A DNA stretch of 64,000 bases, taken from a phage. Of the stretch, positions 1 through 64,000 are shown piece after piece. Location of the stretch: sequence record PZ445446.1; one strand, given 5' to 3'. How positions within the stretch are numbered: the stretch's first letter is position 1; each line of letters starts with the position of its first letter. The notes beneath the pieces were generated by a model that saw only the letters and a program-made list of their open reading frames with translations, made no database searches and had not been told where the DNA came from. The position numbers were made by a program, and so were the translations under genes.

Positions 1-13
1 AAGGCGGCGAGAT

Positions 14-700
14 ATGGCAGAGATTAAGTCGGATGTTAACCACATCCACACTCTGCCAGATTTTGTTCAGGGAGGTCTTGACTACCTACCTGGAGATTTT
101 CTGGCTGAGAAGGTTAATTTAGTCACATTCTTAACCGTATACCTTAAAAGGTTGGAGGATGTTGATAAGATGCTGGTAGGTTTGGCTGAAGGAAGATTGC
201 TTAACAATGCCAGCGGAAGATACCTTGACGAAGTTGGTAATCAGCTTGGTATTCTTAGGAATGGACTTTCAGATGCTGATTTTCGTGCCACACTAATTAT
301 TCAGCAGGCTGCAGCATCAAGGGGCGGGACTCGCGAAGATGTCATCTCCACCTTGCGACAATTGTTCGGAAGAGACAATTTCGATACGTGGAAAGGAGAC
401 AACTTCAGGTTTGACATAAATATTAGAAAAACTTGCTTTGACATATTGCAGTCTATCGATCAGATCTTAGATATGCTACCATTACCTTGTCATTTGCGTC
501 TTACAGAATCGCAAGGGCAAGCTTTTGGTTTTGAAGGGGACTCTACAGCTCTTGGCTTCGGATCAGTGTGGGAAGAAAGCCAATTCGGAGTTGGTGGGCT
601 GGCTACTTTGCTATATGTTCCTGACGTAAGACCTGATTGGGACACCACAACCATTTATTGTGAAAGTATTACAGTAAACGCAACTAGACAGGAGGGTTAA
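14..700 (+). CDS. putative tail/baseplate structural protein
   Basis: 228-aa ORF heading a co-directional block of fiber genes; no catalytic motif; structural role inferred from context. Confidence 0.45.
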   Translation: MAEIKSDVNHIHTLPDFVQGGLDYLPGDFLAEKVNLVTFLTVYLKRLEDVDKMLVGLAEGRLLNNASGRYLDEVGNQLGILRNGLSDADFRATLIIQQAAASRGGTREDVISTLRQLFGRDNFDTWKGDNFRFDINIRKTCFDILQSIDQILDMLPLPCHLRLTESQGQAFGFEGDSTALGFGSVWEESQFGVGGLATLLYVPDVRPDWDTTTIYCESITVNATRQEG

Positions 701-2772
701 TGGCAACAGCTGTTTTTAAACCTTACCGTGATTACTCTACAATGGCTGCACAGTTTCATTACCGAACAGTTCAGGATACTGCCGTTCCTGGTAGGGATTA
801 TAATCATGTTGAGGGCGATATAACTATCCCAGTTGGGGCAACAAGTATTGAGATCCCCGTGGAAATTGTTGACAAATTACCCAACAGGTTGCCAAGAAGC
901 TTCTTTATGGAGTTTTCATCAAAATCCCAAGGGGTAATGATTGGAACACAAAGGGCGAAATGTACAATAGTTTCAGATGAGAATCTTGACAGGATATCTT
1001 GGGATACTGTTGAGGAGAGAATGTTTCACCCAAGGTATTGGGTTACAACTACTCAGCAGACTGAAAGTACCTGTATTGTTGCAGATAACAACTGTTGTAT
1101 TAACCGTTTAGTGTCAAGAACATATGGAGGTATGGCTGGGTGTATTTGGGAAACAGTTGACAAGTATGACCATTTCGGCATTGGGTTTGATGATCACTAT
1201 GAGATGAGAAACACCAAGCTCTGGTTCAGAATGTCAATAACCAACGCCAGCAACTTCTCCACTCCTGAAAAGATGATTATGACTGTAGACCTTGTTGATG
1301 GCACAATCATCTATGTTCCTTTAGCTCAATATGCTGTCAGCATCTCAGAGGATAAGAATGTTGCAGAAATTCATATTGATTTTGAGGACTGCGTCGGGAT
1401 GGACCAGAACAACAACATGATGGGTGTTGATCCTCGGCAGGTGAGAAGGATTTTAATACCACTCATGCCTAAAGACTGGGTAAGTAATAGCACAGACCCG
1501 AGAACGGAAAATGTAGAGTGTGAGTTGCGCCTAGATCTGCTTCAGCCAGACACAGGCTGGAAAATGATGCAACTTAACAATATTCAGGTTAAAGAGCACG
1601 ACGTTGGGATCTGCACCGCATATGACGATATGTGGAACGTATCTCCTTTAAGGGTGTTGAACAATATCAAGCGTCTGGGCTATACCGGAACCATAAACCA
1701 TTATGTTGGTATGAGTCATTATTATGACTACACATGGTCAGGAACCCAATGGTCTATAAACAGAACAGGGGCGCTAAACGCTGCAGCTTATAAATGGCAT
1801 GATGATTTTATGTACAATGCCAAACGACATAACTTCGACGTTATGCAATCTGTAAGTTTTGAGCTTTTCAGCGATGCCTGCCCGTTGGAATGGACCCAAA
1901 GAGACTGGAACGATAACTACGCTAAAACAGGGTATACACCCTGTAGCTACCTCCTGTCTCCAACCATTGAAGAGGGTATGAATTTCCTTACTGCAGTATT
2001 TAAGAATTTTGCATCAGCCGCTATGAGAAACAACCTGCCAGTGATTATGCAGGTTGGTGAACCGTGGTGGTGGTACAATACCGATACTCGTAGACCTTGT
2101 ATTTATGATTACCCTACAAAACAGGCGTTTTATGATGAGACAGGAGAGTATGCATTAGATATTGGGACTATTGACGATCCTAAAACTGGCGGTGTTTACG
2201 ATAAGTATGTAGCATTTTGTCGTGGTAAGCTTGGCGCTCGTATTGCGGCTATTTCAAAGGCAATAAAGGCACACGCTGCATCAGCTCAGATGACAGCTCT
2301 GCTGTTTTTCCCAACCATTATGGAAACCGAGCTTACGCAAAAGCTTAACCTTGCTGACCAATATAAAAAGGAAGCAGGTGCTCTTGATTTCTTCTGCACC
2401 GAGTGCTACGATTGGGTGATGCAGGGAGGTATTGAAAAGGCAAAAGAGTCTGTAAACATACCTATCGTTAAGTTAGGTTGGCAACCGTCTGAAATACAAT
2501 ACCTTGCAGGGTTCGTTCCTAGTAAAGAGCTTGCTCCGGTATATGGTTACGACCCAACCAGGAATTACCAAGAATTTTTATGGAGATGTATTTGCGGAAA
2601 CATGGCAACTATAGAGTATAGATATCCTGAGGTAAAACAGTATGTGTGGGCATACCCGCAAGTAATGTCTGACAGCATCACTGTTACCGCTAGAGATTCT
2701 ACCGTGCTTCATATGGGGCAGGTTGCTCTGAAAGGGTATGTAGAAGATGTTGTCCCGCCAGACTTCTCATAA
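700..2772 (+). CDS. putative tail structural protein
   Basis: 690-aa ORF, start overlaps upstream stop; W/Y/N/T-rich composition; lies in fiber module. Confidence 0.45.
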   Translation: MATAVFKPYRDYSTMAAQFHYRTVQDTAVPGRDYNHVEGDITIPVGATSIEIPVEIVDKLPNRLPRSFFMEFSSKSQGVMIGTQRAKCTIVSDENLDRISWDTVEERMFHPRYWVTTTQQTESTCIVADNNCCINRLVSRTYGGMAGCIWETVDKYDHFGIGFDDHYEMRNTKLWFRMSITNASNFSTPEKMIMTVDLVDGTIIYVPLAQYAVSISEDKNVAEIHIDFEDCVGMDQNNNMMGVDPRQVRRILIPLMPKDWVSNSTDPRTENVECELRLDLLQPDTGWKMMQLNNIQVKEHDVGICTAYDDMWNVSPLRVLNNIKRLGYTGTINHYVGMSHYYDYTWSGTQWSINRTGALNAAAYKWHDDFMYNAKRHNFDVMQSVSFELFSDACPLEWTQRDWNDNYAKTGYTPCSYLLSPTIEEGMNFLTAVFKNFASAAMRNNLPVIMQVGEPWWWYNTDTRRPCIYDYPTKQAFYDETGEYALDIGTIDDPKTGGVYDKYVAFCRGKLGARIAAISKAIKAHAASAQMTALLFFPTIMETELTQKLNLADQYKKEAGALDFFCTECYDWVMQGGIEKAKESVNIPIVKLGWQPSEIQYLAGFVPSKELAPVYGYDPTRNYQEFLWRCICGNMATIEYRYPEVKQYVWAYPQVMSDSITVTARDSTVLHMGQVALKGYVEDVVPPDFS

Positions 2773-2784
2773 TCAGGAGATAAA

Positions 2785-3825
2785 ATGTCAAAACCTAGTT
2801 TTCCATTAGAGATTTGGGCAGAGGAGGATCAGGTTCTGCCTAACACCCACAGACAGAACAGGCTACGCCCGATTGATGATTTGTGGAGAAAAGGTTGGGA
2901 TCTTGGTCAAAAGCCCTCATGTGAAGAACTTAACTATATTTTCAATATGCTCGGAACTTGGGCAAAATACATTGCTGACGAGCAGATCCCCGCTCAAGAA
3001 GGCCGTTATCTGGTACGTGATAATAACTTGAGTGATCTTTTGAACATTCCTGTTGCCCGTAGAAACCTTGGGATTATTACTAAGGAAGAGGCAGACGCCA
3101 GGTATGTAAAAGTTACAGGTGATACAATGACAGGCCCATTGGGTTTGCAACGTATCAACTTTAAAGCTGCCGAGTCAGATAAGGCTTGGATAGAGACAAC
3201 TATTGGCCCAGATAAGACAACTCTCGACTTTGGGTTAAGTGATAATACCGGGTCGTTTGATGATGGTGGTACATCTACAGTGGATGCGTTCCGTTGGAGA
3301 TTCCAGCCAACTCAGCCGGATATTAATCCAGAGTTCACTTTGATGTACCTTAACGCGATCACGGCTAACCGTGCGCTGTTGAAAGTGGTAGGCAATGTTG
3401 AAGTTGTCGATAACATGAGGTGCAATAACCTTACTATCAGCAATACAGCGACATTCACCAACTGTAATGTGGCTAGTCAGTTGACGGCTGGGTCAGTGTA
3501 TGTTAATGGTGGTGCAAGTTGTGACAGTATGGTTGTAAGAAGCCAGCACTGTGTTGTCGGTAACAGAAATGTGGTTCGCTCTGTGAACGGAGTGACGGCT
3601 AACGGTAACGGTGATGTAACGATCACTATCCCGCAGACAGGTGTGCAAGACATCAGAATCGGTGCAAGACTTGTGGACGGAGTTTCTGAATCTCCAATCC
3701 GCAACGGCTACGTTGTCACAGGCTGGCATTTCGGTGACAAAAAAGAGATGCGTGGTTCAACCTACTGGGCAGGACCTTTACAAAAACTTGTAAATGGTCA
3801 ATGGATCACTGTTAATTATGCATAG
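2785..3825 (+). CDS. tail fiber protein (paralog A)
   Basis: 346 aa; N-terminus (FPLEIWAEEDQVL) and C-terminus (QKLVNGQWITVNYA) conserved with ORF 4837-5883; G/N/T/V-rich repeats typical of fibers. Confidence 0.6.
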   Translation: MSKPSFPLEIWAEEDQVLPNTHRQNRLRPIDDLWRKGWDLGQKPSCEELNYIFNMLGTWAKYIADEQIPAQEGRYLVRDNNLSDLLNIPVARRNLGIITKEEADARYVKVTGDTMTGPLGLQRINFKAAESDKAWIETTIGPDKTTLDFGLSDNTGSFDDGGTSTVDAFRWRFQPTQPDINPEFTLMYLNAITANRALLKVVGNVEVVDNMRCNNLTISNTATFTNCNVASQLTAGSVYVNGGASCDSMVVRSQHCVVGNRNVVRSVNGVTANGNGDVTITIPQTGVQDIRIGARLVDGVSESPIRNGYVVTGWHFGDKKEMRGSTYWAGPLQKLVNGQWITVNYA

Positions 3826-3839
3826 ATCGGAGGACTAGC

Positions 3840-4424
3840 ATGAAAATACTTCAAGAGTTTAAACTTTACCAACCGGGATCTGGCGAATACCGCACCAACA
3901 AGGAAACCAAGGAGCTGACCCCTCAAGAGGTTGAGGATTACACAGCATACACTGGGTATTTTTTACGTAATGATGATGGCGATTGGTATGTGCAGTCACG
4001 AACATTACGACAAGAAAATCCGGGGTGTATCTTCCTACTTGTTGACGAGAAGGGAATTCTTAAGACATCTACAGAAGAACCTGATGCCTTATGGCCTGCT
4101 CCAGGTCTTCGTGTGGTTATCGCCAAAAAAGAAGAGGTACCAGAAAACATTATGCTTCACCACGACGCTTTGCGTTTAGTTGGTGATGAATTTGTCACAG
4201 ACAATGAATTCTTTGTTCAACAGGCAGAGGGTGTCATAGAGACAGAACTTGCTTGGGCTACTGCTAGAATTGGTGCCTATCAAGACATGATTGACCTTGA
4301 ATATGATCTTACTGATGACCAGAAACGTAACATCAGAGATTTGAAAATGTACAGGGTAAAACTTCTTGAAATAGATACATCTAAAGCCCCTGACATTTTC
4401 TTCCCGGAGCGACCTACCCTCTAA
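3840..4424 (+). CDS. putative tail fiber assembly/chaperone protein
   Basis: 194 aa directly downstream of fiber gene; role inferred from position only. Confidence 0.35.
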   Translation: MKILQEFKLYQPGSGEYRTNKETKELTPQEVEDYTAYTGYFLRNDDGDWYVQSRTLRQENPGCIFLLVDEKGILKTSTEEPDALWPAPGLRVVIAKKEEVPENIMLHHDALRLVGDEFVTDNEFFVQQAEGVIETELAWATARIGAYQDMIDLEYDLTDDQKRNIRDLKMYRVKLLEIDTSKAPDIFFPERPTL

Positions 4425-4435
4425 GAGGAGGTGTT

Positions 4436-4750
4436 GTGGAGTTGGATTTGGCGGCATTGTACGGTATCTGCATGGGTACCGTTGTCCCGATCTGTGTATG
4501 GGCTTTCAACCAGTGGCACACCAAATGGAAAGGCATTTCCAAGAGGTTGGATGAACTGGAGAAAGACCTCATCTTAGTGAAAAACAGTATGGTTACAAAA
4601 GATAAACTTGATTCCGTTATCGAGACCCGGTTAAGCAAGCTAGAGGCCGATATTAACGACCTTAAGCAGGATGTCAGGACAGATGTCTCCGGCATCCGAG
4701 CTGATGTACAAAAGATTTTGCACATGCTCGTAGAGCATAGTAAAAGGTAA
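4436..4750 (+). CDS. membrane-anchored coiled-coil protein (GTG start)
   Basis: 104 aa; GAGGAGG RBS before GTG; N-terminal hydrophobic segment then heptad-like coiled coil; i-spanin-like or fiber-associated. Confidence 0.4.
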   Translation: MELDLAALYGICMGTVVPICVWAFNQWHTKWKGISKRLDELEKDLILVKNSMVTKDKLDSVIETRLSKLEADINDLKQDVRTDVSGIRADVQKILHMLVEHSKR

Positions 4751-4757
4751 ACAAAGG

Positions 4758-4795
4758 TCAGAACGGAAAGGACTCCGTTCTTGCATTTTGTTCTC
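4758..4795 (+). terminator. putative intrinsic terminator
   Basis: AGAACGG/CCGTTCT stem then T-rich tract after stop of 4436-4750. Confidence 0.45.
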
Positions 4796-4836
4796 TAAAG
4801 TGTTAAAATAGTCCTAAGGAATTTTCTCAGGAGAAC

Positions 4837-5883
4837 GTGATGACTAAACCAGTTATCCCTCTTGATATTTGGGCCAATCAGGATGTTGTGCTTGAAAATA
4901 CGGGAGAGTTGAATAAATCTCAACCAAAAAAAGAAGAGAGATTGAAAGGTTGGGATATGACACAAAGAATGGCATGTGAAGTTGTTAACTTTGAACTTCA
5001 CATGCTTTCTGCGTGGTTGAAGCATTTAACAGAAGATGTTGTCCCAGGATGGGATAATAGATTCTTAAGGGTCACTAATAATCTAGCAGACGTTCCAGAC
5101 AAAGCTGCTGCACGTCAAGTTCTCAATGTATACTCACCTGAAGAAATGGACGATCTATATGTTGACAAGTCTGGAGACATAATGACTCAGACTCAAACTT
5201 TAGGTCTTCAAAGAATCGAGTTTGCATCTGCGTCAACAGACAGTGCGGCAATATATACCACCATAACTCCAGACAAGACGACGATGGATTTCTGGATTAT
5301 GGACAACATCGGTGGTGCTGACGGCACAGACCTTGATGATCCTTCTCACCAAATAGATGGGTTCCGTTGGAGATTTCAACCTTCTGGTGGGCAGCCTGTG
5401 TTTTCAGCTATGAAGCTCAATGCTATAACTGCCAACCGTGCAAGACTGGCTATCCAAGGAAATCTTGAATGCAACGATGCAAAAAGTTCCTCTGCAAATG
5501 CCAATGCGGTCACGATACCAAGAGCCACTGTTAATGGACAACAATCCTGCGGAAGCGCTCAAATAGGTGGAAGAGTTGATTGTAACGATGAAACCGTCAG
5601 GGGCCAATATGCAACAGTTGGTGGAAGAAACGTGGTCCGCAGGGTAAATGGTAACGGCGCAGACAGTAGCGGTAACCTTACTATCCCTATGCCTAGCAGA
5701 GGGGTTGATGATGTAAGGATAGCAAACCGTTTTAAAACCACCTACAGAGAGTCAAGAGTCTACCCTGGACATGTGATGTGCTCTGGTAACTACGCTTATA
5801 AACACCCTTATCAAGGTGATTACTGGACAGGTGCTATCCAAAAACTTGTAAATGGTCAATGGATCACTATATCTTATGCTTAA
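4837..5883 (+). CDS. tail fiber protein (paralog B)
   Basis: 348 aa; shares N- and C-terminal segments with ORF 2785-3825 (…QKLVNGQWITISYA), central region diverged. Confidence 0.6.
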   Translation: MMTKPVIPLDIWANQDVVLENTGELNKSQPKKEERLKGWDMTQRMACEVVNFELHMLSAWLKHLTEDVVPGWDNRFLRVTNNLADVPDKAAARQVLNVYSPEEMDDLYVDKSGDIMTQTQTLGLQRIEFASASTDSAAIYTTITPDKTTMDFWIMDNIGGADGTDLDDPSHQIDGFRWRFQPSGGQPVFSAMKLNAITANRARLAIQGNLECNDAKSSSANANAVTIPRATVNGQQSCGSAQIGGRVDCNDETVRGQYATVGGRNVVRRVNGNGADSSGNLTIPMPSRGVDDVRIANRFKTTYRESRVYPGHVMCSGNYAYKHPYQGDYWTGAIQKLVNGQWITISYA

Positions 5884-5894
5884 AAAGAGGGTAA

Positions 5895-6161
5895 ATGAAA
5901 CTAACTCAGTTTTTATGGGGACTGGTTGCGGCATCTGATGACCCTACGAAAGTGTCCCAATCTAAGCTATGGTCGAACATAGGCATGGCGGTGATGACTG
6001 GGGTGTTTATTCATATGGGGTATAATGATACGCTTCCTGAATGGTATGCGTGGATATACGCGCCTTCAGTAGCTTGCCCCCAGCTTATTAGCAAATTCAT
6101 CTCGCTCCGGTGGGGTTGCCAGCACCCTGACCACGTTAAAAACGAAGAGCAAAAAGCTTAA
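5895..6161 (+). CDS. small hydrophobic protein
   Basis: 88 aa with hydrophobic stretches (MAVMTGVFIHMGY); downstream of fiber gene. Confidence 0.35.
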   Translation: MKLTQFLWGLVAASDDPTKVSQSKLWSNIGMAVMTGVFIHMGYNDTLPEWYAWIYAPSVACPQLISKFISLRWGCQHPDHVKNEEQKA

Positions 6162-6170
6162 GGAGAAATC

Positions 6171-7916
6171 ATGGCGCAAGACATGACAAGCTTTGAGCAG
6201 GCGGTAGATCAAGTAATTGTTGATTCTGAACGTTTGCACCTGATTGTCAACGGTAACGCTGTGGATGAAGTTGTCGTAGAGGATGGGACCACCATCCCTA
6301 CGGTACGAAAAGCCATGCTTGACACCCTTTATTTTAAAACGCCACCGATCCCTTGGGCGTATGGTGCATCCACAACAGTTTTTAACCAGCTGTACGAGTT
6401 TAAAGGGGACACAGGCCCTCAGTGGTGGTACGCTCCCGCAGCATCAAAATCTAACCCGGTTAGAATGCCAGCAGATCCTTCACAATCTCCAAACTGGAGA
6501 TTATATACCGATTCTGCAGTAATGGCAAAATACTACGCAAAACTTAACAGTCCGAGGTTCGAAGGTGACCCGCGAGTACCTACGCCTCCAATGGACGACA
6601 AATCCGAGTCTATAGCAAACACAGAGTTTGTTGTTGACTATGTGGATAGCATATTTGAAGCCATGGAGGGAATGAAAGTTACTGTAGGGTCTTTGGTGGT
6701 AAAAGGTCTTACAGAACTTGCTAACACTATAGTTGGTGGCACACTCACCTTACATGGGCCTGTTAATGGAGCAGATTCTACTGCACGCTTCAGGAACCTA
6801 ATCCTCACGGCAAATACTTCTACACTTACTTTTGCGTGGAGTGATCCTAAGCATGCAGACTGGAGAAGCACAGAGCTGCAACCTCATGAAGTGTCCACCC
6901 ACAGGGTTATAGCTGACACTATAACTTCTGGGAAACCAGTGGCTAATAATAACGATGTGCATTTTGATGGTCTAGGTAATAACTTTTTTGACTACGTGTA
7001 CATTCGTGGTAATGCCATGAAGGCAGCAACCGAACCGACATTGCAGGTAGATGGAACCACCAGGGTTAAGAACCTTGAGGTGACAGGCACTGTTACAGGG
7101 ATAACCTACTCTGTCGATGGCACCATGATTTACCCTAGCTATATTGAAAGCACGGGGGACGCATTAATAAATGGTGATTTAGAAGTTGGCGGATCTGTAG
7201 TTATTCGAGGTACAGCCTCTATCCAAAACATAGCTCTGAATACCCTAAGAGTCAATGAGCGTGCAACTTTTGAAGGGAAAGGGCTTACAGCCAACAAAGG
7301 TGTAATTACCGAGCTGACAACCACTACTTTAACTGCAACAACTGCAAACTCTGAAAACTGCAACGTTACCAGAAACTTACAGGTAAATGGAGATGTTAGT
7401 TTAAACGCAGCAGGGACGGGCACCACCTACCTTCACAACCTTGAAATATCCGGCACAGTGACTGGGTGGCTGCCAGACTTCTCTAATGTCAACTTTGTTT
7501 GTAATGGCATTAACTCCAGTGGCAAGATAACCACCTCTCAAGAAATTGAGGCGGGTAAAACCATTACTGCCCCTACTTTCCACGCAGGAAAGGTAGATTT
7601 TGATTTAGAGGAGGTTGACGCGTCCAGTGGGACATGGACACCTAACGGGCAGGCCAGTATGTATGTTGTCCACGCGAAAGGGGATTTTACAATAGGACAA
7701 TGGCCTGGTACATCAGCGGAAGATAAACCTTATCCATTCACTGCGGTTATCTATGTCATTCAGGATGCTGTAGGTCACAACGTGACTTTGCACGATAAGT
7801 ATGCTATCCTGTCGGCAACGCCTGTTATTAATAACAAGGCTAATAGTGTTACCTTGCTGCAATTAACATATTGTGGTGTTGGTGATATCGTAGACGTAGT
7901 AATTGCACAACGTTAA
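6171..7916 (+). CDS. tail fiber/tailspike protein
   Basis: 581 aa; long G/T/N/V-rich beta-repeat region; AGGAGA RBS. Confidence 0.55.
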   Translation: MAQDMTSFEQAVDQVIVDSERLHLIVNGNAVDEVVVEDGTTIPTVRKAMLDTLYFKTPPIPWAYGASTTVFNQLYEFKGDTGPQWWYAPAASKSNPVRMPADPSQSPNWRLYTDSAVMAKYYAKLNSPRFEGDPRVPTPPMDDKSESIANTEFVVDYVDSIFEAMEGMKVTVGSLVVKGLTELANTIVGGTLTLHGPVNGADSTARFRNLILTANTSTLTFAWSDPKHADWRSTELQPHEVSTHRVIADTITSGKPVANNNDVHFDGLGNNFFDYVYIRGNAMKAATEPTLQVDGTTRVKNLEVTGTVTGITYSVDGTMIYPSYIESTGDALINGDLEVGGSVVIRGTASIQNIALNTLRVNERATFEGKGLTANKGVITELTTTTLTATTANSENCNVTRNLQVNGDVSLNAAGTGTTYLHNLEISGTVTGWLPDFSNVNFVCNGINSSGKITTSQEIEAGKTITAPTFHAGKVDFDLEEVDASSGTWTPNGQASMYVVHAKGDFTIGQWPGTSAEDKPYPFTAVIYVIQDAVGHNVTLHDKYAILSATPVINNKANSVTLLQLTYCGVGDIVDVVIAQR

Positions 7917-7924
7917 TATATATC

Positions 7925-7955
7925 TAACCGCTCCTGACGGGGCGGTTTTCTTATC
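7925..7955 (+). terminator. putative intrinsic terminator
   Basis: AACCGCTCC-tgac-GGGGCGGTT hairpin then TTCTT between fiber gene and giant gene. Confidence 0.45.
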
Positions 7956-7966
7956 TGGAGAACACA

Positions 7967-10900
7967 ATGCTTCCAATCCCTTTGCTAAAACTTGGTCGTC
8001 ATTTCCTCGATAAGAGGGGTGGAATTAAGGAACTTGCTGTTCTGTCATACCCAATAGACAACAGTGATGGTACAAGCAACACAGTATCCTATGTAAATAG
8101 CTTAGCTATACTTTTTGATGATGGTCAGCTTAATATTACTGGCTATAATAGGTTCGGAGAGTGTCGGACTGGAGATCTTGATACAATAAACTATCCTAAT
8201 GAGGCAGCTTGGAACGTAGACCATGTTTGGAGAGCTGACCGTGCATTTGTAATCCGCACATTCGATAATAAATTTTTCTATATTGGTTGCACAGCTGGTC
8301 TTATCGGATCGGAGGCAGCAGGTGGAAACGATGTTTGTGTCAGAGAGTGGACACCTTTGCCGGAACAGATCGTAACAGGGTTGCATTTGGACACCCATCC
8401 TGAGAGACTTGTTGAAGTAATGGGTGGCGTAAACAATACAGTGTGGGTAATTGCTGCACCAGAGGCTGATGGTATGCTTCACCTGTACGGCTCTGGCAAT
8501 AATACTTACGGCTCTCTTCATGTTGACAAAAATCAGCATGCAACCCCTGTAAAGATTGGTGAGACATCGGAAAATCCTGAAACAGGTCCTTGGAAAAACC
8601 CAAGCATCAACTGCGAGGTGCATGACAACTCTGTTATTTTCGGTGGTCCTAGAGGTTTCTGGATTGCTGGATACGACTTTCTGAGAAATAACAGTAGAAA
8701 CGACCTTGTTTGGCCTCCTGTGCAGATTACTCGTAACGATTTGAGGGGCATTCCTGCAGATGAGGAGTGGAAAGGGTTTATGTGCGGTCCTAACGGGGCA
8801 ATAATTGCCACACAGAGGATGCATAGACCCGATGACCAGCAGCTTGTTAACGTATTTTATGGTCAAAACATTTGGGGAGATGATACATGGCGGGAACTGA
8901 ATATCACCTACACCCATGAGGTAATAATGGCTCGTGGGTACGGCACAAGTGGCATTTTCTTCAATAATGGCACCAAGCAGTATCGTGGATTCTCTCGCAA
9001 CTTGTGTAATGATATTGGTGCACAATCTGCAAACAATAGTCCTAGGTCCGATTTTATCCACTATCAAGCTCTTGCTACAGCTAAATATGTTGAGCAACGC
9101 CTGCCAGTTAGCTGGACAGAGAGTGTTTATTTCCAAGGCATCCATAGAGAAGGTTTCTTAGGGACCTTTACTGTTGTTAATGGTAAACTTTGGTGGTCAG
9201 GCATCCCAAGGGGAAGTTTTGCAGGCTCTAACAACCTGTTTGGAGGCAGACTTAATAGCCAGGGGTTCACAGAGGTTCCTGAGAATTGGTATAAAAATGT
9301 CCCGGTAGACAGTTGGGGTGTTGAGGATATTTTCGACGTTAACGGTGTTAGCAGCGTTAGCAATATTTACATTGGTGACACGGTCAAGATGAAGTTGAAG
9401 CCTCAGCCAGAGGGGGCTACGTTCATTATTGACAAGATTGAACTGGTAAATGCTGCAGGTACGGTTGTTACAGATGCAAATTACCAATTCTCCACCAACT
9501 GGAACCACGGCGGGGCCAACGAAGTTGTTGTTACCCAGTATAACAGAAATGTTAACAGACGTGGCCTGTACTCTGTAAAAATAACCTATCATGACAAGCA
9601 TGGCACAGGCAGAACCCATACGACAAGGACTTTGAACTGGAACACCATAGTTCCTGCGTATCCGTCCAACGGCAAGTGGCATACTGTCGGTAGAAACAAA
9701 CAGTTCCATGTCAACGATACTGTATACTTCGGGCTTAACGCAGCTCAACCTGCTGTAGAAGGCGATACATCGTATATAGTACGACTCCATAGAATGGATG
9801 CCGGGTCTGTAACCTACGATGTGACTCAGGAGATCTACGATCAGAGACGTACCACGTATGACAATGTTGTGAAAACACAAGCCTTGTGGGAGTTCAACCC
9901 TAACGGCAGAGGCGGTAAAATGTTGCAGGTCAACGAGCAAAACGGGACATCGTTGACTGTCCATGAACATCCAGATCCTTGGCCTGATCCTGGAAAACCT
10001 AACTCTGGTGCTCGTACACTGAAAATTGTTAGCCATGATGCAGGATATTTCGGAATACGCTGGGAAGCCACAGTAAGATATGCCGACGGGACAACAAACA
10101 ACATAGGGATCACCCTTGATGGCACTAGTGAGGATAACTCCCTGAAAATTGCCTACACCCCTAGGGGCATCTCTATTGACAACATAGATGTTGTTCGCAA
10201 CGGTTACGGCGATGTGAATGTCAAAGTTACTCTTGGCGAACATCTTGGTGGGGAAAGGATCATCATGTATGCCTTTGATCATGATCCGCGCACCAATGGG
10301 ACTTATGCAAATCAGGCATGGAGTTATCTGATAAATGCACCTGAGCCGAATACTAAAGAGTTCTACTACGGTATGAAGCGAGATGTGTGCAAGAAAACAG
10401 GAACACATGACTGGATTGCTATCTGCGTTAAAGATGAGCGCACAGCTTGGGATGAGCCTGTTAACAGATGGTTCATAGGTATTCCTACCAGAAGTGATAA
10501 GTATGTCGCAGAATATATTGTATGCATGGGCGGTACCAACCTAAACATGTGTTGGAACGAAGATGTAAACAAATACTCTGATTATGACTATATGAGGGAT
10601 TACTCTTGTAATTTGTGGTTTAACCAAACTACAGGTTACCCTCCGCGTCAGGCAAGGGTAAATCCTGCAATCTTTACAGATACGCAGGTTTTCTTGACAA
10701 AACAGGCCAACGAGGTCCAGACCTTCAAGAACAAATACGACCCTAATAAGTGGTTCTATAACTGCTATGGGGCATTTTTCTGGGGACCTGGAGAATTACC
10801 TGGTGGTGGCTCTTGTTTTGAGGCTGCAACTTACGCCAGTGACAGATTTATGGGCCAGGTCAAGAAATACAAGATAATTCCAGGGCCTGAAACTTTAGGC

Positions 10901-13603
10901 AACGCTGTCGACCCCTATATCATCATGAGTGATCTAAGATCGAACATGGATGGAACATCCATATCTATGCAAGTTCCGGTAACAAACGGATACAAGCGTG
11001 TTGTGATGATCATTAAGTGCGATCTGATAGGTAAGCAAGTTCTTGCAGAGAACGGAACTTCCACCCACCTATTTGAGACTGCTCTGCACTATCAGTTTGC
11101 TGATTCACCTTTTGCAGGGGATAAGAGAATATCTGACACAGACGCTGTGCGATGCAAGAAATTTATGCTAGGTGGTGGGTGGTGGTGGTATGAATTTGAC
11201 TTAACAGACAAATTCACCGACACGTCTAAAGTAGTGACGGGGCTTCGTCTAGACCTTGGCGAAAACATGCACAAAAGTGTTTGTGATGGCACCTACGGTG
11301 ACCCAACAATCTACTTAAAGTATGTCTCTTTTGAGCACCCAGAGGATGTTGTTTATGGTCCAAAACTGAGACTGTTTGGCAATTGGATTGCTAAAGACAG
11401 GGTAGGTATGGGCAAGAAGGTAAGAGGCTTCTTAATGGATGCCGGTACAGAGGACATGCTAGTCAATGCAGTGTGGCCTGAATTACCTGGGACTCAGTGG
11501 AACAACTCAGCCAAATCTATAAACTGGTTCAATATCCACAGGGCTATGTGGACAACCAACTGTTACCTGTGGAAAGAGCTGAATGACGGCGCTTTCGGGT
11601 TCACAGGCGGCAGAAGAATGGCAATCATTTGCTGGACAACGTTGCAAAGATGTTATGACCATGACTACGAGATTGGAGGTAGGGCATGGAAAAATATTAG
11701 GGATAGAATCATAACCAACTTTGCAGATCCTAACGGTGGTGGAGCGTATGGCTTCGACTGCAGCAGGCTCATCCATTTGAACGGATCCTCTGCCTACAAG
11801 AAAGAAGGTTACTCTGGGTCTATGATAGAATGGGGCCTGGTGAAAGATGCTCGCGTGCTGATGGGTCAACAACTTGCTGCTGCAATAGGTCCTAATGCAG
11901 TGCAATCTGTTAAACCTGCGTGGTTTGATATCCCATTGTGGTCATCCGGTACACCAGGAACTGCTGCAATCAACCCTACCACGGGGGATCTGGAAATCTC
12001 TTGGGAGGACTTGAAGCAGGTTGGAGGCTGGGATAAAACAGGGTATCAGGTCCAGTGGTGGAGGGCTGATGGATCTTTAGCCGCTGATGAGTTTGTTAAG
12101 GACAATTTCTACACCATGTCCTCTGCAAAAGCACAGCAATTATTTGGTCAGGCCACTCCGTCAACGATCACCATGTCTATGTGCTGTAAAGACAACAGGA
12201 CTGGAGCTTTGGGGCCAAGGGTTGCTAAGGTTTTCTCAGGTATTAAATGGAATCTCCCTGTTCAAAGTGTTTCATGGAAGCAAATAGGTGATAACAAGCT
12301 GCTGGTTACCCCTGCCTGTCAGTTCAACGCAACTCTTAACGTTGATCCTGCTGTTGCGGCAAACTCAGCTAAAGCTTCTGACTTCTCTGTGTCTAACACT
12401 GCTATGGCAGATGTGAGGAAGATTGACACACTGAACGCCAGAATTACCTGTAAAAACACTTATGGCACATTCCAAATCATCAACAACTTCACAGATGCTG
12501 ATTCTAAGGTAGTAAGGACAGCAAGCCAGACTCTGAGTTTAGGGACTCTGGCCTATGCGGCCCTGATCACCGAACAGTCGGCAACACTCCAAGGAGGCGG
12601 TGTAGGCAAGTCCATTGCAACACCTGTGTGGAAGCCGAATGAGTGGGTTGTGTTTGATTTGACTGTGGACTTCTCCAGTGATAATAACTGGACATGGGTA
12701 AGGAATTGTTTGTCACAGTTGATGGGCGGTCCAAGCTCCATTAGCGATAGTCACGACTCTACTGACCCGAGCGTGTTCCAGGTGGGTAAAACTCACCCAG
12801 AGACTGGAGAAACGTTGCCTGACAGGAAGTATGCTTTGGTTTGCATCTCTTACGGGAAGGCAGATGTCACCTTCTCAGGGACACACACTTATAACGGAAC
12901 CTACAACTTCTCAAGGAAGTATAGTCTCAAAGCAGGGAACATTGTAGACGAGGTTGGTGTGCTGTATAATCCAGGTAACGGCATAGGGATTGTGGGTGGT
13001 AAACTGCAGATGCAGGAACCTTCTATTACCCCTTCCAACGTATCCGGTATTAGAAAGACTTGGGAAAGTAGTAATACCAACATTGCAACAGTGGATGCTG
13101 CCACAGGGCTGGTAACATTTAAAGCTACTGGGAATGTCACCATAAAGTTTGTAGTTACAGATGATGCAGGGCGCAAAACGTCTTCAACATCTTTTACTGT
13201 CAAACAGATGGCACCACAGTGGAGAATGTGGATAGGTACAGCAACAAACGGGGCATACCCTAATCCGGCAGGTACTTCTGGTATGAAGACTTTCTCTACA
13301 AGCAAACCGATGGAGTACGGCAGCGGTCCTAAGGTAGGGCAGATGGTGTACTTTGGTGCGTATATTCCTGAAATTATAGGGCTTCCGAGAAGTCAGCTTC
13401 AGTTGCTGTTTGGGGCTGGTGTTGACGATCTTGCCACTTTCGGGTATAGCGACAACATCGAGGCTGCAAGGAGTTCAGGATGGGTAGGGTTCAGAATGGA
13501 GTCTGGAAAGGAAGGCAGGATTCTAGGGACAGCCTCTATAGGTGTTATGTTCCCTGGTGACCAGCAGTATCGTCTAGAAGCCTACGCAACCTTTTCTCGT
13601 TAA
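7967..13603 (+). CDS. giant tail-associated structural protein with Ig-like domain
   Basis: 1878 aa; beta-rich W/Y/N/G composition; C-proximal segment resembling bacterial Ig-like (Big_2-type) fold; followed by strong terminator. Confidence 0.55.
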   Translation: MLPIPLLKLGRHFLDKRGGIKELAVLSYPIDNSDGTSNTVSYVNSLAILFDDGQLNITGYNRFGECRTGDLDTINYPNEAAWNVDHVWRADRAFVIRTFDNKFFYIGCTAGLIGSEAAGGNDVCVREWTPLPEQIVTGLHLDTHPERLVEVMGGVNNTVWVIAAPEADGMLHLYGSGNNTYGSLHVDKNQHATPVKIGETSENPETGPWKNPSINCEVHDNSVIFGGPRGFWIAGYDFLRNNSRNDLVWPPVQITRNDLRGIPADEEWKGFMCGPNGAIIATQRMHRPDDQQLVNVFYGQNIWGDDTWRELNITYTHEVIMARGYGTSGIFFNNGTKQYRGFSRNLCNDIGAQSANNSPRSDFIHYQALATAKYVEQRLPVSWTESVYFQGIHREGFLGTFTVVNGKLWWSGIPRGSFAGSNNLFGGRLNSQGFTEVPENWYKNVPVDSWGVEDIFDVNGVSSVSNIYIGDTVKMKLKPQPEGATFIIDKIELVNAAGTVVTDANYQFSTNWNHGGANEVVVTQYNRNVNRRGLYSVKITYHDKHGTGRTHTTRTLNWNTIVPAYPSNGKWHTVGRNKQFHVNDTVYFGLNAAQPAVEGDTSYIVRLHRMDAGSVTYDVTQEIYDQRRTTYDNVVKTQALWEFNPNGRGGKMLQVNEQNGTSLTVHEHPDPWPDPGKPNSGARTLKIVSHDAGYFGIRWEATVRYADGTTNNIGITLDGTSEDNSLKIAYTPRGISIDNIDVVRNGYGDVNVKVTLGEHLGGERIIMYAFDHDPRTNGTYANQAWSYLINAPEPNTKEFYYGMKRDVCKKTGTHDWIAICVKDERTAWDEPVNRWFIGIPTRSDKYVAEYIVCMGGTNLNMCWNEDVNKYSDYDYMRDYSCNLWFNQTTGYPPRQARVNPAIFTDTQVFLTKQANEVQTFKNKYDPNKWFYNCYGAFFWGPGELPGGGSCFEAATYASDRFMGQVKKYKIIPGPETLGNAVDPYIIMSDLRSNMDGTSISMQVPVTNGYKRVVMIIKCDLIGKQVLAENGTSTHLFETALHYQFADSPFAGDKRISDTDAVRCKKFMLGGGWWWYEFDLTDKFTDTSKVVTGLRLDLGENMHKSVCDGTYGDPTIYLKYVSFEHPEDVVYGPKLRLFGNWIAKDRVGMGKKVRGFLMDAGTEDMLVNAVWPELPGTQWNNSAKSINWFNIHRAMWTTNCYLWKELNDGAFGFTGGRRMAIICWTTLQRCYDHDYEIGGRAWKNIRDRIITNFADPNGGGAYGFDCSRLIHLNGSSAYKKEGYSGSMIEWGLVKDARVLMGQQLAAAIGPNAVQSVKPAWFDIPLWSSGTPGTAAINPTTGDLEISWEDLKQVGGWDKTGYQVQWWRADGSLAADEFVKDNFYTMSSAKAQQLFGQATPSTITMSMCCKDNRTGALGPRVAKVFSGIKWNLPVQSVSWKQIGDNKLLVTPACQFNATLNVDPAVAANSAKASDFSVSNTAMADVRKIDTLNARITCKNTYGTFQIINNFTDADSKVVRTASQTLSLGTLAYAALITEQSATLQGGGVGKSIATPVWKPNEWVVFDLTVDFSSDNNWTWVRNCLSQLMGGPSSISDSHDSTDPSVFQVGKTHPETGETLPDRKYALVCISYGKADVTFSGTHTYNGTYNFSRKYSLKAGNIVDEVGVLYNPGNGIGIVGGKLQMQEPSITPSNVSGIRKTWESSNTNIATVDAATGLVTFKATGNVTIKFVVTDDAGRKTSSTSFTVKQMAPQWRMWIGTATNGAYPNPAGTSGMKTFSTSKPMEYGSGPKVGQMVYFGAYIPEIIGLPRSQLQLLFGAGVDDLATFGYSDNIEAARSSGWVGFRMESGKEGRILGTASIGVMFPGDQQYRLEAYATFSR

Positions 13604-13616
13604 CAAGGGGGTAAAT

Positions 13617-13646
13617 AAAAAGGGGCCAAACGGCCCCTTTCTTTTT
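13617..13646. terminator. bidirectional intrinsic terminator
   Basis: AAAAA-GGGGCC-aaac-GGCCCC-TTTCTTTTT between convergent genes. Confidence 0.7.
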
Positions 13647-13650
13647 ATAG

Positions 13651-13851
13651 TTAGTAATACTCCCAACATGCCCCATCTTCAGACGGCTTGACGCGCTTAC
13701 CTTTATGGTCAACATAGGTATAGCCACAACCTTCACAAATAACAGGTGCTGCATAGCCTTCCTTCCACTGATCCTCAGTGATCAATCCTTTCAGATCTCC
13801 GCAGTCACGACCAAACAACTCTTCAGAACAGTCTTTACAAAAATCAGCCAT
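13651..13851 (-). CDS. small zinc-ribbon protein
   Basis: 66 aa with CxxC…CxxC pairs (CKDC…CEGC). Confidence 0.4.
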   Translation of the reverse strand: MADFCKDCSEELFGRDCGDLKGLITEDQWKEGYAAPVICEGCGYTYVDHKGKRVKPSEDGACWEYY

Positions 13852-13920
13852 CTCTATCAGTCTCCATATTTAACCAATCTATATTACATATTGCCGAAGA
13901 AACAGTATTTCATTTCATCA

Positions 13921-14139
13921 TCACAGATCTCCAACAACTTCCCAAATACCCCAGTGAGCATCTATATCCTTGATAAAGTATCTTTCTCCACGGTTTGTCC
14001 ACACACCTATCCCAACTTTACCATCTATCCCATTGTATACATCTGCCTCATACTCTTTGCCCGGTGTAAAGTGTACACCCATCATAAGGGCTGTTATTCC
14101 ATTAGGATTTTTAAATTTAACAAATTTTACTTTGCTCAT
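13921..14139 (-). CDS. hypothetical protein
   Basis: 72-aa ORF in tight minus-strand array. Confidence 0.4.
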   Translation of the reverse strand: MSKVKFVKFKNPNGITALMMGVHFTPGKEYEADVYNGIDGKVGIGVWTNRGERYFIKDIDAHWGIWEVVGDL

Positions 14140-14140
14140 A

Positions 14141-14470
14141 TTACTTAATCCTTGCAGTTACAGTAGCGCTATACCCCATGTAGTTATGAGACATAAAGAA
14201 TGTAAGCCCTTTAAGTTCAGGATTCTTTCTAAGAAATCGTTTCAATTTTCGAATGCAATTAACACCATGATCATAGTTTGAGAAATTAAATTTAATACCC
14301 TGCTCCATCATAGTGCACACTTCTTCATGGGTATGCCATTGTCTATCGTGGTCACAAAACCAGTAACCAATACCTTCTTTTTCTTGGATATGCAATCCCC
14401 AAAATACTTTATGCATTGGATATTTTGGTTTTCTACCATGATAATGTAGTTTAATATTCACATGTGCCAT
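14141..14470 (-). CDS. hypothetical protein
   Basis: 109-aa ORF; His/Cys-rich; promoter-like region upstream on minus strand. Confidence 0.4.
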   Translation of the reverse strand: MAHVNIKLHYHGRKPKYPMHKVFWGLHIQEKEGIGYWFCDHDRQWHTHEEVCTMMEQGIKFNFSNYDHGVNCIRKLKRFLRKNPELKGLTFFMSHNYMGYSATVTARIK

Positions 14471-14639
14471 TTTTTTGTTACTCCGTTCTATATCTGTGAT
14501 AATGAGAATAGCAAACTGGGGTGTGTGCTGTCAACAACATTTTTAAGCGTTTTGGGGAAGTTTTTTGAAAGGTGGGTGTAATCACAAGAGAGGGTGGAGT
14601 TATTGAAGGCACAGGCCTCTTTTGAGGCCTTAAAATCGA

Positions 14640-15020
14640 TTATGACACTTTGACGTAGCGCTCTGACAGAGCTGGAAAGCCAAAAGCAGTACCTATACTA
14701 CCGTATGCTACCCACCATTGAAGTTCATCGTGACACCATTTTCCGATCAGGAAGGTGCTGGGGTAGCGGGTCAGTATTTTGGCATAAGCTTTAGGGTCTG
14801 CATCTTCTGGGATAATGATACTTGGAACATCTTTGTTATGGCCACAGCAGCAGTTTAGAGTTTTCAATCCTGCCGCCCATAGACTCATGATAGGCTTAGC
14901 CATGCACTTATCAAGGCACACACGTTTTTTGCCGTCACGGAGCTTTTTAGGCACATCAACGATAACATTTTGATGCTTGGCACCTTTCACTTTCCAATTA
15001 TAGGATTTACACTTGCACAT
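14640..15020 (-). CDS. hypothetical Cys-rich protein
   Basis: 126 aa with several Cys clusters (CKCK, CLDKC, NCCCGH); possible metal-binding. Confidence 0.4.
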   Translation of the reverse strand: MCKCKSYNWKVKGAKHQNVIVDVPKKLRDGKKRVCLDKCMAKPIMSLWAAGLKTLNCCCGHNKDVPSIIIPEDADPKAYAKILTRYPSTFLIGKWCHDELQWWVAYGSIGTAFGFPALSERYVKVS

Positions 15021-15217
15021 TTAATCAGTCTCCATCTAGAAAGCAATACTTTACTTAAAATCTTTGTCACCTATTACGATTGCACGAATCCACTCATTGT
15101 GATGTTCAATGGCGGTAAGGTGTAACATAATGCAGTGATTGTCATTACCAAACACGGTGCGGTAAGCTTTAGCAGCACCATGATATAACTTCCACATCAG
15201 GTAATGATATCTTCGCC

Positions 15218-15697
15218 TCATGGCTCTTTCTCCGGTTCAGGATCTGGGTAATCTTCAATAATAAAGGGCCATCCGTTCCGCTTAGCCTCAGACTTGTACT
15301 CAATCTCCTTCATTGCAAACTCTAACTGATTTTTAGCCGGAATACATGCCGGAGAATCATCAACCCAGATATCTGGGTAGATATCAAACTGCGCCAGGTA
15401 GGCTGCCTTCTGAACACCGCCAGTATAAAACACACCAACATCGAGCTCCTTGCGCCAATACTCAATGTCCACATTGTCTTGAGTAATGAATCGGAAAGTC
15501 ACAAGGTATACTGTCCACCCCTCCTTCTTCAGGTCCCTGATCAGGCGGGAGAAGATGAAAGGGCTCGCATTAAACGTTCCATCAAAGTCAATGGCAATGA
15601 TGTGAGTGCCGTGGCGAGTCTCATATGGATTGCTTGTGGTAAGATTGCTGTAGTTAAAAGGGACCTCTTCCCCGCAGTAGCTGTAGTCCATATTCAC
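15218..15697 (-). CDS. HAD-superfamily phosphatase (5'-nucleotidase-like)
   Basis: 159 aa; motif I IAIDFDGT (DxDGT) and C-terminal WVDD; HAD-type nucleotidase pattern. Confidence 0.55.
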   Translation of the reverse strand: MNMDYSYCGEEVPFNYSNLTTSNPYETRHGTHIIAIDFDGTFNASPFIFSRLIRDLKKEGWTVYLVTFRFITQDNVDIEYWRKELDVGVFYTGGVQKAAYLAQFDIYPDIWVDDSPACIPAKNQLEFAMKEIEYKSEAKRNGWPFIIEDYPDPEPEKEP

Positions 15698-15969
15698 ACC
15701 TTCTCGTTGATAAATTTACGGGCGGTTTGGTGAGTTGTTTCTGCTGTCTTCAGAATAATATTAATTTTATCGTCAAGATCATTCATCTCAGCAGTTAATT
15801 CAGGAATCTCTCCGGCATGCATAGTGAAATCATACATAGACATGCCAAGAATCTCATTGATTCGGCGGTTGCATTCTGCAGCACGCTGGTTCATTTTCCA
15901 AGCTAACACCAGAGCCTCTTGCGTAGCCTCCAGTGCAAAGTCTAATACGTCAGCTTCTTCTTTCGTCAT
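15694..15969 (-). CDS. hypothetical protein
   Basis: 91-aa ORF, stop/start overlap with neighbour. Confidence 0.4.
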   Translation of the reverse strand: MTKEEADVLDFALEATQEALVLAWKMNQRAAECNRRINEILGMSMYDFTMHAGEIPELTAEMNDLDDKINIILKTAETTHQTARKFINEKV

Positions 15970-16024
15970 CTCAGTCTCTCTTGTTGTATTGTTGGTAGGT
16001 GCATGAACACCTTATATCTCACTT

Positions 16025-16591
16025 TTATTCAAACTGCAATAGTAAGTCCACCACCGCGCTAGGTCTGTCAACAAATTCCCCAGGTCCACATGCCCACAGA
16101 GGGTATCCGTCTACATACCGCCAAATCCAACCTGCAGTGTGTAGCTCAAGCAGGGCAGTACCGTCCTTACTGTCAACCACTCTTTCCCACAGTGTTGGGC
16201 AGCGAAGCTTGAGAATCGGATCACCTCCCTTATACCCGTCCATATAGATACCCATTGCAAAGTTCAGCATCATCTTTTTGTGCACTGATCTCTTACTGAG
16301 AGTGCTCATCACTTCCTCTTTGTGAATGTTTGTAAGCTTCTCTTTGGCTACCCGCAGATCGTTGCAACCATTGTTCAGCAGATCTTCCAGACACTTGATC
16401 CGAAGGTCGTGAATGTCTTTGTCGTGTACCGTTGGCACAGGGTCGTAGCGGTATAGCACTGTTGATACAAGGTTGCTCGGGTGTGGGTCTGACAGCAACC
16501 CATAACCCCAATACTCTTCTGTATCTGAAAGGACAAGACACCCAATGTCTCTGTCAAGCTTTCCTGTGTTGTAAGCCACATTGACCGCCAT
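16025..16591 (-). CDS. hypothetical protein
   Basis: 188-aa ORF in minus-strand array. Confidence 0.45.
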   Translation of the reverse strand: MAVNVAYNTGKLDRDIGCLVLSDTEEYWGYGLLSDPHPSNLVSTVLYRYDPVPTVHDKDIHDLRIKCLEDLLNNGCNDLRVAKEKLTNIHKEEVMSTLSKRSVHKKMMLNFAMGIYMDGYKGGDPILKLRCPTLWERVVDSKDGTALLELHTAGWIWRYVDGYPLWACGPGEFVDRPSAVVDLLLQFE

Positions 16592-16593
16592 GA

Positions 16594-16839
16594 CTATAGC
16601 TCCACTAACAAAGTGCTTTCAAAGTGCCGTTCATGCAGACCGTTGTAAGGGACCACTTCTACAACGCCATCACGGACATATGGGGCCATCATGGTGGTAT
16701 AATCTCCAAACGGGTTGGTATTGTCACTAACCACAACCACCTTCTGCCCTTCCTTGGCAGAGTGCCAAATAGATCTGCACTTCATCAGGTGTTCTAGAGC
16801 TCCAGGTAAAATTTTGTTACGTTCTTTACGGGTCTTCAT
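16594..16839 (-). CDS. hypothetical protein
   Basis: 81-aa ORF, tightly packed. Confidence 0.4.
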   Translation of the reverse strand: MKTRKERNKILPGALEHLMKCRSIWHSAKEGQKVVVVSDNTNPFGDYTTMMAPYVRDGVVEVVPYNGLHERHFESTLLVEL

Positions 16840-17285
16840 AACAGGTATAGCTCCTTATGAAAGTGGTCTTTTAATTTCTCACTGAGAAACCTCTTGATAC
16901 CTTCCTCTAAAGTGTTTTCGATGTAGTCCAGCTTAACCGCTTCGATGGACATATCATAGATCGCCAGCTCTAAGCTGTCAAGTCCCATCATAGCATGAAC
17001 CATAAGATTTTCATCTTCAGATACATTCAGGGGACTTCCTATAACATCTGTAGGTAGGATAGTTTCCCAATTATTCTGGGGGGTAGTTCTCCCACCCTCC
17101 ACTTTACGGCGCAGTTCGAAGGTGTTCTTAGTGTAGAACACTTCATAAGAAACGATACGACTATCGCTCTCATAATAAACGAAGTTCAGGTAGGAGCCTA
17201 GCCGCAGTCGGCAAACTTCTACCCCAAACCATTGTTTCTTATAAGAATTCAGGCTAATGCTGTCGCATTCACGCTTGCTCAACAC
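16836..17285 (-). CDS. hypothetical protein
   Basis: 149-aa ORF, overlapping stop/start. Confidence 0.45.
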   Translation of the reverse strand: MLSKRECDSISLNSYKKQWFGVEVCRLRLGSYLNFVYYESDSRIVSYEVFYTKNTFELRRKVEGGRTTPQNNWETILPTDVIGSPLNVSEDENLMVHAMMGLDSLELAIYDMSIEAVKLDYIENTLEEGIKRFLSEKLKDHFHKELYLL

Positions 17286-17301
17286 GGCTATCTCCTTTTT
17301 G

Positions 17302-17535
17302 TTAATCTTCGTAAATCAGGATCTCTGCTTTAGGTTTTCGTGCTTTCAGGTCCAGCTCTATCCAGTGCACCATAGCTGTTTCAAGAAAAACAGCCTGTAT
17401 GCATCCGTCTTCAGCGTGCCCTACCAGCATAACAAGATCTTCACCTTCATCATCTGCATCACGAACATACAAAATCTCTCCAGATTCAAAGTCTTTCACA
17501 ACCTGATTGCTGGATAATTTACGAATTTTTGCCAT
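17302..17535 (-). CDS. hypothetical small acidic protein
   Basis: 77-aa ORF. Confidence 0.4.
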   Translation of the reverse strand: MAKIRKLSSNQVVKDFESGEILYVRDADDEGEDLVMLVGHAEDGCIQAVFLETAMVHWIELDLKARKPKAEILIYED

Positions 17536-17536
17536 A

Positions 17537-17800
17537 TCAGAAACCCTCTAAAAAGCTCTTGTAGAAAATAATCTCAGTATCCACACCAGTCACGATCTTG
17601 TCGTTCCTGATTTCATCTGTAAGATAGGTGTCAAAACGCAGCACCTGTGTGGTATTGTCACACATCCACTCGGCTGTGACCATGGCAAAAATCTTAGCAT
17701 CTTCATTATCCGGTGTGAATGTTACCACCTCACCGCATTTAAACTTTTCGATAGGTTGCGTGTTAGCTTTTGGTTCTGCAATAGTGATTTTTGTAGTCAT
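17537..17800 (-). CDS. hypothetical small protein
   Basis: 87-aa ORF. Confidence 0.4.
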   Translation of the reverse strand: MTTKITIAEPKANTQPIEKFKCGEVVTFTPDNEDAKIFAMVTAEWMCDNTTQVLRFDTYLTDEIRNDKIVTGVDTEIIFYKSFLEGF

Positions 17801-18066
17801 TACTCTTCCTTCATAGTTTCACCAAATACTTCGATACGAGCGTCAAGCTCTGTTGCTTTCAGCTCCCCAACAAAATCTTTTAGTTCTTTCTCGTCCAGAT
17901 CGTAAGCCCACACACAAGAAGAACATGCAGATTTCACAATCAGCAGCGTAGATACACGACCTGACTCTGTGATCATGCTCACAATGGTTCCCACAGGGAA
18001 CGTGTTGATAGCTTTTTTAACTGGGCGTTCAGCTTTAATTACTACCTCTGTTGCCATAAATAACAT
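17800..18066 (-). CDS. hypothetical small protein
   Basis: 88-aa ORF. Confidence 0.4.
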   Translation of the reverse strand: MLFMATEVVIKAERPVKKAINTFPVGTIVSMITESGRVSTLLIVKSACSSCVWAYDLDEKELKDFVGELKATELDARIEVFGETMKEE

Positions 18067-18072
18067 CCTCTC

Positions 18073-19554
18073 TTACTTAGCGTACTCGATTAATTCCACA
18101 GTTTTACCAAAGCTAGGGATATAATTTTTATTATACCCTTCGGTGAGAACCCATAAAGTATCGTACTTTTTCCACTTGTTGTCAACAGCCTTTTGTTCAA
18201 AGTTATGCTCAAAGTATAGGTCGGTCAGGACGATGACATCTTTTGCATTTGGTATGTTGGCATCTAGATACTCGAACACGCAAGCAGCTGTTGTGCCCCA
18301 TGTTGAGTGGACCTCATAGTTGATCATTTCGTCTATGTTGCCGCGAGTATATACTTTAACCTCTCCGACTTCAGTTGACCAACAGAACATTGTAACCTTA
18401 AACTCTTTATACAGATTGCACAATCCGGTGATTTCATTGAACATTTTCTTTAAAGTTCTTTGAGAGATTGAGCCAGAAACGTCTAAAGCTACCACAATAT
18501 CTATGGTGTTTTCCGGATTACGACCAGGAACAATAACGTGCTGGTTCTTGTTTATAGCCCCAACTTTTCGCATTGTGCTGGTCAAAGACCCAGATCGGCG
18601 ACCAGGTTTTCTGTAGGTCAGTTCAGCCTTTCGTTTAGACAATATGCGTTGCTTAATAATGTCTATATAGTTGATTACAGGCTTACCTCTGTTCTTGACG
18701 AACTCACGCACCGCCTCAGGGCAACGACCTCCGGAAGCTTGCATTGCTGCCTCCAGCATGTCACCAGAGTCCTGCATGGCCTGATCTTTATCAGATTGGC
18801 TGATTACAGGTTGTGGCTGATCATACCCCATAGCCTTTCCAAGATCATCACTGGTGCCACCGTTCCCACTCATGTGATCATCGGTTTGTCGCTTATCCCC
18901 TTGAGAGTTCTCACCTTTACCGCTCTTACTTTTACCGTTATTCTGATCTCTTTGCTTATCAAGAACTGCATAAACGTTCTCAGCAATCCATCCATGAAAC
19001 TTCATGTCGCAGTAGCAGCTGGCTAAGAAGCCAAAAGGCTTACCTTCCACAAACGTAGTGCTTTTCCCCTTCGGGAAGAAAACACAAGGAGGCTTACTAA
19101 AGTCAACCACAAGACCTGTGTTGATAACGTGATCACAAGCAATATTGAACAGTTCCGGCTCAAAACTTTTACCACGGACCAGGTGATCACAGATAATATG
19201 CCCCACCTCATGTGACAGAAGAAAGGCCACCTCCTTCACAGATTTGGGGGAATAGAAAACCTCAGCCATCCCAAACTGTTCGTCAGTTAGAGAAGCCTTA
19301 AGAATAGCCCTGCGTTCATCAGCCAATCCCATAATGAACTCAGGACTGTAATAGATGCGTTTATGGTCGGTTGCCATGGTAGAGCACCATGTGTGGTTTT
19401 CTACAAACTGCAACCCTGACAGTAGCGTGCCATAAAACGGCAGCTTTTCAAGGAGATACATACGTGCAGCCTGCAACATTCTCAGGGCATCATCTTTCTG
19501 TGAGGCAATGATTTCTGAACTTCTGCTATCCATTAAAACTCCAGAAGGGGCCAA
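18073..19554 (-). CDS. zincin-like metallopeptidase / von Willebrand factor A domain protein
   Basis: 493 aa; HExxH (HEVGHIICDH) in N-terminal half; MIDAS-like VVALDVSGSIS in C-terminal half. Confidence 0.6.
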   Translation of the reverse strand: MAPSGVLMDSRSSEIIASQKDDALRMLQAARMYLLEKLPFYGTLLSGLQFVENHTWCSTMATDHKRIYYSPEFIMGLADERRAILKASLTDEQFGMAEVFYSPKSVKEVAFLLSHEVGHIICDHLVRGKSFEPELFNIACDHVINTGLVVDFSKPPCVFFPKGKSTTFVEGKPFGFLASCYCDMKFHGWIAENVYAVLDKQRDQNNGKSKSGKGENSQGDKRQTDDHMSGNGGTSDDLGKAMGYDQPQPVISQSDKDQAMQDSGDMLEAAMQASGGRCPEAVREFVKNRGKPVINYIDIIKQRILSKRKAELTYRKPGRRSGSLTSTMRKVGAINKNQHVIVPGRNPENTIDIVVALDVSGSISQRTLKKMFNEITGLCNLYKEFKVTMFCWSTEVGEVKVYTRGNIDEMINYEVHSTWGTTAACVFEYLDANIPNAKDVIVLTDLYFEHNFEQKAVDNKWKKYDTLWVLTEGYNKNYIPSFGKTVELIEYAK

Positions 19555-19566
19555 TGGCCCCTGTCA

Positions 19567-20610
19567 TTATTTAACGTGTTTGAAAATACCTGCCAACTCG
19601 GTCATTGTCATGCGGGTGGTCTTCATAAGATCTGTCATAGCTTTCTCCATAATTGGAGATACTACCATAAAGTTACCTTTGGTGAAACCTTTATTCCAGT
19701 CGGTCACTAACAGGGGCTTAAGTCCAGCTCCGAGACGTTCACCAGTTAAAGCACAGCATTTGCGAACATACGAACTCTTAAATTGGCTGAACGACAGATC
19801 AACTTTCATACCTGCATCGTAGAACGTTTGACAATAGAAAGTGTAAGCCTTAGCAACCTCAACATCATCAGGCAGTGCAGGAACCTCTTCTGCAATCTCC
19901 TCTTCGACCTCCTGAGGCTCTTTTTCCTCTTCAGAGTTCTGTTCTCCAATTTCTTCTGTCACAGTTTCGTTTACGATGTCTGAAATGTGTTTGTTGGCTG
20001 CACGATCAGCCATGAAATTTTTAAAGTCCTGCATTGGTGACATATCTTCTTCCTCTTCGTCAAAAAGTGCTAGTTTATCTTCTTCTGTCCCGTATTGCAA
20101 GATGAAATCTTCAAAAGTATAATCACCTTTCAATTTCTCCATACGCTCTTCGCTCAGGTGAAGCATCATCTGCTGGACAATTTTTCGATCAGTTTTGTCT
20201 TTTATCAATATTGCAGTCTTTTTATCTACCAGACAGTCTTTCAGAGCGTTGCACCTCAACCCTACCACACAACAATTGTCAATTGCGTAAGGACCTTCAT
20301 CATCTATCCGCTCCAGAGATGGGTAGAAAGGATTCCCCAGCCCGTTTTCATCTGTGTGCATGTCGAAAGGTATAAGAGTATAGTCGCATACCCCCTCTCC
20401 TAAAAGTTTTTTACCAAATAGGAGGTATTCTTCCCATGACAGGTTGAACTCTATATCTCGTTTCCGTGCATTATTTTGTTTGCGTCTGTATTTTTTGAGC
20501 AGGCGCTCTAACTCTTCTGGTGTATAATATTTTTCAAGATTCATGAGTTGTCTCTCGTGCTCTGTAGGTGAAGAAATCTTATCAAGTGCCTCGACAGATG
20601 TCAACCTCAA
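19567..20610 (-). CDS. hypothetical protein with acidic central region (possible His-Me finger nuclease-like motif)
   Basis: 347 aa; Glu/Asp-rich low-complexity centre; segment …NPFYPSLERIDDEGPYAIDNC… faintly HNH-like (uncertain). Confidence 0.4.
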   Translation of the reverse strand: MRLTSVEALDKISSPTEHERQLMNLEKYYTPEELERLLKKYRRKQNNARKRDIEFNLSWEEYLLFGKKLLGEGVCDYTLIPFDMHTDENGLGNPFYPSLERIDDEGPYAIDNCCVVGLRCNALKDCLVDKKTAILIKDKTDRKIVQQMMLHLSEERMEKLKGDYTFEDFILQYGTEEDKLALFDEEEEDMSPMQDFKNFMADRAANKHISDIVNETVTEEIGEQNSEEEKEPQEVEEEIAEEVPALPDDVEVAKAYTFYCQTFYDAGMKVDLSFSQFKSSYVRKCCALTGERLGAGLKPLLVTDWNKGFTKGNFMVVSPIMEKAMTDLMKTTRMTMTELAGIFKHVK

Positions 20611-20617
20611 AAACGTG

Positions 20618-20646
20618 TTGACTTTACTATAAATCTACGATATAGT
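20618..20646 (+). promoter_or_regulatory. sigma70-type promoter TTGACT-N17-TATAGT
   Basis: In divergent intergenic region before the first rightward gene. Confidence 0.55.
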
Positions 20647-20686
20647 GCACCCATTCGAAAGAAAACGAACACAGGAGCACTTAATC

Positions 20687-21586
20687 ATGGCAAATCTTAA
20701 CAGCTTTAGCACTCGGTGGAAACAAGATATCACAACCAATCTCTCAGCAGGTGATATCCTTTCTGCAATTTACGAGGCTTTGGATGATAAAGCTACTTCA
20801 AAATCGGTTTGTACCAACCCGCTAATTCCTATAGTAATGAAGGTTATTGAGCGTAGGCTGGTATCCGGATCTGATAAGTGGACATATCTGGATAATGGAG
20901 GCCACACTTACTCCAACGGCTATGTCGATATAAAAGTAGAATATGCGGTATCATATCGCCGGAGCGGCTCTGTAACTTTCAACTTTTCTGGAGGTTTCCG
21001 ATCTCTGGCAACTTCACCTTTTGTTTCCTCAGAGGAGAGGTTTGAACTTCCGTTCCTTTGGATGATGGCTAACGCGACAGGCAAAACCCCTGTAAGCATT
21101 CGCGTAAAATACAACTACAACGGATCTAGTAAGATCTATGCCGAGAGTGTCTCAGCAAGTTTTTATTTTGTGATGGGGGATGGAATCCTCAAACATATAA
21201 AGATGTGTGATATGCATGATGTTATAAATGAAGTGACTGATAAGAATGTTCTGGTGAAGGATCTCAACAATTTTTATACACCGGGAGACTATTACGTCAA
21301 CCGTCCACTGTGCATCTTTAATGCTGCACACCCTTTAGGTGAGTATTTGATTGCCAATAGTGATATTGCCAATAACCGCTTCGAGGTAGCAAGAGTACAG
21401 AATGAGGTATTGACATCTTGCAAGAGTGGTGATAAGTTCACCGAAGAAGAGATGGGCGTTTTAGAAATGATGGGATATAAGTGTAGCCTTTGGGTAGATG
21501 AGGTGTTTAATGACGGCATCTATGGACAGGATATTTACCCGTTAAAGAAGTATACTGATTCCAGTTTAATTTACGCGGAGATTTGA
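20687..21586 (+). CDS. hypothetical protein
   Basis: ATG with AGGAG RBS downstream of TTGACT-N17-TATAGT promoter; track ORF extends upstream to GTG 20645 but that overlaps the -10. Confidence 0.5.
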   Translation: MANLNSFSTRWKQDITTNLSAGDILSAIYEALDDKATSKSVCTNPLIPIVMKVIERRLVSGSDKWTYLDNGGHTYSNGYVDIKVEYAVSYRRSGSVTFNFSGGFRSLATSPFVSSEERFELPFLWMMANATGKTPVSIRVKYNYNGSSKIYAESVSASFYFVMGDGILKHIKMCDMHDVINEVTDKNVLVKDLNNFYTPGDYYVNRPLCIFNAAHPLGEYLIANSDIANNRFEVARVQNEVLTSCKSGDKFTEEEMGVLEMMGYKCSLWVDEVFNDGIYGQDIYPLKKYTDSSLIYAEI

Positions 21587-21861
21587 CTATGATGAAGGCA
21601 TGTGGTAATGTATATTACGTCGGTGAACATGTTCAGGCAGACAGTGTGTGGAAATCTATTAAGTCCACCACTGACGATGCCTTTCTGAGTGGACTATGTT
21701 TCCCCAACCCTGGAGACATCCTCCCTCACCCTGGAGATTTTGTTGTTAACAAGATGGACGGTTATACCGTGTGCCTGATGGTTGAAAAAATCTTTTTAGA
21801 CACTAGACACAATCACCGTCTTGTGTTAAAATTTCAAGAATGTAAAATGACAATTGCCTAA
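21583..21861 (+). CDS. hypothetical protein
   Basis: 92-aa ORF, ATGA stop/start overlap. Confidence 0.4.
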   Translation: MTMMKACGNVYYVGEHVQADSVWKSIKSTTDDAFLSGLCFPNPGDILPHPGDFVVNKMDGYTVCLMVEKIFLDTRHNHRLVLKFQECKMTIA

Positions 21862-21874
21862 GGAGGCCTTACCG

Positions 21875-22231
21875 ATGTCTAAAGTTACTTATCGTGCAGC
21901 TATTTACTGCAATGAACACCCAATCAATAATGATGGTCACTGTCTTTTTAAAGAAAATCAGTTGGGCTGTATTGTCCTCCCTGATGAAGGGAAAGGTTAT
22001 CTGATTGCATTGACAGGGTTTGAGCCTGAAGCTTTGGAAGCCAATCTGGACTACCTGGTAGAAGAGGGTGCTGCAGACCTGGTTGCCAATGGCCTCTCCA
22101 TAAACCTTGACGAAGTGGAGCGCTTCATGGGCAATTACCGTGTAGTGCGTGAGTTCACTATCGAGGTGGAAACTCCAGAGTGGGGTAGCTCTGAAACTAA
22201 TGCCGAAGAAAAAGAAGAGGAGGTAGAATAA
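21875..22231 (+). CDS. hypothetical protein, acidic C-terminus
   Basis: Internal ATG with AAGGAGG RBS chosen over track start 21854; ends EEKEEEVE. Confidence 0.45.
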   Translation: MSKVTYRAAIYCNEHPINNDGHCLFKENQLGCIVLPDEGKGYLIALTGFEPEALEANLDYLVEEGAADLVANGLSINLDEVERFMGNYRVVREFTIEVETPEWGSSETNAEEKEEEVE

Positions 22232-22488
22232 TGAAAGTGCAGATCTTGACCAATGCCGAGAAGATGTTTATTGAAGATACACCTTTTGAAGCTGGTGAGC
22301 TACAGTTCATTTATTTTGTTGACTTAGATAAGGTGTTCCCTGCACTGAATATGGGTCTGGATGAAGTTCCTCATAAGGTTTTGTGCCAAGTTGTTCGTGC
22401 CTTAGCGGCAGATGGGGAGTTCCACACTCTTGAAGATATCCAGACCTACGGGTATCTTGAACTACAACGAGAAGAAGAGGTGGACTGA
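22231..22488 (+). CDS. hypothetical acidic protein
   Basis: 85-aa ORF, stop/start overlap. Confidence 0.45.
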   Translation: MKVQILTNAEKMFIEDTPFEAGELQFIYFVDLDKVFPALNMGLDEVPHKVLCQVVRALAADGEFHTLEDIQTYGYLELQREEEVD

Positions 22489-22490
22489 TA

Positions 22491-22871
22491 ATGGCCCGGT
22501 GGAAGACAACAGTTGACCTGCATGATCAGTGGTTAGGACGCATCACTGAAGACGGGAAGCTAGTGGAGTGGGACAATAAGCATGTTAGCGAGTTGGCAAG
22601 TATTGTGGCTGGTAAGTTACGCTCCAAGTTCCCTGAACAACTGGATCCTGATAGTTCAAAGTTCGATCCTGAGTTGGAGGATGTTGTATACTACTTCGAT
22701 ACCGTGGATGACTACGATGCGTGGTTTGCAGCACGGGAGCTTTACCCACAAGGCTCTGCTATGCGCCAGATGGAAGAAGATTATCCTCCGTGTGAGCAAT
22801 TCAATAGTGCAATGACTTGCCTCTATGATTGGGCAGATAAGAACCTTGTCTGGATTCGGACTGCATTCTAG
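22491..22871 (+). CDS. hypothetical protein
   Basis: 126-aa ORF. Confidence 0.45.
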   Translation: MARWKTTVDLHDQWLGRITEDGKLVEWDNKHVSELASIVAGKLRSKFPEQLDPDSSKFDPELEDVVYYFDTVDDYDAWFAARELYPQGSAMRQMEEDYPPCEQFNSAMTCLYDWADKNLVWIRTAF

Positions 22872-22915
22872 TGGGCAGGAATGGCGGCAAGGATGCTGCT
22901 TAAGGAGTAGTAGAG

Positions 22916-23185
22916 ATGTTATACCAGCAATATGAACTTCGTGCAGAAAAAGAGTTAAATTTTGACAAAGATATTCACAGATATTATTATGGGAAAGTTA
23001 GAGGGCAAGCAAGAAAGTGTACTCCAACACTCTTTTATGCCAGCAGACGACTAGCGCCAGAAGAGGCAACAGCAGAAAGGGTTGCGTTCAACTGGAAAGT
23101 CACGTATAATATTGACAGATCCGATGTGATATCTGTTTTGGAAAACTTTGAAAACACTTACACACAAGTAGAGGACTTTTACTAA
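22916..23185 (+). CDS. hypothetical protein
   Basis: 89-aa ORF. Confidence 0.4.
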   Translation: MLYQQYELRAEKELNFDKDIHRYYYGKVRGQARKCTPTLFYASRRLAPEEATAERVAFNWKVTYNIDRSDVISVLENFENTYTQVEDFY

Positions 23186-24369
23186 TGTCAAGAAACGTAT
23201 TCGAAAGTGGTCAAATCACTGTCCGTGAGTTGCCAGCTATTATTCAGTTTGCCCAACGTCATAGCCGATCTGTCCTAATTTTGGGACCAATGGGTGTGGG
23301 TAAAAGCCAGGTGATGAAGCAGATCGCTGATAATATGTTCGGTGAGCGAGATGACAACCTTGTTGACGTGCGACTGTCAGATAAAGATCCTGCCGACTTA
23401 TCTGGGCTACCTATCCCTGTAGAAGCGGATGGAACTACACGTACAGTGTTTGCAATTCCAGAATTTTGGCCTGCGGATCCTGACTGGAGCGGAATTATCT
23501 TTCTGGATGAGCTCACTCATGCAGATAACTACCTGCAAAAGGTTGCAATGCAAATTATGCTTGACCACAAGTGCGGCACCTATGCATTCCCTAAGGGTTC
23601 TGTTTTTGTGGCTGCGGGTAACCGTTCTACAGATGGTGCGGTTCTTTCGGCGCTCGAAGCCCCTCTGGCTAACCGTTTTATCATTGTAGAAGTTACAAGC
23701 AATGCAGAGGTGTTTATTGAGGACTACGCATTCCTCAATGGGGTGCACTCCTCTGTAATTGGGTATCTGAAAAGAGTTCCATCAGCTATCGATAATTATG
23801 AGGCTATGGCTGAGATTAATTGTCCATCTTTTGCCACACCGCGATCTTGGGTTGCTGCATCTGACATCTTGCACGATTTTGACAGCGGTATTATTTCTGA
23901 CGCTATGGCCCGTGTTCTTCTGCAAGGTGCTATTGGTCACACTGCAGCGGTAGAGATCTGGACCTACCACACCAAGAAACGCAACTTACCGGAAATCGGT
24001 CGGATTATGGCAGGGGGTTGCAAAGAATACATAGGTCCTAAACAGCCAGACATCTTGTGGATTCTTGGGTCTGAAGGTTGTATCGCTATTCGTAATATGA
24101 TGGAAAATGCAAGTATCTCCGACGAAGATCTTGTTAGCTGTGTAGCAAACTTCCTCGATTTCCTTTGGGAAAATTTCAAGGACGAGAACCGAGATTTTGT
24201 ATTCTCAGTCTTTATGGCGATGATGAAACCTAATGCCTTAGGAAATGCCTTGCTTATCGGTAAAGGGCGTGACAAGATCGTTGCTCAACTGATCAAAGCG
24301 TACCCAAACCTGATGAAGATTGTAAAAGAGTTTGGTGAAGAGTTTAGCGCCATTTTAGCTAAAGCTTAA
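23185..24369 (+). CDS. AAA+ ATPase (MoxR/CobS-like)
   Basis: 394 aa; Walker A LILGPMGVGKSQ, Walker B IIFLDELTHAD. Confidence 0.65.
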   Translation: MSRNVFESGQITVRELPAIIQFAQRHSRSVLILGPMGVGKSQVMKQIADNMFGERDDNLVDVRLSDKDPADLSGLPIPVEADGTTRTVFAIPEFWPADPDWSGIIFLDELTHADNYLQKVAMQIMLDHKCGTYAFPKGSVFVAAGNRSTDGAVLSALEAPLANRFIIVEVTSNAEVFIEDYAFLNGVHSSVIGYLKRVPSAIDNYEAMAEINCPSFATPRSWVAASDILHDFDSGIISDAMARVLLQGAIGHTAAVEIWTYHTKKRNLPEIGRIMAGGCKEYIGPKQPDILWILGSEGCIAIRNMMENASISDEDLVSCVANFLDFLWENFKDENRDFVFSVFMAMMKPNALGNALLIGKGRDKIVAQLIKAYPNLMKIVKEFGEEFSAILAKA

Positions 24370-24378
24370 GGGGGTTGT

Positions 24379-24759
24379 ATGGCTAAAGTAGGTAAGCGGG
24401 GAAATTACCGGGTGGTATTGACCGAGGAGCCGGAGAAGGAGTACGAATGCAGCTCCACTTGCGTGATTGATATCCGAGAAAAAGGTGTAGATGAAATCTG
24501 GTTTAAAATATTGGACGCTTGCGATAGCAGTGATTATTTCTTCATCTATGTCAACGATAAGGCTGGGTTCTTCCATGACGACGGAGAGTTGCCGTATGAA
24601 ATCTATGAACTTGTAGAGGCTTGCCATCGTGGAGATGCGGAGTTGTTTGGCTTACGGCTGAAAAGCGGTAAATTCTTCTATCAAGATGAGTGCATGAATC
24701 TTCATAACTTTGTAGAGGGAACTTGCAACGATGGAGAGATTTTGGCACACTACGATTAA
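24379..24759 (+). CDS. hypothetical protein
   Basis: 126-aa ORF followed by hairpin terminator. Confidence 0.45.
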   Translation: MAKVGKRGNYRVVLTEEPEKEYECSSTCVIDIREKGVDEIWFKILDACDSSDYFFIYVNDKAGFFHDDGELPYEIYELVEACHRGDAELFGLRLKSGKFFYQDECMNLHNFVEGTCNDGEILAHYD

Positions 24760-24771
24760 TTTCTAAGACCT

Positions 24772-24795
24772 CCCCCGCTTCGGCGGGGATTTTCT
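24772..24795 (+). terminator. intrinsic terminator (UUCG tetraloop)
   Basis: CCCCGC-ttcg-GCGGGG then ATTTT after stop 24759. Confidence 0.55.
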
Positions 24796-24808
24796 ATTTG
24801 GAGTCATT

Positions 24809-25309
24809 GTGAAAATTAAGATCTTTGCTATTATTTTGAGCGCACTTTTATCGCTACCTGTTGTTGCAGCACCAAAACAAAAAGTATATCATACTTGCAA
24901 GCCATCAGATACTAAGGAAAACATTCTGGCATGCAATATCTACAGGGAAGCTAGAGGAGATGGCACGATGGGTATGCTGGCATCTGGGTTTGCCACACTA
25001 AACAGGAAATCCCACCCTAAATACCCAGACACTATAAGAAAGATTGTCTACCAACCTAACCAGTTTTCGTGGACAAACCACGGCAAAACTTTTAAGGTGA
25101 CAGAAAAAGATTCATGGGATCACGCTAAAAGTCTTGCAAAGATGCTTCTAAAGGTCTATAATAACAACCATGTTGCATACATGGCTATGGATATAACAGG
25201 TGGAGCAACACACTACCATACAACCAAAGTACGACCGAAGTGGGCAAAAAAGATGCAGAGGACAGCTCAATTCGGGAGTCATATCTACTACAAGGAGCGC
25301 AATAAATGA
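24809..25309 (+). CDS. secreted cell-wall hydrolase (SleB/CwlJ-like), candidate endolysin
   Basis: GTG start after GGAG; N-terminal signal peptide (MKIKIFAIILSALLSLPVVAA); NIYREARGDG…TLNR…QPNQFSWTN resembles Hydrolase_2 family. Confidence 0.55.
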   Translation: MKIKIFAIILSALLSLPVVAAPKQKVYHTCKPSDTKENILACNIYREARGDGTMGMLASGFATLNRKSHPKYPDTIRKIVYQPNQFSWTNHGKTFKVTEKDSWDHAKSLAKMLLKVYNNNHVAYMAMDITGGATHYHTTKVRPKWAKKMQRTAQFGSHIYYKERNK

Positions 25310-27288
25310 TTGTAAACAGTAATGAAACTAAAGCGGTACTGACCGGGAATATGGAGGTCACCAGGGGCTCAATTTCTCTGAACAAAGAGACTTTTGGGCT
25401 AATCATTAAAGGGATTTACGAAGACAAGGTGCTGGCAAGCTGCCGTGAACCAATCTTCAATGCCGTGGACTCTCATGTTGAGTCTGGACGGGGTGATGTA
25501 CCGATCATCATTCACTCTCCTACAGACCTTGAACCATACTTCTTTGTGCAGGACGTTGGATTGGGCATGTCAGAAGAGATGGTCCGCAACACTTTCATGA
25601 ACCTCGGGGAGTCAACCAAGCGCAACAGCAACGCTCTGGTAGGTAATAAAGGTGTTGGTTCAAAGGCTCCGTTCAGCATGGTGGACACTTTCGATGTTAT
25701 CAGTGTGCACAATGGTGTTGAAAGCACATATCTATTGTTCTTGGATCAGGGTATCCCAAACGTTACCAAGATCCGTGAGCGGAAGACTGAAGAGCACAAC
25801 GGGGTAAAAGTTCAGTTCCATGTTAAGAAAGAGCATGTCCTGAAATATCGCACTGCTATTGCATCGTGCTTACGCTATGCGAAGTTTCCGTTCATCGTCA
25901 CCGATCCTATGACCAGTAAGATGTTAGAAGGTGACAAGGTTGAGGCACAGTATCATTACGAGAAGGATGGCTGGAAAATGACCATCCTGAAAGGTTATAC
26001 CAGTTCTGATGAGAGCCGTGTTGTGATGGGTCACCAACCTTACCGCTCCAAGTTCCTGGAGACATTGACCGATTACCCTGCAATCTGCGTGGAAATTCCT
26101 ATTGGGGATTGCAATATTAACCCTGGGCGTGAATGGACCATAGAGGGCCATGACGACGGTGGATTCCAGGATCGCCTGGAGGCCTTTGTCAAAGAAGGTA
26201 TACGTCTTCGCGGGGCAGAAGTTGTTGCAGAACTGGAGACGGCAAAAACCTCCGCAGAAGCACGTGAAATGATGAAGAATAGTGGAGTGTTCGGACACAT
26301 CTTCGGCAAAAACTTTATGTGGAACCGTTGGGAAGAAACAGGGCTTGGCGACTTAGGCGATTGTGAAATTTTCGCTGGCGGCTTAAATAAAGGCCGCATA
26401 GGCTATGCTCGTTACGGAAAGTCGGAGTTCTTACGAGGTGTATACCTTGTATTTAACGACGGAGACGGCAAATATAACCGGAATAAGTGTAACTACTTAA
26501 GCGAGATCACCGGACGCAACGTTTTCTATTGCCGGAACACGGATCTGGTGAAAGAGTTTAAAGAGGCGGCACACCATCCGTTCTTTGCAGATACGGTCAA
26601 ATTGTTATCGGAGCTTCCACGCCGACCTGCGAAGAAAGGTGAAACCAAAACTCGTTACGAGCCAGGCTACTGGGTTAAGAAGCTTAGAGAGGATGGCTAC
26701 TTCCATCGTGAGCGCCTCACGAAGGCAGAGTTCAAGAAGATTAAGCATTGCATCCCTTATGAGGGGGATATCCAACGGGGAAGCTGCTGGCTGGGCCAGA
26801 TGAGTAACATCTACCAGCAAAATTATGACCGTGTGCGTGCTGCACTCCAGATTCCTGAAGGTGAAGATCTGTACCTGGTATCAGAATCTCGTCTGCTTTG
26901 GACTGATCCTGATTGCCAGTATGTTACAGAGAAGAATGTGGAACATTTGTTGAAAGAGGATGCTTGGAAATTCTTACTGACTCGCGCAGCAAATGAAACT
27001 TCATATGACAGCCTGTATAGACAATTAGGGAAAATTATCCCCATGCAGGATTTTGGAAATTATCGGCCACATTTCCACAAGTGGGAAGGTAACACCGCGT
27101 GGAAGCACAGTGAGCTAAATCATCGTGCCAAAATCTTAATCGCCAACCGGGTTAAGTGCGGGAAGGCCTATATTGCAAGATTGGAAAAGAAATATCCACT
27201 TTTGAAGCATGTGGGCTTGAAATATTGGGACACTCCTGCTATGATTGAATACCGTGAACTGATTGATACAAAGAATAACATCAAATAA
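25306..27288 (+). CDS. GHKL-type ATPase, rIIA-like
   Basis: 660 aa; N-box EPIFNAVDS, G1 DVGLGM, G2 GNKGVGSKAPF of HATPase_c fold at N-terminus, as in phage rIIA. Confidence 0.5.
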   Translation: MIVNSNETKAVLTGNMEVTRGSISLNKETFGLIIKGIYEDKVLASCREPIFNAVDSHVESGRGDVPIIIHSPTDLEPYFFVQDVGLGMSEEMVRNTFMNLGESTKRNSNALVGNKGVGSKAPFSMVDTFDVISVHNGVESTYLLFLDQGIPNVTKIRERKTEEHNGVKVQFHVKKEHVLKYRTAIASCLRYAKFPFIVTDPMTSKMLEGDKVEAQYHYEKDGWKMTILKGYTSSDESRVVMGHQPYRSKFLETLTDYPAICVEIPIGDCNINPGREWTIEGHDDGGFQDRLEAFVKEGIRLRGAEVVAELETAKTSAEAREMMKNSGVFGHIFGKNFMWNRWEETGLGDLGDCEIFAGGLNKGRIGYARYGKSEFLRGVYLVFNDGDGKYNRNKCNYLSEITGRNVFYCRNTDLVKEFKEAAHHPFFADTVKLLSELPRRPAKKGETKTRYEPGYWVKKLREDGYFHRERLTKAEFKKIKHCIPYEGDIQRGSCWLGQMSNIYQQNYDRVRAALQIPEGEDLYLVSESRLLWTDPDCQYVTEKNVEHLLKEDAWKFLLTRAANETSYDSLYRQLGKIIPMQDFGNYRPHFHKWEGNTAWKHSELNHRAKILIANRVKCGKAYIARLEKKYPLLKHVGLKYWDTPAMIEYRELIDTKNNIK

Positions 27289-27298
27289 GGAGACCAAG

Positions 27299-28504
27299 AT
27301 GATTTTCATTTACGAACACTTCAAAACTCGTAAAGAAGCACGTGACCGCCGTGCAGAACTTGAGAAGAAGGGTTTCACATGTGCCATTGAGAAAGGTGAC
27401 ACAACCTGGACACTGGCAGTGGGTGCCCCAGAGTTGTTCGATCCTGACCGTGACAGCGTCTGCTACACCCGTGAGGATTTTGAAACCCGTGAAGAGGCCC
27501 GTTTATTTCGATATGGGCTGGAAGATAACGGTAAGTACGCCATGATCTTAGACTTGGGCGAAGGTTCCGTTAAACGTTGGGGCGTGGTATACCCACTGTG
27601 TGTTGTTCACGGTGTGGGGTTCACTGGGGTGGCAATCAAGTCAGAAGGACCTTTAGTAGAAGTCAAAGATCCGGTGCTGGAGGTGGTGAGCAGTGTGTCT
27701 CAGCAACAGACTCGAAGCATCGAGCCTTTAGTAGTTATTTGTGGAGAACTCCTCCAGATCACCTGCAACGAAGGTATTTTTGAAATTCGCCGCAGTGAAA
27801 GTGAGGAAGTTTACCAGAAAGTCTTCGACCATATCTCTGTTCAGGAATATGACGAGGCAATTGGTGAAATCCTTGTCTGGTTGGAACGCAAGAATGAGTT
27901 CACCACACTTGCAGACAACCTGATCATGAAGGATGGTAAGCTCTACTACTACGGTGTAGAGATGCGATCCACCATTGCAAAGAAAATTGAGAAAGATTAT
28001 GCAGACGGAACACTGGATGACCGCTATGTGAAATTCCTAGTTCGCCTGCTACGCAATCCTTCTGCAAAATCTGTAAACATGCTCTACGATTTTATGCAGG
28101 CCAACGATATCCAGATTGCAGAAGATGGTCGAATCATTTGCTACAAAGGGGTTCAGTTTAACGGCAGCAAGTGGGTGGATTGGCACAGTGGTAAAGTTCC
28201 ACAATACCAGGGTGCTTTTGTATCCATGCCTCGTAACTTTGTAGAGGATGATCCGGAAGCTGCGTGCTCCTATGGCTTACACTGCGCCAGCAAAGAGTAT
28301 GCAAAGAGCTACGGCACTGTAATGACTGTTATGGTTGATCCTGCAGATGTGGTTAGTGTGCCATACCAACACAATAGCGCTAAGTGCCGTGCATGCCGCT
28401 ATGAGATTGTGGTAGCTCCGGAAGCACGCAAAGATGGAGACCCTATTGAATATGTAGTTGATCGTGACGGCAACACTATCGACATTCTTTACGAGGAGGC
28501 GTAA
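27299..28504 (+). CDS. hypothetical protein (possible rIIB-like partner)
   Basis: ATG with AAGGAGA RBS just after rIIA-like stop; rIIB assignment rests on adjacency only. Confidence 0.35.
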   Translation: MIFIYEHFKTRKEARDRRAELEKKGFTCAIEKGDTTWTLAVGAPELFDPDRDSVCYTREDFETREEARLFRYGLEDNGKYAMILDLGEGSVKRWGVVYPLCVVHGVGFTGVAIKSEGPLVEVKDPVLEVVSSVSQQQTRSIEPLVVICGELLQITCNEGIFEIRRSESEEVYQKVFDHISVQEYDEAIGEILVWLERKNEFTTLADNLIMKDGKLYYYGVEMRSTIAKKIEKDYADGTLDDRYVKFLVRLLRNPSAKSVNMLYDFMQANDIQIAEDGRIICYKGVQFNGSKWVDWHSGKVPQYQGAFVSMPRNFVEDDPEAACSYGLHCASKEYAKSYGTVMTVMVDPADVVSVPYQHNSAKCRACRYEIVVAPEARKDGDPIEYVVDRDGNTIDILYEEA

Positions 28505-29874
28505 TGGAAAAAGGGCAGTATGATGTAGGCACAGATGCTGCCCTCGTTGCAATCATGAGCGGTGAGAATGTCTTCGTTTCAGGACCCGCAGGTTGTGGGA
28601 AGACGTACCTCATCAACATGATCCAGTCAATGTATGGAGACTCTTGCATAACGGTTGCCCCGACAGGGGTTGCCGCTTTAAACGTTAATGGAGCAACAGC
28701 ACACCGAACCTTCGATCTTGCAGCAGGTGTGAGCATGGAGTCAGACTGGACTGCAATAAGGGCAAAAACAGCAAAGCCTTTGAAAAGCAAGGCATTTACC
28801 ATCCTAATTATCGATGAAATCTCTATGATCCGTGCTGATAAGTTTATAGAGATGGATAGGAAACTCCGCTTCCTTCGAAAAAATGACAAACCTTTCGGAG
28901 GCATACAGGTCATATTGTTTGGCGATTTTTACCAGGCACCTCCTGTTGTCTCTTCTATGGAGAAGGAAGCCTACTTCAACTTCTACCATACGGATCTGTG
29001 TTGCTATACCGAATCTTGGAAAGAGCTTGACCTCCACAACATAGCCCTAATAGATCAGTTCCGACAGGAGTCTATTCGATTTGCCACAATGCTCAACTGT
29101 GTTCGTGAAGGTCGCCGCATAAAAGAGGTTGTAGCAGAACTTAATGCTCGCTGTTACAAAGGTGGTGTACCAACAGATGCTCTCACAATTTGCGCCACCA
29201 ACAAACAAGCAGAGGAAGTGAACAGAAGGTTCTATGATGCCATCAACGCCCCAGAGAAGGTATACACTGGGGAAATGAAGGGTAAGTTTCCCTCCACCCT
29301 GCCAGTTGAGCAGGAGATGAAGTTGAAAATTGGCATGAAAGTTATGATAACCGCCAACGATGTTGACCCGACGCACAAAGTACCTTATTATGTTAACGGA
29401 ACACGTGCCACAATTGTTAAATTTAAGAACAAGGCGGTGGTGGTAGAGCTTGAAGATGGAACACAGGTTGACATAGAGCAGAGGTTGTGGGAGAATAACG
29501 AGTATAAGCCCTCTCAGAGATACAACATTGCAGAAAGGAAGATGGAGAAGTTTATAGAGAGGGTGGTGATTGGGTCATACAAGCAACTTCCTCTAAAATC
29601 CGGGTACGCCGTAACATCTCATAAAAGTCAAGGACTTACGCTAGATTGTTACAACCTAGACCTTGGAAAGAACGGAGCTTTCTCTCCTGGGATGACGTAT
29701 GTTGCTTTGAGTCGAGTTAAGACAATACAAGGAATAAACTTGTTGCGTCCACTAAGAGAAGTTGACATTATTGTTGACCCGCGAGTCGTAGAGTTTTACA
29801 ATACAACATTCCCTGACTTAGACAAAATTGTCAGGAAAGATTTTGAAACCAGAGCTGAAGAGGGGGACGTATGA
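28504..29874 (+). CDS. SF1B DNA helicase (Dda/RecD/Pif1-like)
   Basis: 456 aa; Walker A VSGPAGCGKTY, Walker B LIIDEISM, C-terminal AVTSHKSQGLTLD. Confidence 0.7.
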   Translation: MEKGQYDVGTDAALVAIMSGENVFVSGPAGCGKTYLINMIQSMYGDSCITVAPTGVAALNVNGATAHRTFDLAAGVSMESDWTAIRAKTAKPLKSKAFTILIIDEISMIRADKFIEMDRKLRFLRKNDKPFGGIQVILFGDFYQAPPVVSSMEKEAYFNFYHTDLCCYTESWKELDLHNIALIDQFRQESIRFATMLNCVREGRRIKEVVAELNARCYKGGVPTDALTICATNKQAEEVNRRFYDAINAPEKVYTGEMKGKFPSTLPVEQEMKLKIGMKVMITANDVDPTHKVPYYVNGTRATIVKFKNKAVVVELEDGTQVDIEQRLWENNEYKPSQRYNIAERKMEKFIERVVIGSYKQLPLKSGYAVTSHKSQGLTLDCYNLDLGKNGAFSPGMTYVALSRVKTIQGINLLRPLREVDIIVDPRVVEFYNTTFPDLDKIVRKDFETRAEEGDV

Positions 29875-30212
29875 GTTTGTGGAGAAATATAGTTAACTAC
29901 GTGTGTGGCAATCCAACTCCTGAAGAGAAGGATGTTGTGATTCACGATTTTACTAAAAGATCCCGTGAAAAAGATCTACTGTTAACAAAGGTGACTGATA
30001 AAGACCCTGCAGTAGGGGACTGGGCAGGTTTTGCGTTTACATCGGACAAATACACCTTTAACAAAGGTGACTACCTTGTTGTGGATTTTAACGAAGACAT
30101 TGAGGGTGCTGAACCTTACTATCAGACCCTTATTGTTGCAGGGTGTGTTGATCTCTCTGCAGGTATGCACAGTTTGATTCTTTTTGAGCTTGACTCTGAA
30201 GACCTCCAGTAG
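29871..30212 (+). CDS. hypothetical protein
   Basis: 113-aa ORF followed by GGGGAGG/CCTCCCC hairpin. Confidence 0.4.
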   Translation: MSLWRNIVNYVCGNPTPEEKDVVIHDFTKRSREKDLLLTKVTDKDPAVGDWAGFAFTSDKYTFNKGDYLVVDFNEDIEGAEPYYQTLIVAGCVDLSAGMHSLILFELDSEDLQ

Positions 30213-30273
30213 TAAGATGTAAGTATAAAGGGGAGGCACTCCTCCCCACAAAAACTAAGGAGAGCACCAAACG

Positions 30274-31599
30274 ATGAGTAAAACCAAATTAGAACTTACC
30301 TGGATAGGTAAAAACGAGCGCAAAAAGTTAGAGCCGCACATTTTGTTAGAAGATTCTAGCAAGTCTTACCACAGCCAGAAAGTGACCGAAAACGATATTT
30401 TTGATAATAAACTGATTTTTGGAGATAACTTATTAGCATTGAAGGCGCTAGAGCAAGAGTACGCAGGCAAAGTGAAGTGTGTTTACATAGACCCACCATT
30501 CAATACCGGGAGGGCTTTTGAGCACTACGATGATAGCCTGGAGCATTCCATTTGGCTGGGCTTAATGAGGGATAGGTTAGAAATAATTCGTAATCTTCTA
30601 AGTGATGATGGGGTAATATTCGTTCACTTAGATGATTGCGAAATGGCGTATTTAAAAGTTTTGATGGACGAGATTTTTGGTCGTGCAAATCAGTTAAATA
30701 CCATATCGATGACCACAAATTCCCCTTCGGGATTTAAGGCAACGGGAGCCACAGTTTTCTCCACAGCAAACTTTTTGCTTGTATATGCAAAAGATCGCAC
30801 CCAGAAACCGCTTAACAAAATCTATATACCTAAAGGGTATGATACCGGATATAACAAATACCTATTAAACCCGGATGATCATTATAAAAATTGGACGTGG
30901 TGCGGTATTGCCGATGCGTTTGCAAAGGCCAATGGCTATAAAGATGCAAAAGAAGCCAAGAAAAAACTGCCTGACACATTCGATGATGAATTAGCACAAT
31001 TTGCAATTGATAATGCAGAACGTGTATTTCAATCTGTTGCAATTGGTGGTGGTGCTAAAATAAAGAGAAAAGAAACTATAGAGAAGTCAAAGAAAGATAG
31101 GGATAAGGTTTATGTACATCCAAATGAGGATGTTGAAGGATTTTATATCGCAAATGGTAGGCAAATGGTCTTTTACTCCAACAGGCTTTTGGAAATTGAC
31201 GGTGATATGCAACCTGCGGAACTAATAACTGATGTTTGGACAGACATTAGTTGGAATGGAATAGCAAATGAAGGCGGCGTTAGTTTCAAAAATGGGAAAA
31301 AACCAGAAGCGCTTTTGAAGCGGATTTTCGAAATGTGTACGCGAGAAGGTGATTTGGTATTGGATTCATTCGGTGGTTCGGGAACTACTGCCGCTGTAGC
31401 TCACAAGATGAAAAGACGTTGGATCTCCATCGAGATTGGTGATCATTGCCATACCCATATTATTCCGCGCTTGGAAAAAGTGATCGATGGGGAAGATCAA
31501 GGTGGTATTTCTAAGTCTGTAAACTGGCAAGGTGGTGGTGGCTTCCGTTATTACAAACTTGCCCCGACCTTAATTGCGAAAGATAAGTCTGATCAATAA
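30274..31599 (+). CDS. DNA N6-adenine (or N4-cytosine) methyltransferase
   Basis: 441 aa; catalytic DPPF (YIDPPFNTG) precedes SAM motif VLDSFGGSGTT (beta-class order). Confidence 0.7.
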   Translation: MSKTKLELTWIGKNERKKLEPHILLEDSSKSYHSQKVTENDIFDNKLIFGDNLLALKALEQEYAGKVKCVYIDPPFNTGRAFEHYDDSLEHSIWLGLMRDRLEIIRNLLSDDGVIFVHLDDCEMAYLKVLMDEIFGRANQLNTISMTTNSPSGFKATGATVFSTANFLLVYAKDRTQKPLNKIYIPKGYDTGYNKYLLNPDDHYKNWTWCGIADAFAKANGYKDAKEAKKKLPDTFDDELAQFAIDNAERVFQSVAIGGGAKIKRKETIEKSKKDRDKVYVHPNEDVEGFYIANGRQMVFYSNRLLEIDGDMQPAELITDVWTDISWNGIANEGGVSFKNGKKPEALLKRIFEMCTREGDLVLDSFGGSGTTAAVAHKMKRRWISIEIGDHCHTHIIPRLEKVIDGEDQGGISKSVNWQGGGGFRYYKLAPTLIAKDKSDQ

Positions 31600-31918
31600 A
31601 GAGTACAATCAAATGATGAAACGTTATAAACCATACACTTTTGAAATCGATTTCGAACTTGACGATATGTTCACTGTAGAAGCTCAGGCAGTTGTCCAGT
31701 TGCCAGACCCGGAGTGCCGTGATTCTGATGTTGACTATTACGGATTTAGACAGATCACTGATGTGCATGTTTACCACAACGGTGAAGAGGTGGACTTCCA
31801 CCAACTGCCAAACGATATTCGCCACTCAATTTACAAACGTGCAGCCCGTGAACTAGAGTCCTATCTGGATGCAGCGACGACAGCAGCTGCATTTGCCGAA
31901 GAAGTGGGAGGTTTCTGA
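31574..31918 (+). CDS. hypothetical protein (start uncertain)
   Basis: Track ORF overlaps MTase 3' end; internal ATG near 31613 may be true start. Confidence 0.35.
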   Translation: MRKISLINKEYNQMMKRYKPYTFEIDFELDDMFTVEAQAVVQLPDPECRDSDVDYYGFRQITDVHVYHNGEEVDFHQLPNDIRHSIYKRAARELESYLDAATTAAAFAEEVGGF

Positions 31919-32316
31919 TGATTACAGGTGTGAAGATTCTCCAATACCACTTAACCAAATTGGAAGATGCTGAAAAAGAGCTTGCAGAAGTTCTGAATAG
32001 TGGATATACTTTGCTATCATGCGCCTGCTCAGACACCTACGTTGTGTGGACACTTATCCGGAAGGAAGAGCCTGCAGGGATCTTGGTGCCAAACCCTAAG
32101 ATTATTAGTGAGGTGGATGACTATTCCCAGGACGGCCTGCCAGAAGGCTGGGAAGTATGGGAAGGTGGTGAAAACCCTGCACCAGGTAAGTGGGTAAAAT
32201 ATAAACTACGTAGTGGTGCACAGTACGCTGACTACTCTGATGACCTAGACTGGAGTCATTCTTCACCAGGATCGTCTGCAAGTTCATATGATATCGTTGC
32301 TTTTCAGGAAGAATAA
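31918..32316 (+). CDS. hypothetical protein
   Basis: 132-aa ORF, ATGA overlap. Confidence 0.4.
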   Translation: MITGVKILQYHLTKLEDAEKELAEVLNSGYTLLSCACSDTYVVWTLIRKEEPAGILVPNPKIISEVDDYSQDGLPEGWEVWEGGENPAPGKWVKYKLRSGAQYADYSDDLDWSHSSPGSSASSYDIVAFQEE

Positions 32317-32328
32317 GGAGATAGTGTT

Positions 32329-32811
32329 ATGTCAGATTTTATGTGGAAAGTAGGTTACGCAGCTCCTGAAATGTGTGAGGCTTGCTTTGTGAAAATAGGC
32401 CGCGAGGATATCGACAAAGTGATCCTTAAGTTTCGTGATGTGGCTGTGATCGGCAACCGAGTGCTTAAGCACTTAAAGAATCTGAAGCTCACTAAAAAGA
32501 AATTCTTCGGGCTTTTCGAAGAGAAAGTTGATGCTTGGACCCATTGCATTCAGGAAGCTAAATCTCACTACAGTGCTATCGTTACCCCAGAACGGGTAGC
32601 CAAGATGGAAGGACTCATCAACAGCACAGAGTTTGAGTGTCTGAAAGCTGCACTCGATAGTTATCCGAAATGCCTCAAGCACTTGGACAAGTATGTAGAA
32701 AAGGATGGGGAAATGTATCTCACCCTGAACGCATATTATGAGATGCAAGAAATTTTAAATTTAGATTTGACATTGGTATCCACCGAGTATACAATAGGTA
32801 TCCGGGTTTAA
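32329..32811 (+). CDS. hypothetical protein
   Basis: 160-aa ORF followed by GAAA-tetraloop terminator. Confidence 0.45.
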   Translation: MSDFMWKVGYAAPEMCEACFVKIGREDIDKVILKFRDVAVIGNRVLKHLKNLKLTKKKFFGLFEEKVDAWTHCIQEAKSHYSAIVTPERVAKMEGLINSTEFECLKAALDSYPKCLKHLDKYVEKDGEMYLTLNAYYEMQEILNLDLTLVSTEYTIGIRV

Positions 32812-32817
32812 CACTAG

Positions 32818-32844
32818 GCCCTGCCCGAAAGGGTGGGGCTTTTT
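32818..32844 (+). terminator. intrinsic terminator (GAAA tetraloop), copy 1
   Basis: gccctgcccGAAAgggtggggc + TTTTT; same 22-nt hairpin recurs at 42964. Confidence 0.65.
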
Positions 32845-32862
32845 GCATTAGGAGACAGCAAA

Positions 32863-33627
32863 TTGAAATTTATCTACAAAGAACACTACCACAAAGGTGT
32901 TGTGTGGAGCCTATTTGACGGATCTGGTGGTGCAGTCATTGACTGGGCAAAAGCTGGATATCTGTGCCTGTGCTTTAACGCAAAAGGTGCTGACCACGGC
33001 AGTTATGCAGAGGTGATCACCGATCATCCAAATATTCACTATGTAGATTATTGGATTGATCCATGGTTCCCTCAGGAAACTTTCTGCATGTACCCAGCTC
33101 CGGACTTTGTTCTTGCATTTCCTCCGTGCACCCACTTAGCGGTGTCAGGTGCTGCACACTTTAAGAAGAAGCTGGCTAAGGACCCGTTGATCCAGATTAA
33201 TGCTGTAAAGGATGCTCGGGTTGCAGAAGAGTTGGGAGAGATTTACGATTGCCCGTGGCATGTAGAGAATCCTGTGGGTGTTATGTCCACACTGTGGCGC
33301 AAACCTGATTACCGTTTTCACCCTTCTGACTATGGCGGGTATTTACCGGAGGATGATGTAAACCCCTGGTTTCCTGAATTTATAGCTCCACGTGATGCCT
33401 ATCCAAAAATAACTTGCGGCTGGATAGGTAATGGATTTATAATCCCGGCCACAAAACCTGTCCCGCAAATAGTTGACGCGGTTAGCGGGTATTCCATGCA
33501 ACACGCCAAGCTGGGTGGAAAGAGTGCAAGAACGAAGATGATCCGAAGCCTCACACCACGTGGCTGGGCAAAAGCCGTATTCTTAGCAAACGAGCCTGTA
33601 GTAAGGAGCAGAATTAATGGGAAGTAA
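32863..33627 (+). CDS. DNA cytosine-5 methyltransferase-like protein
   Basis: Motif I LFDGSGGAVIDWAKAG, PC motif FPPCTHLAVSG, ENV-like HVENPVG; TTG start after AGGAGA chosen because track GTG 32833 lies inside the upstream terminator. Confidence 0.45.
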   Translation: MKFIYKEHYHKGVVWSLFDGSGGAVIDWAKAGYLCLCFNAKGADHGSYAEVITDHPNIHYVDYWIDPWFPQETFCMYPAPDFVLAFPPCTHLAVSGAAHFKKKLAKDPLIQINAVKDARVAEELGEIYDCPWHVENPVGVMSTLWRKPDYRFHPSDYGGYLPEDDVNPWFPEFIAPRDAYPKITCGWIGNGFIIPATKPVPQIVDAVSGYSMQHAKLGGKSARTKMIRSLTPRGWAKAVFLANEPVVRSRINGK

Positions 33628-35695
33628 ATTTATGGCATCTGCATACAACCGTTTCGGTGAGCCAAACCCGAAAGCAACTAAGTATAAAAGTGGGGGAAGT
33701 GTGAAACGAGACTATCGTGATGAAAAAGAGGTTGAAACTGTAGAGACTGTTTTAGAAAATACTAAAATTGTCCCTGTTCCACAACAAAATATCGGTCTGA
33801 TGGCTGCACAATATTTTGGTGTGCGATCAGCATTGTCTCAAGAAGACGGTGTGACAGTTACTGCAACATATTTCCCATATTACGACCGCTACGGAAATCT
33901 GTCAGGTTTCAAAAAGCGTGACTGGACGATTCCTAAAGAGCAAAGGGGCCATTTCTCAGTTGTTGGCATAGTAAAGGCTAACTCTCAGATGTTTGGGCAA
34001 AAGCTGTGTGCATCTTCCAACAACCGTAAGCAAATTAACGTTTGTGAGGGGGAAGGTGATGTTATTGCAGCATGGCAGGCTGCATATCAGATACAAGTAA
34101 AAGGGATTCTCACCAACGCTAAAGCCCCGGCAAAGGTGAAGCAGTGGGCTAAAGAGGTCCAGGACGGGATCGATGCAGTTATCAACGGTGGTGATCTGGC
34201 AGGAAAACCCTGCCTACCTTTTGTTGGAATTAACTGTGGATGTGCAAACGCAGTAGATACTTTTGCAAACAATGAGAAGTTTATCCGTAGCTATGGAACA
34301 GTTGTGCTGGCAATGGATAACGATGCAGCTAACGAGGTAGAGAAGCAAAAACACGTCATTAAAGGTGTCGAGGCCACGCACAATATCGCAGCATTTTTGA
34401 TGGCTGATAACGTTTACCACGTAGAATACCCTGGTGAAGTAAACGACCCTGACGGTGTAAAAGATATCCGAGACATGCTGAAGGCTAAAAAGCTGGAAGA
34501 TATTGTCAACATGTTCCGGCATCCTGTTAAATATGTGCCTGATGCTGTGTCGGATTTAGAAGACTTCTCTATCGAGTCTTTGCGGAAAAAGACTTCCAAC
34601 GGGGTAGATATCAGCGCAGAGTTCCCAAAACTGCAAAAAATGCTAAAAGGCTTGCACAAAGGTACACTCGTAATGCTTACAGGCCCATCAGGTGGCGGTA
34701 AAACAACCGTAGCTAAAAAACTGGAACACTGTATTGCAAGATACCTAATGGACCCGACATGCCCGAAGGCTGATGACTATGAAGAGGATGATCGTCTATG
34801 TATGATCCATCTTGAGGAGGACCCAGAGGAAGCAATTAACTCCTTGTATGCAAACCAGTTAGGGTTTGATGTTAAAGAGTTTGTTGAAGATCCTAGCCAG
34901 TTTTTAACTGATCAAGAACACGCAGAGATTCATCAGTCATGGGCAAAAGCTGGAAAAATCAAAGTGTTCAAACATTTCGGGTCTATTCCGGTGGATGAGT
35001 TGATTACCAAGCTTAAGCAAATGGTTTGCCTGTACCATTGCCGTTATATTGTGCTGGATCACCTGTCCATGGTAATTTCAGGGCTTAATGTTAAGGATGA
35101 GCGAAAAGAACTGGACATGGCTATGACCCAACTGGCTGCGTTTTGTAAGCAGTTTAATGTGTTTATCTTGGTGATCGCTCACCTCAAACGTACAGAGATT
35201 GTGCCTCCTAAGGACAAGGATGGTAACCCGTTACCTTTCTGGTATCCTGTGCGAAAAGAGAATTTGCGAGGATCGGCTGGGCTTGAACAGTTGAGTTGGG
35301 TAGTTATAGGTGTCGAGGCCGAAGAAATGGTGGATCGTTCTCGTGGGCGTGTCCGTCTGGTAGGTCTTAAAAACCGTCCAGCAAAAACTTTAGGTATTGC
35401 TGACACTTTAGTTATGGACCCGCACACAGGTAAGTTCCATGATGCCAGTAACTGGTACTGGGACAAAGAAATGCAAATGTTTACAGACGGAGAAGGTGGG
35501 GAGGTTGTTTGGAGACCTCAGGCTATGTTTGAGGATCAGGAGCATGCAGTTGTAGAAACACCTATGGGCAAGGTTGTGGCTGATAAGGTTGTAACTCCTA
35601 CTGTTAAGCCTGTTGACACGCAGGAAGACCTCCAGTACGATGATCCGTCCTCTGACCATGTTCCTGGTTTTGAGGATGATGAAACACCTTTTTAA
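33617..35695 (+). CDS. DNA primase/helicase (Toprim + DnaB-family helicase)
   Basis: 692 aa; Toprim-like CEGEGD and LAMDNDAAN; Walker A LTGPSGGGKTT, Walker B IVLDHLSM. Confidence 0.7.
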   Translation: MGSKFMASAYNRFGEPNPKATKYKSGGSVKRDYRDEKEVETVETVLENTKIVPVPQQNIGLMAAQYFGVRSALSQEDGVTVTATYFPYYDRYGNLSGFKKRDWTIPKEQRGHFSVVGIVKANSQMFGQKLCASSNNRKQINVCEGEGDVIAAWQAAYQIQVKGILTNAKAPAKVKQWAKEVQDGIDAVINGGDLAGKPCLPFVGINCGCANAVDTFANNEKFIRSYGTVVLAMDNDAANEVEKQKHVIKGVEATHNIAAFLMADNVYHVEYPGEVNDPDGVKDIRDMLKAKKLEDIVNMFRHPVKYVPDAVSDLEDFSIESLRKKTSNGVDISAEFPKLQKMLKGLHKGTLVMLTGPSGGGKTTVAKKLEHCIARYLMDPTCPKADDYEEDDRLCMIHLEEDPEEAINSLYANQLGFDVKEFVEDPSQFLTDQEHAEIHQSWAKAGKIKVFKHFGSIPVDELITKLKQMVCLYHCRYIVLDHLSMVISGLNVKDERKELDMAMTQLAAFCKQFNVFILVIAHLKRTEIVPPKDKDGNPLPFWYPVRKENLRGSAGLEQLSWVVIGVEAEEMVDRSRGRVRLVGLKNRPAKTLGIADTLVMDPHTGKFHDASNWYWDKEMQMFTDGEGGEVVWRPQAMFEDQEHAVVETPMGKVVADKVVTPTVKPVDTQEDLQYDDPSSDHVPGFEDDETPF

Positions 35696-35753
35696 TGTTT
35701 AACAAAGAGTGGGAGGGGTAGTACAACCGCCTCCCCTTTAAGGAGAACTGTAT

Positions 35754-38531
35754 ATGAGCATGTGGTCGTTCGATTTTGAGTCATCCGGTTTGCTGGAAGA
35801 CCCAGATCTTTATTATCACTGCGGCCTGTTTAAAGAGCTGAATAAGAACCGTTTTATGCTGTTCCTTCCTCTGAATGACCGCACACACTACTCCGAGGAG
35901 GATATAGAGAAGGCCAAGAACTTTATTCTGGCAAAGAAAACTCTTTATAAGGATTTTGAAGTTCGCATAGCAGATTTTTCGGAGTTGGAAGGTTGGCTTA
36001 CAGGAAATTCTGACTGGTCACCAACAGCTTTGAACTGCCATAACTGCTACAGTTATGACTTTATGCTGATGGAGAGATTATCCGGTATTCATTTTGATAT
36101 GTTCCGTGATCCTAAATGCATGGGGACTATCAACGACCACCAGGTTAACCTGTTTGATACGTTGGCGATGAGCAGAATCTTGTGGCCTGATCGCCCTTTA
36201 CCAAAAGGTTGTCCGGACTCTGTATTCAACCCGGTTACTAAGAAAATGCAGCCTGTTGGTCCTCACGGCCTTATGGCATGGGGCTACGCCCTTGGTAACC
36301 AGAAAGTTCAAATTGATGACTGGCGCGATCTTCCGTTGTGGAAGTATGTGGATCGTGTATTCGAGGACGTTATCATCCAGGAGCTGCTCTGGAAAGAGCT
36401 GGTAGCGGAATCAAAAGGTGTATTCTACGGCAAATCTGACATGCAGAACTTTATGTACGATCCAGCCAAAGAGAAGCCGAAAGGGTTCAAGAAAATCACC
36501 TGGAAGAACGCATTACGCCGAGGCATGCTGCAGCACTTCCTGATGGAGCTGCAGGCCCGTCAGGGTGTGTATTTCGACATAGATGGGGCTATTGCTTTAC
36601 GTGACCGTTGCGATGCGTGGATGAAAGAGATCGCTGATCGTGTTGAACCTCAACTTCCTTTAAAAGAGTTGTCAATGTCTCAGCGACCCAAGTTCCCTGA
36701 AAAGCCGTTTAACCAAGATGGGACAATCTCCAATAATGGTTGGAAATGGTTAAAAGATAAGCTTGGCTATCCTGTAGACATGAGCGCTTTAGAATTCAAA
36801 GCCCCGCCTAAGCGAGCATTTACCTCCACAGGAGATGTCAGCAAGATGGGGATAAAATGGTGCGAAGAGATGGGCTGCAAAGACCCCGACAAGATGGCTG
36901 ATTTCTTGAGAGGTTATATTAAGGGCACCTCCACACCACAACCTTTACCTAAAGAGCTGATGGATCAGGCAATAAGTGATCTGCAGCAGAAGCGAATGCC
37001 TGACTGCAAGATACCTATGAAAATCAGCAATCAGGACGACATTAAGCGATACCTGATCAGTGCTGGTTGGCTTCCGACAATGTGGAGAACTAAGGATGTA
37101 ACTAAGGACAGCAAGAAGAAAGCTCTACCTGATGCAGATGTTGATGCACGAGTATATGCATACATGGACGAGCTTTTAGAGTCAGAGTATTGTGACCTAA
37201 TTATCAACTTCTGGAACAAAACTGATGCTAAGTTTCAGACAACAGTGCACAAGTTCCGAAGCTTTCCTAACTCCGAAAGGATTAAAAAGGAAGTGTTCGG
37301 GAAAATACGCAGAAAAGCCAGGGCACTTATTACTTCTCCGCAACTGAAAGATACGTTTGGACACCTATGTCCGAATCTTGAAAAATTGAACGGAGAGATG
37401 GCTAAAGATATCGTCTTGTGGTTATCATTGCGAAACCGCAGATCGGTCCTTGATCCAATCAAGGAGGATAAGGTTGATACTGGTCTTCTTAATCACCCAC
37501 GTTTGAAGATTGACCATAAGCTTCCTGCTAAAAGCTCTGGATTAACAAACACTTCCCGACAGAAACACAGTATTTGTGCAAACATGCCTAAACCATCTCC
37601 TAAAGTGGTTATGGGTAAAGAGATGCGTAGCTTGTGGGGTGTTCCTCCTGGATATTTTGAGATCGGTATTGACGGGTCCAACTTAGAGCAGCTTATCGGG
37701 GCTTGGGGTGCCTTTGAGTTCGACAACGGCTTGTACTATGATGTTGTAAGTAACGGAGACGCACACCAAAACAATGCTGAGGCATATACAAAAGTAGCAG
37801 GCAGAGAGGTGTCTCGTAACGACGGTAAACCTATCACGTATGGGGTTATGTACGGGGCACAAAAAGATAAAGTTGCAGATATGCTGGATATCTCCCCAGA
37901 GTTGGGGCAAAGGGTGATCGATGCACTTTGGGATGCCAACCCCGGTCTTAAGGGGCGCAAAGAGGATCTGGAGAAATTCTGGGAAGCAACAGGTAAGAAG
38001 TTTATCTACTCTTTTGATGGTCATGCTATCTGGACCCGATCTAAACACTCTTTACTTAATGCATACCAACAAAATGGTGGTGCATCGCTGTGTGACTTAG
38101 TTGGGATACTCATGCACCACCAAATGGTGAAGCGTGGGTGGTACGATGAAGGTGTCCGTCGTATTATTTATTACCATGATGAGTACCAACTTCAGGTCCC
38201 TGACACACCTAAGTATAAGACTGTGTACACCTTCGACACAATTGAAGAATTGGAAGCATTTAAGGCAGAGCAGGAGGCCAAACTTCATGTGTTCGACGGT
38301 CATAAGTACAAAAAGGCACGCAAGGATGAAAACGGAAACGAAGTGGTTGACAGAGACGGAAACACGGTGTACGATCCTATCCTGAACGATGACGGAAAGC
38401 TTGAACTTATCTGGAGCCCTGTGGGTGAAATGGTGGTGCATTGCTTCTGGCAAGCTTCTAAAATGATGGGCGTTCCATTCCAGATCACAGGTGAATACTT
38501 GTGCGGTCGTAACTGGGGTGATTGTCACTAA
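35754..38531 (+). CDS. DNA polymerase, family A, with 3'-5' exonuclease domain
   Basis: 925 aa; Exo I FDFESSG; Pol motif A DGSNLEQ, motif B RNDGKPITYGVMYGA, motif C YHDEYQL. Confidence 0.85.
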   Translation: MSMWSFDFESSGLLEDPDLYYHCGLFKELNKNRFMLFLPLNDRTHYSEEDIEKAKNFILAKKTLYKDFEVRIADFSELEGWLTGNSDWSPTALNCHNCYSYDFMLMERLSGIHFDMFRDPKCMGTINDHQVNLFDTLAMSRILWPDRPLPKGCPDSVFNPVTKKMQPVGPHGLMAWGYALGNQKVQIDDWRDLPLWKYVDRVFEDVIIQELLWKELVAESKGVFYGKSDMQNFMYDPAKEKPKGFKKITWKNALRRGMLQHFLMELQARQGVYFDIDGAIALRDRCDAWMKEIADRVEPQLPLKELSMSQRPKFPEKPFNQDGTISNNGWKWLKDKLGYPVDMSALEFKAPPKRAFTSTGDVSKMGIKWCEEMGCKDPDKMADFLRGYIKGTSTPQPLPKELMDQAISDLQQKRMPDCKIPMKISNQDDIKRYLISAGWLPTMWRTKDVTKDSKKKALPDADVDARVYAYMDELLESEYCDLIINFWNKTDAKFQTTVHKFRSFPNSERIKKEVFGKIRRKARALITSPQLKDTFGHLCPNLEKLNGEMAKDIVLWLSLRNRRSVLDPIKEDKVDTGLLNHPRLKIDHKLPAKSSGLTNTSRQKHSICANMPKPSPKVVMGKEMRSLWGVPPGYFEIGIDGSNLEQLIGAWGAFEFDNGLYYDVVSNGDAHQNNAEAYTKVAGREVSRNDGKPITYGVMYGAQKDKVADMLDISPELGQRVIDALWDANPGLKGRKEDLEKFWEATGKKFIYSFDGHAIWTRSKHSLLNAYQQNGGASLCDLVGILMHHQMVKRGWYDEGVRRIIYYHDEYQLQVPDTPKYKTVYTFDTIEELEAFKAEQEAKLHVFDGHKYKKARKDENGNEVVDRDGNTVYDPILNDDGKLELIWSPVGEMVVHCFWQASKMMGVPFQITGEYLCGRNWGDCH

Positions 38532-38580
38532 TGTAAACTATCAGCACAGGGAGGTGCTGTTGAGCAAAGAGGAGACTTTT

Positions 38581-38865
38581 ATGGTAGTAGAGCCAACAAA
38601 AACATTTACATCCATGACCATTCCTGTTATTATGCAGGTGGAGTGTGTTCAGGTATCTCAAGTGTGGCCTGGCACCAAAATCCCAACAGGGCCTGATTTC
38701 TTTCAGGTTGGGAAAGTGTACAATGTCTGGAAGGCACCAGATTGTTACCCTTTCATTAAAGATGACCGTGGGATGCTGTGGTATCTTGGAAATGACTTGA
38801 CACTGCACCTTGGGAATGCTATTATTGCAGTATTCAGACTTAACAAGAAGGAGACCGATCAATGA
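38581..38865 (+). CDS. small protein, KDDxGxxW paralog family
   Basis: ATG after AGGAGA RBS; C-terminal IKDDRGMLWYLGNDL shared with neighbours. Confidence 0.45.
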   Translation: MVVEPTKTFTSMTIPVIMQVECVQVSQVWPGTKIPTGPDFFQVGKVYNVWKAPDCYPFIKDDRGMLWYLGNDLTLHLGNAIIAVFRLNKKETDQ

Positions 38866-39089
38866 CGACTTTGGTTAAAGCTACCTTTGTAGAAGAAAAG
38901 ATGACAGACCTGTCATTCTTTAAAGAAGGAAAGACCTACGAGGTTTATTACGATAAAGCTCGTGCAAACAAAATGATTAAAGACGAGGAAGGGGTTGCCT
39001 GGTATATCTCTCACCTGGCAAACGGTGAGTATCATATCTACGGAACCACTTTGCTTGCCAAGTTTGTAGTTGTTGAAGAGGACCTATGA
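38862..39089 (+). CDS. small protein, KDDxGxxW paralog family
   Basis: 75 aa; IKDEEGVAWYISHLANG; ATGA overlap. Confidence 0.45.
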   Translation: MTTLVKATFVEEKMTDLSFFKEGKTYEVYYDKARANKMIKDEEGVAWYISHLANGEYHIYGTTLLAKFVVVEEDL

Positions 39090-39280
39090 AAGTAAAGTAT
39101 CTTGCTGAAGGTATGAATAGGTATTTTACCCTTGGTGAAGAATATTGGCCCTTTACAAACAACGGTGATGTCTACGTGAAAGATAATTTCGGCACGCCGT
39201 GGTTTCTGCACTCTAATGGGCTGGGATACTCCATTTACTGCGGTGCAGTGAACAACACAACTCTTGCAGAGTTCGTTTAG
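39086..39280 (+). CDS. small protein, KDDxGxxW paralog family
   Basis: 64 aa; VKDNFGTPWFLHSNGLG. Confidence 0.45.
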   Translation: MKVKYLAEGMNRYFTLGEEYWPFTNNGDVYVKDNFGTPWFLHSNGLGYSIYCGAVNNTTLAEFV

Positions 39281-39290
39281 AGGAGGTAGG

Positions 39291-39662
39291 ATGTTAGTAA
39301 AAGGTACCCATACAGTCAAACAACGTATTGAAGTTGAGATTGATGATTGTGAGCTGAAGCATATTTTACGGTCATGCTCCAACGTTTTGCTCCTTAGTAT
39401 TCTCCAGGAGCGAGCGGAGAACGAGTTCTTAAATGCACTGGCAGGCCGCCCTGGTGATTTCTGTGTGCGTAAGCGTGGTGACAACAAGTCATGGCTGTGG
39501 GAGATAGACGCAGAATGGGATTACCATAAAAATGAGGGTATAGATGAACCTATTCGTGAATTGACGGACAACGAGGTTCAGATGTACAATGAAGTTTGTC
39601 AGTGGGCAAAAAGTCAACAAACTTATCTTGATCCTTGGTGGATGATCGAAAATAGTCGTTGA
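39291..39662 (+). CDS. hypothetical protein
   Basis: ATG after GAGGAGG RBS (track start 39264 trimmed); weak variant RKRGDNKSWLWEID. Confidence 0.45.
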   Translation: MLVKGTHTVKQRIEVEIDDCELKHILRSCSNVLLLSILQERAENEFLNALAGRPGDFCVRKRGDNKSWLWEIDAEWDYHKNEGIDEPIRELTDNEVQMYNEVCQWAKSQQTYLDPWWMIENSR

Positions 39663-39738
39663 CAGGAAGTAAGATTAGATATAAGATGCTTCACACAAAC
39701 AGAGCGTTGATTGTTTAACACTTAAGGAGACCGCTAAG

Positions 39739-39993
39739 ATGAAAATTACTCTGAAGCCAGAATGCGTTGAAAATGACCGAGCTTTTAAAGATTGCACAAT
39801 CGGTGCAATTTATGAAGCAGAGTTTTGTGAGAACCCTTTGGTAAAAGCCCTTCTGGAAGAAGGAGCTCCTCTATCACAGGAAGAGCTTGATGAGTTGGAA
39901 AACTCAGCACAGTGCCTTACCTTTAAAGATGATGAAGGAGACTCTGTCTGGTGCACTGTTAATGAAGTAGTTTTTGTAAAACCTGAACATTAA
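39739..39993 (+). CDS. small protein, KDDxGxxW paralog family
   Basis: 84 aa; FKDCTIGAIY … FKDDEGDSVWCTV; paralog of 40057-40329. Confidence 0.5.
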   Translation: MKITLKPECVENDRAFKDCTIGAIYEAEFCENPLVKALLEEGAPLSQEELDELENSAQCLTFKDDEGDSVWCTVNEVVFVKPEH

Positions 39994-40056
39994 TGCTTGA
40001 CAACAGTCATAGGGCCTACTATAATGGCCCTATCAAAACGGAAGGGGACCACAGCA

Positions 40057-40329
40057 ATGACCAAACAATATCAACGAATTAAAGCCAAGGTTAAGCCAGA
40101 CTATCTGGAGAAGGACTCTGCTTTTCGGGACTGCACAGCTGACAAAGTTTACACAGGGGCCGTCCTGTTGAACGATGAACTTGAAGTAGATATTCTGGGT
40201 AAAGAGGCCACTATTAAGGACGACCAAGGCGATTATGTTTGCTGCACCACACGTGAGCTAGAAATCTTAGAATACTTCGGTGAAATCTTCACCTCTCTTG
40301 ATGATTACTTAGATGATGAGGAAGCGTGA
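40057..40329 (+). CDS. small protein, KDDxGxxW paralog family
   Basis: Internal ATG after GGAAGGGG; FRDCTADKVY … IKDDQGDYVCCTT. Confidence 0.45.
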   Translation: MTKQYQRIKAKVKPDYLEKDSAFRDCTADKVYTGAVLLNDELEVDILGKEATIKDDQGDYVCCTTRELEILEYFGEIFTSLDDYLDDEEA

Positions 40330-40718
40330 TGAAAAATATTTGGGATATCGATATCTTTGAAGCCTCTAAGCTTGATGGTGCTGATGGAGTGATTATGGTG
40401 TCTGATGGCAAGGCAACACTAACTTCTGGGGATATCATCTATGCCTTGGACGAGCTGGCGCTTCTGAAATCTACCGGTAACACTTTAGAGGAGCGTCTTC
40501 AAGGCTTCGCCTTCAAAGAAGGCACAAATACCGCCATGATGTGCACCACACGGACAGTTCAAGTTGGTAACGGTGTCTATATGATCATTGCTGTGTGTCC
40601 TAAATTCAGCAACGTCAACAAAGATGATGCTGACGCTGTCAACGATGTGGTTGTTCTCTTCGTGGGTGACGCTATGGCAGATCTGATGAATGCAGGAGAA
40701 GCAGCAAATGAAGACTGA
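40326..40718 (+). CDS. hypothetical protein
   Basis: 130-aa ORF, ATGA overlap. Confidence 0.45.
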   Translation: MMKNIWDIDIFEASKLDGADGVIMVSDGKATLTSGDIIYALDELALLKSTGNTLEERLQGFAFKEGTNTAMMCTTRTVQVGNGVYMIIAVCPKFSNVNKDDADAVNDVVVLFVGDAMADLMNAGEAANED

Positions 40719-41010
40719 AAACATCACCCCCGCAGGGTTCTTAAAAGTATACCGTGAACTGCTATATACTACAGAGGACAGTGTTCTAGAGTATCCAGAA
40801 TATCTTTTGCTGTATAAGTATCTGCAGGAGGCTGGTGAAAATCTGCCAGTTAGTGCAGAAGGTGGTCCGAACTGGATATACAGCGCATGGAGAAAGGTTG
40901 ACATTCTCCCCGACCCAGGTAAAGATATGGTAGTTTGGCAGCTTATTAACAACATCGGGATTCCAATCTTTGATGAAGCTGTTAAAATCTATTTTGAACT
41001 TGACGATTAA
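40708..41010 (+). CDS. hypothetical protein
   Basis: ATG after AGGAGAAG (track start 40690 trimmed). Confidence 0.4.
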   Translation: MKTENITPAGFLKVYRELLYTTEDSVLEYPEYLLLYKYLQEAGENLPVSAEGGPNWIYSAWRKVDILPDPGKDMVVWQLINNIGIPIFDEAVKIYFELDD

Positions 41011-41027
41011 TATCAGGAGACCTTAAG

Positions 41028-41273
41028 ATGACTGAAGTAGTTGCTCGCGCAGGACAGAAAGTACGTTGTGTTGAAGTAGGTTTTGGTGGCAAAGGGTGTC
41101 AAAACTTGACTCAAGGTAAGGAATACGCTGTTATTTCTGGTGGTGGCGACGAAAGTATTGTGTTCGAGGGCCACATCCTGGATGCTGAAAACTTTGAAAT
41201 CTTTGACGACGATGGAGATCCGATCACCTGCCTGCTGGACGGGAATTGGGGAACTTTCGAAGTGATTGGCTAA
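41028..41273 (+). CDS. hypothetical small protein
   Basis: 81 aa; AGGAGA RBS; FDDDGDPITCLLDGNWG weakly related to paralog family. Confidence 0.45.
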   Translation: MTEVVARAGQKVRCVEVGFGGKGCQNLTQGKEYAVISGGGDESIVFEGHILDAENFEIFDDDGDPITCLLDGNWGTFEVIG

Positions 41274-41356
41274 CAAATACCTATTGTAATTTACAGAAGG
41301 GGATGCTAAAATAGTGTCTCCTTCTATGTTGTTCAAATAAAATCGGAGATTCCATA

Positions 41357-41722
41357 ATGGAACAAATGAACGATCAAGCGTCGGTTGCGATGAACGAGCA
41401 AGAACAACCTCAAGAATTTTTCTTAGGGTTAAGTAAAGATCAAGTGTCTCTTCTGCTAGTGCTTTCTTCTTTCATGGGAAGACTTCAGGAGCTCACACAA
41501 CAGCCAGAGGCTGAACAATTATTCCAAGCTTTGCGTGAAGAAGAAAAATATCGTCGTTTGGACTATGCCTTAGGTTGGGTAGCTCAACAACGAGATATGC
41601 TGATGGCCCTCTCTGGGACCACAAGTTTTGCAATGGGCCTGCTGGCTCAAGTTCAGGACAAATTAATTCAAGCAGGGTTTGCACACACGGCAAACACTAA
41701 CGAAGAACAAGGAGACAAATAA
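41357..41722 (+). CDS. hypothetical protein
   Basis: 121-aa ORF with RBS. Confidence 0.45.
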   Translation: MEQMNDQASVAMNEQEQPQEFFLGLSKDQVSLLLVLSSFMGRLQELTQQPEAEQLFQALREEEKYRRLDYALGWVAQQRDMLMALSGTTSFAMGLLAQVQDKLIQAGFAHTANTNEEQGDK

Positions 41723-42948
41723 TGAGCGTTATTCAACAATTTGCTAACCCGATGAATCCGCGTGAAACTGTTTTACTGGCTCACGGCATGATTAAACGTG
41801 TCAGCATCAAACCTATCAAAGGTGCTGATCCTACAACAGGTATTAAAACCACTGTGTGGCAAGGTAAGAAAATTGAGTCCAGCCACACCATCTCTTTACT
41901 GATTTCTGAACTGGATTCCTCTGATAACCTGCTTCAAGGTGGTGAAGAAGTCTGGATCAGTATGGGTGATAAACTGCTTAAACCGGGTCATCAAGACTCT
42001 GTCTCTGTTAAAATTGATGACAAGTGGGAAACCGTAACACCGGGATGGATCGTAAATATCCCTTTGAAGGCAAACGAGCATAACGGTAAGACCTATTACA
42101 AAGGCTCACTGGCTAAGATGGTCAAGCTGGGGGCAGGAGAGGCTCCAGCAGCGACTCAGCAGCAAAAACAGCAACAAGGTGCACAATCACAAGGCCAGAA
42201 GCAGAAACCTCAGCAGAATGCCAATCAGGACGTTTTACGCATCTATGGTGATGTGACTCAGATTGTTGGCAACGTGGTTACTGTTAATGACCACAAGATT
42301 GGCGAAGGTGCTATGGTTGTCACTGATGAGCAGCTTAAAGACCTGGTGGTAGGTGGTCGTGTTGCAGCCATTGTTGACAAAGACACCGGAAACATTATCA
42401 GTGGTTTCAAAGCCTATCCACCTAAGTCAGAGAACGGCACCCAAGGCTCTGGTGGCAAGCGTAAATCCTCTTACGACCCTATTGGTGTGGAGACGGGACA
42501 TAGCATCAATGCGTTGCAAATCATCCTAGATCGCGGGTTTAAGGTGGACGACCCACTAAGCGTGGCTAAAACACTGCACGTAGTCACCATTGAGCTTAAG
42601 AAAGAGTATGCTCAAGCCACCAACCGAACTGAGGATGAAGTAGGTGCCAGTGTCGGTAATGCGGTGTTGAACGCTTGTCGCCGTATTGACAAGAAAACGA
42701 AAGTTGATGATTTTGCAGCGGCAATTACTGCAGAAGCAAAAGATGTCTTGACTAATCTGGCTGAGCCGTTGTACGATTGGATCAAGAACGGTGCTGGGTC
42801 AACTGACCATCAAGAACCTCAGGCTGCCAAACAGGAAGCAGCTCCACAGCAAAATACTGTAGACGCTCCTCCTGTAAATGATGAGGAAGATGACCCGATG
42901 GATCAGAATCCAGCACAGTACGCCTTTGATGATGACATCCCATTCTAA
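41722..42948 (+). CDS. ssb: single-stranded DNA-binding protein with acidic C-terminal tip
   Basis: 408 aa; Q-rich linker; terminal …AFDDDIPF matches the bacterial SSB C-terminal tip; OB-fold assumed N-terminal. Confidence 0.6.
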   Translation: MSVIQQFANPMNPRETVLLAHGMIKRVSIKPIKGADPTTGIKTTVWQGKKIESSHTISLLISELDSSDNLLQGGEEVWISMGDKLLKPGHQDSVSVKIDDKWETVTPGWIVNIPLKANEHNGKTYYKGSLAKMVKLGAGEAPAATQQQKQQQGAQSQGQKQKPQQNANQDVLRIYGDVTQIVGNVVTVNDHKIGEGAMVVTDEQLKDLVVGGRVAAIVDKDTGNIISGFKAYPPKSENGTQGSGGKRKSSYDPIGVETGHSINALQIILDRGFKVDDPLSVAKTLHVVTIELKKEYAQATNRTEDEVGASVGNAVLNACRRIDKKTKVDDFAAAITAEAKDVLTNLAEPLYDWIKNGAGSTDHQEPQAAKQEAAPQQNTVDAPPVNDEEDDPMDQNPAQYAFDDDIPF

Positions 42949-42963
42949 CATATAGTTAACATA

Positions 42964-42991
42964 GCCCTGCCCGAAAGGGTGGGGCATTTTT
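42964..42991 (+). terminator. intrinsic terminator (GAAA tetraloop), copy 2
   Basis: Same hairpin after SSB stop, then ATTTTTG. Confidence 0.65.
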
Positions 42992-43010
42992 GTATAAGGA
43001 GATCTGAAAA

Positions 43011-43427
43011 ATGACATTAGAAGATATCATTGTTAAGCCTGAGAACTATGACCAATACAACCTGTCAACTCAATCTGTAGACCTTGGATGCGCCACGGTC
43101 AGTGCGTGGCTGGTTAACGGAAAAGAGCTGGATAAATGCTTAGAAGCTCACATGTCTATTAACAAGTTTCTGGATGAAAATACTCACTGGCTTGAGGGTG
43201 CAGGCGTATATGCTTCATGGTTGGAGAGTATGGGATTCGACTACCAATCTGAAGAGGGGTGGTGGAGCTATTTAGCTATCTGCCCAGAGACGCTGCAATG
43301 CTTCATGAAATATTCTGAAGATTTAGAGTATCGCGCTGTGGTTGACAGTGCTATTGCCCGTTATAGCCGTAAACCTTTTTCCCACGACATTAAAACTGTG
43401 GAAGAATTTGTTGAAGTTTTCTGTTGA
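43011..43427 (+). CDS. hypothetical protein
   Basis: 138-aa ORF after terminator and AGGAGA RBS. Confidence 0.45.
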   Translation: MTLEDIIVKPENYDQYNLSTQSVDLGCATVSAWLVNGKELDKCLEAHMSINKFLDENTHWLEGAGVYASWLESMGFDYQSEEGWWSYLAICPETLQCFMKYSEDLEYRAVVDSAIARYSRKPFSHDIKTVEEFVEVFC

Positions 43428-43523
43428 CACAGGTTGAAAGGTGTGCAATTATAACTTCATAGAACGGGAGGACGTGATGAACGAAGAAAACTGGGATGTA
43501 TAACTAACAGGAGGCCACTGCCC

Positions 43524-43721
43524 ATGATTTATCGAATCCGTGTAAGAGAAGATGCACCAGGCTGTTACTTTGACTGGCGTGGGTGGTGGTTTCTCCACCC
43601 GATGGATGGACTCACAGATAGAATGCTGGATGCTGCCCTTTATACAGATACCGACATAGAATATAATCTCTATCTGAAGGACGGTATAGATAACGGTCTA
43701 TTTGAAGCAATTCCTGTGTAA
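43524..43721 (+). CDS. hypothetical small protein
   Basis: 65 aa; AGGAGG RBS. Confidence 0.4.
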   Translation: MIYRIRVREDAPGCYFDWRGWWFLHPMDGLTDRMLDAALYTDTDIEYNLYLKDGIDNGLFEAIPV

Positions 43722-43789
43722 GAGACTGTGATAGCCATGTTTTATGATCTTCCTGTAGCACCACCACCTGTTGAACCTGGAGAACTAAG

Positions 43790-44215
43790 ATGATCTATGA
43801 AATGCCAAAACTGATTCGTGACGATGCCCAAAACGCTCACACCATTATTATGGGCAAACGCATGGATATTATTTGTCATAAAGATTTCTGGGAAGGAAGT
43901 TACTTCACAGAGTATTTTGGTAAACTGGACAATGGTCTGCTGATCCAGTTCTACACCGATGCGGAAAACAACATTCACTGGGAGTTCGAAACTGAAGATA
44001 TCCATAAACTTTTCACCTTCCTCGGTATTAAGGTTGAGGCCAAGTTTGAAGAAGGTGAGTGCGACGATTGTGGATTCTATGAGGTAACAGATTTCTACCT
44101 TCCAAGTGGTAAAAATCTCTACTACGAAAGCCACTTCGGCAACTCAAATATGCCACAGGGTTGGGATGAGTTTTTGGAAATTGCAGAAGAGGAGCTGAAA
44201 TACCGTGATTATTGA
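43790..44215 (+). CDS. hypothetical protein
   Basis: 141-aa ORF, overlaps next gene start. Confidence 0.45.
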   Translation: MIYEMPKLIRDDAQNAHTIIMGKRMDIICHKDFWEGSYFTEYFGKLDNGLLIQFYTDAENNIHWEFETEDIHKLFTFLGIKVEAKFEEGECDDCGFYEVTDFYLPSGKNLYYESHFGNSNMPQGWDEFLEIAEEELKYRDY

Positions 44216-44663
44216 TACTGTAAAGGGAGATCTAATCTCCATTTTCAAGAAAGGGTCAGGCCACATGATCCACGGTTGTAACTGCTTTCACACAATGGGT
44301 GCAGGTATAGCGAAAGATATTGCCCGTGAGTTCCCTCAAGCACTGGCAGCCGACAAAGAGACTGCTTATGGTAATCTAGACAAGCTGGGTATGTTTTCTT
44401 GTTGGGAGCATTTTGCCAAGACCAGGGTCGTATATGGAATCAACCTGTATACCCAGTTCTACCCAGGGCCCAATGCTGAATACTTCTCAATCATGAAAGG
44501 TTTTGAGCGAGTCAACGAGGTATTCAAAGGTATGTCATTGCCGTTCTACATTCCTAAAATCGGATGCGGTATTGGAGGTCTAAAGTGGGAACATGTAGAA
44601 GATGTAATTAATCTTGCAACCACAGATATTGATGTGGTTGTAGTAGAGTACAAAAAGTGTTGA
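44205..44663 (+). CDS. macrodomain protein (TARG1/DarG-like ADP-ribose hydrolase fold)
   Basis: 152 aa; HGCNCFHTMGAGIAKDIA and PKIGCGIGGLKWEHV resemble the glycine-rich ADP-ribose-binding loops of TARG1/OARD1-type macrodomains. Confidence 0.55.
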   Translation: MIIDTVKGDLISIFKKGSGHMIHGCNCFHTMGAGIAKDIAREFPQALAADKETAYGNLDKLGMFSCWEHFAKTRVVYGINLYTQFYPGPNAEYFSIMKGFERVNEVFKGMSLPFYIPKIGCGIGGLKWEHVEDVINLATTDIDVVVVEYKKC

Positions 44664-44717
44664 CGACCATCTTCTGAGGTGATATAGTTTCCACAACAAC
44701 TAAAAGAGGAGAGCACT

Positions 44718-44888
44718 GTGGAGACTAAAATCTTAATTCTTGCTGTGGTAGATACAACCGAAGGAGCTATATTCGAATCTGCAGGAGGGTATTTCTACCT
44801 ACCATACGGAAAAAGAACTTCCGAGCCAAGTAAAGATTCAATCCTCAAAGTGTTCCCGTGTGCTTTCTGGCTGGAGATTTTGGTATAA
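44718..44888 (+). CDS. hypothetical small protein (below 60-aa track cutoff)
   Basis: 56 codons from GTG, preceded by AGAGGAGAG RBS; fills gap between annotated ORFs. Confidence 0.35.
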   Translation: METKILILAVVDTTEGAIFESAGGYFYLPYGKRTSEPSKDSILKVFPCAFWLEILV

Positions 44889-44914
44889 GATTGCAGATGA
44901 TTTGGGAGAGAATT

Positions 44915-45109
44915 ATGAGAAACAAGAAAGAACTTTACTCTGGTGAGTGGATCAACGATCAACAGGTGGGAGAGGTAACCTGCTTCCGATGTTTTACCAG
45001 GTACAATCTTAAAACTGCACCAAAAAGTGTTCCAAAGACTGATGGTTATTATATAAAAGAACCTCATTGCCCAAAATGTAAATGCCGATTGTACTGGAGC
45101 AATCTGTAA
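44915..45109 (+). CDS. small zinc-ribbon protein
   Basis: ATG after GGGAGAG; CFRC…CPKCKC Cys pairs. Confidence 0.45.
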   Translation: MRNKKELYSGEWINDQQVGEVTCFRCFTRYNLKTAPKSVPKTDGYYIKEPHCPKCKCRLYWSNL

Positions 45110-45112
45110 GAG

Positions 45113-45141
45113 GTTGACATCTGAAAACTGCAGTGTATAAT
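45113..45141 (+). promoter_or_regulatory. sigma70-type promoter TTGACA-N17-TATAAT
   Basis: Consensus hexamers about 30 nt upstream of ATG 45173. Confidence 0.6.
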
Positions 45142-45172
45142 ATACGCATAAACTAACAGAGAGCGATGTATT

Positions 45173-45364
45173 ATGGTAATTTTTAACCGGGATGGTATCA
45201 TAGTTAGACAGCACCCGTTCCTTGAATACTATCAAATTGAGCAATGGTGCTACGGGGATTGCAGTCACTCCTATGGGCAAAGTTGGGGATACCGTACAGT
45301 TTTTGAATCCACAGACCTTGACAAAGTAAGACAGAAAGTTTTAGAACTTATTAACAACAAGTGA
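45173..45364 (+). CDS. hypothetical small protein
   Basis: 63 aa; downstream of TTGACA-N17-TATAAT promoter. Confidence 0.5.
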   Translation: MVIFNRDGIIVRQHPFLEYYQIEQWCYGDCSHSYGQSWGYRTVFESTDLDKVRQKVLELINNK

Positions 45365-45371
45365 GTATGAT

Positions 45372-45704
45372 ATGGTAACATTAGAAAGACGTAAAGCTAT
45401 TGCCGCCACACTGGCAGACATCTTTTGGGATTGTAATTTAAAATCTACCCGAAATTGTGGCGCATCTGTAGATGTATTATTCCCACGGCCTACTATTGTT
45501 GCAATGGGCAACCTTCTTGATGTGGTATATGGAGCATGGGACAAGGAAGGTGGATTCTATATCTGGCAACCTGACTACGGGACTTGGAAAGAGGTTAGTG
45601 GTTCTACGGACTTCACTCCTGCAGTGGCTAAAATGGATGGCTGGAAAATCTATGTCGGTAACGACATGGAACTGAAAGGCGAAATTGTTTACTGGTTACC
45701 TTAA
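45372..45704 (+). CDS. hypothetical protein
   Basis: 110-aa ORF. Confidence 0.45.
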   Translation: MVTLERRKAIAATLADIFWDCNLKSTRNCGASVDVLFPRPTIVAMGNLLDVVYGAWDKEGGFYIWQPDYGTWKEVSGSTDFTPAVAKMDGWKIYVGNDMELKGEIVYWLP

Positions 45705-45724
45705 GAAAGTGCAGGAGATAAAGT

Positions 45725-45970
45725 ATGAACAAAGGGTGGACATTTGTAGACGGCGTTGAAAACATGCCTCTAGGAAAGTATATTGTAGCCATGGCAGATG
45801 AGAATGGCAAGGTTGATTTCGGAGCTTGCGAGATTGTTCTTGCAGGATCTGGTGACCATGTGCACAAAACTGGGATAATTAACGGTCATTTCTACTTTGA
45901 TTACAACCCTGTTGTGGCGTATATGGCTATGCCAGAGTTAGAGCTCCCAAAGGAGGGTGCAGATGTTTAA
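45725..45970 (+). CDS. hypothetical small protein
   Basis: 81 aa; AGGAGA RBS. Confidence 0.45.
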   Translation: MNKGWTFVDGVENMPLGKYIVAMADENGKVDFGACEIVLAGSGDHVHKTGIINGHFYFDYNPVVAYMAMPELELPKEGADV

Positions 45971-46160
45971 GCTTAAATCTGCATGGAACATCGCTGTGGG
46001 GGATGAGATCCGCATCCCAGGTGGAAAGACCATTATGAAGATATCACGTATCGAGTATGAAGGTGATCGTGTATTTCATATCTTTGCAGAAGATGGTCGA
46101 GAAATTTATATACAGGCAGGCTCTCACATCTATATCAGTAAGAAAGGGGACGACAAATGA
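45957..46160 (+). CDS. hypothetical small protein
   Basis: 67 aa, overlaps neighbours. Confidence 0.4.
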   Translation: MQMFKLKSAWNIAVGDEIRIPGGKTIMKISRIEYEGDRVFHIFAEDGREIYIQAGSHIYISKKGDDK

Positions 46161-46489
46161 CAGAGATCATCGTTTCAACTGCAGGGTATGTATTCCTGAC
46201 AATCATTGCGTTGGCTATTCTGGTGGCGGTGTATGGATTTGTTATCCTGCCTATTCTTGAGACATTTAGCTTGTGTCGGTGTTGGAGAAAAGCTTACGGA
46301 CCACAACCGTGGAAAGACTGGTTTCATTTGGTGCGTATAGCGTTCTCTTATGCCTATGATCACTCCAGCAGTGCATGCGTAACCGGGTACCATGCCTACA
46401 ACTGGAACTGGGAAGGGCTTGGGAGATGGACTGTTACAAAAACTATACCCTTACGGTTGTATAAAGGAAAGAACACACTGGGAGCCTGA
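46157..46489 (+). CDS. membrane protein
   Basis: 110 aa; N-terminal hydrophobic helices (YVFLTIIALAILVAVYGFVILPIL). Confidence 0.45.
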   Translation: MTEIIVSTAGYVFLTIIALAILVAVYGFVILPILETFSLCRCWRKAYGPQPWKDWFHLVRIAFSYAYDHSSSACVTGYHAYNWNWEGLGRWTVTKTIPLRLYKGKNTLGA

Positions 46490-46799
46490 TATTTTAAGTT
46501 ATCAGATTGCCAGAGATCAGGAGGATTTCTAAAATGGATTTCCTCCTTTTGATATTTTACCTACCAGGATATTTTAAAATCCTTAGAAAATCAGAAAATG
46601 GATCGAAAACTAAAATGGATTTTTCAGAGCAGGCACGACGAGATGAACCACTCATCCTATCGTCTGCACCATATTCCAGACCACCATTACAGATTTCCCG
46701 CACATGCTCACACCCTTCTACTAGAACTTCCCCCACTTACCCTTGACCTTTTATAGTAATAATCCAACCACTACCTTGAAGTTGTGGCGCAGCTTTCCA

Positions 46800-46887
46800 A
46801 GTACTCGATCTGTTTTTCGTTTCAAAGATTGAATTTTCTGAAAATTTTTCTCGATAAATTTCTCAGTACTCGATCTGTTTTTCGTTT
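46800..46887. repeat. 23-bp perfect direct repeat pair (agtactcgatctgtttttcgttt)
   Basis: Copies at 46800-46822 and 46865-46887; partial third copy near 46947-46963. Confidence 0.65.
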
Positions 46888-47090
46888 TCTGAATCGGATT
46901 TTCTGGAAATCGTTCCGGCTCTCGACCTGAAATTTTTGGGGACGAAATCGATTTTTCGTTTTCAGAAATGGATTTTTAAAATTTCTATATGGGAATATTT
47001 TAGTGGATACTATTTTATAGGAAATTGTTACGGAGGATAATTAGCGTGCTAATTAAATTTATTAAATGCGAGGAGTTCTCATTTAGAATT

Positions 47091-47109
47091 TTGAATGATA
47101 ATCATTCTC
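47091..47109. promoter_or_regulatory. Fur-box-like operator (15 of 19 to GATAATGATAATCATTATC)
   Basis: ttgaatgataatcattctc; overlaps candidate -10 hexamers. Confidence 0.5.
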
Positions 47110-47122
47110 GTTTGCAGAATAA

Positions 47123-47165
47123 CGGGCAGGCCCGGTGATTGTCTCCCGGCCCCTACTGCCCCGGC
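47123..47165. repeat. GC-rich structured repeat, copy 1 (core CCGGTGATTGTCTCCC)
   Basis: Follows Fur box A; flanking GGGCAG/CTGCCC can pair around core. Confidence 0.5.
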
Positions 47166-47226
47166 TTGTTATTATAGTAACACACAGGACAAAGAAAGCA
47201 AGAAGTTTTTGCATAAATTTTTAGAC

Positions 47227-47245
47227 GATAATGATAATCGTTCTC
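47227..47245. promoter_or_regulatory. Fur-box-like operator (17 of 19 to consensus)
   Basis: gataatgataatcgttctc; preceded by TTGCAT about 17 nt upstream, so box overlaps a candidate -10. Confidence 0.55.
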
Positions 47246-47254
47246 ATTTCATGC

Positions 47255-47300
47255 AGCGCCCATCCCCGGTGGTTGTCTCCCCCGTCACCGGTGCCTGCCG
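47255..47300. repeat. GC-rich structured repeat, copy 2 (core CCGGTGGTTGTCTCCC)
   Basis: Follows Fur box B; CCGGTG/CACCGG stem. Confidence 0.5.
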
Positions 47301-47509
47301 TCCTTTCGATAGGTATATTTTGCCACCTGGCGGGGCCGCTGTCAACACTTTTCAAAAAAAAAAAAAATTCTAACCTGATGCGCTGACCGCTGCAACCTGG
47401 CGGGGCCAGCCTGGCAGGGCCTAACTGACCAGGTAGGAGAGAATGAAGGCTTGCAAACCTGGTGGGCCTATGCTATAGGATAGGTAACAATTGAAGAGGA
47501 GGTACAAAA

Positions 47510-47647
47510 ATGGAAGGTAATATGATCCCCCTGGTTGAAAAGGCTATGGCGGGAGCGTTGGAACATAAAGAAGAGTACGAAAAAATGATGGTTAACCTGG
47601 CAGGGGCGGCGGCTGGAGAATTCTACCCAAAAAATAATTTTAACTAA
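47510..47647 (+). CDS. hypothetical small protein (45 aa)
   Basis: ATG 7 nt after GAAGAGGAGG RBS; first gene after the 1-kb noncoding region; absent from track. Confidence 0.35.
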   Translation: MEGNMIPLVEKAMAGALEHKEEYEKMMVNLAGAAAGEFYPKNNFN

Positions 47648-47650
47648 TGG

Positions 47651-47679
47651 TTGACAGCTCGGACAGTTCTTGTTATTCT
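47651..47679 (+). promoter_or_regulatory. sigma70-type promoter TTGACA-N17-TATTCT
   Basis: Just after stop of 47510-47647, upstream of 47733. Confidence 0.5.
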
Positions 47680-47732
47680 TATCCTCACAAGGTGAACAAC
47701 ACCACACCAATTAACAGAGAGGATAAAAAATC

Positions 47733-47930
47733 ATGAACGCCTACGGAATTAAAGTACGTCGCAACACTCGCCAGGTGGTCACCAATCAAGTGATTTGCCG
47801 GGTGGATGTAACCATCAACAACGGGCAAGGCCTTTATAAATTTCGTCGCGGTCATAGCTATACCCTGCAACAGCTTAACCGTTGCGCCCTGACAAAAGGT
47901 CAGATCAACCACTGGTTTAATAAAAAATAA
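47733..47930 (+). CDS. hypothetical small basic protein
   Basis: 65 aa; promoter upstream. Confidence 0.45.
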   Translation: MNAYGIKVRRNTRQVVTNQVICRVDVTINNGQGLYKFRRGHSYTLQQLNRCALTKGQINHWFNKK

Positions 47931-47932
47931 TG

Positions 47933-47961
47933 TTGACATATGGTCTGACACAAAATACACT
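47933..47961 (+). promoter_or_regulatory. sigma70-type promoter TTGACA-N17-TACACT
   Basis: 3 nt after stop at 47930; gene starts 47994. Confidence 0.55.
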
Positions 47962-47993
47962 GAAATCACAAAAGACACTAAGAGGATAAAATC

Positions 47994-48392
47994 ATGAAAA
48001 CCACTACCTTTAATTTTGATAATGCGGACTTTTCTTTTTCTGATGTCAAGAACTGCCGCCGTGATCGTGGATTTTACAAGGCTTATAATCTGGTGGGCCT
48101 GGACGATGACAATAATTTGCACGAAGTAGCTGAGATCCGGTATTATGCCGCCGCCAGTGGTAACACTCACTACTGCGTGTTTTGGATTCACGACAACAAG
48201 AACAATAAGTACGGTTATACTGGCGGCAAGGCGAGCGGTCACGGTTACGATAAAGCTAACGCAGCACTTGAGAGCGCATTAAATGCTATGGGGATCACTG
48301 CCGACGGCTGGATCTACGAAGAAGAGTTTTTGTCGGCACTTGCTGACCACCTGGGCTATAAAAAGCACATTGTGACATGCGCCCACGAATAA
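47994..48392 (+). CDS. hypothetical protein
   Basis: 132 aa; AAGAGGA RBS after TTGACA-N17-TACACT promoter. Confidence 0.5.
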   Translation: MKTTTFNFDNADFSFSDVKNCRRDRGFYKAYNLVGLDDDNNLHEVAEIRYYAAASGNTHYCVFWIHDNKNNKYGYTGGKASGHGYDKANAALESALNAMGITADGWIYEEEFLSALADHLGYKKHIVTCAHE

Positions 48393-48398
48393 AAATCA

Positions 48399-48426
48399 TT
48401 GACACGCTGCAAAATTTAAGTAAACT
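48399..48426 (+). promoter_or_regulatory. sigma70-type promoter TTGACA-N16-TAAACT with leader hairpin
   Basis: Followed by GGCGGGAA/TTCCCGCC hairpin (about 48437-48455) before ATG 48476. Confidence 0.5.
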
Positions 48427-48475
48427 AGACACAAAAGGCGGGAATGTTTCCCGCCAGCACAAAGGAAAAAAGATC

Positions 48476-48871
48476 ATGAATAAGAACGTACGCCGCATCA
48501 TGAACGAACTGGCAAACGATGAAAAAATTATTGACATGCATTTAGTCAACATTTGCCGCCGTTGTGTAACATATAACAACCGCGCCGCAAAAGCGCGTGA
48601 GATGAACGCAAAAGGCACCTTAAAGCCCTTTCAGGTGGTTGTAAAATCTATAACCAGTGCAGCAGGCCAGGCGCATGACCACAACAACGGGAGCACTAAT
48701 ATTGATCCGTCTTACGTAATGAAACGGATCCGGACTTGCAAGAATAAAGAGCAGGTGTATAATGTCATAGACTGGTTGGATTCTATGGGCGATGTGGTTT
48801 ACAATAGGTTTTCTGCAGCTATCGAGATCCAGCTTGACAGGTTGGACGGTAAAGTACTGAAAACTTACTAA
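48476..48871 (+). CDS. hypothetical protein
   Basis: Internal ATG chosen because track start 48377 overlaps promoter and leader hairpin. Confidence 0.45.
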   Translation: MNKNVRRIMNELANDEKIIDMHLVNICRRCVTYNNRAAKAREMNAKGTLKPFQVVVKSITSAAGQAHDHNNGSTNIDPSYVMKRIRTCKNKEQVYNVIDWLDSMGDVVYNRFSAAIEIQLDRLDGKVLKTY

Positions 48872-48919
48872 GATTATTTTTAGATGGCCTTGACTTCAGG
48901 GCCATCAATAAAGTAAACT
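48872..48919 (+). repeat. 48-bp inverted-repeat element, copy 1 (GATGGCC-N10-GGCCATC with embedded TTGACT-N18-TAAACT)
   Basis: Starts at stop codon of 48476-48871; near-identical to copies at 49503 and 53243. Confidence 0.7.
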
Positions 48920-48951
48920 AATCCCAGTTAAGCGAAAAAGGAGGCTTGAAG

Positions 48952-49071
48952 ATGAGCACTACACGCCAACACACAAAGGTAACGATTATCGTTTGCATCA
49001 TTGGTTACATCCTGGCGCAAATGTTGATGGGTAGCGCCAATGATTTCGCAAAATTTTTCTTAGACTTTTAA
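48952..49071 (+). CDS. small hydrophobic peptide (39 aa)
   Basis: ATG after AAAAAGGAGG RBS, downstream of repeat element 1; hydrophobic core TIIVCIIGYILAQMLMG; absent from track. Confidence 0.35.
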   Translation: MSTTRQHTKVTIIVCIIGYILAQMLMGSANDFAKFFLDF

Positions 49072-49099
49072 TTGACAAGCTAACTTAAATCAGTATAAT
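49072..49099 (+). promoter_or_regulatory. sigma70-type promoter TTGACA-N16-TATAAT with leader hairpin
   Basis: Consensus hexamers; GGGAAAACTTCCC hairpin in leader before ATG 49152. Confidence 0.6.
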
Positions 49100-49151
49100 A
49101 CTAAGCACATAAACGGGAAAACTTCCCAGAACACCAAAAGGAGAAAACATT

Positions 49152-49502
49152 ATGAATACTTCCATCACTATGACCGCCGAAGAAAAAGCCCTGCAGATCG
49201 CCGCTCTGAAAAAACAGATTGCAGAACTTGAAGACAAGATCGACAATTTTGAAATCGACGAAGACAAGTACGACGATAAATATGATGAATGGTTAGACGA
49301 GATCTACGGCGAAATTATGATCGGAAACATTTCTTTTCTTCCGTCGCGTATCCTCAAGGAGCTAGATCCTATCGCTTACCGCTGCGGATTTAGCGACTAC
49401 ATCGACAGCCTGGATATTGAGGACGATGAAGAATACCAGGAATTACAGACAGAGTTAGAAGAAGCAAAAGAAGAGCTTGCAGAACTGGAAGAAAACGAGT
49501 AA
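49152..49502 (+). CDS. highly acidic protein (DNA-mimic candidate)
   Basis: 116 aa; Asp/Glu-rich, coiled-coil-like ends; TTGACA-N16-TATAAT promoter upstream. Confidence 0.5.
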   Translation: MNTSITMTAEEKALQIAALKKQIAELEDKIDNFEIDEDKYDDKYDEWLDEIYGEIMIGNISFLPSRILKELDPIAYRCGFSDYIDSLDIEDDEEYQELQTELEEAKEELAELEENE

Positions 49503-49550
49503 GATTATTTTTAGATGGCCTTGACTCCAGGGCCATCAATAAAGTAAACT
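49503..49550 (+). repeat. 48-bp inverted-repeat element, copy 2
   Basis: Immediately after stop of 49152-49502; identical core to copy 3. Confidence 0.7.
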
Positions 49551-49591
49551 TTATACTGTTAACACTGAACTAATGCATAGGAGTTAAAACC

Positions 49592-49837
49592 ATGGCAGCA
49601 CTAATCACCAAATATTATGCCCCTACCAACACCAAAAGCGCCCGTATCATGGTAAAAGGCTTCGGACGTAAAAAGGTGTACACCTGGGATTATGCCTTAG
49701 ACACGGAAGACAACTACACCAACGCGATGACCGATTTTATTAATGATCTGAACACGCGGATCTTGACAAATTATAAAATTACCGATATTGCCTATATAGG
49801 GGAAGGCGGGATCTGTTTTGTCGGTATCGTCAAATAA
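49592..49837 (+). CDS. hypothetical small protein
   Basis: 81 aa; downstream of repeat element 2. Confidence 0.5.
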   Translation: MAALITKYYAPTNTKSARIMVKGFGRKKVYTWDYALDTEDNYTNAMTDFINDLNTRILTNYKITDIAYIGEGGICFVGIVK

Positions 49838-49845
49838 GCTGTTTT

Positions 49846-49892
49846 TTCGGTGGTCCTGGTAGCAGGGCCATCTATAAAGATAGTTTATCAAT
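49846..49892 (+). repeat. degenerate fourth copy of inverted-repeat element
   Basis: ggtggtcctggtagcagggccatctataaagatagtttat keeps the 3' arm and AATAAAG-like tail but lacks TTGAC. Confidence 0.4.
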
Positions 49893-49912
49893 ACAATGAA
49901 AGGAGAAAGTAC

Positions 49913-50266
49913 ATGATCAGCGGGGCAAGTTTTATTATTGGCGCTATTGCTACGGCTTTAATTGTAAACAAGATCCAATCTAAAAACGAAAAAGATAGCA
50001 ACGCCCTTACAGAATACCCGTTTTGGGTATTCAACGACAATGAAGACTATATTATCAAGTACAAGAATGAGAAGGGCGACCAGGTAACACCGCGACCGAT
50101 CCCGGCTTACAAGATGCAAGAAACACTATACCGCCTAAAGGCTGGAGGCGCAAAAATCGTAGACTTTTGGGGATACGATCACACAGATCAGGAAGTTATA
50201 AAGCGCCGTATCCGGGCTATTCAGGCCAATATTGAAGTTAGCAAGGGGGGAATATATGAAGATTAA
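49913..50266 (+). CDS. membrane-anchored protein
   Basis: ATG after AAAGGAGAAAG; N-terminal TM (ISGASFIIGAIATALIV); track start 49850 trimmed. Confidence 0.45.
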   Translation: MISGASFIIGAIATALIVNKIQSKNEKDSNALTEYPFWVFNDNEDYIIKYKNEKGDQVTPRPIPAYKMQETLYRLKAGGAKIVDFWGYDHTDQEVIKRRIRAIQANIEVSKGGIYED

Positions 50267-50453
50267 TTTTGAGAAGATTGTAAAGCGATCTCATGCTTCC
50301 GAAGAGCTGCCGGAACGCCGCCAGCGCAACAATAAACTGAATAAGCCAAAAAGATTTGGGAAGATCTGGCGGAATCATTATGATCGCAAATTACCGGGCC
50401 TGCTTTTGGAACGTGAACGACAGGCGGAACGATACCGCCACAAAGGCAAATAA
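50256..50453 (+). CDS. hypothetical small basic protein
   Basis: ATG after AAGGGGGG; Arg/Lys-rich; followed by terminator. Confidence 0.35.
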   Translation: MKINFEKIVKRSHASEELPERRQRNNKLNKPKRFGKIWRNHYDRKLPGLLLERERQAERYRHKGK

Positions 50454-50462
50454 CAACCAACG

Positions 50463-50490
50463 CCCCGCCATTGTGCGGGGCTTTTTATTT
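50463..50490 (+). terminator. intrinsic terminator
   Basis: GCCCCGC-cattgt-GCGGGGC + TTTTTATTT. Confidence 0.65.
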
Positions 50491-50694
50491 CTATCCTACA
50501 AATAGCGCCCCTGGTTGGCCCTGTAAGCGCCAAAAAGGCCCCACCTATGCAATCGCCCCCCTTTAACCTGAAAACATCGCTTAGGGCCGTTTTATGGCGT
50601 TAAAAATATCATTGACAGTGATTTTATTTAAAGCTTGACATCTTAAACAGGTTAGCTATACTAACCACATCAAAGAGAGAAAGGAGTAAACGCC

Positions 50695-50943
50695 ATGCGT
50701 AAATTAAAAAATTTTGATAAAGTTGATGTTGTCCTGAATAATTTTTACTACTGCAACAACAAGGCCATTTGGTGGCGTGATAGTTCCACCGATAAAGTCA
50801 AGGCGCGCTTTCTCCAGGGGCACTGGCAAGGCCGCCCAGTGATTAAAATCATGGGGCAATTGGTAGCGTTTAAAAATTGCCGCCGTGTTGATGACGTTGA
50901 AGAGATCTTGAATATTTTACGCCACAATAATTTAAAAAAATAG
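50695..50943 (+). CDS. hypothetical small protein
   Basis: 82 aa; AAGGAG RBS. Confidence 0.5.
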   Translation: MRKLKNFDKVDVVLNNFYYCNNKAIWWRDSSTDKVKARFLQGHWQGRPVIKIMGQLVAFKNCRRVDDVEEILNILRHNNLKK

Positions 50944-50945
50944 TG

Positions 50946-50973
50946 TTGACAAGTAAATCTCAATAAGTATACT
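50946..50973 (+). promoter_or_regulatory. sigma70-type promoter TTGACA-N16-TATACT with leader hairpin
   Basis: Followed by GGCGGGAAGTTTTCCCGCC hairpin (50984-51002) before ATG 51031. Confidence 0.55.
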
Positions 50974-51030
50974 TAAGCACACAGGCGGGAAGTTTTCCCG
51001 CCACTAACAAAGAAAATAGGAGAAAATATC

Positions 51031-51654
51031 ATGACCACCGTTAACATTACCACAGGTTGCAATTTATCTTTCGACGTGCTGACCGATGAACAAAAAGAAA
51101 AAGCTATTGAAATGGTCCGCGAAAGAGAAGAACACAGCGGAGAGGATTTTTTCGCAGAAAGTGTAATTGAATATTATAAAGAACAAGTTTTTCCAGAGTA
51201 CGGCCTTGAAGATACCGATGTACATTGGTCCGGCTTTTGGTGTCAAGGCGATGGCGCGTCAATTAGTGCTGAAAATGTAGACTTAGAGAAATTCTTGCGT
51301 AAAGTCAAGGCCCTGACCAAGTTCCGATCAATTCGTCACTTGTTCGGAACAATGCACGATGGCGAACTATCAGCCAGTGTTGAACGCGACAAGTACAGCC
51401 ATTACAGCCATGAAAACACTGTAAGCGGATATATTGATACTACCTGGCTAGATCTGACCGCAAAACAAGAAAATAAAGTAGAAGATCTGGAAGAGCTGAT
51501 CACCGAGACGGTACGGGAGCTATCCCGCAAGGTTTATGTAGACCTGGAGGAGGCCTATCTTGAACAGTTTACTACCGAAAACCTGATCGGCCTTATTGAA
51601 GCCAATGATTGGCGGTTTGATGTGGATGAATATGGAGAAATGAGTTTTTCATAA
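51031..51654 (+). CDS. hypothetical protein
   Basis: 207 aa; promoter and leader hairpin upstream. Confidence 0.5.
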   Translation: MTTVNITTGCNLSFDVLTDEQKEKAIEMVREREEHSGEDFFAESVIEYYKEQVFPEYGLEDTDVHWSGFWCQGDGASISAENVDLEKFLRKVKALTKFRSIRHLFGTMHDGELSASVERDKYSHYSHENTVSGYIDTTWLDLTAKQENKVEDLEELITETVRELSRKVYVDLEEAYLEQFTTENLIGLIEANDWRFDVDEYGEMSFS

Positions 51655-51745
51655 ATAAAGTGTTGCAATAATCTAAAAACCTGCTATATTAAAACTTAAG
51701 GGGGAGAGATGACTTGCCCCCACACAAAACAAAGAGGAAAACATC

Positions 51746-52126
51746 ATGAAAAACACTACTAAAGCTATTGACACCGTTATGTTTAACCTGGTTACATTCC
51801 GTGAAGATATGAAAGATCTTCCACGTGAAACAGTGTGCGACCATATCGAAAACTATCGCAAACTAATCAAAGAGTTGCCTTTAAAACGTGACCAGTACGC
51901 GGCTAACGCTATGCTTAACGCCATGATCAAGAAAATGATTCAGTGCGATTTGACTTTAGCTTATGATTATGCAGGTGGTCGTTTTGCAGTATACAATCAG
52001 CCCGTGCCTGGTATGAGCACCACAGAAGAATTGCACGCGTTAAATCTAAAACAAGACGTATGGGATAACATGCCCCGCGTGGTGGTGTGGGCAGAAAGCG
52101 GAAAGATTTACGGCGATAATTTTTAA
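51746..52126 (+). CDS. hypothetical protein
   Basis: 126 aa; AGAGGAAAA RBS; terminator downstream. Confidence 0.5.
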   Translation: MKNTTKAIDTVMFNLVTFREDMKDLPRETVCDHIENYRKLIKELPLKRDQYAANAMLNAMIKKMIQCDLTLAYDYAGGRFAVYNQPVPGMSTTEELHALNLKQDVWDNMPRVVVWAESGKIYGDNF

Positions 52127-52135
52127 TCAGGTAAC

Positions 52136-52163
52136 AGGCGGCATATTTGCCGCCTTATTGTTA
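52136..52163 (+). terminator. intrinsic terminator
   Basis: AGGCGGCA-tatt-TGCCGCCT + TATTGTT. Confidence 0.55.
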
Positions 52164-52190
52164 AACAGAACTGCAAAAGAGGTACATAGA

Positions 52191-52562
52191 ATGGAATTTA
52201 TTATTTTGGCTGTAGTAGTTGCCTTGTTCAACGCCTGGATCGCTGGCAAGATGGGTAGATCCGCTTTTCTATGGTTTGTTATATCTATTTTCCTGGGAGT
52301 GGTTGCAACTATTGTATTGGTTATCCTTGCAATTGTTGACAAGGGGAATAATAGAAAGGGTAAAGTATTTTCAGACCTGTACGACGCTCAAACGTTTGTC
52401 AACGCCTATTATAGTGATCTTCCAGTCTCCCTACGCTGCAGCCTGGCACAACAGGTTTTTGATGAGGCTAAAACCAGAGACCAAGCCCATGAGATATGTT
52501 TAACTGAGGCGGATCGCCTATTTGAGAGGAATAGAAAATATGTGGACCAGCCGTTTAAATAA
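52191..52562 (+). CDS. membrane protein
   Basis: ATG after AAGAGG; two hydrophobic helices; track start 52158 trimmed. Confidence 0.45.
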   Translation: MEFIILAVVVALFNAWIAGKMGRSAFLWFVISIFLGVVATIVLVILAIVDKGNNRKGKVFSDLYDAQTFVNAYYSDLPVSLRCSLAQQVFDEAKTRDQAHEICLTEADRLFERNRKYVDQPFK

Positions 52563-52761
52563 TGCCACGTTAATTAACCCCTTTAGTGAAGATTTGAAGC
52601 CAGCCGCCTGGCGGGATGGATTCAATAACGAAAGCTTTATTTTCAGGCCTGATCTTAAGGAATTTTATAACAATGGATCGAACAACGACAGAGATAATTT
52701 TTCTTGTAATGTGCGTGGTGATAATACTCCTGGGGGCCATTGCAAACCACGTCACTGCTAA
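52540..52761 (+). CDS. hypothetical small protein (uncertain)
   Basis: ATG after GAGAGGA, overlaps upstream gene 3' end; alternative frame 52616-52798 also open. Confidence 0.3.
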   Translation: MWTSRLNNATLINPFSEDLKPAAWRDGFNNESFIFRPDLKEFYNNGSNNDRDNFSCNVRGDNTPGGHCKPRHC

Positions 52762-52781
52762 CAGGAGGAAAGGGGGAGACG

Positions 52782-52901
52782 ATGACACCCAAGGATAAGC
52801 CCCGCACCGATAAGGCGCGCCGTGTTATGGTATGGCTTGAGATCATCGCCCTTGAAATATTGTTAGGCGTAGGGATGTATTTTATCGCTGTAAGTAACTG
52901 A
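52782..52901 (+). CDS. small membrane peptide (39 aa)
   Basis: ATG after CAGGAGGAAAGGGGGAG RBS; hydrophobic WLEIIALEILLGVGMYFIAV; absent from track. Confidence 0.4.
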   Translation: MTPKDKPRTDKARRVMVWLEIIALEILLGVGMYFIAVSN

Positions 52902-53040
52902 TAACGGCCCCGATCCCTGGGGCCTAACTTTTCAAATTTTTTCTCCCTGAGTGTTGCAATCCGATCCAGAATATGGATAATAACAATCAACGGGGAGACA
53001 CTCCCCACCGCATAGACAAAGTTCCAAAAGGAGAAACAAA

Positions 53041-53241
53041 ATGAGCAACAATATCCGCGTTATTAACTTCAAAAAAGAAGAAAAAATTGCCGTGCTGATT
53101 GACGGTCAAGAAATCTTTAAAGGTGATTATGAAGATCATCAAACGGCGATTAGTATCACTCGCGTGATTGGTTACCATAATTTTTACCCTCAAGGCGCTG
53201 AGGCAGCAGTAAAACGAATTAAAGAGATTGTAGGCCTGTAA
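53041..53241 (+). CDS. hypothetical small protein
   Basis: 66 aa; AAGGAGAAA RBS; followed by repeat element 3. Confidence 0.45.
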   Translation: MSNNIRVINFKKEEKIAVLIDGQEIFKGDYEDHQTAISITRVIGYHNFYPQGAEAAVKRIKEIVGL

Positions 53242-53242
53242 A

Positions 53243-53290
53243 ATTTATTTTTAGATGGCCTTGACTCCAGGGCCATCAATAAAGTAAATT
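53243..53290 (+). repeat. 48-bp inverted-repeat element, copy 3
   Basis: Immediately after stop of 53041-53241. Confidence 0.7.
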
Positions 53291-53332
53291 TAAACCCTGT
53301 TAAAATAATCAGTGCAAAAAGGAGTAATGATC

Positions 53333-53632
53333 ATGTTTATCCAGGCTAATAATCTTTATTTCTTTGATGGTCAGATCGTAGACGGCGTGGAGGTGGAAAT
53401 CACCGGGTGCCCTGGCGGTCAGGTTATGACTTTTCGGAATAATGCCTTTGATGATTCTCATATCGTTATGAGAATGGAAGTTAGTAAGCTGGATGACAAG
53501 AAAACACTTATCGACTATTCCGTCAAAGATCATCCAGACTACCACATGATCTATGGTGATTTGTGCATTGTTGACCGTGACAAGGTGGGCGGCATTGTGA
53601 TCGCTATTGTGAACGATGTTTTCTCAAACTAA
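53333..53632 (+). CDS. hypothetical protein
   Basis: ATG 8 nt after AAAGGAG; downstream of repeat element 3. Confidence 0.45.
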   Translation: MFIQANNLYFFDGQIVDGVEVEITGCPGGQVMTFRNNAFDDSHIVMRMEVSKLDDKKTLIDYSVKDHPDYHMIYGDLCIVDRDKVGGIVIAIVNDVFSN

Positions 53633-53649
53633 TTTCAGCAGGTGATTTT

Positions 53650-54000
53650 ATGAAAGTAAAACTATATTACCTTAATGAGCTTAACCCCCTTGCCCAGGTC
53701 CGCGCCCTGGCTAATACCTTGATTTGTGAGAAATCTGTATATTGTGTTGAGCTTAACGCCATGCGTGAACGTCTCAAAGGTGGTTACTTTGACATCCATG
53801 CTGCAATCAACGGCCTGAATATGGAATTTATCCGCTTACGTAACAGCCGCCAGAATCTGGCAAGAATGGAACAAGATCCGGCCCACCTTCGTAAGCTGGT
53901 TATTGAAAATCATCTGATGTTTAATGCCGATGGTGATTATTACCATTTTCACCGCAAACGCTGGTACCGTGGCGGCAATACAGGCAAGAATGCAAAATAA
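53650..54000 (+). CDS. hypothetical protein
   Basis: 116-aa ORF followed by hairpins and terminator. Confidence 0.5.
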   Translation: MKVKLYYLNELNPLAQVRALANTLICEKSVYCVELNAMRERLKGGYFDIHAAINGLNMEFIRLRNSRQNLARMEQDPAHLRKLVIENHLMFNADGDYYHFHRKRWYRGGNTGKNAK

Positions 54001-54037
54001 GGCCCCAGGCAGGGCCTGCAGCGATATAATCACATAA

Positions 54038-54070
54038 AGGCTATGCGGTTGCATGGCCTTTATTATTTTA
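54038..54070 (+). terminator. intrinsic terminator
   Basis: AAGGCTATGC-ggtt-GCATGGCCTT + TATTATTTT. Confidence 0.55.
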
Positions 54071-54201
54071 GCGTTACAGCGGCCCCAAGGCGCTTAAAAA
54101 ATTTTTAAAGAAGTACTTGCATCAAGTCCTACAATATGGATAATAGGACGTGTCAGGGGGGCGGCCCCCAATCATTAACCGGATAGATAGGAGTTAAAAT
54201 C

Positions 54202-54486
54202 ATGGCTATTGTCACCGTTGGCGATGTAGTGGAAATGGAAGCAAAATACTTAAAAGCGGGTATGCATATCCTACGGAATGATCAAGAATTGTTATTAACG
54301 ATGGTAGACTATAATCCCGGCCAGGATTATCCAAGCATCGACTACTTTTTTGAGTATGTTGATGAAGAATTGAAAGAGGATGAGGCTTATCAGGGTGAAT
54401 TCTGCAATTTCTTTTGCCCTGATGAGGTTGTAAAAGTTATCTATCAACCTGGAGTACCTTTCCCGCTGCACGCTATCAATAAATAA
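54202..54486 (+). CDS. hypothetical acidic protein
   Basis: 94 aa; TAGGAG RBS. Confidence 0.5.
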   Translation: MAIVTVGDVVEMEAKYLKAGMHILRNDQELLLTMVDYNPGQDYPSIDYFFEYVDEELKEDEAYQGEFCNFFCPDEVVKVIYQPGVPFPLHAINK

Positions 54487-54540
54487 ACCTGGTGGGGCCG
54501 AAAAGGCCCCAATTATGAAAATAAAGAGAGGTAAATCATC

Positions 54541-54774
54541 ATGATGGAACAAATTAAACGCGCTGAGTCTATTAATGGCAATGTGATCTATTTTGTCAGC
54601 AAAAACGAAAAAGGCGTACCATATGCGGCGGTAATAGTACAACCTGACGGCGATTATTGGTTTACTGTGTACGGCGCTTATTCTTTTGGGCGTCCGGTGC
54701 ATGATAGAATTTTGAAAGTAGCGAACCCTACCGGGAAAAATATTACAGCAGAAAAATTTTTTGAAAATAGTTGA
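54541..54774 (+). CDS. hypothetical small protein
   Basis: 77 aa; AGAGAGG RBS. Confidence 0.5.
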   Translation: MMEQIKRAESINGNVIYFVSKNEKGVPYAAVIVQPDGDYWFTVYGAYSFGRPVHDRILKVANPTGKNITAEKFFENS

Positions 54775-54798
54775 CATGACCATATAAGACTGTAGAAT
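54771..54798 (+). promoter_or_regulatory. sigma70-type promoter TTGACA-N16-TAGAAT
   Basis: Overlaps stop of 54541-54774; leader hairpin GGGGCaacaaGCCCC follows. Confidence 0.5.
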
Positions 54799-54850
54799 AT
54801 AAATCAAAGGGGGCAACAAGCCCCACCAACCACAAAGAGGATAAAAAATC

Positions 54851-55030
54851 ATGGCTATTATTGCAAAGACTGAGATCGTAGGCTTAGATTCTATTCTCCT
54901 CGCATATGAGGAAGCTATAGAAATGTATGTGGTTTCCTATGGTGAATATATCCGTGAATATAAATCTATTGATCTGGCTTTTGAATGTTATATTCGCCAG
55001 GTTAATAAAGCGTACGATGATTATCGTTAA
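54851..55030 (+). CDS. hypothetical small protein (59 aa)
   Basis: ATG after AAAGAGGA, downstream of TTGACA-N16-TAGAAT promoter and GGGGC/GCCCC leader hairpin; below track cutoff. Confidence 0.45.
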   Translation: MAIIAKTEIVGLDSILLAYEEAIEMYVVSYGEYIREYKSIDLAFECYIRQVNKAYDDYR

Positions 55031-55120
55031 AATAGCTTGACAACAAACAACCATCTAACAAAGCATAATACATAAGGCGGTGGAATGGTCCGCCACCTGG
55101 AACAAGAAGAGGAAAACAAG

Positions 55121-55225
55121 ATGAAACAGAAATTAATTGATGCGGTGATCCTGGTTATTGCCCTGGGTATTGGCCTGATTGCAACCATGTCTAATATGAT
55201 CTTGTCTTCCAACGGTATCGGGTGA
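55121..55225 (+). CDS. small membrane peptide (34 aa)
   Basis: ATG after AAGAAGAGGAAAA; single hydrophobic helix; absent from track. Confidence 0.4.
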   Translation: MKQKLIDAVILVIALGIGLIATMSNMILSSNGIG

Positions 55226-55234
55226 GGTTGGCAA

Positions 55235-55450
55235 ATGATCACTAACAAAACAGGCAAAACAGAATTTTTACGCAACTTACAGATCGGCAAGCCTGAGATC
55301 TGGTATTGCACTAAAACACCACGTGACGAAATGAAAGACTTCACCGCCACGCTGCAACGGGTAAAGATATCCATCACGCAGAAAAAGGCCTTATTAGTGG
55401 TGGAAGGTGAGATCCCCCAAACCGTTGTTATAGTTGGGCGTACAGCATAG
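55235..55450 (+). CDS. hypothetical small protein
   Basis: 71 aa; GAGGT RBS. Confidence 0.45.
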   Translation: MITNKTGKTEFLRNLQIGKPEIWYCTKTPRDEMKDFTATLQRVKISITQKKALLVVEGEIPQTVVIVGRTA

Positions 55451-55541
55451 TTTAATTTATACCGATACCCGAAAATTAACCAACAAAGCATAAACAGGCG
55501 GTTACCGCCGCCTTAAACGTAGCAGAAAGAGGATAGACACA

Positions 55542-55826
55542 ATGAAAAAGATGATCGCAGTGGTTGCCCTGGTTGTTGGACTTAATGCGCCTGTAATGGC
55601 TAAAGAGCTGGCAAAAGAGGTTAATCTAACGGATATTCATGCCGTCAATCAAATAGGGGTTACTTATCGCTTATGCCTTGCCGCTAAAACTTTTAAGGAC
55701 GGCACGACAGAGTACTACGGATTCGAGGGTATCCGGTGCGGTGAGCTTGCTCGCGACCTTAAGGAAGATCCAGACCTGGAAGATCTGCCCATAACCGTGA
55801 ACGGGAAAACTTACGTAAACCGTTAA
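55542..55826 (+). CDS. secreted/periplasmic small protein
   Basis: 94 aa; signal-peptide-like N-terminus (MKKMIAVVALVVGLNAPVMA); AGAGGA RBS. Confidence 0.5.
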   Translation: MKKMIAVVALVVGLNAPVMAKELAKEVNLTDIHAVNQIGVTYRLCLAAKTFKDGTTEYYGFEGIRCGELARDLKEDPDLEDLPITVNGKTYVNR

Positions 55827-55828
55827 CC

Positions 55829-55963
55829 ATGAGAAAGATAATTATCACCTTGGGGATTGTGGCGGGATCGCTGGCGCTCTTTCCCCTTATGGTTAGATAT
55901 GTGCTGATCAGTATTGTCCTGATAGTCAGTGATCTATTGGAAACGGTTGGCACCTTGTTTTAA
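55829..55963 (+). CDS. small membrane peptide (44 aa, uncertain)
   Basis: Hydrophobic ORF right after upstream stop; weak RBS. Confidence 0.3.
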   Translation: MRKIIITLGIVAGSLALFPLMVRYVLISIVLIVSDLLETVGTLF

Positions 55964-55975
55964 AGAGCGGTAAAA

Positions 55976-56167
55976 ATGAATATCGAACAAGTTAGAAAGG
56001 TATTAGCAGTACTGCGTTATCATAATCATAGAAAGGTTATAGACGATCCTGATTATGTTGATTCAAGTCTGGAAGGGGATACACTGCAAGCCATAAGCAA
56101 CATGCAAGAATTGCTAAAGCGCATGACAGAGAAAAACCGACCGGACTACATAGGCGAAAAAATATAA
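55976..56167 (+). CDS. hypothetical small protein
   Basis: 63 aa; terminator downstream. Confidence 0.45.
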   Translation: MNIEQVRKVLAVLRYHNHRKVIDDPDYVDSSLEGDTLQAISNMQELLKRMTEKNRPDYIGEKI

Positions 56168-56226
56168 TCCTTATAAACTACAAAACAGGGCTTGCAATGG
56201 TCCTGTTTTTTGTTATACTTGTTTCA

Positions 56227-56273
56227 CGGCAGGCACCTGGCGACGGGGGGAGACAATCACCGGGTGTGCCTGC
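56227..56273. repeat. GC-rich structured repeat, copy 3 (inverted orientation)
   Basis: Reverse complement gives cacccggtgattgtctcccccc…ggtgcctgccg, matching copy 2; GGCAGGCAC/GTGCCTGC stem. Confidence 0.5.
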
Positions 56274-56295
56274 TATATAAAAATTATAAAAACCG

Positions 56296-56324
56296 TTGAC
56301 ATCTGCCAGGTGGTGGGGTAGCAT
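56296..56324 (+). promoter_or_regulatory. sigma70-type promoter TTGACA-N17-TAGCAT
   Basis: Upstream of ATG 56380; leader GGGGGCaaaaGCGCCC hairpin. Confidence 0.5.
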
Positions 56325-56379
56325 TTATCTCGAAGGGGGCAAAAGCGCCCACACAACAACCGGAAGAGAGGAAAACGCC

Positions 56380-56652
56380 ATGTTAAGCTGGATTAACCAA
56401 GAAGTTGAATCACGTTTTAATGCTATTTGGGATCTCATCGAAAAAGAGGACGGAACATCAAGCCCTTATCTCAATAATCTTGAATTCCATTTCGTGGAAG
56501 CGATGAACGCAGAACATGATCACGAAGGTGGTGCGGATGAATTCGCTAAAGGATATGGCTTCAACAATGCCAACGAAATGATCGAGGCGGTTGTACTCCA
56601 GGCTGAGGAAGATTATCAATTAAAAACGCTTGAATTCTGCCGCCGTAAGTAA
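56380..56652 (+). CDS. hypothetical acidic protein
   Basis: Internal ATG after GGAAGAGAGGAAAA; track start 56296 coincides with the promoter -35. Confidence 0.5.
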   Translation: MLSWINQEVESRFNAIWDLIEKEDGTSSPYLNNLEFHFVEAMNAEHDHEGGADEFAKGYGFNNANEMIEAVVLQAEEDYQLKTLEFCRRK

Positions 56653-56712
56653 TAAGATAATGACACGGGCCAAAAGGCCCACTAATCAGAACCGCACAAA
56701 GAGGTAAACATC

Positions 56713-56976
56713 ATGAAACGTCTTGATCAGCTCAAATTAGTTCAATATATGGCTTATCGTGTTCTTGAAGTCCAGAAAGGTAGCAAAAAAGAGGTTTGCG
56801 AGAAAGCTTATAAGATCTTCACTCGCAAAAAAGATGACTGGATGCTGCGCCAGACTAAAAAGGCTGACATCTTGGGGTACCTGGAAGAAGAGATCCGCCT
56901 TGAAGAGCAAGAAGAGATCCGCCGTAGTGAGGCAGATTATCAGGCAGCTTGGGAAAACTGGATGAGCAACAAATAA
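56713..56976 (+). CDS. hypothetical small protein
   Basis: 87 aa; AAGAGG RBS. Confidence 0.5.
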   Translation: MKRLDQLKLVQYMAYRVLEVQKGSKKEVCEKAYKIFTRKKDDWMLRQTKKADILGYLEEEIRLEEQEEIRRSEADYQAAWENWMSNK

Positions 56977-57042
56977 TACAACAAGTTACATGGTCAGGGG
57001 CAATAAAGCCCCTTGATCACATAAAAATTATGCTATCCCTGG

Positions 57043-57071
57043 TTGACAGGGATCGGCAGTTTTGCTATATT
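57043..57071 (+). promoter_or_regulatory. sigma70-type promoter TTGACA-N17-TATATT
   Basis: 78 nt upstream of ATG 57121. Confidence 0.55.
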
Positions 57072-57120
57072 CTTTTTTGAAGGGAAGTTGTAAGAAAATT
57101 AACTAAGAGGTAAAAACACC

Positions 57121-57540
57121 ATGAACATTAAATCTAATAATCCGGCATATAGCTTTGATAACGCTTTTTGTCACGGTCCGGCGGCGAAAGGATTCGAAAT
57201 CGATGGTAAACTAATTATTGTCAATGTTGACGGGGAAGAGGTTGCAGTATATCCGGTGGCAGACGTAAAAAGCCGTTTACAATGCCGCATGGATGTTACC
57301 GCCTATCAGCTTGATCCGGTCCGCATAGTTGCCCTGGTCCTGGAAGAAGAAATTAAAGCCATGCACCATAGCAACAGATTTATTGGTGACGCGCAGGATA
57401 ATATGAAAGTATGCCGCCATAAAGTTAATGAAGTGCTTAAAGAGTACGGCTATAAAGATCTTATGATCAAACGTGAGGAAAAATTCCGCTACCGTAACGA
57501 CCTGGCAAATCGGATTTTTGAAATATACGAATCATTATAA
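57121..57540 (+). CDS. hypothetical protein
   Basis: 139 aa; AAGAGG RBS after TTGACA-N17-TATATT promoter; strong terminator follows. Confidence 0.5.
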   Translation: MNIKSNNPAYSFDNAFCHGPAAKGFEIDGKLIIVNVDGEEVAVYPVADVKSRLQCRMDVTAYQLDPVRIVALVLEEEIKAMHHSNRFIGDAQDNMKVCRHKVNEVLKEYGYKDLMIKREEKFRYRNDLANRIFEIYESL

Positions 57541-57557
57541 TTTTTTAACTGAATTAT

Positions 57558-57586
57558 CAAGGGGCTTAGGCCCCTTTCTTTTTGTC
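57558..57586 (+). terminator. intrinsic terminator ending rightward small-gene module
   Basis: AAGGGGC-ttag-GCCCCTT + TCTTTTTG after stop 57540. Confidence 0.7.
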
Positions 57587-58200
57587 TGCTCTTCTCCTAC
57601 CATAAACGGCCCTACCTGGCAAGTGGAATAATTGACTAGCCATCAATCCCACATACTGTACAAATATACATGGAAAATAACTATTGCATAATTTTTCATT
57701 GTGTGGTAGCAAGTCCATTTTTACCCGTTTTCTCTCCCAAAAGTGCACGTAATGCCGCTATTGCACAAATTTTAACCTGATGCACATCTCCAATATCTTG
57801 TCAACAACTAAAAATCTTTATAAGTCATACACTTACACAGCATCGAAAGCGTGTTCTACGCGAAAAATCGAGTATAACTATAGCCGCCAGATCTCAGAAT
57901 TCACGTACGCACGCCATTCTATAGCCTGCAAAGTATTTATTCCAACCACAGAATAACGGAATAGTCAATACCTGCATAAAATAATTATTCGTGTAAACTG
58001 CATAACATAAATCAGCTCAGGTGTCAACATTTTTCGTAAACAGTCCGAAATTATCACGATGAGCTATCATAAACAGAGAAATATTTAGTCGTCTAATGTT
58101 TACTGTACATTACTATACTGACTGGAATCATTAGATGACTAAGAGAAAGATAAGAAATAATTAATAATGTAATTATTTTACCTGTAACAATAAGGCAACT

Positions 58201-58494
58201 ATGCAAACGAATGGCATGGCGCGACGGAGTCGCGACATAATATAAAAGCAGTAACCATCACCCCCGTGATAGTTTGTCTGCAAACTATTAATCAGATCAT
58301 AGTTGCCTTGTATTTAGTTAATCATGACATAACAAGCAAGGCAACTATAGATCTTCTAATAGTTGCCCTGCTTTTATATTATGTCATAGGAACGCCCGAA
58401 GGGGTGACCTAGTCACCTGGTATAGCCAGCGAAAGATTATTAACTTGTCGATTGTTATCTTGTTAATTGTTTTCATGCAAACGAATGGCATGGC
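58201..58494. repeat. 20-bp direct repeat pair (atgcaaacgaatggcatggc)
   Basis: Copies at 58201-58220 and 58475-58494. Confidence 0.6.
58234..58387. repeat. 18-bp perfect inverted repeat pair (gacataatataaaagcag / ctgcttttatattatgtc)
   Basis: Arms at 58234-58251 and 58370-58387. Confidence 0.6.
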
Positions 58495-60060
58495 TTATCA
58501 TCTATGCGTGAACAGTGAGGCATGCAATAGTAACAATTGTTATTGTATCCAGTGTGTTGAGTATGCCCAGTGTGTCACTATTATGTCATATTATGTCACA
58601 GTATGTCAGACAAGTTTTCCTCCTCTTTGTCAAGTGCTGCATGAAAAATTTACAAGCTTGTATGGTAGCATTTTTGCGGCCCTGTTTACATTCAGTGTTG
58701 TATGTATAATCCTTGTTGTGTGGGCGTTTAGACGTCTGGACGGTCAGAAGTTTGCAGGTCAATATCTAATCTATTGGCTGCTAACTATATCCCCCACAAA
58801 TAATAAGAAATATAATTGTTATGTGCGTAAACAGTAACCCATGTTATCAATCCCTGTATGTATCGCCAGTGGTGCGCATAATGGGTATTATGTTAAATTG
58901 CCCGTAATGATAACAGTTCTCACAATGATAGGTATTCTCATTCATCCACACAAAATAGGTTGCAAATGTTGTGCCACTGTGTGAACGGCCTGGCCTATTA
59001 ATTTCTCTCACTGCCTCGATATTTGAGAATTGTTATAAGAATGAGAAGTATTCCCATTCCGTCCGCCTGGCAGCACTCCAGTAGCTACCGGCTCCTGACA
59101 GGGCAGCACTCCTGTAGGTCAGGTCAAAATCGTGGTAGAATTGGGCCTGTTCAGATATTTCTGACTGACTCTTCAGATCTGTGTGGGAAAAGCCAACCTC
59201 TCCGGAGGGGCAGGGGAGGTCAATTAAAAAATTTACGTGGTGTATGAAGCGCTCTTCAGGTAAGGCATGTATTATGGGATGAAACCCTCTTCAGGCAATG
59301 ATATTTGTGGGTGTGATATTTGCTGGAAAGCCAGATATGACGGGACTCCCGGCGGGGATGGGGTAGTACAGACAGGGAAAATATGGGGATGTAGTTGGGT
59401 AAATTGATCAGACAGGTAGAGTATGGAATATGTTACAAGTATGTTAAATAGGGAGGATGAATATCTGCAGGATTTGTGTGTAAAATCAAAGACTTAAGTG
59501 GTGTTGTGGTATTTTCTATAAATAATTCAAGTTTAATAGGTAATATTTGTCTCTATCCACTTTGTGTGGTAAACAGATTCAGATGAAATTGGTTTACAAG
59601 TGTATACATAATATACAAATTAAAGATACAAGAAACCCCCCTCCCCCTTCGGCTACCATTCACCTTTTCCTCTGACTGGTACTTAAACACTTATTCAGAC
59701 TCTTCAGGTTATCACCCATATATCATATGGCAGTGACTGGTGTCCTCCGGCCCCTCTTTCGTCACCCGTCCGCTTCGCCATGCTAATGCCATAGCCAATG
59801 GTTCGGTTGTTCACTCTGTTCACTCAGGTGTATCTCCATACCCCTTCAAACCGAAGAGAACAGAAAACCCGAATTACTCGGTAAAAGAAAAGAGAAGAAC
59901 TTAATTTTATCAGGATAGGCAAGAATGTCAAGGCATGACTGCTCACTAAACAAGCAAACAGTCATGTGTGGAAGGTAAGTGATTGTGGTGGTGGGAAATT
60001 TAGTTGAAAGATGTGTTATAGGTGCGCTTCCAGCACTTTGGCCGGGCAGCTAATTGTGTG

Positions 60061-60276
60061 TCAGTCCAGCGGTTCATCCTCTACTTCACTGAAATCAATG
60101 TTCATGGTCTCCTCCCAACCATCGATCTCAGCACAAGAGTGGAGTTCTTTAGGGTTTACTCCCAAAGCCTCAGCAACAGAGTCTATATTTAACACCTCTG
60201 GCAGGTATGATTCATCGAATTCAAGGTAAATCAGGCCACGAGTGTTGTCAGCTCCACCAAATATCTCTATCTTCAT
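60061..60276 (-). CDS. small acidic protein
   Basis: 71 aa, Asp/Glu-rich; last gene of leftward array. Confidence 0.45.
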   Translation of the reverse strand: MKIEIFGGADNTRGLIYLEFDESYLPEVLNIDSVAEALGVNPKELHSCAEIDGWEETMNIDFSEVEDEPLD

Positions 60277-60397
60277 GAAATCTCCTCTGGAAATGAGAGT
60301 GTGAACAGGGTTTTATACGTTCTAATGCACAGGAATTATACACGTTTGCCTCTTCAGGCCATGCTTTAGCATGAGGAACCTGTGTGGGCTCGGTGCT

Positions 60398-60610
60398 TCA
60401 TAGTCTACCACCTCTGAACTCTTCGTGCTCAGGCATAATAGAGAACCAGATATCTACGATGTCCTCCCACGTCAGGTCATCAGCCTCAGGATCTGTCTGG
60501 GACGAAGATGAAGAGTCCTCAGAATCTAAGTTTTCCTCTTTAACTGGCTCATCCAAGGGACATATGGTCACTCCTTCGGATGTCTCTTCAGATGCATGTG
60601 TGTTGATCAT
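60398..60610 (-). CDS. small acidic Ser-rich protein
   Basis: 70 aa; poly-Ser and D/E-rich. Confidence 0.45.
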   Translation of the reverse strand: MINTHASEETSEGVTICPLDEPVKEENLDSEDSSSSSQTDPEADDLTWEDIVDIWFSIMPEHEEFRGGRL

Positions 60611-60708
60611 GTTCCCCCCGTGAGTATTCCGGCAACAGCCGCTATGGAAGTAATGATCATCAGGATCACCACTAAAACTTCAGACAATGTTCTCATTGTA
60701 TATTCCAT
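60607..60708 (-). CDS. small membrane peptide (33 aa, uncertain)
   Basis: Hydrophobic ORF whose TGA overlaps the ATG of the next gene (ATGA); GGAGA upstream; minus-strand promoter just upstream. Confidence 0.3.
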   Translation of the reverse strand: MEYTMRTLSEVLVVILMIITSIAAVAGILTGGT

Positions 60709-60728
60709 ATTCTCCAAACTGTGTGTGG

Positions 60729-60757
60729 ATACTATCACGGGAGCGGTAATGTGTCAA
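60729..60757 (-). promoter_or_regulatory. sigma70-type promoter (minus strand) TTGACA-N17-TAGTAT
   Basis: Read on minus strand; upstream of the 60607-60708 / 60398-60610 pair; overlaps the GTGGATACTAT 11-mer. Confidence 0.45.
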
Positions 60758-60916
60758 CAGCAACGCCGCGAGGGTTTGGTTAAAATCCGAGCGTATGGTG
60801 ATTTGGGTCAAAACGGACGTGCGTTCTCGCTACGCTCGAAAGAGAGACTTGTTTGTAGAAAGCTCTTAAACGCTCTGTAACGAGATTATCTGTCCAAGGT
60901 ATGCAATCGTGCACCA

Positions 60917-60946
60917 GATAAAGAAAAGGACGCCACAGAGCGTCCT
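60917..60946 (-). terminator. intrinsic terminator (minus strand)
   Basis: On minus strand AGGACGC-tctgtg-GCGTCCT + TTTTCTTTAT downstream of 60971-61282. Confidence 0.55.
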
Positions 60947-60970
60947 AGGTGTCTTAAATTTGATATTTTG

Positions 60971-61282
60971 CTATACCCATGAGGGCTTATCAAGGTTGGA
61001 GTAGCTGAAAGGTGTCAAAAGGTGACTGTCAAAATCCCTCAAACTATCCAAATCTTTTTCCTCGTCCTGACACCATCTGTGCCTACATTTATTGTTGTAG
61101 TGCATAGAATGCATAGCGTTCTGCAACTTAACAGGTACAAGTGATTCAGGAGTAGATAGTATTGTTGGGTATGCCAGAATCACCTCAAACAGTGGAAACA
61201 CATCGAAACTAAAGTCTATCTCTGCAGAGGTTGATGGCATATAGGAGTATTTAGCCGCCTTTGTAGACATAATCCACCTCAC
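60971..61282 (-). CDS. hypothetical protein
   Basis: 103-aa ORF followed on minus strand by hairpin/U-tract terminator. Confidence 0.45.
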   Translation of the reverse strand: MRWIMSTKAAKYSYMPSTSAEIDFSFDVFPLFEVILAYPTILSTPESLVPVKLQNAMHSMHYNNKCRHRWCQDEEKDLDSLRDFDSHLLTPFSYSNLDKPSWV

Positions 61283-61605
61283 ACAGGTTTGATAATACCT
61301 TTACCGAATAATTCTTCGTATCTAATCTTATCCGGATCCCACTCTTGGATAATTTCGAAGACAATATCCAACCCAGGGATAATCACTTCTCCAGTGTCAA
61401 GTTTGGCAAGAACAAAACCAGAAGGCTGAATGGTTTCCCAGTTGCGCCGATTGGAATAGAAGACCTCGAAAATATCGCCGACCTTTATCTGTTGATCAAG
61501 ATGTTCAAGATTCTCTTTCATATAGACGCAGCGGATTTTTCGTGCAGGCCAGAGACCACCTGCATCACGTTCATTTAGCTCTTTTACAGTAATCGGTATA
61601 CCCAT
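61279..61605 (-). CDS. hypothetical protein
   Basis: 108-aa ORF, overlaps neighbour. Confidence 0.45.
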   Translation of the reverse strand: MGIPITVKELNERDAGGLWPARKIRCVYMKENLEHLDQQIKVGDIFEVFYSNRRNWETIQPSGFVLAKLDTGEVIIPGLDIVFEIIQEWDPDKIRYEELFGKGIIKPV

Positions 61606-61627
61606 CTCAAATCTCCTTCATAGATAG

Positions 61628-61655
61628 TAAAAAGAGGGGCCCAAGCCCCCCTCTT
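61628..61655 (-). terminator. putative hairpin terminator/attenuator (minus strand)
   Basis: GAGGGGCC…GCCCCCCTC hairpin between two leftward genes; weak U-tract. Confidence 0.35.
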
Positions 61656-61660
61656 TGTCA

Positions 61661-61966
61661 TTATTCTACAGAGCGTTTGAACAGAATGTCTGCCTCAGAC
61701 ATGTGCTCAACCTCTTCTTCGATTTTAGCGCGACGTTTTTCAGCCTCATAGCGAATATCGAACTCGGTAGCCACCAGAGATTTGATGAATTTAGGAGAAT
61801 ACAGGTGATCCTGCTTCTCAACGAGAATGATATCCTTAATGGCATCTTTCAGATCTTTAATCTGAAGTTGGAGTTCTACCAGTTCTTCGATTGTTTTGCG
61901 AAGGCGATCACGCTCTGCAGTGTCAGAAGGAAGAGAGGTGAACAGTTCAACTTTAGATTTAGCCAT
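61661..61966 (-). CDS. hypothetical coiled-coil protein
   Basis: 101 aa, charged heptad-like sequence. Confidence 0.45.
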   Translation of the reverse strand: MAKSKVELFTSLPSDTAERDRLRKTIEELVELQLQIKDLKDAIKDIILVEKQDHLYSPKFIKSLVATEFDIRYEAEKRRAKIEEEVEHMSEADILFKRSVE

Positions 61967-61994
61967 AGTAAGAGTCTCCTTATGTTGTTTTAAA

Positions 61995-62246
61995 TTAACG
62001 TTCTACAAAAATACCGTTCAGTTCAATAACCAGGAATTTCTGGTCTTCACTATCGTCTCGTGCCAGCACCTCACAGACGTATCGGTCATCCCCATCATCA
62101 TCGCAGTCAAATACAAGACTGAGGACTTTATCATGGTAAACCTTCGCCACTACCGCCTCGTAAGTATTGCCGATTGTGAATCCAAGATAATCTCCGATGC
62201 ATTTGACAACAACATGGTCTCCAGCATTTAAGTCAATCTTCGTCAT
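61995..62246 (-). CDS. hypothetical small acidic protein
   Basis: Internal ATG after AAGGAGCG RBS chosen over track start 62312. Confidence 0.45.
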   Translation of the reverse strand: MTKIDLNAGDHVVVKCIGDYLGFTIGNTYEAVVAKVYHDKVLSLVFDCDDDGDDRYVCEVLARDDSEDQKFLVIELNGIFVER

Positions 62247-62373
62247 TACTGCGCTCCTTGGGTAATAATACTGTATGTAAAACTTTAACCAGAGATGTGA
62301 ATAACGCCCCAAAACACACCGATAGCGCTAAAACAGACAAGGCCATCATTAAAGCTTCAGTAAAATCAGTCAT
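62233..62373 (-). CDS. small membrane peptide (46 aa, uncertain)
   Basis: ATG after AAGAGGTGAGGA; hydrophobic MMALSVLALSVCFGALF; 3' end overlaps next gene start; absent from track. Confidence 0.3.
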   Translation of the reverse strand: MTDFTEALMMALSVLALSVCFGALFTSLVKVLHTVLLPKERSNDED

Positions 62374-62401
62374 TCCTCACCTCTTGTTAGTCACTGTACT
62401 A

Positions 62402-62665
62402 TCATTTATCCTTGTCGTCAAGAACTTTTTTAAATCTTTCAGGGATATCTCCCGTTCTTAGATAGTTCATGACCTCGCAAGGTTCCCACTTGAATTTCTT
62501 ACAGAGCAGGGCGGCTGAGATTGTTTCATTGCGAAAAGAAAGGATATTAATATCCCACTCTGAGAACCCCAACTTCCGAAGGGTAGCTACAGAAATCCTC
62601 ACCGCAACCCAGCAGCAAAAACATGCAACAAACGCCACTGCTACAACCCACATCAGGATGTTCAT
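62402..62665 (-). CDS. membrane protein
   Basis: 87 aa; N-terminal TM (ILMWVVAVAFVACFCCWVAV). Confidence 0.4.
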   Translation of the reverse strand: MNILMWVVAVAFVACFCCWVAVRISVATLRKLGFSEWDINILSFRNETISAALLCKKFKWEPCEVMNYLRTGDIPERFKKVLDDKDK

Positions 62666-62754
62666 ATAAGCACCTTACTGAAATACAAGACACAGTGTTA
62701 AGGTTACTGACCAGCAAATAATTAACAGTGCCGTTGCAACCTTTGCAAGATTTA

Positions 62755-63042
62755 TCATAGTGCCTCTAAGATTTCATATCCTTCGGGTCGGAATACAAGC
62801 CACTCCGTGGCTCCGTTTGGTCGATACGCTTTATACAGAACAACCTGGTCTCGGCACATGCACATGGCTACATAGTTTTCATCCACACCTGCAGCCTGCA
62901 TTGCATCTTCTTCTCCGGCAACTGCTTTGCTTACAACTTCCTTGGTAGGCAGGTGTGCGATCAGCTCGTCACCATCATTAATTCCAAAATGGCTGAGTTC
63001 GCCGTTGGTATCTTTAATCTTAATCTTAACCAGATCTTTCAT
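62755..63042 (-). CDS. hypothetical small protein
   Basis: 95-aa ORF. Confidence 0.45.
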   Translation of the reverse strand: MKDLVKIKIKDTNGELSHFGINDGDELIAHLPTKEVVSKAVAGEEDAMQAAGVDENYVAMCMCRDQVVLYKAYRPNGATEWLVFRPEGYEILEAL

Positions 63043-63371
63043 TAGTCTTCCCCCAGGTTCAAAGGTCCTAAGATTTCATATGCCAGATTAGAAGTTACAA
63101 GAGGGTCTTCTGCGTCTTTAGTATTATACCACCCGTGAATGACCAGAGTCCCACTTTGTTTCATGTCCAACTGGAACTCTTCTGCCGTTTCCTCATCCAG
63201 CTCCAAGATTTCCATAAGGTATTTGATGTTAGGGAGGTATGCAGCTGTTACAGTCCCCTCTACCAGACCTTCAGGCCAACCTACATCTGGATGACAAGTA
63301 GGAACCAGGTTGGTCAGCTTAATGGTGTACGCTTTTTCTGCACGAGCCTTCAGTAACGGGTCAATCTTCAT
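63042..63371 (-). CDS. hypothetical protein
   Basis: 109-aa ORF, start/stop overlap. Confidence 0.45.
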   Translation of the reverse strand: MKIDPLLKARAEKAYTIKLTNLVPTCHPDVGWPEGLVEGTVTAAYLPNIKYLMEILELDEETAEEFQLDMKQSGTLVIHGWYNTKDAEDPLVTSNLAYEILGPLNLGED

Positions 63372-63721
63372 TATTCGTCCTCCTCTTCGGTACCTGCTTC
63401 CAGTAATAAGTTAAGAATATCTTCTGCACAAGGTTCATAGAACTCTTGGCCTTCATTATCGATGATTTTGTAGTCATCTCCACGAATAATCAGGGGATCA
63501 CTATCAAAATTATCGAGACCTTTAACAACGACAACACGATCGATTGCCATCATTGTAAGAACTTTATCGACATCTTCCTCTGCTACACCATACTGCAGCA
63601 GAATGTCTTTGGTAGGAGGAACAGCATCCACCACAACGCCGTTACCAAAACCTTCTGGAAGTTTAGCTAAAATATCTTCCGGAACCACATTCACATCAAA
63701 ACCGGTAATTTCTACTTTCAT
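63371..63721 (-). CDS. hypothetical acidic protein
   Basis: 116 aa; resembles neighbour 63722-63982. Confidence 0.45.
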   Translation of the reverse strand: MKVEITGFDVNVVPEDILAKLPEGFGNGVVVDAVPPTKDILLQYGVAEEDVDKVLTMMAIDRVVVVKGLDNFDSDPLIIRGDDYKIIDNEGQEFYEPCAEDILNLLLEAGTEEEDE

Positions 63722-63982
63722 TTACAGCACCTCTTCGTCAACTACTTCATAAAAATGGCCTGGGATTGCAATAGCGTTCTCACCTTCACCTACAAACACA
63801 GTTCCGTCAAGAATCAACATCATAAGAATTTCTGTAATATCCTCTTCCGGAACGTTGCCAAAACCTTTAATCAGCTCGTAGGTTGGAATATTTACCTCTA
63901 AGATGTCACCATCTTTAGAACGGAAATCAACACCGTCCTGAATCTCTGCCGTTTCAAGGTTTTTCAATTTAATCTTCATCAA
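63722..63982 (-). CDS. hypothetical acidic protein
   Basis: 86 aa; array continues beyond window. Confidence 0.45.
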   Translation of the reverse strand: MMKIKLKNLETAEIQDGVDFRSKDGDILEVNIPTYELIKGFGNVPEEDITEILMMLILDGTVFVGEGENAIAIPGHFYEVVDEEVL

Positions 63983-64000
63983 TCGGTCCCCTGTCTTGTT

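Follow-up and report, generated by a model that had tools for sequence, protein, structure and literature searches.

The presence of two related tail fibre genes around a single chaperone gene raises the question of whether the pair provides a phage with a second receptor specificity or with further copies of the same one. This was addressed for positions 2785-5883 of the window, meaning the whole 64,000 nt stretch of phage record PZ445446.1 that was analysed. The window is 99.5% identical at the DNA level to phages CM1 and AlexBoehm, which places it in the genus Vequintavirus (rV5-like E. coli myophages). Vequintavirus genomes with this 99.5% identity carry the annotation 'short tail fiber (x2), tail fiber chaperone', and ORFs 2785-3825 and 4840-5883 are the short tail fibres gp33 (STF1) and gp30 (STF2) of rV5. 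The pair of rV5 and the BASEL phages (e.g. bas56_0034 and bas56_0037 of AlexBoehm) consists of the same genes at 98.8-100% protein identity in an identical order (STF, Tfa, 104 aa, STF, 88 aa, 581 aa), with no difference in the genes themselves. These paralogs were described in the rV5 paper of 2013 as 42.3% identical and as possibly recognising two LPS chemotypes (PMC3606486), while the BASEL paper describes two STF paralogs with a chaperone, related to GpS/GpU of phage Mu. As both the pair and the idea of two specificities are already published, the finding brings no new concept; what is added here is the polarity of the duplication, the rewiring of the STF2 N-terminus, the asymmetry of the tips, a candidate conversion tract and a correction concerning the rV5 mass spectrometry (MS) data. 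Phages of the rV5 type are among the commonest broad-host-range E. coli phage isolates and are candidate agents in therapy and biocontrol. Routes to resistance and targets for engineering depend on which fibre contacts the LPS core irreversibly.

Table 1. Features of the short tail fibre module and its surroundings (positions in the window)
Feature	Position	Strand	Basis
Baseplate Wedge 1 protein (rV5 gp35)	14..700	+	phrog_4056 baseplate protein; phmmer vs PDB
690-aa lateral fibre (rV5 gp34 / phi92 gp142 type)	700..2772	+	Pfam NCTSP TIM barrel E=4e-80 and NCTSP_N
STF1 (rV5 gp33), 346 aa	2785..3825	+	phrog_4465; phiTE-type joint, Mu GpS-like mid-region, tip
30-nt core, STF1 codons Q333-T342	3781..3810	+	identical to 5839-5868
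Tail fibre assembly chaperone Tfa (rV5 gp32)	3840..4424	+	Pfam Caudo_TAP PF02413 E=8.5e-12; phrog_136 E=2e-36
104-aa membrane/coiled-coil protein p104 (rV5 gp31)	4436..4750	+	phrog_5345; TM helix residues 5-23
Intrinsic-terminator-like hairpin closing the STF1-Tfa-p104 unit	4760..4781	+	8-bp stem then TGCATTTTGT
Late-promoter-like box TGTTAAAATAG, 5' of STF2	4801..4811	+	resembles rV5 late motif
STF2 (rV5 gp30), 347 aa	4840..5883	+	phrog_4465; derived, faster-evolving paralog
30-nt core, STF2 codons Q334-T343	5839..5868	+	identical to 3781-3810
88-aa small membrane protein (rV5 gp29)	5895..6161	+	phrog_1322 'membrane protein'
581-aa fibre (rV5 gp28)	6171..7916	+	PDB 9cuy_g 'Putative tail fiber protein' E=7e-77

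The module opens with a baseplate gene whose product matched the 'Wedge 1 protein' of phiTE (phmmer against PDB sequences, E=6e-67) and Phi92_gp146 (E=1.7e-23), and which occurs once in the window and once in the tail module of AlexBoehm. The N-terminus of the phiTE STF is fixed to Wedge 1, and by homology the product of 14-700 is the predicted docking partner of the short tail fibre N-terminal joint. The adjacent lateral fibre is of the phi92 gp142 type, described in the literature as the binder of the N4 glycan receptor; its rV5 counterpart gp34 was detected by MS in rV5. Between the two STF genes, where a membrane/coiled-coil gene and a possible chaperone had been suspected from the sequence alone, a Caudo_TAP chaperone gene (Tfa) was identified together with p104, a protein with a single N-terminal TM helix and weak coiled-coil-type matches. 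Tfa is 31% identical to gp148 of phi92 and had no meaningful sequence match in the PDB; neither the window nor the tail module of AlexBoehm yielded a second copy. The gene for p104 is kept at the same position in phages SSE121, TH18 and AV124.

Two putative transcription units could be recognised. The hairpin that follows p104 has a counterpart, with its T-run, in the sister lineage L006. The box TGTTAAAATAG downstream of it resembles the rV5 late motif TggTAaAAtA (PMC3606486) and is conserved in L006 as TGCTAAAATAG; with two matches to the motif in the window where chance alone would give 0.45, it is a putative late promoter for STF2. A further terminator-like hairpin (7926-7947) lies after gp28, a homologue of the second fibre modelled in the phiTE baseplate, and gp28 is likely to be co-transcribed with STF2.

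Two full-length ORFs, at 2785-3825 and 4837-5883, had been proposed for the fibres and both are present. For STF2, ATG 4840 is a more plausible start than GTG 4837, as an AGGAG box precedes the ATG by 6 nt and all database records annotate this codon. The proposed paralogy is firm: BLASTP aligned the proteins over their whole length with 152 identities in 356 positions (43%, E=4e-94), far beyond chance, and each is a full-length match to phrog_4465 'tail fiber protein' (E about 1e-170). The sequence-only reading had further described conserved ends and a divergent centre, of which only the C-terminal part stood. Using 30-aa windows, the best conserved block of STF1 and STF2 was found to be central (residues ~119-204, 50-67%), while the least conserved stretches were located at ~46-90 (27-30%), ~205-245 (23%) and ~291-335 (27-33%); over the first 110 aa identity is only 38%. 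The C-terminal motif QKLVNGQWIT[VI][NS]YA is shared by the pair at 12 of its 14 residues. Rather than marking this pair, it characterises the family as a whole, with Q333, G338 and W340 invariant in 34 of 34 homologues, and it can still be made out in the phiTE short tail fibre and in Mu GpS.

The N-terminal region of both proteins resembles that of the phiTE STF, for STF1 residues 1-108 with E=1.4e-19 and for STF2 with E=1.1e-9 (phmmer, PDB), and a profile of the family matched with E=2e-34. Each fibre thus very probably possesses an N-terminal joint (~90 aa, homologous to residues 1-91 of the phiTE STF) of the kind that anchors the phiTE fibre to Wedge 1. The notion of a common attachment scaffold was not supported: it is in this baseplate-docking domain that the two proteins have diverged most. 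Residues 1-110 of STF1 are 51-59% identical to single-copy homologues of other genera, in contrast to 38% for STF2, and a tree of this domain gave 0% bootstrap for the sisterhood of STF1 and STF2. STF1 and all other aligned homologues retain the docking motif RPIDDLW.KGWD.GQKP.CE..NY, whereas the STF2 clade has QPKKEERLKGWDMTQRMACEVVNF. Family-conserved residues are changed in STF2 alone by P19E, W34R, K43R, Y51F, N54H and Y62H. Counted over columns with conservation of 90% or more among the 27 homologues outside the STF1/STF2 clade, replacements specific to STF2 number nine and those specific to STF1 three; seven of the nine fall within the N-terminal 110 aa of STF2, including the docking motif.

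This rewiring raises the possibility that STF2 docks away from Wedge 1, at another baseplate site or on another fibre (gp28 or gp27), with two separate sets of downward fibres as the result instead of a mixture occupying six sites. The single copy of Wedge 1, the separate putative transcription unit that STF2 occupies with gp29 and gp28, the N-terminal codons (orthology-pattern sites only, no conversion) and the precedent of phi92, in which fibre II is mounted on fibre I, all favour such a relocation. It is nevertheless considered unlikely, since STF2 still matches the phiTE joint and retains the invariant residues P4, P7, W11, A12, G37, D39, E47, N50 and W59, while relaxed constraint could equally account for its faster evolution. 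As it concerns mounting, relocation can hold with either view of specificity. In a fuller form, STF2 would have been neofunctionalised off Wedge 1, giving two six-fold fibre sets with different LPS-core specificities and with conversion preserving the fit to the shared Tfa; this too is judged improbable. The altered docking motif of STF2 offers a concrete point at which these views can be tested.

Beyond the joint, the family is related to the Mu fibre. STF1 residues 286-343 aligned with residues 440-501 of Mu GpS (phmmer, E=2e-6); STF2 does not reach GpS by phmmer alone, but the family profile does, in two regions (full E=8e-14, domain E=4e-8). AlphaFold2 (AF2) monomer models of STF1 and STF2 are of low confidence (pLDDT 66 and 58, respectively), and the sole significant Foldseek match of the STF1 model was PDB entry 5yvq, the Mu fibre-chaperone complex (E=2.5e-6). 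From these matches the shaft and C-terminal tip of the family are, with high confidence, homologous to those of the LPS-binding Mu GpS (residues 440-503 for the tip), and the single chaperone located between the STF genes is of the Mu GpU type.

The favoured reading, to which a probability of roughly 60% is given, is that STF1 and STF2 are paralogous fibres of joint, shaft and tip that are both carried on the virion, share one Tfa and have two terminal specificities. Both would be assembled on the virion, STF1 binding the conserved LPS-core receptor and STF2 adding a second terminal specificity for another LPS-core chemotype, and both would depend on the one Tfa. The earlier suggestion of alternative receptor-binding proteins agrees with what the locus encodes, namely paralogous receptor-binding short tail fibres with a Tfa chaperone between them.

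Bearing on specificity are the C-terminal tips, which differ between the paralogs. The STF1 tip shows 57-61% identity to its counterparts in phi92-like, Seunavirus, phAPEC8-like and 52-kb Salmonella phages; for the STF2 tip, identity to this same set reaches 45% at most. Across other genera the two ranges are 56-61% and 33-45%. That the tips relate so unequally to those of other phages is compatible with different specificities. Their loops are strongly different (TGWHFGDKKEMRGS in STF1, CSGNYAYKHPYQGD in STF2), while the two proteins have their tip framework residues and last strand in common. Within the genus the two tips hardly vary, with conservation of at least 95% in ~115 genomes, and nothing therefore points to diversification driven by host range.

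These observations must be set against the possibility that the fibres are redundant, both binding the same LPS outer-core glucose, with the duplication providing avidity or more binding sites and no added specificity. The authors of the BASEL paper argued for one terminal receptor, located in the LPS core, common to all Vequintavirinae, and read the absence of allelic variation in the two paralogs as a shared receptor; the wider host range raised as a possibility by the sequence-only reading has this argument against it. Phage LL12 requires only WaaC, WaaF and WaaG and infects strains with K-12, R1 and R3 core types; together with the BASEL phages, its genetics indicate the first outer-core glucose as the one terminal receptor, although for the whole phage and not per fibre. 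The near-invariance of both tips and their common framework and last strand would also suit a shared receptor. Against it are the strongly differing loops, the fact that the STF1 tip alone resembles the tip of other genera, and the persistence of 43%-identical copies under purifying selection in diverged lineages, which distinct roles explain more easily. Redundancy is regarded as rather unlikely.

A prophage origin of the tips was rejected, since blastn with the tip of either paralog gave no match among the 5,426 complete E. coli genomes searched. A search of a 5.8-billion-protein collection with the STF2 tip returned zero matches, STF2's own cluster being missed as well, and so carries no information.

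Comparison with known systems places the two-specificity reading in context. In phage Mu, GpS (gp49) and GpU (gp50; PDB 5yvq, 9ki1) have a homologous mid-region and tip and an adjoining Caudo_TAP chaperone, but GpS is about 150 aa longer than STF1 and STF2, which instead have the phiTE-type N-terminal joint. Mu encodes two alternative fibre/chaperone sets, S/U and S'/U', switched by inversion of the G segment. Each Mu fibre has its own chaperone, whereas the window encodes a single Tfa and two fibres on the same strand that are presumably co-expressed; the Tfa gene lies directly downstream of STF1, and the gene following STF2 encodes the 88-aa membrane protein. An invertible switch of the Mu type was rejected, as both genes are on the plus strand and no pair of inverted repeats flanks them: the search found three short imperfect inverted repeats only (14-18 nt, 78-86% complementary).

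Gp147 of phi92 ('fiber III') is a single-copy counterpart whose gene follows directly after Wedge 1 (gp146) and precedes Tfa (gp148). Its tip and that of STF1 are 56% identical, with overall identities of 34% to STF1 and 25% to STF2; its shaft differs from that of either, and p104 is absent from the stretch of phi92 examined. Under the wedge, fibre III is arranged as six downward trimers, which reorient on contraction and are proposed to act in irreversible adsorption. The phiTE STF (gp236; PDB 9cuy/9mjn) has a homologous joint (residues 1-91), which docks on Wedge 1, and its C-terminal tip is related as well, but it is a single-copy protein of 554 aa that contains a long coiled coil together with Ig-like domains, and phiTE itself is flagellotropic and LPS-independent. 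The resemblance to T4 gp12, a baseplate fibre giving irreversible binding to the LPS core, is one of functional analogy. HHpred likeness to gp12 was reported in 2013 (PMC3606486); here, neither phmmer with STF1 and STF2 nor a search with the family profile, each against all PDB sequences, retrieved a gp12 chain at E<=1, and membership of the gp12 family was rejected for want of a sequence or profile match. The chaperone system of gp12 also differs from the Tfa of the STFs.

The polarity of the duplication is clear. SSE121, TH18 and AV124 share the order STF-Tfa-p104-p157-p88-fibre, where p157 is a 157-aa membrane-protein gene of these single-copy relatives; the window has STF2 in the p157 slot, and no p157 homologue was found elsewhere in it. 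The position of STF1 corresponds to that of the lone STF in the same three phages and in phi92. The 88-aa protein that follows (gp29) has counterparts of 50-58% identity in single-copy relatives and of 37% identity in phi92 (gp144). In the tree of the family, STF1 and STF2 are sisters (95% bootstrap) and the STF2 branch is the longer. STF1 is the ancestral copy, having retained the position and docking motif of the single fibre in relatives together with its canonical tip type, which is widely shared; STF2 is the derived duplicate, with its own transcription signals and a faster-evolving docking domain and set of tip loops.

Both copies are under purifying selection and are read as functional. 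They occur at no less than 95% protein identity in ~115 Vequintavirus-type records, and both genes are present in a diverged Logan lineage. Compared with the sister lineage, dN is 0.10 for STF1 and 0.16 for STF2, with dS saturated, and the STF2 tip is 93% conserved relative to a homologue of 78% overall identity.

STF2 might alternatively be absent from virions or be a pseudogene in the making, given that it was undetected by MS in rV5, has no dedicated chaperone and evolves faster. The rV5 data require a correction here. The wording of the main text of that paper (PMC3606486) suggests that gp30, gp32 and gp33 were detected; the MS table disagrees, listing 19 loci among which all three are absent. 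No gene names, unique tryptic peptides or molecular weights of the fibres were found in the supplement. The often-cited rV5 proteome thus shows neither fibre in virions, and with 19 proteins identified in all it missed STF1 and the chaperone as well as STF2. A Vequintavirus virion proteome was not found in other papers, the description of CM1 being without MS and W70 belonging to another genus. With an intact full-length ORF in ~115 genomes, a strong Shine-Dalgarno sequence and the constraint noted above, decay or a non-structural role of STF2 is extremely unlikely.

The 3' ends of the two genes appear to have evolved in concert. In the 30-nt core encoding most of the C-terminal motif, STF1 and STF2 are identical at 30 of 30 positions in the window and at 29 of 30 in L006, and between these lineages both paralogs carry the same three synonymous differences. 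The segments 3781-3810 and 5839-5868 are proposed to form a gene-conversion tract, a small case of concerted evolution between fibre genes. Under the favoured reading of two fibres with one chaperone, recurrent short-tract conversion would keep the last beta-strand of both identical because both would depend on one Tfa; in Mu, Tfa remains on the fibre tip in mature virions. Conversion is not claimed outside this 3' patch: the paralogs share a codon within both genomes at 20 of 122 sites, which is not clearly above a rough expectation of about 12. The concerted pattern was also seen at R170, C213, V263 and R265.

The two fibre ORFs described by the sequence-only reading, encoding the short tail fibre STF1 and its paralog STF2, are both present and are related over their full length (BLASTP, 43% identity end to end, E=4e-94), each matching phrog_4465 end to end. 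The start codon of STF2 is most likely the ATG at 4840 and not the GTG at 4837, as an AGGAG lies 6 nt upstream of the ATG but only 3 nt from the GTG, and all records use the ATG. The same reading had proposed conserved ends and a divergent centre: the shared C-terminal motif is real, but conservation peaks in the middle (residues ~119-204, 50-67%) and is weakest at residues ~46-90, ~205-245 and ~291-335. Moreover, the C-terminal QKLVNGQWIT motif is a family signature, with Q333, G338 and W340 invariant across all 34 aligned homologues and a motif of this type also visible in the phiTE STF and Mu GpS. The guess on the intervening genes was correct: one encodes a Caudo_TAP chaperone (Pfam E=8.5e-12), the other a protein with a single TM segment and weak matches of coiled-coil type. 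The pair and its interpretation are already in the literature, from 2013 and 2021 (Kropinski et al., PMC3606486; Maffei et al.); the polarity of the duplication is new in this analysis.

Positions of features in and around the tail fibre module (window coordinates unless a comparison locus is named)
Feature	Position	Length (aa)	rV5 name	Remark
Wedge 1	14-700			baseplate protein gene
690-aa protein	700-2772	690		
STF1	2785-3825 (+)	346	gp33	short tail fibre
Tfa	3840-4424		gp32	tail fibre assembly chaperone
p104	4436-4750	104	gp31	
Terminator-like hairpin	4760-4781			spacer upstream of STF2
STF2	4840-5883 (+)	347	gp30	paralog of STF1
p88	5895-6161	88	gp29	
p88 homologue	L010 (phi92) 7570-7836			gp144
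581-aa fibre	6171-7916	581	gp28	
1878-aa ORF	7967-13603	1878	gp27	Ig-like/intimin-domain lateral fibre, after terminator-like hairpin 7926-7947
p157	L003 5997-6470; L004 6020-6493; L005 5847-6320	157		slot equivalent to window 4751-5894
30-nt exact match	3781-3810 = 5839-5868			STF1 and STF2
TKNTAAAATAG box	41304-41314 (+)			TGCTAAAATAG

STF1 and STF2 belong to the Mu GpS-like/phiTE-type short-tail-fibre family. Searches of all PDB sequences matched their N-terminal ~100 aa to the phiTE short tail fibre (E=1.4e-19 for STF1, 1.1e-9 for STF2) and the STF1 tip (residues 286-343) to Mu GpS 440-501, while no T4 gp12 chains were recovered; membership of the T4 gp12 family is without support at the sequence level. 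A 34-homologue profile picked up the phiTE STF at the two ends (E=2e-34); in Mu GpS it aligned with regions 150-255 and 440-503 (E=8e-14). AF2 monomer models were mediocre (pLDDT 66 and 58), and Foldseek analysis of such a model of STF1 gave 5yvq as the sole significant match ('Complex of Mu phage tail fiber and its chaperone', E=2.5e-6). An invertible Mu-type switch was rejected, both fibre genes being on the same strand with no flanking inverted repeats. The gene at 14-700 is a homologue of Phi92_gp146 and of phiTE Wedge 1 (E=6e-67); in the structure of the phiTE baseplate, Wedge 1 is where the N-terminal joint of the STF is attached. The 581-aa gene downstream is a homologue of the second phiTE baseplate fibre (E=7e-77). 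phi92 has a single STF homologue, gp147, whose gene comes directly after that of gp146, with Tfa gp148 next in order. The 2026 structure of this phage (PMC13450770) describes gp147 as fibre III; its six trimers sit beneath the wedge and swing upon contraction, with a proposed role in irreversible adsorption.

Single-copy relatives (Seunavirus SSE121, TH18 and Mydovirus AV124) have the common order STF-Tfa-p104-p157-p88-fibre; p157 is 157 aa long, strongly hydrophobic and unrelated to the fibres, and has about five TM segments. STF2 occupies the exact p157 slot, which places STF1 in the ancestral position; no p157 homologue was found within the window, and the gene is absent from Vequintavirus. 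Together with p104 and p88, p157 makes three small membrane proteins inside the tail fibre module. Identity to the single-copy fibres is 43-47% for STF1 and 35-39% for STF2 (BLASTP). The STF1 and STF2 clades are sisters in a neighbour-joining tree (95% bootstrap), the STF2 branch being much longer, with sisterhood support of 50% for the shaft, 15% for the tip and 0% for the N-terminal domain. In the latter, the identity of STF1 is 51-59% with other genera versus 38% with STF2 (N-terminal 110 aa). Across 86 conserved columns, kept in at least 90% of 27 homologues outside the two clades, nine changes are exclusive to STF2 and three to STF1. Seven of these nine fall in the N-terminal 110 aa (P19E, W34R, K43R, Y51F, N54H, Y62H and K100P), and the family motif RPIDDLW.KGWD.GQKP.CE..NY becomes QPKKEERLKGWDMTQRMACEVVNF in STF2. 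The earlier interpretation, alternative receptor-binding proteins on a common attachment scaffold, is partly right. Both proteins fit the short-tail-fibre family, with STF2 departing from its docking motif.

The STF1 tip (...GVSES...TGWHFGDKKEMRGSTYWAGPLQ...) is 56% identical to that of phi92 gp147 and 57% to that of SSE121, and 57-61% to tips of Seunavirus, phi92-like, phAPEC8-like and 52-kb Salmonella/E. coli myophages. For the STF2 tip (...TYRES...CSGNYAYKHPYQGD-YWTGAIQ...), identity to the same records is only 33-45%; the STF1 tip is thus a widely shared module and the STF2 tip a lineage-specific derivative. Both tips are nearly invariant within the genus, and Maffei et al. described no allelic variation in the paralogs. 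As far as the sequences go, the tip difference is compatible with two specificities. A receptor common to both fibres, the view of Maffei et al., remains a tenable alternative; following LL12 genetics, these authors give the terminal receptor as the first outer-core glucose of LPS.

In DNA, the 3.5-kb fibre region is 99.5% identical to Shigella phage CM1 and Escherichia phages A51.2 and AlexBoehm; at 90% identity or above it has matches in 116 phage records, essentially all from Vequintavirus (rV5-like) myophages. BASEL-collection annotations list 'short tail fiber protein' twice, 'tail fiber chaperone' and hypothetical proteins. Some 16-21 records labelled 'Campylobacter phage' (MG065635, MG065655, MG065658, MG065662 and others; host given as Campylobacter jejuni) share ~99% identity with E. 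coli Vequintaviruses here, which suggests wrong host assignment or contaminating coliphages in that dataset. Full-length proteins of at least 95% identity occur in 93 + 22 records for STF1 (~115, Vequintavirus-type) and 55 + 60 for STF2 (~115), plus one at 90-95%. The six-gene layout is shared by an uncultured sister lineage (Logan assemblies L006-L008), whose STF1 and STF2 are 87% and 78% identical to those of the window. Low dN against this lineage (0.10 and 0.16, respectively) with saturated dS indicates strong purifying selection on both fibres.

Only one Tfa gene is present in the module; the Mu Tfa attaches to the distal tip and is retained in the virion. The paralogs share a 30-nt exact match encoding QKLVNGQWIT, and their last 10 shared degenerate codons are 10/10 identical, versus 33% elsewhere (permutation p ~0.003). 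In L006 the paralogs are identical to each other at 29 of these 30 positions, and the two share three synonymous differences from the window genes (CTT>CTG, GTA>GTC, CAA>CAG). Judged from these codons, the 3' core pattern is the signature of concerted evolution by putative short-tract gene conversion. The N-terminal 110 codons hold eight orthology-pattern sites and none that is concerted. Homogenisation of the last strand may be tolerated or favoured because both fibres would have to fit one Tfa. Further conversion patches are possible at codons R170 and V263/R265.

The rV5 MS table (PMC3606486, Additional file 5, Table S5) lists 19 loci (61, 60, 64, 53, 52, 133, 79, 152, 82, 34, 237, 41, 62, 235, 106, 37, 1, 27 and 228); contrary to the main-text wording, none of gp30, gp32 and gp33 is among them. 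In that paper's Table S3, gp34 and gp41 alone carry the 'MS evidence' flag. Later citations of rV5 virion proteomics for STF1/STF2 rest on the main-text wording.

While neighbouring genes are tightly packed, STF2 is preceded by a 90-nt spacer. This contains a terminator-like hairpin and a box, TGTTAAAATAG, that is similar to the late-promoter motif of rV5; the two elements recur in the diverged sister lineage. Besides the box upstream of STF2, the window has a single exact TKNTAAAATAG match, which may be another late promoter.

The p88 homologue of phi92 (37% identity) lies between endosialidase gp143 and wedge gene gp145, a different position that points to a conserved small membrane protein mobile within tail modules. 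The 690-aa protein combines a Calx-beta domain with N and TIM-barrel domains like those of the N4 gp65 non-contractile tail sheath (Pfam E=4e-80); recent work assigns binding of the N4 glycan receptor to this type (phi92 gp142). Its gene is present in TH18 and absent between Wedge 1 and STF in SSE121 and AV124. The gp27 slot differs among the sister-lineage contigs: L006 has genes of 475 and 183 aa and then a cut 1209-aa gene, against one long gene each in L007 and L008 (1876 and 1499 aa, both truncated at the end of the locus). This fits the known allelic variability of the gp27 fibre. GC skew and AT skew switch sign at ~14000-20000 and ~60000-64000, consistent with minus-strand gene blocks, as annotated in AlexBoehm downstream of the fibre module.

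Follow-up and report, generated by a model that had tools for sequence, protein, structure and literature searches.

An AAA+ ATPase and a DUF2201 zincin–VWA protein encoded on opposite strands of an rV5-like phage: candidate halves of one MoxR-type remodelling machine

The closest described counterparts of the gene pair considered here are gp24 (AAA ATPase) and gp25 (vWFA protein) of N4, core middle genes of the N4-like phages (Schitoviridae) that are without assigned function (PMC4193335, PMC2784036). NorQ, CbbQ and Midasin are all VWA-partnered motors. NorD and CbbO have known clients (cNOR and Rubisco) and lack an HExxH peptidase domain, while Midasin/Rea1 is a single giant polypeptide of ribosome biogenesis, with six fused AAA modules and its own MIDAS/VWA but no peptidase. 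A core of MoxR and vWA proteins is likewise found in the vWA-MoxR ternary conflict systems (VMAP, iSTAND and FtsH types; Kaur et al. 2020, PMC7159879), which act in virus–host conflict and in which effectors, sometimes peptidases, are fused to the vWA protein.

The window, a 64,000-nucleotide stretch of record PZ445446.1, derives from an rV5-like Escherichia phage (Vequintavirus) for which public genomes are 96–97% identical. The open reading frames described in an earlier note (18073–19554, minus strand, and 23185–24369) are found at these coordinates and represent real, conserved genes for a DUF2201 protein and an AAA+ ATPase, which lie on opposite strands with 3.6 kb between them and flank a divergent promoter region (Table 1). 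Both are named in public rV5-type records (MoxR ATPase; metallopeptidase / VWA-like), so the pair is not a new discovery. We consider it reasonably probable that the two genes encode the halves of one early-expressed MoxR-type AAA+/VWA remodelling machine with its own zinc peptidase.

Table 1. Coordinates of the features in the window
Feature	Position	Strand	Evidence
DUF2201-family gene, 486 aa from ATG 19533	18073..19533	-	Pfam, PHROG, AF2 model, start codon + RBS
VWA domain with complete MIDAS	18091..18504	-	
MIDAS TD	18220-18225	-	invariant
MIDAS Thr, in WGT	18292-18300	-	invariant
MIDAS DVSGS	18469-18483	-	invariant
Basic linker motif TYRKPGRRSG (family consensus TYxRPxRR), between peptidase and VWA domains	18589..18618	-	
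Zincin-like (M48 / minigluzincin-like) domain	18937..19533	-	profile matches + invariant residues
D141	19132-19134	-	invariant in alignments A1/A3/A5
R127	19174-19176	-	invariant in alignments A1/A3/A5
H124	19183-19185	-	invariant in alignments A1/A3/A5
HEVGH (HExxH) of zincin domain	19198-19212	-	invariant
GC-rich palindromic hairpin AGGGGCCAATGGCCCCT	19546..19562	.	terminator-like scan
Srd-like / 'anti-sigma factor' gene (rV5 ORF11), start MNLEKYYT	19567..20544	-	PHROG 3118; rV5 annotation
Leftward sigma70-like promoter, TTGACA-17-TAAGAT, extended TG	20576..20604	-	scan, 10/12 matches
Rightward sigma70-like promoter, TTGACT-17-TATAGT	20618..20646	+	scan, 10/12 matches
Promoter-like site, TTGACA-17-TATTAT, inside 89-aa ORF upstream of ATPase	22962..22990	+	11/12
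MoxR-class (AAA_5-like) AAA+ ATPase gene, 394 aa	23185..24369	+	PHROG, motifs, AF2 model, Foldseek, profile
Walker A GPMGVGKS	23284-23307	+	invariant
MoxR-style DVRLS...DLSGLP	23365-23412	+	
Walker B IIFLDE	23494-23511	+	invariant
Sensor-1 AGNR	23614-23625	+	invariant
Arg-finger LANR	23665-23676	+	invariant
Sensor-2 ATPR	23833-23844	+	invariant

The pair is homologous to N4 gp24/gp25, although the identity between the N4-like and window proteins is only about 21–29%. In an N4-like Sulfitobacter phage the ATPase matches that of the window (29% identity, E 5e-18), and the gene next downstream encodes a DUF2201_N+DUF2201 protein that itself matches the window protein; tblastn located the two proteins across many N4-like genomes, where some annotations read 'N4 gp24-like'. 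In the N4-like phages, however, the genes are adjacent, co-directional middle genes served by phage RNAP II, whereas those of the window lie on opposite strands behind sigma70-like promoters. The ternary systems differ in having three components, with effectors C-terminal to the vWA, and in being cellular, while the window pair consists of two components, has its zincin at the N-terminus and is found mostly in phages; a PADLOC search returned no match for it.

The ATPase, which is the counterpart of rV5 ORF4 and whose start codon overlaps the stop of the preceding ORF (TAATG), has all catalytic motifs intact, with Walker A and B, sensor-1, the Arg-finger and sensor-2 invariant in 23 ATPase sequences. 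It falls below all of its own Pfam thresholds (AAA_5 16.7 bits vs 22; AAA_3 likewise fails), so the MoxR-type assignment, already proposed in the earlier note from the Walker motifs, rests on PHROG 1297 (E 2.7e-110), on AAA_3/AAA_5-bearing homologs of ∼34% identity, and on the NorQ/CbbQ folds and Midasin profile. The best 18 Foldseek matches of its AF2 model (pLDDT 83.4, with helix-2-insert and pre-sensor-1 hairpins present) are all NorQ/CbbQ (E 7e-9 to 6e-7), the NorQ being from NorQ–NorD complexes, and the closest solved sequence match of the ATPase profile is the Midasin AAA_5 ring (E 3e-11). Sequence identity to NorQ/CbbQ (the CbbQ/NorQ subgroup) is nevertheless only 16–22%, and the model of the phage protein carries an extra C-terminal helical extension of ∼120 residues.

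The open reading frame of the DUF2201 protein, taken mechanically, gives 493 aa from a TTG at 19554; the true start is probably ATG 19533, which is favoured by a GGAG 7–10 nt upstream and by the length match to the 486-aa cluster representative P0001. The protein, counterpart of rV5 ORF12(+13), matches PHROG 1314 (1.6e-122). In agreement with the HExxH and MIDAS-type VWA motifs that had been noticed previously, it matches Pfam DUF2201_N ('putative metallopeptidase'; E 3e-28, 99.6 bits vs cut-off 23.2) and DUF2201 ('VWA-like'; E 4e-11, 43.6 bits vs cut-off 26.4), with an N-terminal zincin-like metallopeptidase domain followed by a basic linker and a C-terminal VWA. HExxH and all MIDAS positions show no variation across 30 aligned sequences with identity down to 21%, and these conserved residues suggest that the N-terminal domain is an active peptidase. 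The sole solved proteins matched by the profile of this domain are M48 and minigluzincin peptidases, with marginal E-values throughout the PDB matches (0.003–0.2; MJ1213 minigluzincin 0.003, M48 peptidase 0.023, HtpX 0.029, BepA 0.13); the aligned part is a strand and the HExxH helix, and an edge strand with this helix is common to the window domain and to HtpX, BepA and MJ1213 projannalysin. One DUF2201 family member has a sub-threshold Peptidase_M48 match. In contrast to HtpX and BepA, which belong to the cell envelope, the window domain is soluble and VWA-fused, with an HExxHxxxxH motif and conserved R and D. Two fold searches identified the C-terminal part as VWA; the zincin domain was not recovered among the matches listed because VWA matches filled both.

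In the AF2 model of the DUF2201 protein (mean pLDDT 79.7) no NorD-like 'finger' insertion is obvious in the compact VWA part. The linker motif falls in a low-confidence region (pLDDT <50 at residues 310–315); its R319 and R320 are nearly invariant in alignment A3, and it is a candidate segment for ATPase engagement or a possible processing site. Relative to the N4-like proteins, that of the rV5 clade carries an extra insertion of ∼35 residues ahead of HExxH.

The partnership of MoxR and VWA proteins suggested in the earlier note is strongly supported by gene linkage. Of 80 viral loci from IMG/VR, 74 have the ATPase gene upstream of the DUF2201 gene and in the same orientation (51 within 400 bp), and five of the six exceptions lie at contig edges. 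All 73 informative bacterial loci carry both genes on one strand, with the ATPase gene upstream in 72 and adjacent in 69. The genes adjoin each other in Sulfurivermis, uncultured phage contigs, an N4-like phage and Certrevirus, and taxon counts of the two proteins parallel each other in cultured phages. The ATPase and DUF2201 families are thus a genuine pair, neighbours in almost all other phages and bacteria that have them. No natural fusion of the two proteins was found; one candidate, P0025, was rejected on inspection.

In the proposed machine, a ring-forming MoxR-class (AAA_5-type) ATPase would work with a dedicated VWA partner bearing an N-terminal zincin-type peptidase. By analogy with NorQ–NorD, CbbQ–CbbO and Midasin, the VWA domain would dock onto the ATPase ring, where its MIDAS site may grip an acidic residue of the target protein; ATP hydrolysis would then twist or pull on the VWA/linker, remodelling either the target or the peptidase itself, and the target could be cut by the attached peptidase. 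The result would be an ATP-driven remodeller of two components that carries its own protease, and its likely task would be to cut or remodel one particular host or phage protein in the course of takeover or DNA metabolism. We infer that the two proteins interact physically and are expressed together early, and likewise what kind of substrate they act on. To our knowledge, characterised MoxR–VWA pairs are chaperones or metal-insertion factors and not proteases, which counts against the protease reading. Templates for the mechanics are finger-in-pore binding, post-sensor-1 contact and linker stretching (PMC13036017), and capture of a peptide by the vWA protein followed by its release, remodelled, by MoxR (PMC7159879). 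Our literature searches agree with the earlier statement that the role in phage infection is uncharacterised.

It is possible, though rather unlikely, that the pair is instead a metal-cofactor insertion or maturation chaperone like NorQ–NorD, CobS–CobT, BchI–BchD or CoxD–CoxE, with HExxH holding or delivering the metal and a phage or host metalloenzyme, for example in nucleotide metabolism, as client. In zincins the HExxH glutamate serves as the catalytic base and is not required for holding the metal; its invariance, and that of the preceding substrate-edge strand that typifies M48 and minigluzincin peptidases, argues against such a role. The characterised close structural relatives NorQ and CbbQ are all VWA-dependent maturases or activases, none of them protease parts (PMC13036017, PMC9976466), and the pair in other phages lies amid nucleotide-metabolism and replication genes (thymidylate synthase, ThyX, dUTPase, 5'-3' exonuclease), both in favour of a chaperone; however, no linked client gene is conserved beside it in phages, Vequintavirus and Certrevirus sharing only the pair. 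Similarly, a ferrochelatase gene lies near one bacterial locus looked at, but in just 7 of 80 overall. Pfam gave no CobS_N, CobT or chelatase match, which also speaks against the chaperone; with neither CobS_N nor CobT matched and a partner that is DUF2201 rather than CobT, the label 'CobS-like' previously given to the ATPase has no specific support.

The split layout is common to Vequintavirus and Seunavirus (45–50% identity) and absent from Certrevirus, and represents a lineage-specific rearrangement of an ancestral operon (ATPase then DUF2201). The earlier description of the two as divergent, separate units of transcription holds at the level of sequence. The leftward unit, in which the Srd-like gene precedes the DUF2201 gene, starts from a promoter at the exact position of the annotated rV5 P11 (L001 9078–9106, offset 11498); 14 bp separate its −35 box from that of the rightward promoter, whose unit runs to the ATPase gene. 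Because both units begin at adjacent sigma70-like promoters, the split need not imply different timing, and both genes are probably transcribed early by host RNA polymerase. These promoter-like sites are consensus matches, 34 in total against 25.3 ± 5.5 in shuffles, no clear excess. The 'P4' of the rV5 record lies ∼150 bp downstream of the site nearest the ATPase gene (window ∼23112–23139). The Srd-like stop and the DUF2201 start are 33 nt apart, and the hairpin lies in this gap, immediately ahead of the RBS, with no clear T-run on the minus strand; it could be an attenuator, processing site or stability element, and could uncouple DUF2201 expression.

Such features, namely opposite strands 3.6 kb apart, separate units, a possible extra promoter for the ATPase and a hairpin ahead of the DUF2201 gene, together with a jumbo-phage contig (L032) that has a DUF2201 gene and no ATPase within 10 kb either side, would suit two rV5-like genes that have acted independently since the split, alone or with another partner, their co-occurrence being a historical remnant. 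We regard this as improbable: every catalytic, MIDAS and ATPase residue is retained across Vequintavirus and Seunavirus since the split, with the gene intact in 59 of the 60 rV5-like records sampled, and both genes are still under strong purifying selection (dN/dS 0.064 and 0.019). The two proteins also diverge at similar rates across lineages (identities 45/50%, 34/35% and roughly 21–27/24–29%), and same-strand gaps of up to 5.5 kb in other phages indicate that a trans-acting protein pair can tolerate distance.

That the 486-aa protein is an HNH endonuclease, anti-sigma factor or DNA-repair ATPase, as the 'HNH endonuclease' label of PHROG 1314 and many GenBank/RefSeq records (the same name, 'putative anti-sigma factor' or 'DNA repair ATPase') have it, is scarcely credible given its fold of VWA plus zincin-like domain and the lack of any HNH, Srd or ATPase Pfam match (E <= 0.01), DUF2201_N and DUF2201 being the sole significant families. 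The name 'anti-sigma' seems to be that of the adjacent Srd-like gene, which has weaker matches to Srd anti-sigma and sigma70-decoy families besides that to its PHROG.

The DUF2201 protein and the ATPase form a pair of a known kind, the DUF2201/AAA_5 (N4 gp24/gp25-type) branch of the MoxR-VWA systems. Whether the two belong together was addressed through gene linkage in other genomes. In the viral scan, in which a single DUF2201 protein (P0024) representing one branch was the query and 80 IMG/VR loci out of at least 595 relatives were covered, the ATPase precedes the DUF2201 gene on the same strand in 74 loci, lying within 400 bp in 51, within 2 kb in 17 and at 2–5.5 kb in 6; in five of the six loci without it, the DUF2201 gene is at a contig edge. 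The bacterial scan, with alignment A6 as query, covered 80 loci (L090–L169), mostly from sulfur-oxidising Gammaproteobacteria, and where upstream DNA was sufficient the ATPase was found on the same strand in 73/73, upstream in 72/73 and adjacent in 69. This consistent same-strand, ATPase-first order strongly supports the partnership between MoxR and VWA families invoked in the earlier note. In Sulfurivermis fontis, an AAA_5 gene whose product is 32% identical to the window ATPase (E 9e-37) is followed 116 bp on by the DUF2201 gene, and on uncultured phage contigs a 360-aa ATPase homolog (P0108) precedes the DUF2201 gene. In an N4-like Sulfitobacter phage, the gene directly upstream of DUF2201 encodes a protein homologous to the window ATPase (E 5e-18), which identifies the pair with N4 gp24 (AAA ATPase) and gp25 (vWFA), middle genes of no known function that belong to the 14-gene core of N4-like phages (PMC4193335, PMC2784036). 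Cultured-phage records number 671 for one protein and 812 for the other, and their taxon counts run closely in parallel (for example Escherichia 211/213, Pseudomonas 104/108, Pectobacterium 26/26, Cronobacter 17/17).

Two features of these loci stand apart. A 344-kb jumbo-phage contig (L032, IMGVR_UViG_3300019776_000324) carries the sole viral locus with full flanks whose DUF2201 gene has no ATPase homolog within ±10 kb, and the partner ATPase may be located elsewhere on that contig. In 39 of the 80 bacterial loci, in sulfur-oxidising Gammaproteobacteria, a third gene of ~370 aa is found directly downstream of the pair, as it is at 6297–7409 of locus L003; it has no Pfam, PADLOC or NCBIfam match and no homolog in the phage window, and may encode a third component or a client.

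Both open reading frames described in the earlier note are present where it placed them (see the table). Translation of the DUF2201 gene likely starts at ATG 19533, giving 486 aa, since GGAG lies upstream and this length equals that of the 486-aa cluster representative P0001. The product belongs to the DUF2201_N plus DUF2201 family (COG3864-type 'predicted metal-dependent peptidase' with a VWA-like domain), matching the Pfam models DUF2201_N (putative metallopeptidase; E 3e-28, 99.6 bits, gathering score 23.2) and DUF2201 (VWA-like; E 4e-11, 43.6 bits, gathering score 26.4). Residues H115, E116, H119, H124, R127 and D141 are invariant among 30 aligned sequences, bacterial members included, down to 21% identity, as are the MIDAS residues D358, S360, S362, T421 and D445 (DxSxS...T...D), all five of which are present in the window protein together with a Rossmann-like VWA fold. 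The combination of HExxH and a MIDAS-type VWA motif that had been read from the minus-strand frame is thus upheld by both invariant residues and family models.

In the AlphaFold2 model of the DUF2201 protein (mean pLDDT 79.7) a helical N-terminal domain is joined by a poorly ordered linker to a C-terminal α/β domain. Modelled strands 60–62 and 66–69 come before helix 106–121, the bearer of H115–H119 (HExxH), so that the model contains the edge strand preceding the HExxH helix of zincin metallopeptidases (clan MA; M48/minigluzincin-like). The N-terminal domain was masked by other matches in both fold searches and was assigned instead from its domain profile, which among all PDB sequences found only zincins (minigluzincin MJ1213, E 0.003; M48 peptidase, 0.023; HtpX, 0.029; BepA, 0.13) in alignments that take in the edge strand as well as the HExxH helix; phmmer with the single sequence gave no matches in the PDB. 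The zincin assignment appears marginal but coherent, with the invariant H124 and D141 as candidates for the third zinc ligand. An insertion of ~35 residues (residues ~74–108 of the 493-aa frame, region 19198–19350; predicted helices 79–88 and 91–100) separates edge strand from HExxH helix in rV5-like phages and their ~145-kb relatives but is absent from N4-like, jumbo-phage and bacterial members. The conserved basic motif of the linker is a candidate for the segment that the ATPase engages. Linker length is highly variable across the family, as seen in the metagenomic protein P0025 (819 aa), which has a long Q/G-rich low-complexity linker between peptidase and VWA domains and an extra N-terminal domain of ~190 residues; its length had suggested a fusion of ATPase and DUF2201 proteins, which was rejected because the N-terminal extension is unrelated.

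Walker A and Walker B motifs, as reported from the sequence, are present and invariant in the ATPase (GKS 39–41, DE 108–109), and so are sensor-1 (N146), the Arg-finger (R164), sensor-2 (R220) and the MoxR-style 'DxRLS...DxxGxP' segment. The AF2 model (pLDDT 83.4) displays helix-2-insert and pre-sensor-1 hairpins (strands 76–81/84–89 and short strands around 129–134) and a C-terminal helical extension of ~120 residues. NorQ (for the most part from NorQ-NorD complexes) and CbbQ account for all of its best 18 Foldseek matches in the PDB, and the best match of the family profile to PDB sequences is the Midasin AAA_5 ring (E 3e-11); a single-sequence phmmer search of the PDB returned P-loop matches only. 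NorQ, CbbQ and Midasin are AAA+ motors that act via a VWA/MIDAS domain. The protein has more than 5,700 homologs and matches the phage ATPase family PHROG 1297 at 2.7e-110. The MoxR-type assignment made beforehand therefore stands on PHROG 1297, on homologs at ~34% identity, on folds and on the Midasin match, but not on strict Pfam membership in the MoxR class (AAA_3/AAA_5): all Pfam matches are sub-threshold P-loop/AAA, with AAA_5 (PF07728) at 16.7 bits against a gathering score of 22 and no match to AAA_3 (PF07726). Homologs at ~34% identity bear precomputed AAA_3/AAA_5 matches, flagged weak where looked up.

The further description 'CobS-like' is not supported, as no Pfam family at E ≤ 0.01 places CobS_N/CobS on the ATPase or CobT/CobT_C on the VWA partner, and neither protein has an NCBIfam match. 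The profile searches that had been proposed as a check thus returned the peptidase and VWA-like families, but neither AAA_5 above threshold nor CobS. No known defence system and no curated NCBI family corresponds to the pair; with PADLOC models, DUF2201 proteins gave no match and the ATPases matched at the P-loop level only (E > 5e-4).

The window departs from the typical context, in which the ATPase is directly upstream on the same strand, in that the two genes are on opposite strands 3.6 kb apart, an arrangement confined to rV5-type loci in the viral scan. In Certrevirus (Pectobacterium phage P7_Pc, Vequintavirinae) the order on one strand is ATPase, homing endonuclease, DUF2201, whereas Seunavirus 4MG has the rV5-type split in the same order of DUF2201, Srd-like gene, divergent junction and ATPase. 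Since the pair is same-strand in Certrevirus and the split is common to rV5-type phages and Seunavirus, the split is a rearrangement, specific to their lineage, of an ancestral operon of two genes, and it predates 45–50% protein divergence. When the window is compared with the Certrevirus locus, conservation in the neighbourhood is detectable for the ATPase and DUF2201 genes only, and dN/dS relative to phage navn is 0.064 for DUF2201 and 0.019 for the ATPase; both genes have been kept since the split. The P7_Pc homing endonuclease gene (orf124, 7564–8061 of locus L088) is inserted exactly between its two neighbours, and this insertion, along with separations of up to 5.5 kb in other viral loci, makes the intergenic position seem tolerant of insertions.

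Location of the two genes in separate divergent units, as the earlier note had it, is supported by back-to-back σ70-like promoters at 20576–20646, one per unit, although these and the other promoter calls are consensus matches only and the total number of promoter-like sites is not clearly above that in shuffled sequence. The DUF2201 gene is second in the leftward unit, after the Srd-like gene, and the ATPase gene comes seventh among the ORFs of the rightward unit. The promoters suggest that both genes are early and transcribed by host RNAP, so that divergent units need not imply different timing; in the searchable literature, no expression data or transcriptomes were found for Vequintavirus or Schitoviridae. 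The overlap of stop and start codons suggests translational coupling of the 89-aa ORF with the ATPase. On the coding (minus) strand, the hairpin before the DUF2201 gene lacks a clear T-run; it could act as an attenuator or stabiliser, or mark an RNase site. Downstream of the ATPase gene, the SleB-type hydrolase (signal-like N-terminus; Hydrolase_2, E 2e-19), rIIA (HATPase_c_3, PHROG 612) and rIIB-like genes mark the region as the early/host-interaction block of rV5.

Coordinates of genes, motifs and putative transcription signals in the window
Feature	Position	Strand	Remarks
DUF2201 ORF	18073-19554	−	493-aa ORF
Basic linker motif TYxRPxRR	18589-18618	−	Conserved
GC-rich perfect palindromic hairpin AGGGGCCAATGGCCCCT	19546-19562		33-nt gap between Srd-like and DUF2201 genes; 2-3 nt before DUF2201 RBS
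Leftward σ70-like promoter TTGACA-17-TAAGAT	20604-20576	−	Coincides exactly with annotated P11 of rV5
Rightward σ70-like promoter TTGACT-17-TATAGT	20618-20646	+	Back-to-back with leftward promoter at junction
89-aa ORF	22916-23185	+	Stop overlaps ATPase start (TAATG)
σ70-like promoter match (11/12)	22962-22990	+	Inside 89-aa ORF; P4 of rV5 ~150 bp downstream
ATPase ORF	23185-24369	+	
SleB-type cell-wall hydrolase, rIIA and rIIB-like genes	24809-28504	+	Downstream of ATPase gene

The best-supported reading of the two proteins is a MoxR-class AAA+/VWA remodelling pair in which the VWA subunit bears a zincin peptidase. In NorQ-NorD, the VWA domain docks on the ring by means of a finger inserted into the pore, together with a C-terminal contact at the post-sensor-1 loop; as ATP is hydrolysed, the linker of the partner is twisted and stretched, and the client is thereby remodelled (PMC13036017). 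In the more general vWA-MoxR logic, a peptide is captured by the vWA protein and released remodelled by MoxR, with peptidase effectors sometimes fused to the vWA (PMC7159879). NorQ-NorD is the structural template for the phage pair, whose VWA domain would sit on the AAA+ ring while hydrolysis drives remodelling of a client. Relative to NorQD, CbbQO and RavA-ViaA, the phage pair differs in its fused zincin domain, in being mainly phage-borne and, in the rV5 lineage, in its split arrangement. The main rival, a non-proteolytic chaperone for metal insertion, agrees with the biology of every characterised relative but leaves the conserved catalytic residues unexplained; the invariance of the catalytic glutamate, together with the zincin edge strand, speaks for a proteolytically active N-terminal domain over one that only holds metal. 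For the remodelling pair with its peptidase, roles in host takeover, counter-defence or phage-enzyme maturation are compatible with the early/middle expression context and the frequent nucleotide-metabolism and replication neighbours in other phages. A more specific proposal, which we regard as tentative and on balance rather unlikely, is a novel kind of ATP-dependent protease, in which a MoxR-type AAA+ ring employs a VWA/MIDAS adaptor with a fused zinc peptidase. Many virulent phage lineages, among them N4-like podoviruses, Vequintavirinae and several jumbo phages, would use it early in infection to cleave or take apart one particular complex of host proteins, possibly a defence or housekeeping factor. 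If it holds, N4 gp24/gp25 and relatives would constitute a widespread machine for host takeover or counter-defence.

The earlier description of the role in phage infection as uncharacterised agrees with the searchable literature, in which DUF2201 receives passing mentions only and no functional data were found for DUF2201 or for rV5 with MoxR. Genome-wide CRISPRi-ART screens cover T4, T5, SUSP1 and PTXU04, of which SUSP1 is not rV5-like, with EdH4 and N4 targeted for single genes only, and a phage Tn-seq preprint concerns unrelated phages. The AAA+/VWA-peptidase pair is among the few modules common to otherwise unrelated virulent phages, its cultured carriers being N4-like phages, rV5-like phages and relatives, and jumbo phages, and it extends to bacteria and to viral metagenome contigs by the hundred. 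The pairing offers a concrete mechanistic model built on the new NorQ-NorD structures, and rV5-like EdH4, BASEL phages and N4 are genetically tractable carriers of the module.

Both genes were already public and annotated at domain level in more than 100 near-identical genomes, and the window itself adds nothing beyond the content of these. By megablast, 121 phage records match 17500–25000, nearly all of them rV5-like Escherichia phages (Vequintavirinae, Vequintavirus), and 114 cover at least 80% of the query at 90–97% identity. In the type phage rV5, ORF12 is a 'hypothetical protein' and ORF4 a 'MoxR ATPase'; more recent records have 'metallopeptidase' or 'VWA-like domain containing protein' for the DUF2201 gene and 'ATPase' for its partner. 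The rV5 type record (DQ832317/NC_011041) has one A more than the window at ~18284 (position 6786 of the rV5 locus, L001), which frameshifts the DUF2201 gene just past the MIDAS threonine into the overlapping ORF12 and ORF13 as annotated. As the gene is intact in the resequenced rV5_ev147 and rV5_ev158 and in 59 of 60 sampled rV5-like relatives, a natural knockout was rejected, and a sequencing error behind the 2006 record is the probable cause of the frameshift.

Product names given to the DUF2201 gene across public records are inconsistent and mostly wrong. Of these, 'metallopeptidase' and 'VWA-like domain protein' alone are fitting; 'putative anti-sigma factor', 'DNA repair ATPase' and 'HNH endonuclease' are not, the last being a PHROG 1314 label that has spread into RefSeq. 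An HNH endonuclease is dismissed, as the protein has no HNH Pfam family (E ≤ 0.01) and its folds are VWA and zincin; Srd and ATPase domains are likewise absent from it. Recognising the split rV5 genes as a pair corrects the widespread 'HNH endonuclease' and 'anti-sigma factor' misannotation. The Srd-like neighbour gene (19567–20544) is also named 'HNH endonuclease' in some records, and the 89-aa ORF is named 'ATPase' or 'MoxR ATPase' in several, apparently by carry-over from its neighbour. Across 17500–25000, sixteen records named 'Campylobacter phage' (MG0656xx, host C. jejuni) share ~96% identity with rV5-like phages of E. coli, which looks like host misattribution or contamination of that dataset.

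What the first reader, a model, noticed from the sequence alone, without database searches (positions are those of the whole stretch)
44205..44663. Phage-encoded TARG1/DarG-like macrodomain: candidate counter-defence against ADP-ribosylating immunity
Seen in sequence: 152-aa protein with HGCNCFHTMGAGIAKDIA and PKIGCGIGGLKWEHV, resembling the ADP-ribose-binding loops of TARG1/OARD1-type macrodomains. Established knowledge: the same fold is used by DarG antitoxins to remove DarT ADP-ribose from DNA. Inference: the phage may reverse host ADP-ribosylation of DNA or protein.
Basis: partly seen in the sequence, partly recalled or inferred. Interest (0 to 1): 0.6.

Follow-up and report, generated by a model that had tools for sequence, protein, structure and literature searches.

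The report
Phage macrodomain, likely anti-DarT2 eraser
This E. coli phage gene encodes a small ADP-ribose-removing enzyme of the same family as phage T4 Tk.4/AdfM, which was recently shown to protect T4 from the bacterial DarTG2 defence, so it is a credible but untested new member of a known kind of counter-defence gene.

Summary

The window is an rV5-like Vequintavirinae phage, 99.9% identical to Escherichia phage JeffSchatz. The protein is a full-length homologue of T4 Tk.4 (40% identity, E 1e-44). A November 2025 preprint named Tk.4 AdfM because its knockout makes T4 sensitive to DarTG2.

One refinement: the protein lacks the catalytic Lys of DarG and TARG1 and the Asp of TARG1. It has an invariant Gln (Q84) instead, as do SCO6735 and BT1257. 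SCO6735 cleaves thymidine-linked ADP-ribose and needs that Gln. The protein has no DarT-binding domain and no neighbouring ADP-ribosyltransferase. Cellular relatives are orphan 150-aa genes, not DarG antitoxins.

Verdict: new member of a known kind, of modest interest.

The parts
44205..44663 (+). Coding sequence of the 152-aa stand-alone macrodomain protein (GTG start, TGA stop). It belongs to the T4 Tk.4/AdfM family.
   Evidence: ORF; Pfam Macro, phrog_335; 40% identity to T4 Tk.4, E 1e-44; structure and fold
44189..44194 (+). Shine-Dalgarno sequence GAGGAG, 10 nt upstream of the GTG start. An in-frame TGA at 44196-44198 rules out the longer N-terminus annotated in phage PMBT16.
44271..44312 (+). 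Residues 23-36, HGCNCFHTMGAGIA: the first ADP-ribose-binding loop. N26 is equivalent to DarG N22 and PhiKZ AdfM N23. H23 is equivalent to Poa1p H23. G24, N26, C27, M31, G34 and A36 are invariant in the family.
   Evidence: PMC13309987
44442..44456 (+). Residues 80-84, NLYTQ. N80, Y82, T83 and Q84 are invariant. Q84 occupies the position of the catalytic Lys of TARG1 (K84) and DarG (K80), and of the essential Gln85 of SCO6735.
   Evidence: PMC9411070
44553..44579 (+). Residues 117-125, PKIGCGIGG: the diphosphate-binding loop. P117, G120 and G122 are invariant. G124 occupies the position of TARG1 D125.
43790..44215 (+). Upstream 141-aa ORF of unknown function (phrog_8157). Its stop overlaps the macrodomain start by 11 nt, so the two are probably co-transcribed and translationally coupled. 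No functional link has been shown.
42964..42985 (+). Strong terminator-like hairpin (9 bp, 7 GC pairs, followed by a T run) that bounds the small-gene block on its upstream side. This is context only.
43424..43667 (+). Two sigma-70-like promoter matches (43424-43452 and 43639-43667, each 10 of 12) that could drive early transcription of the block containing the gene. These are consensus matches only.

Best explanation
The gene encodes a catalytically competent, stand-alone macrodomain ADP-ribosyl-glycohydrolase of the TARG1/DarG (ALC1-like) class. It belongs to the phage family typified by T4 Tk.4/AdfM. It is probably made early in infection from host-type promoters. It most likely removes ADP-ribose that DarT2-type toxins, released from host DarTG2 systems on infection, attach to N3 of thymidine in single-stranded phage DNA. 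Removing that ADP-ribose would restore replication. The chemistry is predicted to follow the Gln-type route described for SCO6735, in which Gln84 positions the substrate and water, rather than the Lys-dependent route of DarG and TARG1. What is shown: the gene, the fold, the class, family membership, the active-site make-up, and the absence of a toxin partner. What is inferred: enzymatic activity, thymidine-ADPr as the substrate, DarTG2 as the target, and early expression.
Against: There is no experiment on this protein or on any Vequintavirinae homologue; Bas54 was not screened on DarTG2. Identity to T4 Tk.4 is only 40%. The T4 evidence is genetic, comes from a preprint, and includes no biochemistry for a Gln-type phage enzyme. 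The protein lacks the DarG/TARG1 catalytic Lys. It also lacks SCO6735's longer Lys-rich mobile loop and its K34, so DNA-directed activity cannot simply be transferred from SCO6735. The family is very widespread: 2,735 phage records, plus orphan copies in 345 bacterial genome loci with no DarT nearby. That distribution would also fit a more general ADP-ribose-related role. A published genomic survey argued that most phage macrodomains target small ADPr derivatives (PMC9503650).
Confidence: 0.62

Rival explanations
1. It erases other macromolecular ADP-ribosylation. Candidates are uracil- or other base-linked ADPr on RNA, or Glu/Asp-linked ADPr on proteins, placed by a different host defence or toxin. 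In this reading the enzyme is a broad eraser and DarT2 is only one target, or not the main one.
For: TARG1, DarG and Gln-type SCO6735 all hydrolyse U-ADPr on ssRNA (PMC13036486). SCO6735 also de-ADP-ribosylates proteins (PMC9411070). RNA-targeting ART defences such as CmdTAC exist (PMC11618068). The family is spread far more widely than any one defence system.
Against: CmdT modifies N6 of adenine, not N3 of a pyrimidine (PMC11833690). SCO6735 is inactive on 2'-OH RNA-ADPr, and in that paper's assays it is also inactive on 5'-phosphate ADPr. In T4 the only condition reported to make tk.4 essential was DarTG2. No phage-encoded ART was found in the window that would need reversing.
Confidence: 0.17
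2. It processes small ADP-ribose derivatives. It could be an ADP-ribose-1''-phosphate phosphatase or an O-acetyl-ADP-ribose deacetylase (the old 'phosphatase / Poa1p-like' annotation), or it could degrade ADPr-derived immune signals or toxic metabolites.
Against: No KptA/Tpt1, 2H phosphoesterase or RNA-ligase partner that would generate Appr-1''-p was found in the window. Poa1p F152 corresponds to Gly124. The 'phosphatase' label is inherited by homology and has not been tested. It is established knowledge that many macrodomains show weak Appr-1''-p phosphatase activity in vitro with no physiological meaning. The T4 homologue has a specific DarTG2 phenotype.
Confidence: 0.12
3. It works without catalysis. 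It would bind and block DarT (or sequester an ADPr ligand) stoichiometrically, as the C-terminal domain of DarG, AdfA and AdfB do.
For: Catalytically dead SCO6735 Q85A, DarG K80A and TARG1 K84A macrodomains all inhibit DarT in vitro by binding, and SCO6735 does so most strongly (PMC9411070). ICP1 AdfB is a non-enzymatic DarT inhibitor (PMC11481870).
Against: All ADP-ribose-binding and catalysis-linked positions (N26, G32-A36, N80, Q84, G120, G122) are invariant or nearly so across phage and bacterial homologues that face very different toxins. That pattern indicates selection on an active site, not on a toxin-specific interface. The protein also lacks a DarG-like C-terminal DarT-binding domain.
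Confidence: 0.05

Closest known systems
T4 Tk.4 = AdfM (anti-DarT factor Macrodomain; bioRxiv 10.1101/2025.11.20.689424)
   Same: Both are stand-alone macrodomains of about 150 aa in lytic myoviruses of E. coli. They share 40% identity and 67% similarity over the full length and the same PHROG family. They carry the same signature: HGCNCFHTMG(A/S)G, ADK, NLYTQF, P(K/R)IG.GIG. Both score weakly on the DarG model, 47 and 36 bits.
   Different: The phage subfamily differs (Vequintavirinae against Tevenvirinae), and so does the genomic neighbourhood: tk-vs in T4, and a block of unknown small genes downstream of the DNA polymerase gene here. The window gene is untested.
Streptomyces coelicolor SCO6735 (PDB 5E3B) and Bacteroides BT1257 (PDB 2AFC/2FG1): Gln-type ALC1-like macrodomains
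   Different: Identity is only 21-26%. The window protein lacks the 5-6-residue longer mobile loop carrying Lys89 and Lys93, and it has Ala33 in place of Lys34. SCO6735 and BT1257 are cellular proteins, and SCO6735 is DNA-damage-induced.
DarG antitoxin of DarTG2 (T. aquaticus / M. tuberculosis; PDB 5M31, 5M3I; NCBIfam NF048014)
   Different: There is no catalytic Lys80 (Gln here), no C-terminal DarT-binding domain (152 aa against about 340) and no adjacent darT. The NCBIfam score is 46 bits against a cut-off of 250, and the PADLOC DarG match covers only positions 3-143 of 329.
PhiKZ gp104 = chimallivirus AdfM (PMC13309987)
   Same: It is a phage-encoded stand-alone macrodomain that counters DarTG2, and it falls in the same broad PHROG family.
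   Different: Identity is only 21% (BLASTP E 5e-4). PhiKZ AdfM is a true DarG-like Lys-type enzyme (N23/K78; FPTK aligns with YTQ). It scores 133 bits on the DarG model against 47 here. It is imported into the phage nucleus and expressed late.
Human TARG1/OARD1 (PDB 4J5R)
   Same: It is the top Foldseek hit (TM 0.79-0.86).
   Different: The TARG1 catalytic dyad K84/D125 is replaced by Q84/G124. Identity is 23-26%.
Yeast Poa1p (PDB 6LFQ), ADP-ribose-1''-phosphate phosphatase
   Different: Poa1p is 177 aa with insertions, and its F152 corresponds to Gly124. It acts on a tRNA-splicing by-product, and this phage window shows no pathway that would make that by-product.

Membership tests
Macro domain superfamily (Pfam PF01661) | The sequence matches the family model above the curated threshold. 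| tested here: met
   26 bits against a gathering score of 22, E 9.7e-6. The precomputed PF01661 hit is present on most homologues.
Macro domain superfamily (Pfam PF01661) | Three-layer alpha/beta/alpha fold with a central mixed sheet and a G.G diphosphate loop. | tested here: met
ALC1-like / TARG1 class of macrodomains | The protein is closer in structure and sequence to TARG1, DarG, SCO6735, BT1257 and Poa1p than to the MacroD, PARG or viral classes. | tested here: met
TARG1 (OARD1) orthologues | Catalytic Lys84/Asp125 dyad. | tested here: not met
   K84 aligns with Q84 and D125 aligns with G124.
DarG antitoxin (DarTG2; NCBIfam NF048014, PADLOC PDLC02990) | Catalytic lysine (Taq/Mtb K80) in the macrodomain. 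| tested here: not met
   FPTK of Mtb DarG aligns with LYTQ.
DarG antitoxin (DarTG2; NCBIfam NF048014, PADLOC PDLC02990) | C-terminal DarT-binding domain (full length about 330-350 aa), with a score above the equivalog cut-off. | tested here: not met
   The protein is 152 aa. The match covers model positions 2-144 of 338 at 46 bits against a cut-off of 250. The PADLOC match covers 3-143 of 329.
DarG antitoxin (DarTG2; NCBIfam NF048014, PADLOC PDLC02990) | Encoded next to a darT ADP-ribosyltransferase gene. | tested here: not met
   The neighbours have no ART domain. No ART was found in 62 further window ORFs.
T4 Tk.4 / AdfM family (Gln-type phage macrodomains) | Full-length homology to T4 Tk.4 and membership of the same phage protein family. 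| tested here: met
   40% identity, E 1e-44, residues 1-150 against 1-152. Both are in phrog_335, at E 6e-60 and 1e-65.
T4 Tk.4 / AdfM family (Gln-type phage macrodomains) | Shared active-site signature HGCNC ... N-x-Y-T-Q ... P-x-I-G-x-G. | tested here: met
   These columns are invariant in 98 sequences and are present in T4 Tk.4 and in distant phage homologues.
T4 Tk.4 / AdfM family (Gln-type phage macrodomains) | Loss of the gene sensitises the phage to DarTG2. | not testable with these tools
   This has been shown only for T4. Bas54, a Vequintavirinae phage, was not screened on DarTG2.
SCO6735 / BT1257 subgroup | Gln at the position of the catalytic lysine (SCO6735 Gln85). | tested here: met
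   The profile alignment places NaYTQ on NMIGQ. MAFFT gives the same result.
SCO6735 / BT1257 subgroup | Extended Lys-rich mobile loop (K89, K93) and K34, proposed to clamp ssDNA. | tested here: not met
   The window has FYPG------PNAEY where SCO6735 has HGMKTGSKG-APVRY, and A33 where SCO6735 has K34 (PMC9411070).
Poa1p-type ADP-ribose-1''-phosphate phosphatase | Residues probed in the Poa1p structures (H23, S30, F152). | tested here: inconclusive
   H23 aligns with H23, S30 with T30 and F152 with G124 (mutant names). The native numbering offset is inferred, and the Poa1p paper is not held.

The most novel reading that the evidence does not exclude
The Gln-type HGCNC/NxYTQ macrodomains may form one ancient clade of orphan 'nucleic-acid ADP-ribose erasers' shared by phages, giant viruses and bacteria. 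This would include the window protein, T4 Tk.4, thousands of phage copies and hundreds of orphan bacterial copies. The clade would not derive from DarG antitoxins and would use a lysine-independent mechanism. Its members might remove base-linked ADP-ribose from both DNA and RNA whichever toxin placed it. If so, the window gene would protect against more, and still unknown, ADP-ribosylating defences than DarTG2 alone.
Probability: 0.25. Interest if true: 0.6.

Novelty: new member of a known kind. Interest (0 to 1): 0.3.

Why it matters
If the gene works as predicted, Vequintavirinae carry a ready-made enzymatic antidote to DarTG2. These are broad-host-range E. coli phages of interest for therapy, so the gene bears on predicting their host range on clinical isolates that encode DarTG. 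The analysis also shows that phage proteins now both called 'AdfM' fall into two mechanistically different subfamilies: a DarG-like Lys type in PhiKZ, and a SCO6735-like Gln type in T4 and this phage. The Gln type is the more common in phages, with 2,735 records, and also exists as orphan genes in bacteria. That gives biochemists a concrete residue (Q84) and a clear comparison to test. The general concept of a phage macrodomain that erases DarT marks is already published.

Tried and rejected
(1) A longer N-terminus, as annotated in PMBT16 (165 aa), was rejected. The window has an in-frame TGA at 44196-44198, and homologues start at the GTG.

(2) A truncated or degenerate DarG was rejected. There is no C-terminal domain, no darT and no catalytic Lys, and the scores are far below the equivalog cut-off.

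(3) A partner gene in the neighbourhood was looked for and not found. Ten flanking ORFs are all PHROG 'unknown function', with only one zinc-binding-domain Pfam hit. 62 further window ORFs show no ART, NADAR, Nudix, sirtuin, KptA or RNA ligase.

(4) I tested whether cellular relatives are DarT-linked. 80 bacterial loci were examined. The median ORF is 152 aa. The only widely shared ORF cluster is the macrodomain gene itself. The apparent 27-locus and 16-locus clusters are GC-rich antisense artefacts. The Ruegeria neighbours are housekeeping genes: EamA, ribosomal proteins S12 and S7, and a rhamnosyl transferase.

(5) Recent horizontal acquisition was checked by base composition and not supported. 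GC is 0.43-0.44, the same as the flanks.

(6) No tRNAs and no Rfam families were found in the window.

(7) The single-sequence HMMER alignment to SCO6735 put the Gln four residues out of register. The profile alignment, MAFFT and the structure-based alignment in PMC9411070 all agree on Q84 = Gln85.

(8) The LeRoux 2022 DarTG paper (PMC9250638) and the Poa1p structure paper are not held. I therefore could not check DarTG2 sensitivity of rV5-like phages or the Poa1p mechanism from the literature.

Full report
**Observation**

Window 44205-44663 (+) is an intact 152-aa ORF. The GTG start is credible for three reasons. GAGGAG lies 10 nt upstream, at 44189-44194. An in-frame TGA at 44196-44198 closes the frame upstream. 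Homologues, including T4 Tk.4, align from the first residues. In the near-identical phage PMBT16 that TGA is TGG, and the gene was annotated 13 codons longer. The shorter form is the conserved one.

**Identity of the window**

The region is 99.9% identical to Escherichia phage JeffSchatz and 95-99% identical to many other rV5-like Vequintavirinae. In those records the gene is annotated variously as 'hypothetical', 'macro domain protein', 'Poa1p-like' or 'phosphatase'.

**What the protein is**

- Pfam Macro scores above its gathering threshold.
- PHROG 335 ('phosphatase') matches at E 6e-60.
- NCBIfam and PADLOC find only the macrodomain third of DarG, far below the equivalog cut-off.
- An AlphaFold2 model built on a 98-sequence alignment is very confident, with pLDDT 97.1 and pTM 0.91.
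- Foldseek ranks human TARG1 first.

**Active site**

The family alignment has these invariant residues: G24, N26, C27, M31, G34, A36, D50, N80, Y82, T83, Q84, P117, G120 and G122. Three alignments were used to map known catalytic residues onto it: profile-to-PDB, hhalign against PhiKZ gp104, and a 13-sequence MAFFT alignment. They agree on the following:

- Q84 occupies the position of the catalytic lysine of TARG1 (K84), DarG (K80) and PhiKZ AdfM (K78).
- G124 occupies the position of TARG1 D125.
- The motif N-x-x-x-Q is shared with BT1257 and SCO6735 (NMIGQ).

In SCO6735 this Gln85 is structurally equivalent to the catalytic lysine. Changing it to Ala or Glu abolishes activity. The enzyme removes DarT-made thymidine-ADP-ribose from DNA more efficiently than DarG or TARG1, and it rescues cells from DarT (PMC9411070).

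All six distant phage homologues that I sampled are Gln-type. They come from Ounavirinae, Pseudomonas, Rhodococcus, Vibrio and Klebsiella phages and are 31-38% identical to the window protein.

The window protein lacks SCO6735's longer Lys-rich loop and its K34.

**Link to a known function**

The protein is 40% identical to T4 Tk.4 over its full length, with 67% similarity and E 1e-44, and it falls in the same PHROG family.

A November 2025 preprint reports that tk.4 was the single T4 gene that became conditionally essential on a DarTG2-expressing host. A clean knockout is sensitised to DarTG2. The authors named the gene adfM (bioRxiv 10.1101/2025.11.20.689424).

Independently, the PhiKZ macrodomain gp104, also called AdfM, removes thymidine-ADPr in vitro and protects chimalliviruses from DarTG2 (PMC13309987). 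PhiKZ gp104 is a different subfamily:

- It is 21% identical to the window protein.
- It is Lys-type.
- It scores 133 bits on the DarG model, against 47 for the window protein and 36 for T4 Tk.4.

The same preprint built a transposon library in the Vequintavirinae phage Bas54 but did not challenge it with DarTG2. The role in this clade is therefore inferred, not shown.

**Context**

The gene lies in a long same-strand run of small genes downstream of the family A DNA polymerase gene. Its start overlaps the stop of an upstream 141-aa ORF by 11 nt. All ten neighbours are of unknown function.

The region is enriched in sigma-70-like promoter matches, 23 found against 13 +/- 2.9 expected. It follows a strong terminator-like hairpin at 42964-42985. 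Both features fit an early accessory-gene block. GC content matches the flanks.

None of the 72 window ORFs that I scanned has an ART, NADAR, Nudix, sirtuin, KptA or RNA-ligase domain. That weakens the idea that the enzyme reverses a phage-made modification or clears an RNA-repair by-product.

**Distribution and origin**

- Homologues occur in 2,735 of 50,697 phage records.
- 345 loci were found in the species-representative bacterial genome set.
- In the 80 bacterial loci retrieved, the gene is a stand-alone ORF of about 152 aa with HGCNC and N-x-Y-(T/S)-Q intact.
- Those loci share no recurrent neighbour. The only other widely shared clusters were antisense artefacts, and the rest came from a few closely related Ruegeria strains with housekeeping neighbours.

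This family is therefore not simply a truncated DarG antitoxin. Its cellular relatives are orphans, like SCO6735 and BT1257. Scores against solved structures do not resolve which cellular lineage is closest: BT1257 scores 60 bits, SCO6735 59, TARG1 55 and Mtb DarG 55.

**Mechanism proposed**

The protein is made early in infection. It binds ADP-ribosyl-thymidine on single-stranded phage DNA through the GAGIA and GCGIGG loops. It hydrolyses the N-glycosidic bond by a lysine-independent, water-mediated mechanism in which Q84 and N26 position the substrate, as proposed for SCO6735. This frees replication from the block imposed by DarT2.

- Shown here: the gene, the fold, the class, family membership, the Gln-type site, and the absence of a partner gene.
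- Inferred: catalysis, the substrate, the DarTG2 target and the timing of expression.

**Rivals**

- *A broader or different macromolecular substrate.* TARG1-class enzymes, including SCO6735, also cleave U-ADPr on RNA (PMC13036486).
- *Small-molecule ADPr processing.* This is the old 'phosphatase' label. Poa1p is as close structurally as DarG, H23 and T30 align with Poa1p H23 and S30, and a genomic survey favoured small-molecule targets for phage macrodomains (PMC9503650).
- *Non-catalytic DarT inhibition.* Inactive class members inhibit DarT in vitro.

The DarTG2-specific phenotype of the T4 homologue and the strict conservation of the active site make these less likely. None of them is excluded.

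**Verdict**

The finding is a new, untested member of a recently characterised kind of phage counter-defence gene. The useful addition from this analysis is that the gene and T4 AdfM belong to a Gln-type subfamily distinct from DarG, TARG1 and PhiKZ AdfM. Interest is modest.

Noticed in passing
window 43000-46000 (GenBank MG065659, MG065655, MG065654, MG065666 and others): Sixteen records named 'Campylobacter phage' are about 96% identical to this E. coli rV5-like phage region. They are probably mislabelled or contaminant isolates.
   Followed up: no
H28: Escherichia phage UPWr_E1 (PP418985) 163175-163627: A T4-like (168 kb) phage carries a macrodomain 68% identical to the window protein, much closer than T4 Tk.4 at 40%. 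This suggests exchange of the gene between Vequintavirinae and T4-like phages.
   Followed up: no
between window 42948 and 43011; L002 8371-8949: Phage PMBT16 has an extra 'endonuclease VII' gene inserted here that the window lacks. It may be a mobile or homing-type insertion next to the terminator-like hairpin at 42964-42985.
   Followed up: no
window 45114-45141 (+): A perfect sigma-70 consensus promoter (TTGACA, 16 nt, TATAAT) lies just downstream of the macrodomain gene. Promoter-like sites are enriched across 41000-47500, 23 found against 13 +/- 2.9 expected.
   Followed up: partly
BFVD hits A0A481YV05 and A0A481YRS7 (Marseillevirus LCMAC103 / LCMAC101): A giant-virus 'SNF2 subfamily protein' (302 aa) contains a macrodomain with TM 0.93 and 40% identity to the window protein. 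Another Marseillevirus protein, named uracil-DNA glycosylase (453 aa), also matches the macrodomain model more weakly (TMq 0.75, 21% identity). Both may be ALC1-like chromatin/repair fusions using this Gln-type family.
   Followed up: no
L004 (HP1_119, 264 aa), L008, L009; BFVD Q6J2P1 (Acinetobacter phage 133 tk.4, 245 aa): In many other phages the homologous macrodomain carries a C-terminal extension of 50-110 aa that is absent from the window protein and from T4 Tk.4. Its function is unknown.
   Followed up: no
window 1-35700 (ORFs scanned as alignment A3): The window also encodes a DUF2201_N metallopeptidase-like / DUF2201 VWA-like protein with AAA-type ATPase hits, an N6/N4 DNA methylase, and PIF1 and DnaB-like helicases. 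The HIDEN-SEQ preprint reports that a MoxR ATPase of the related phage Bas54 is needed against defence system DS-28, so the AAA/VWA pair here may be its orthologue.
   Followed up: no
L012-L091 (bacterial genome loci): 345 bacterial genome loci encode orphan 150-aa macrodomains of this same HGCNC/NxYTQ type with no conserved neighbour. They span the Roseobacter group, Desulfobacteraceae, Bacteroidota, Verrucomicrobiota and Planctomycetes. Their cellular role is unknown.
   Followed up: partly
window 44352-44354 (codon of D50): Asp50, in the motif A-D-K, is invariant in the 98-sequence family alignment. It is Tyr in SCO6735, BT1257 and Rhodococcus phage Weasels2. It may be a subfamily-specific functional residue, but I could not place it relative to the active site without model coordinates.
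   Followed up: no
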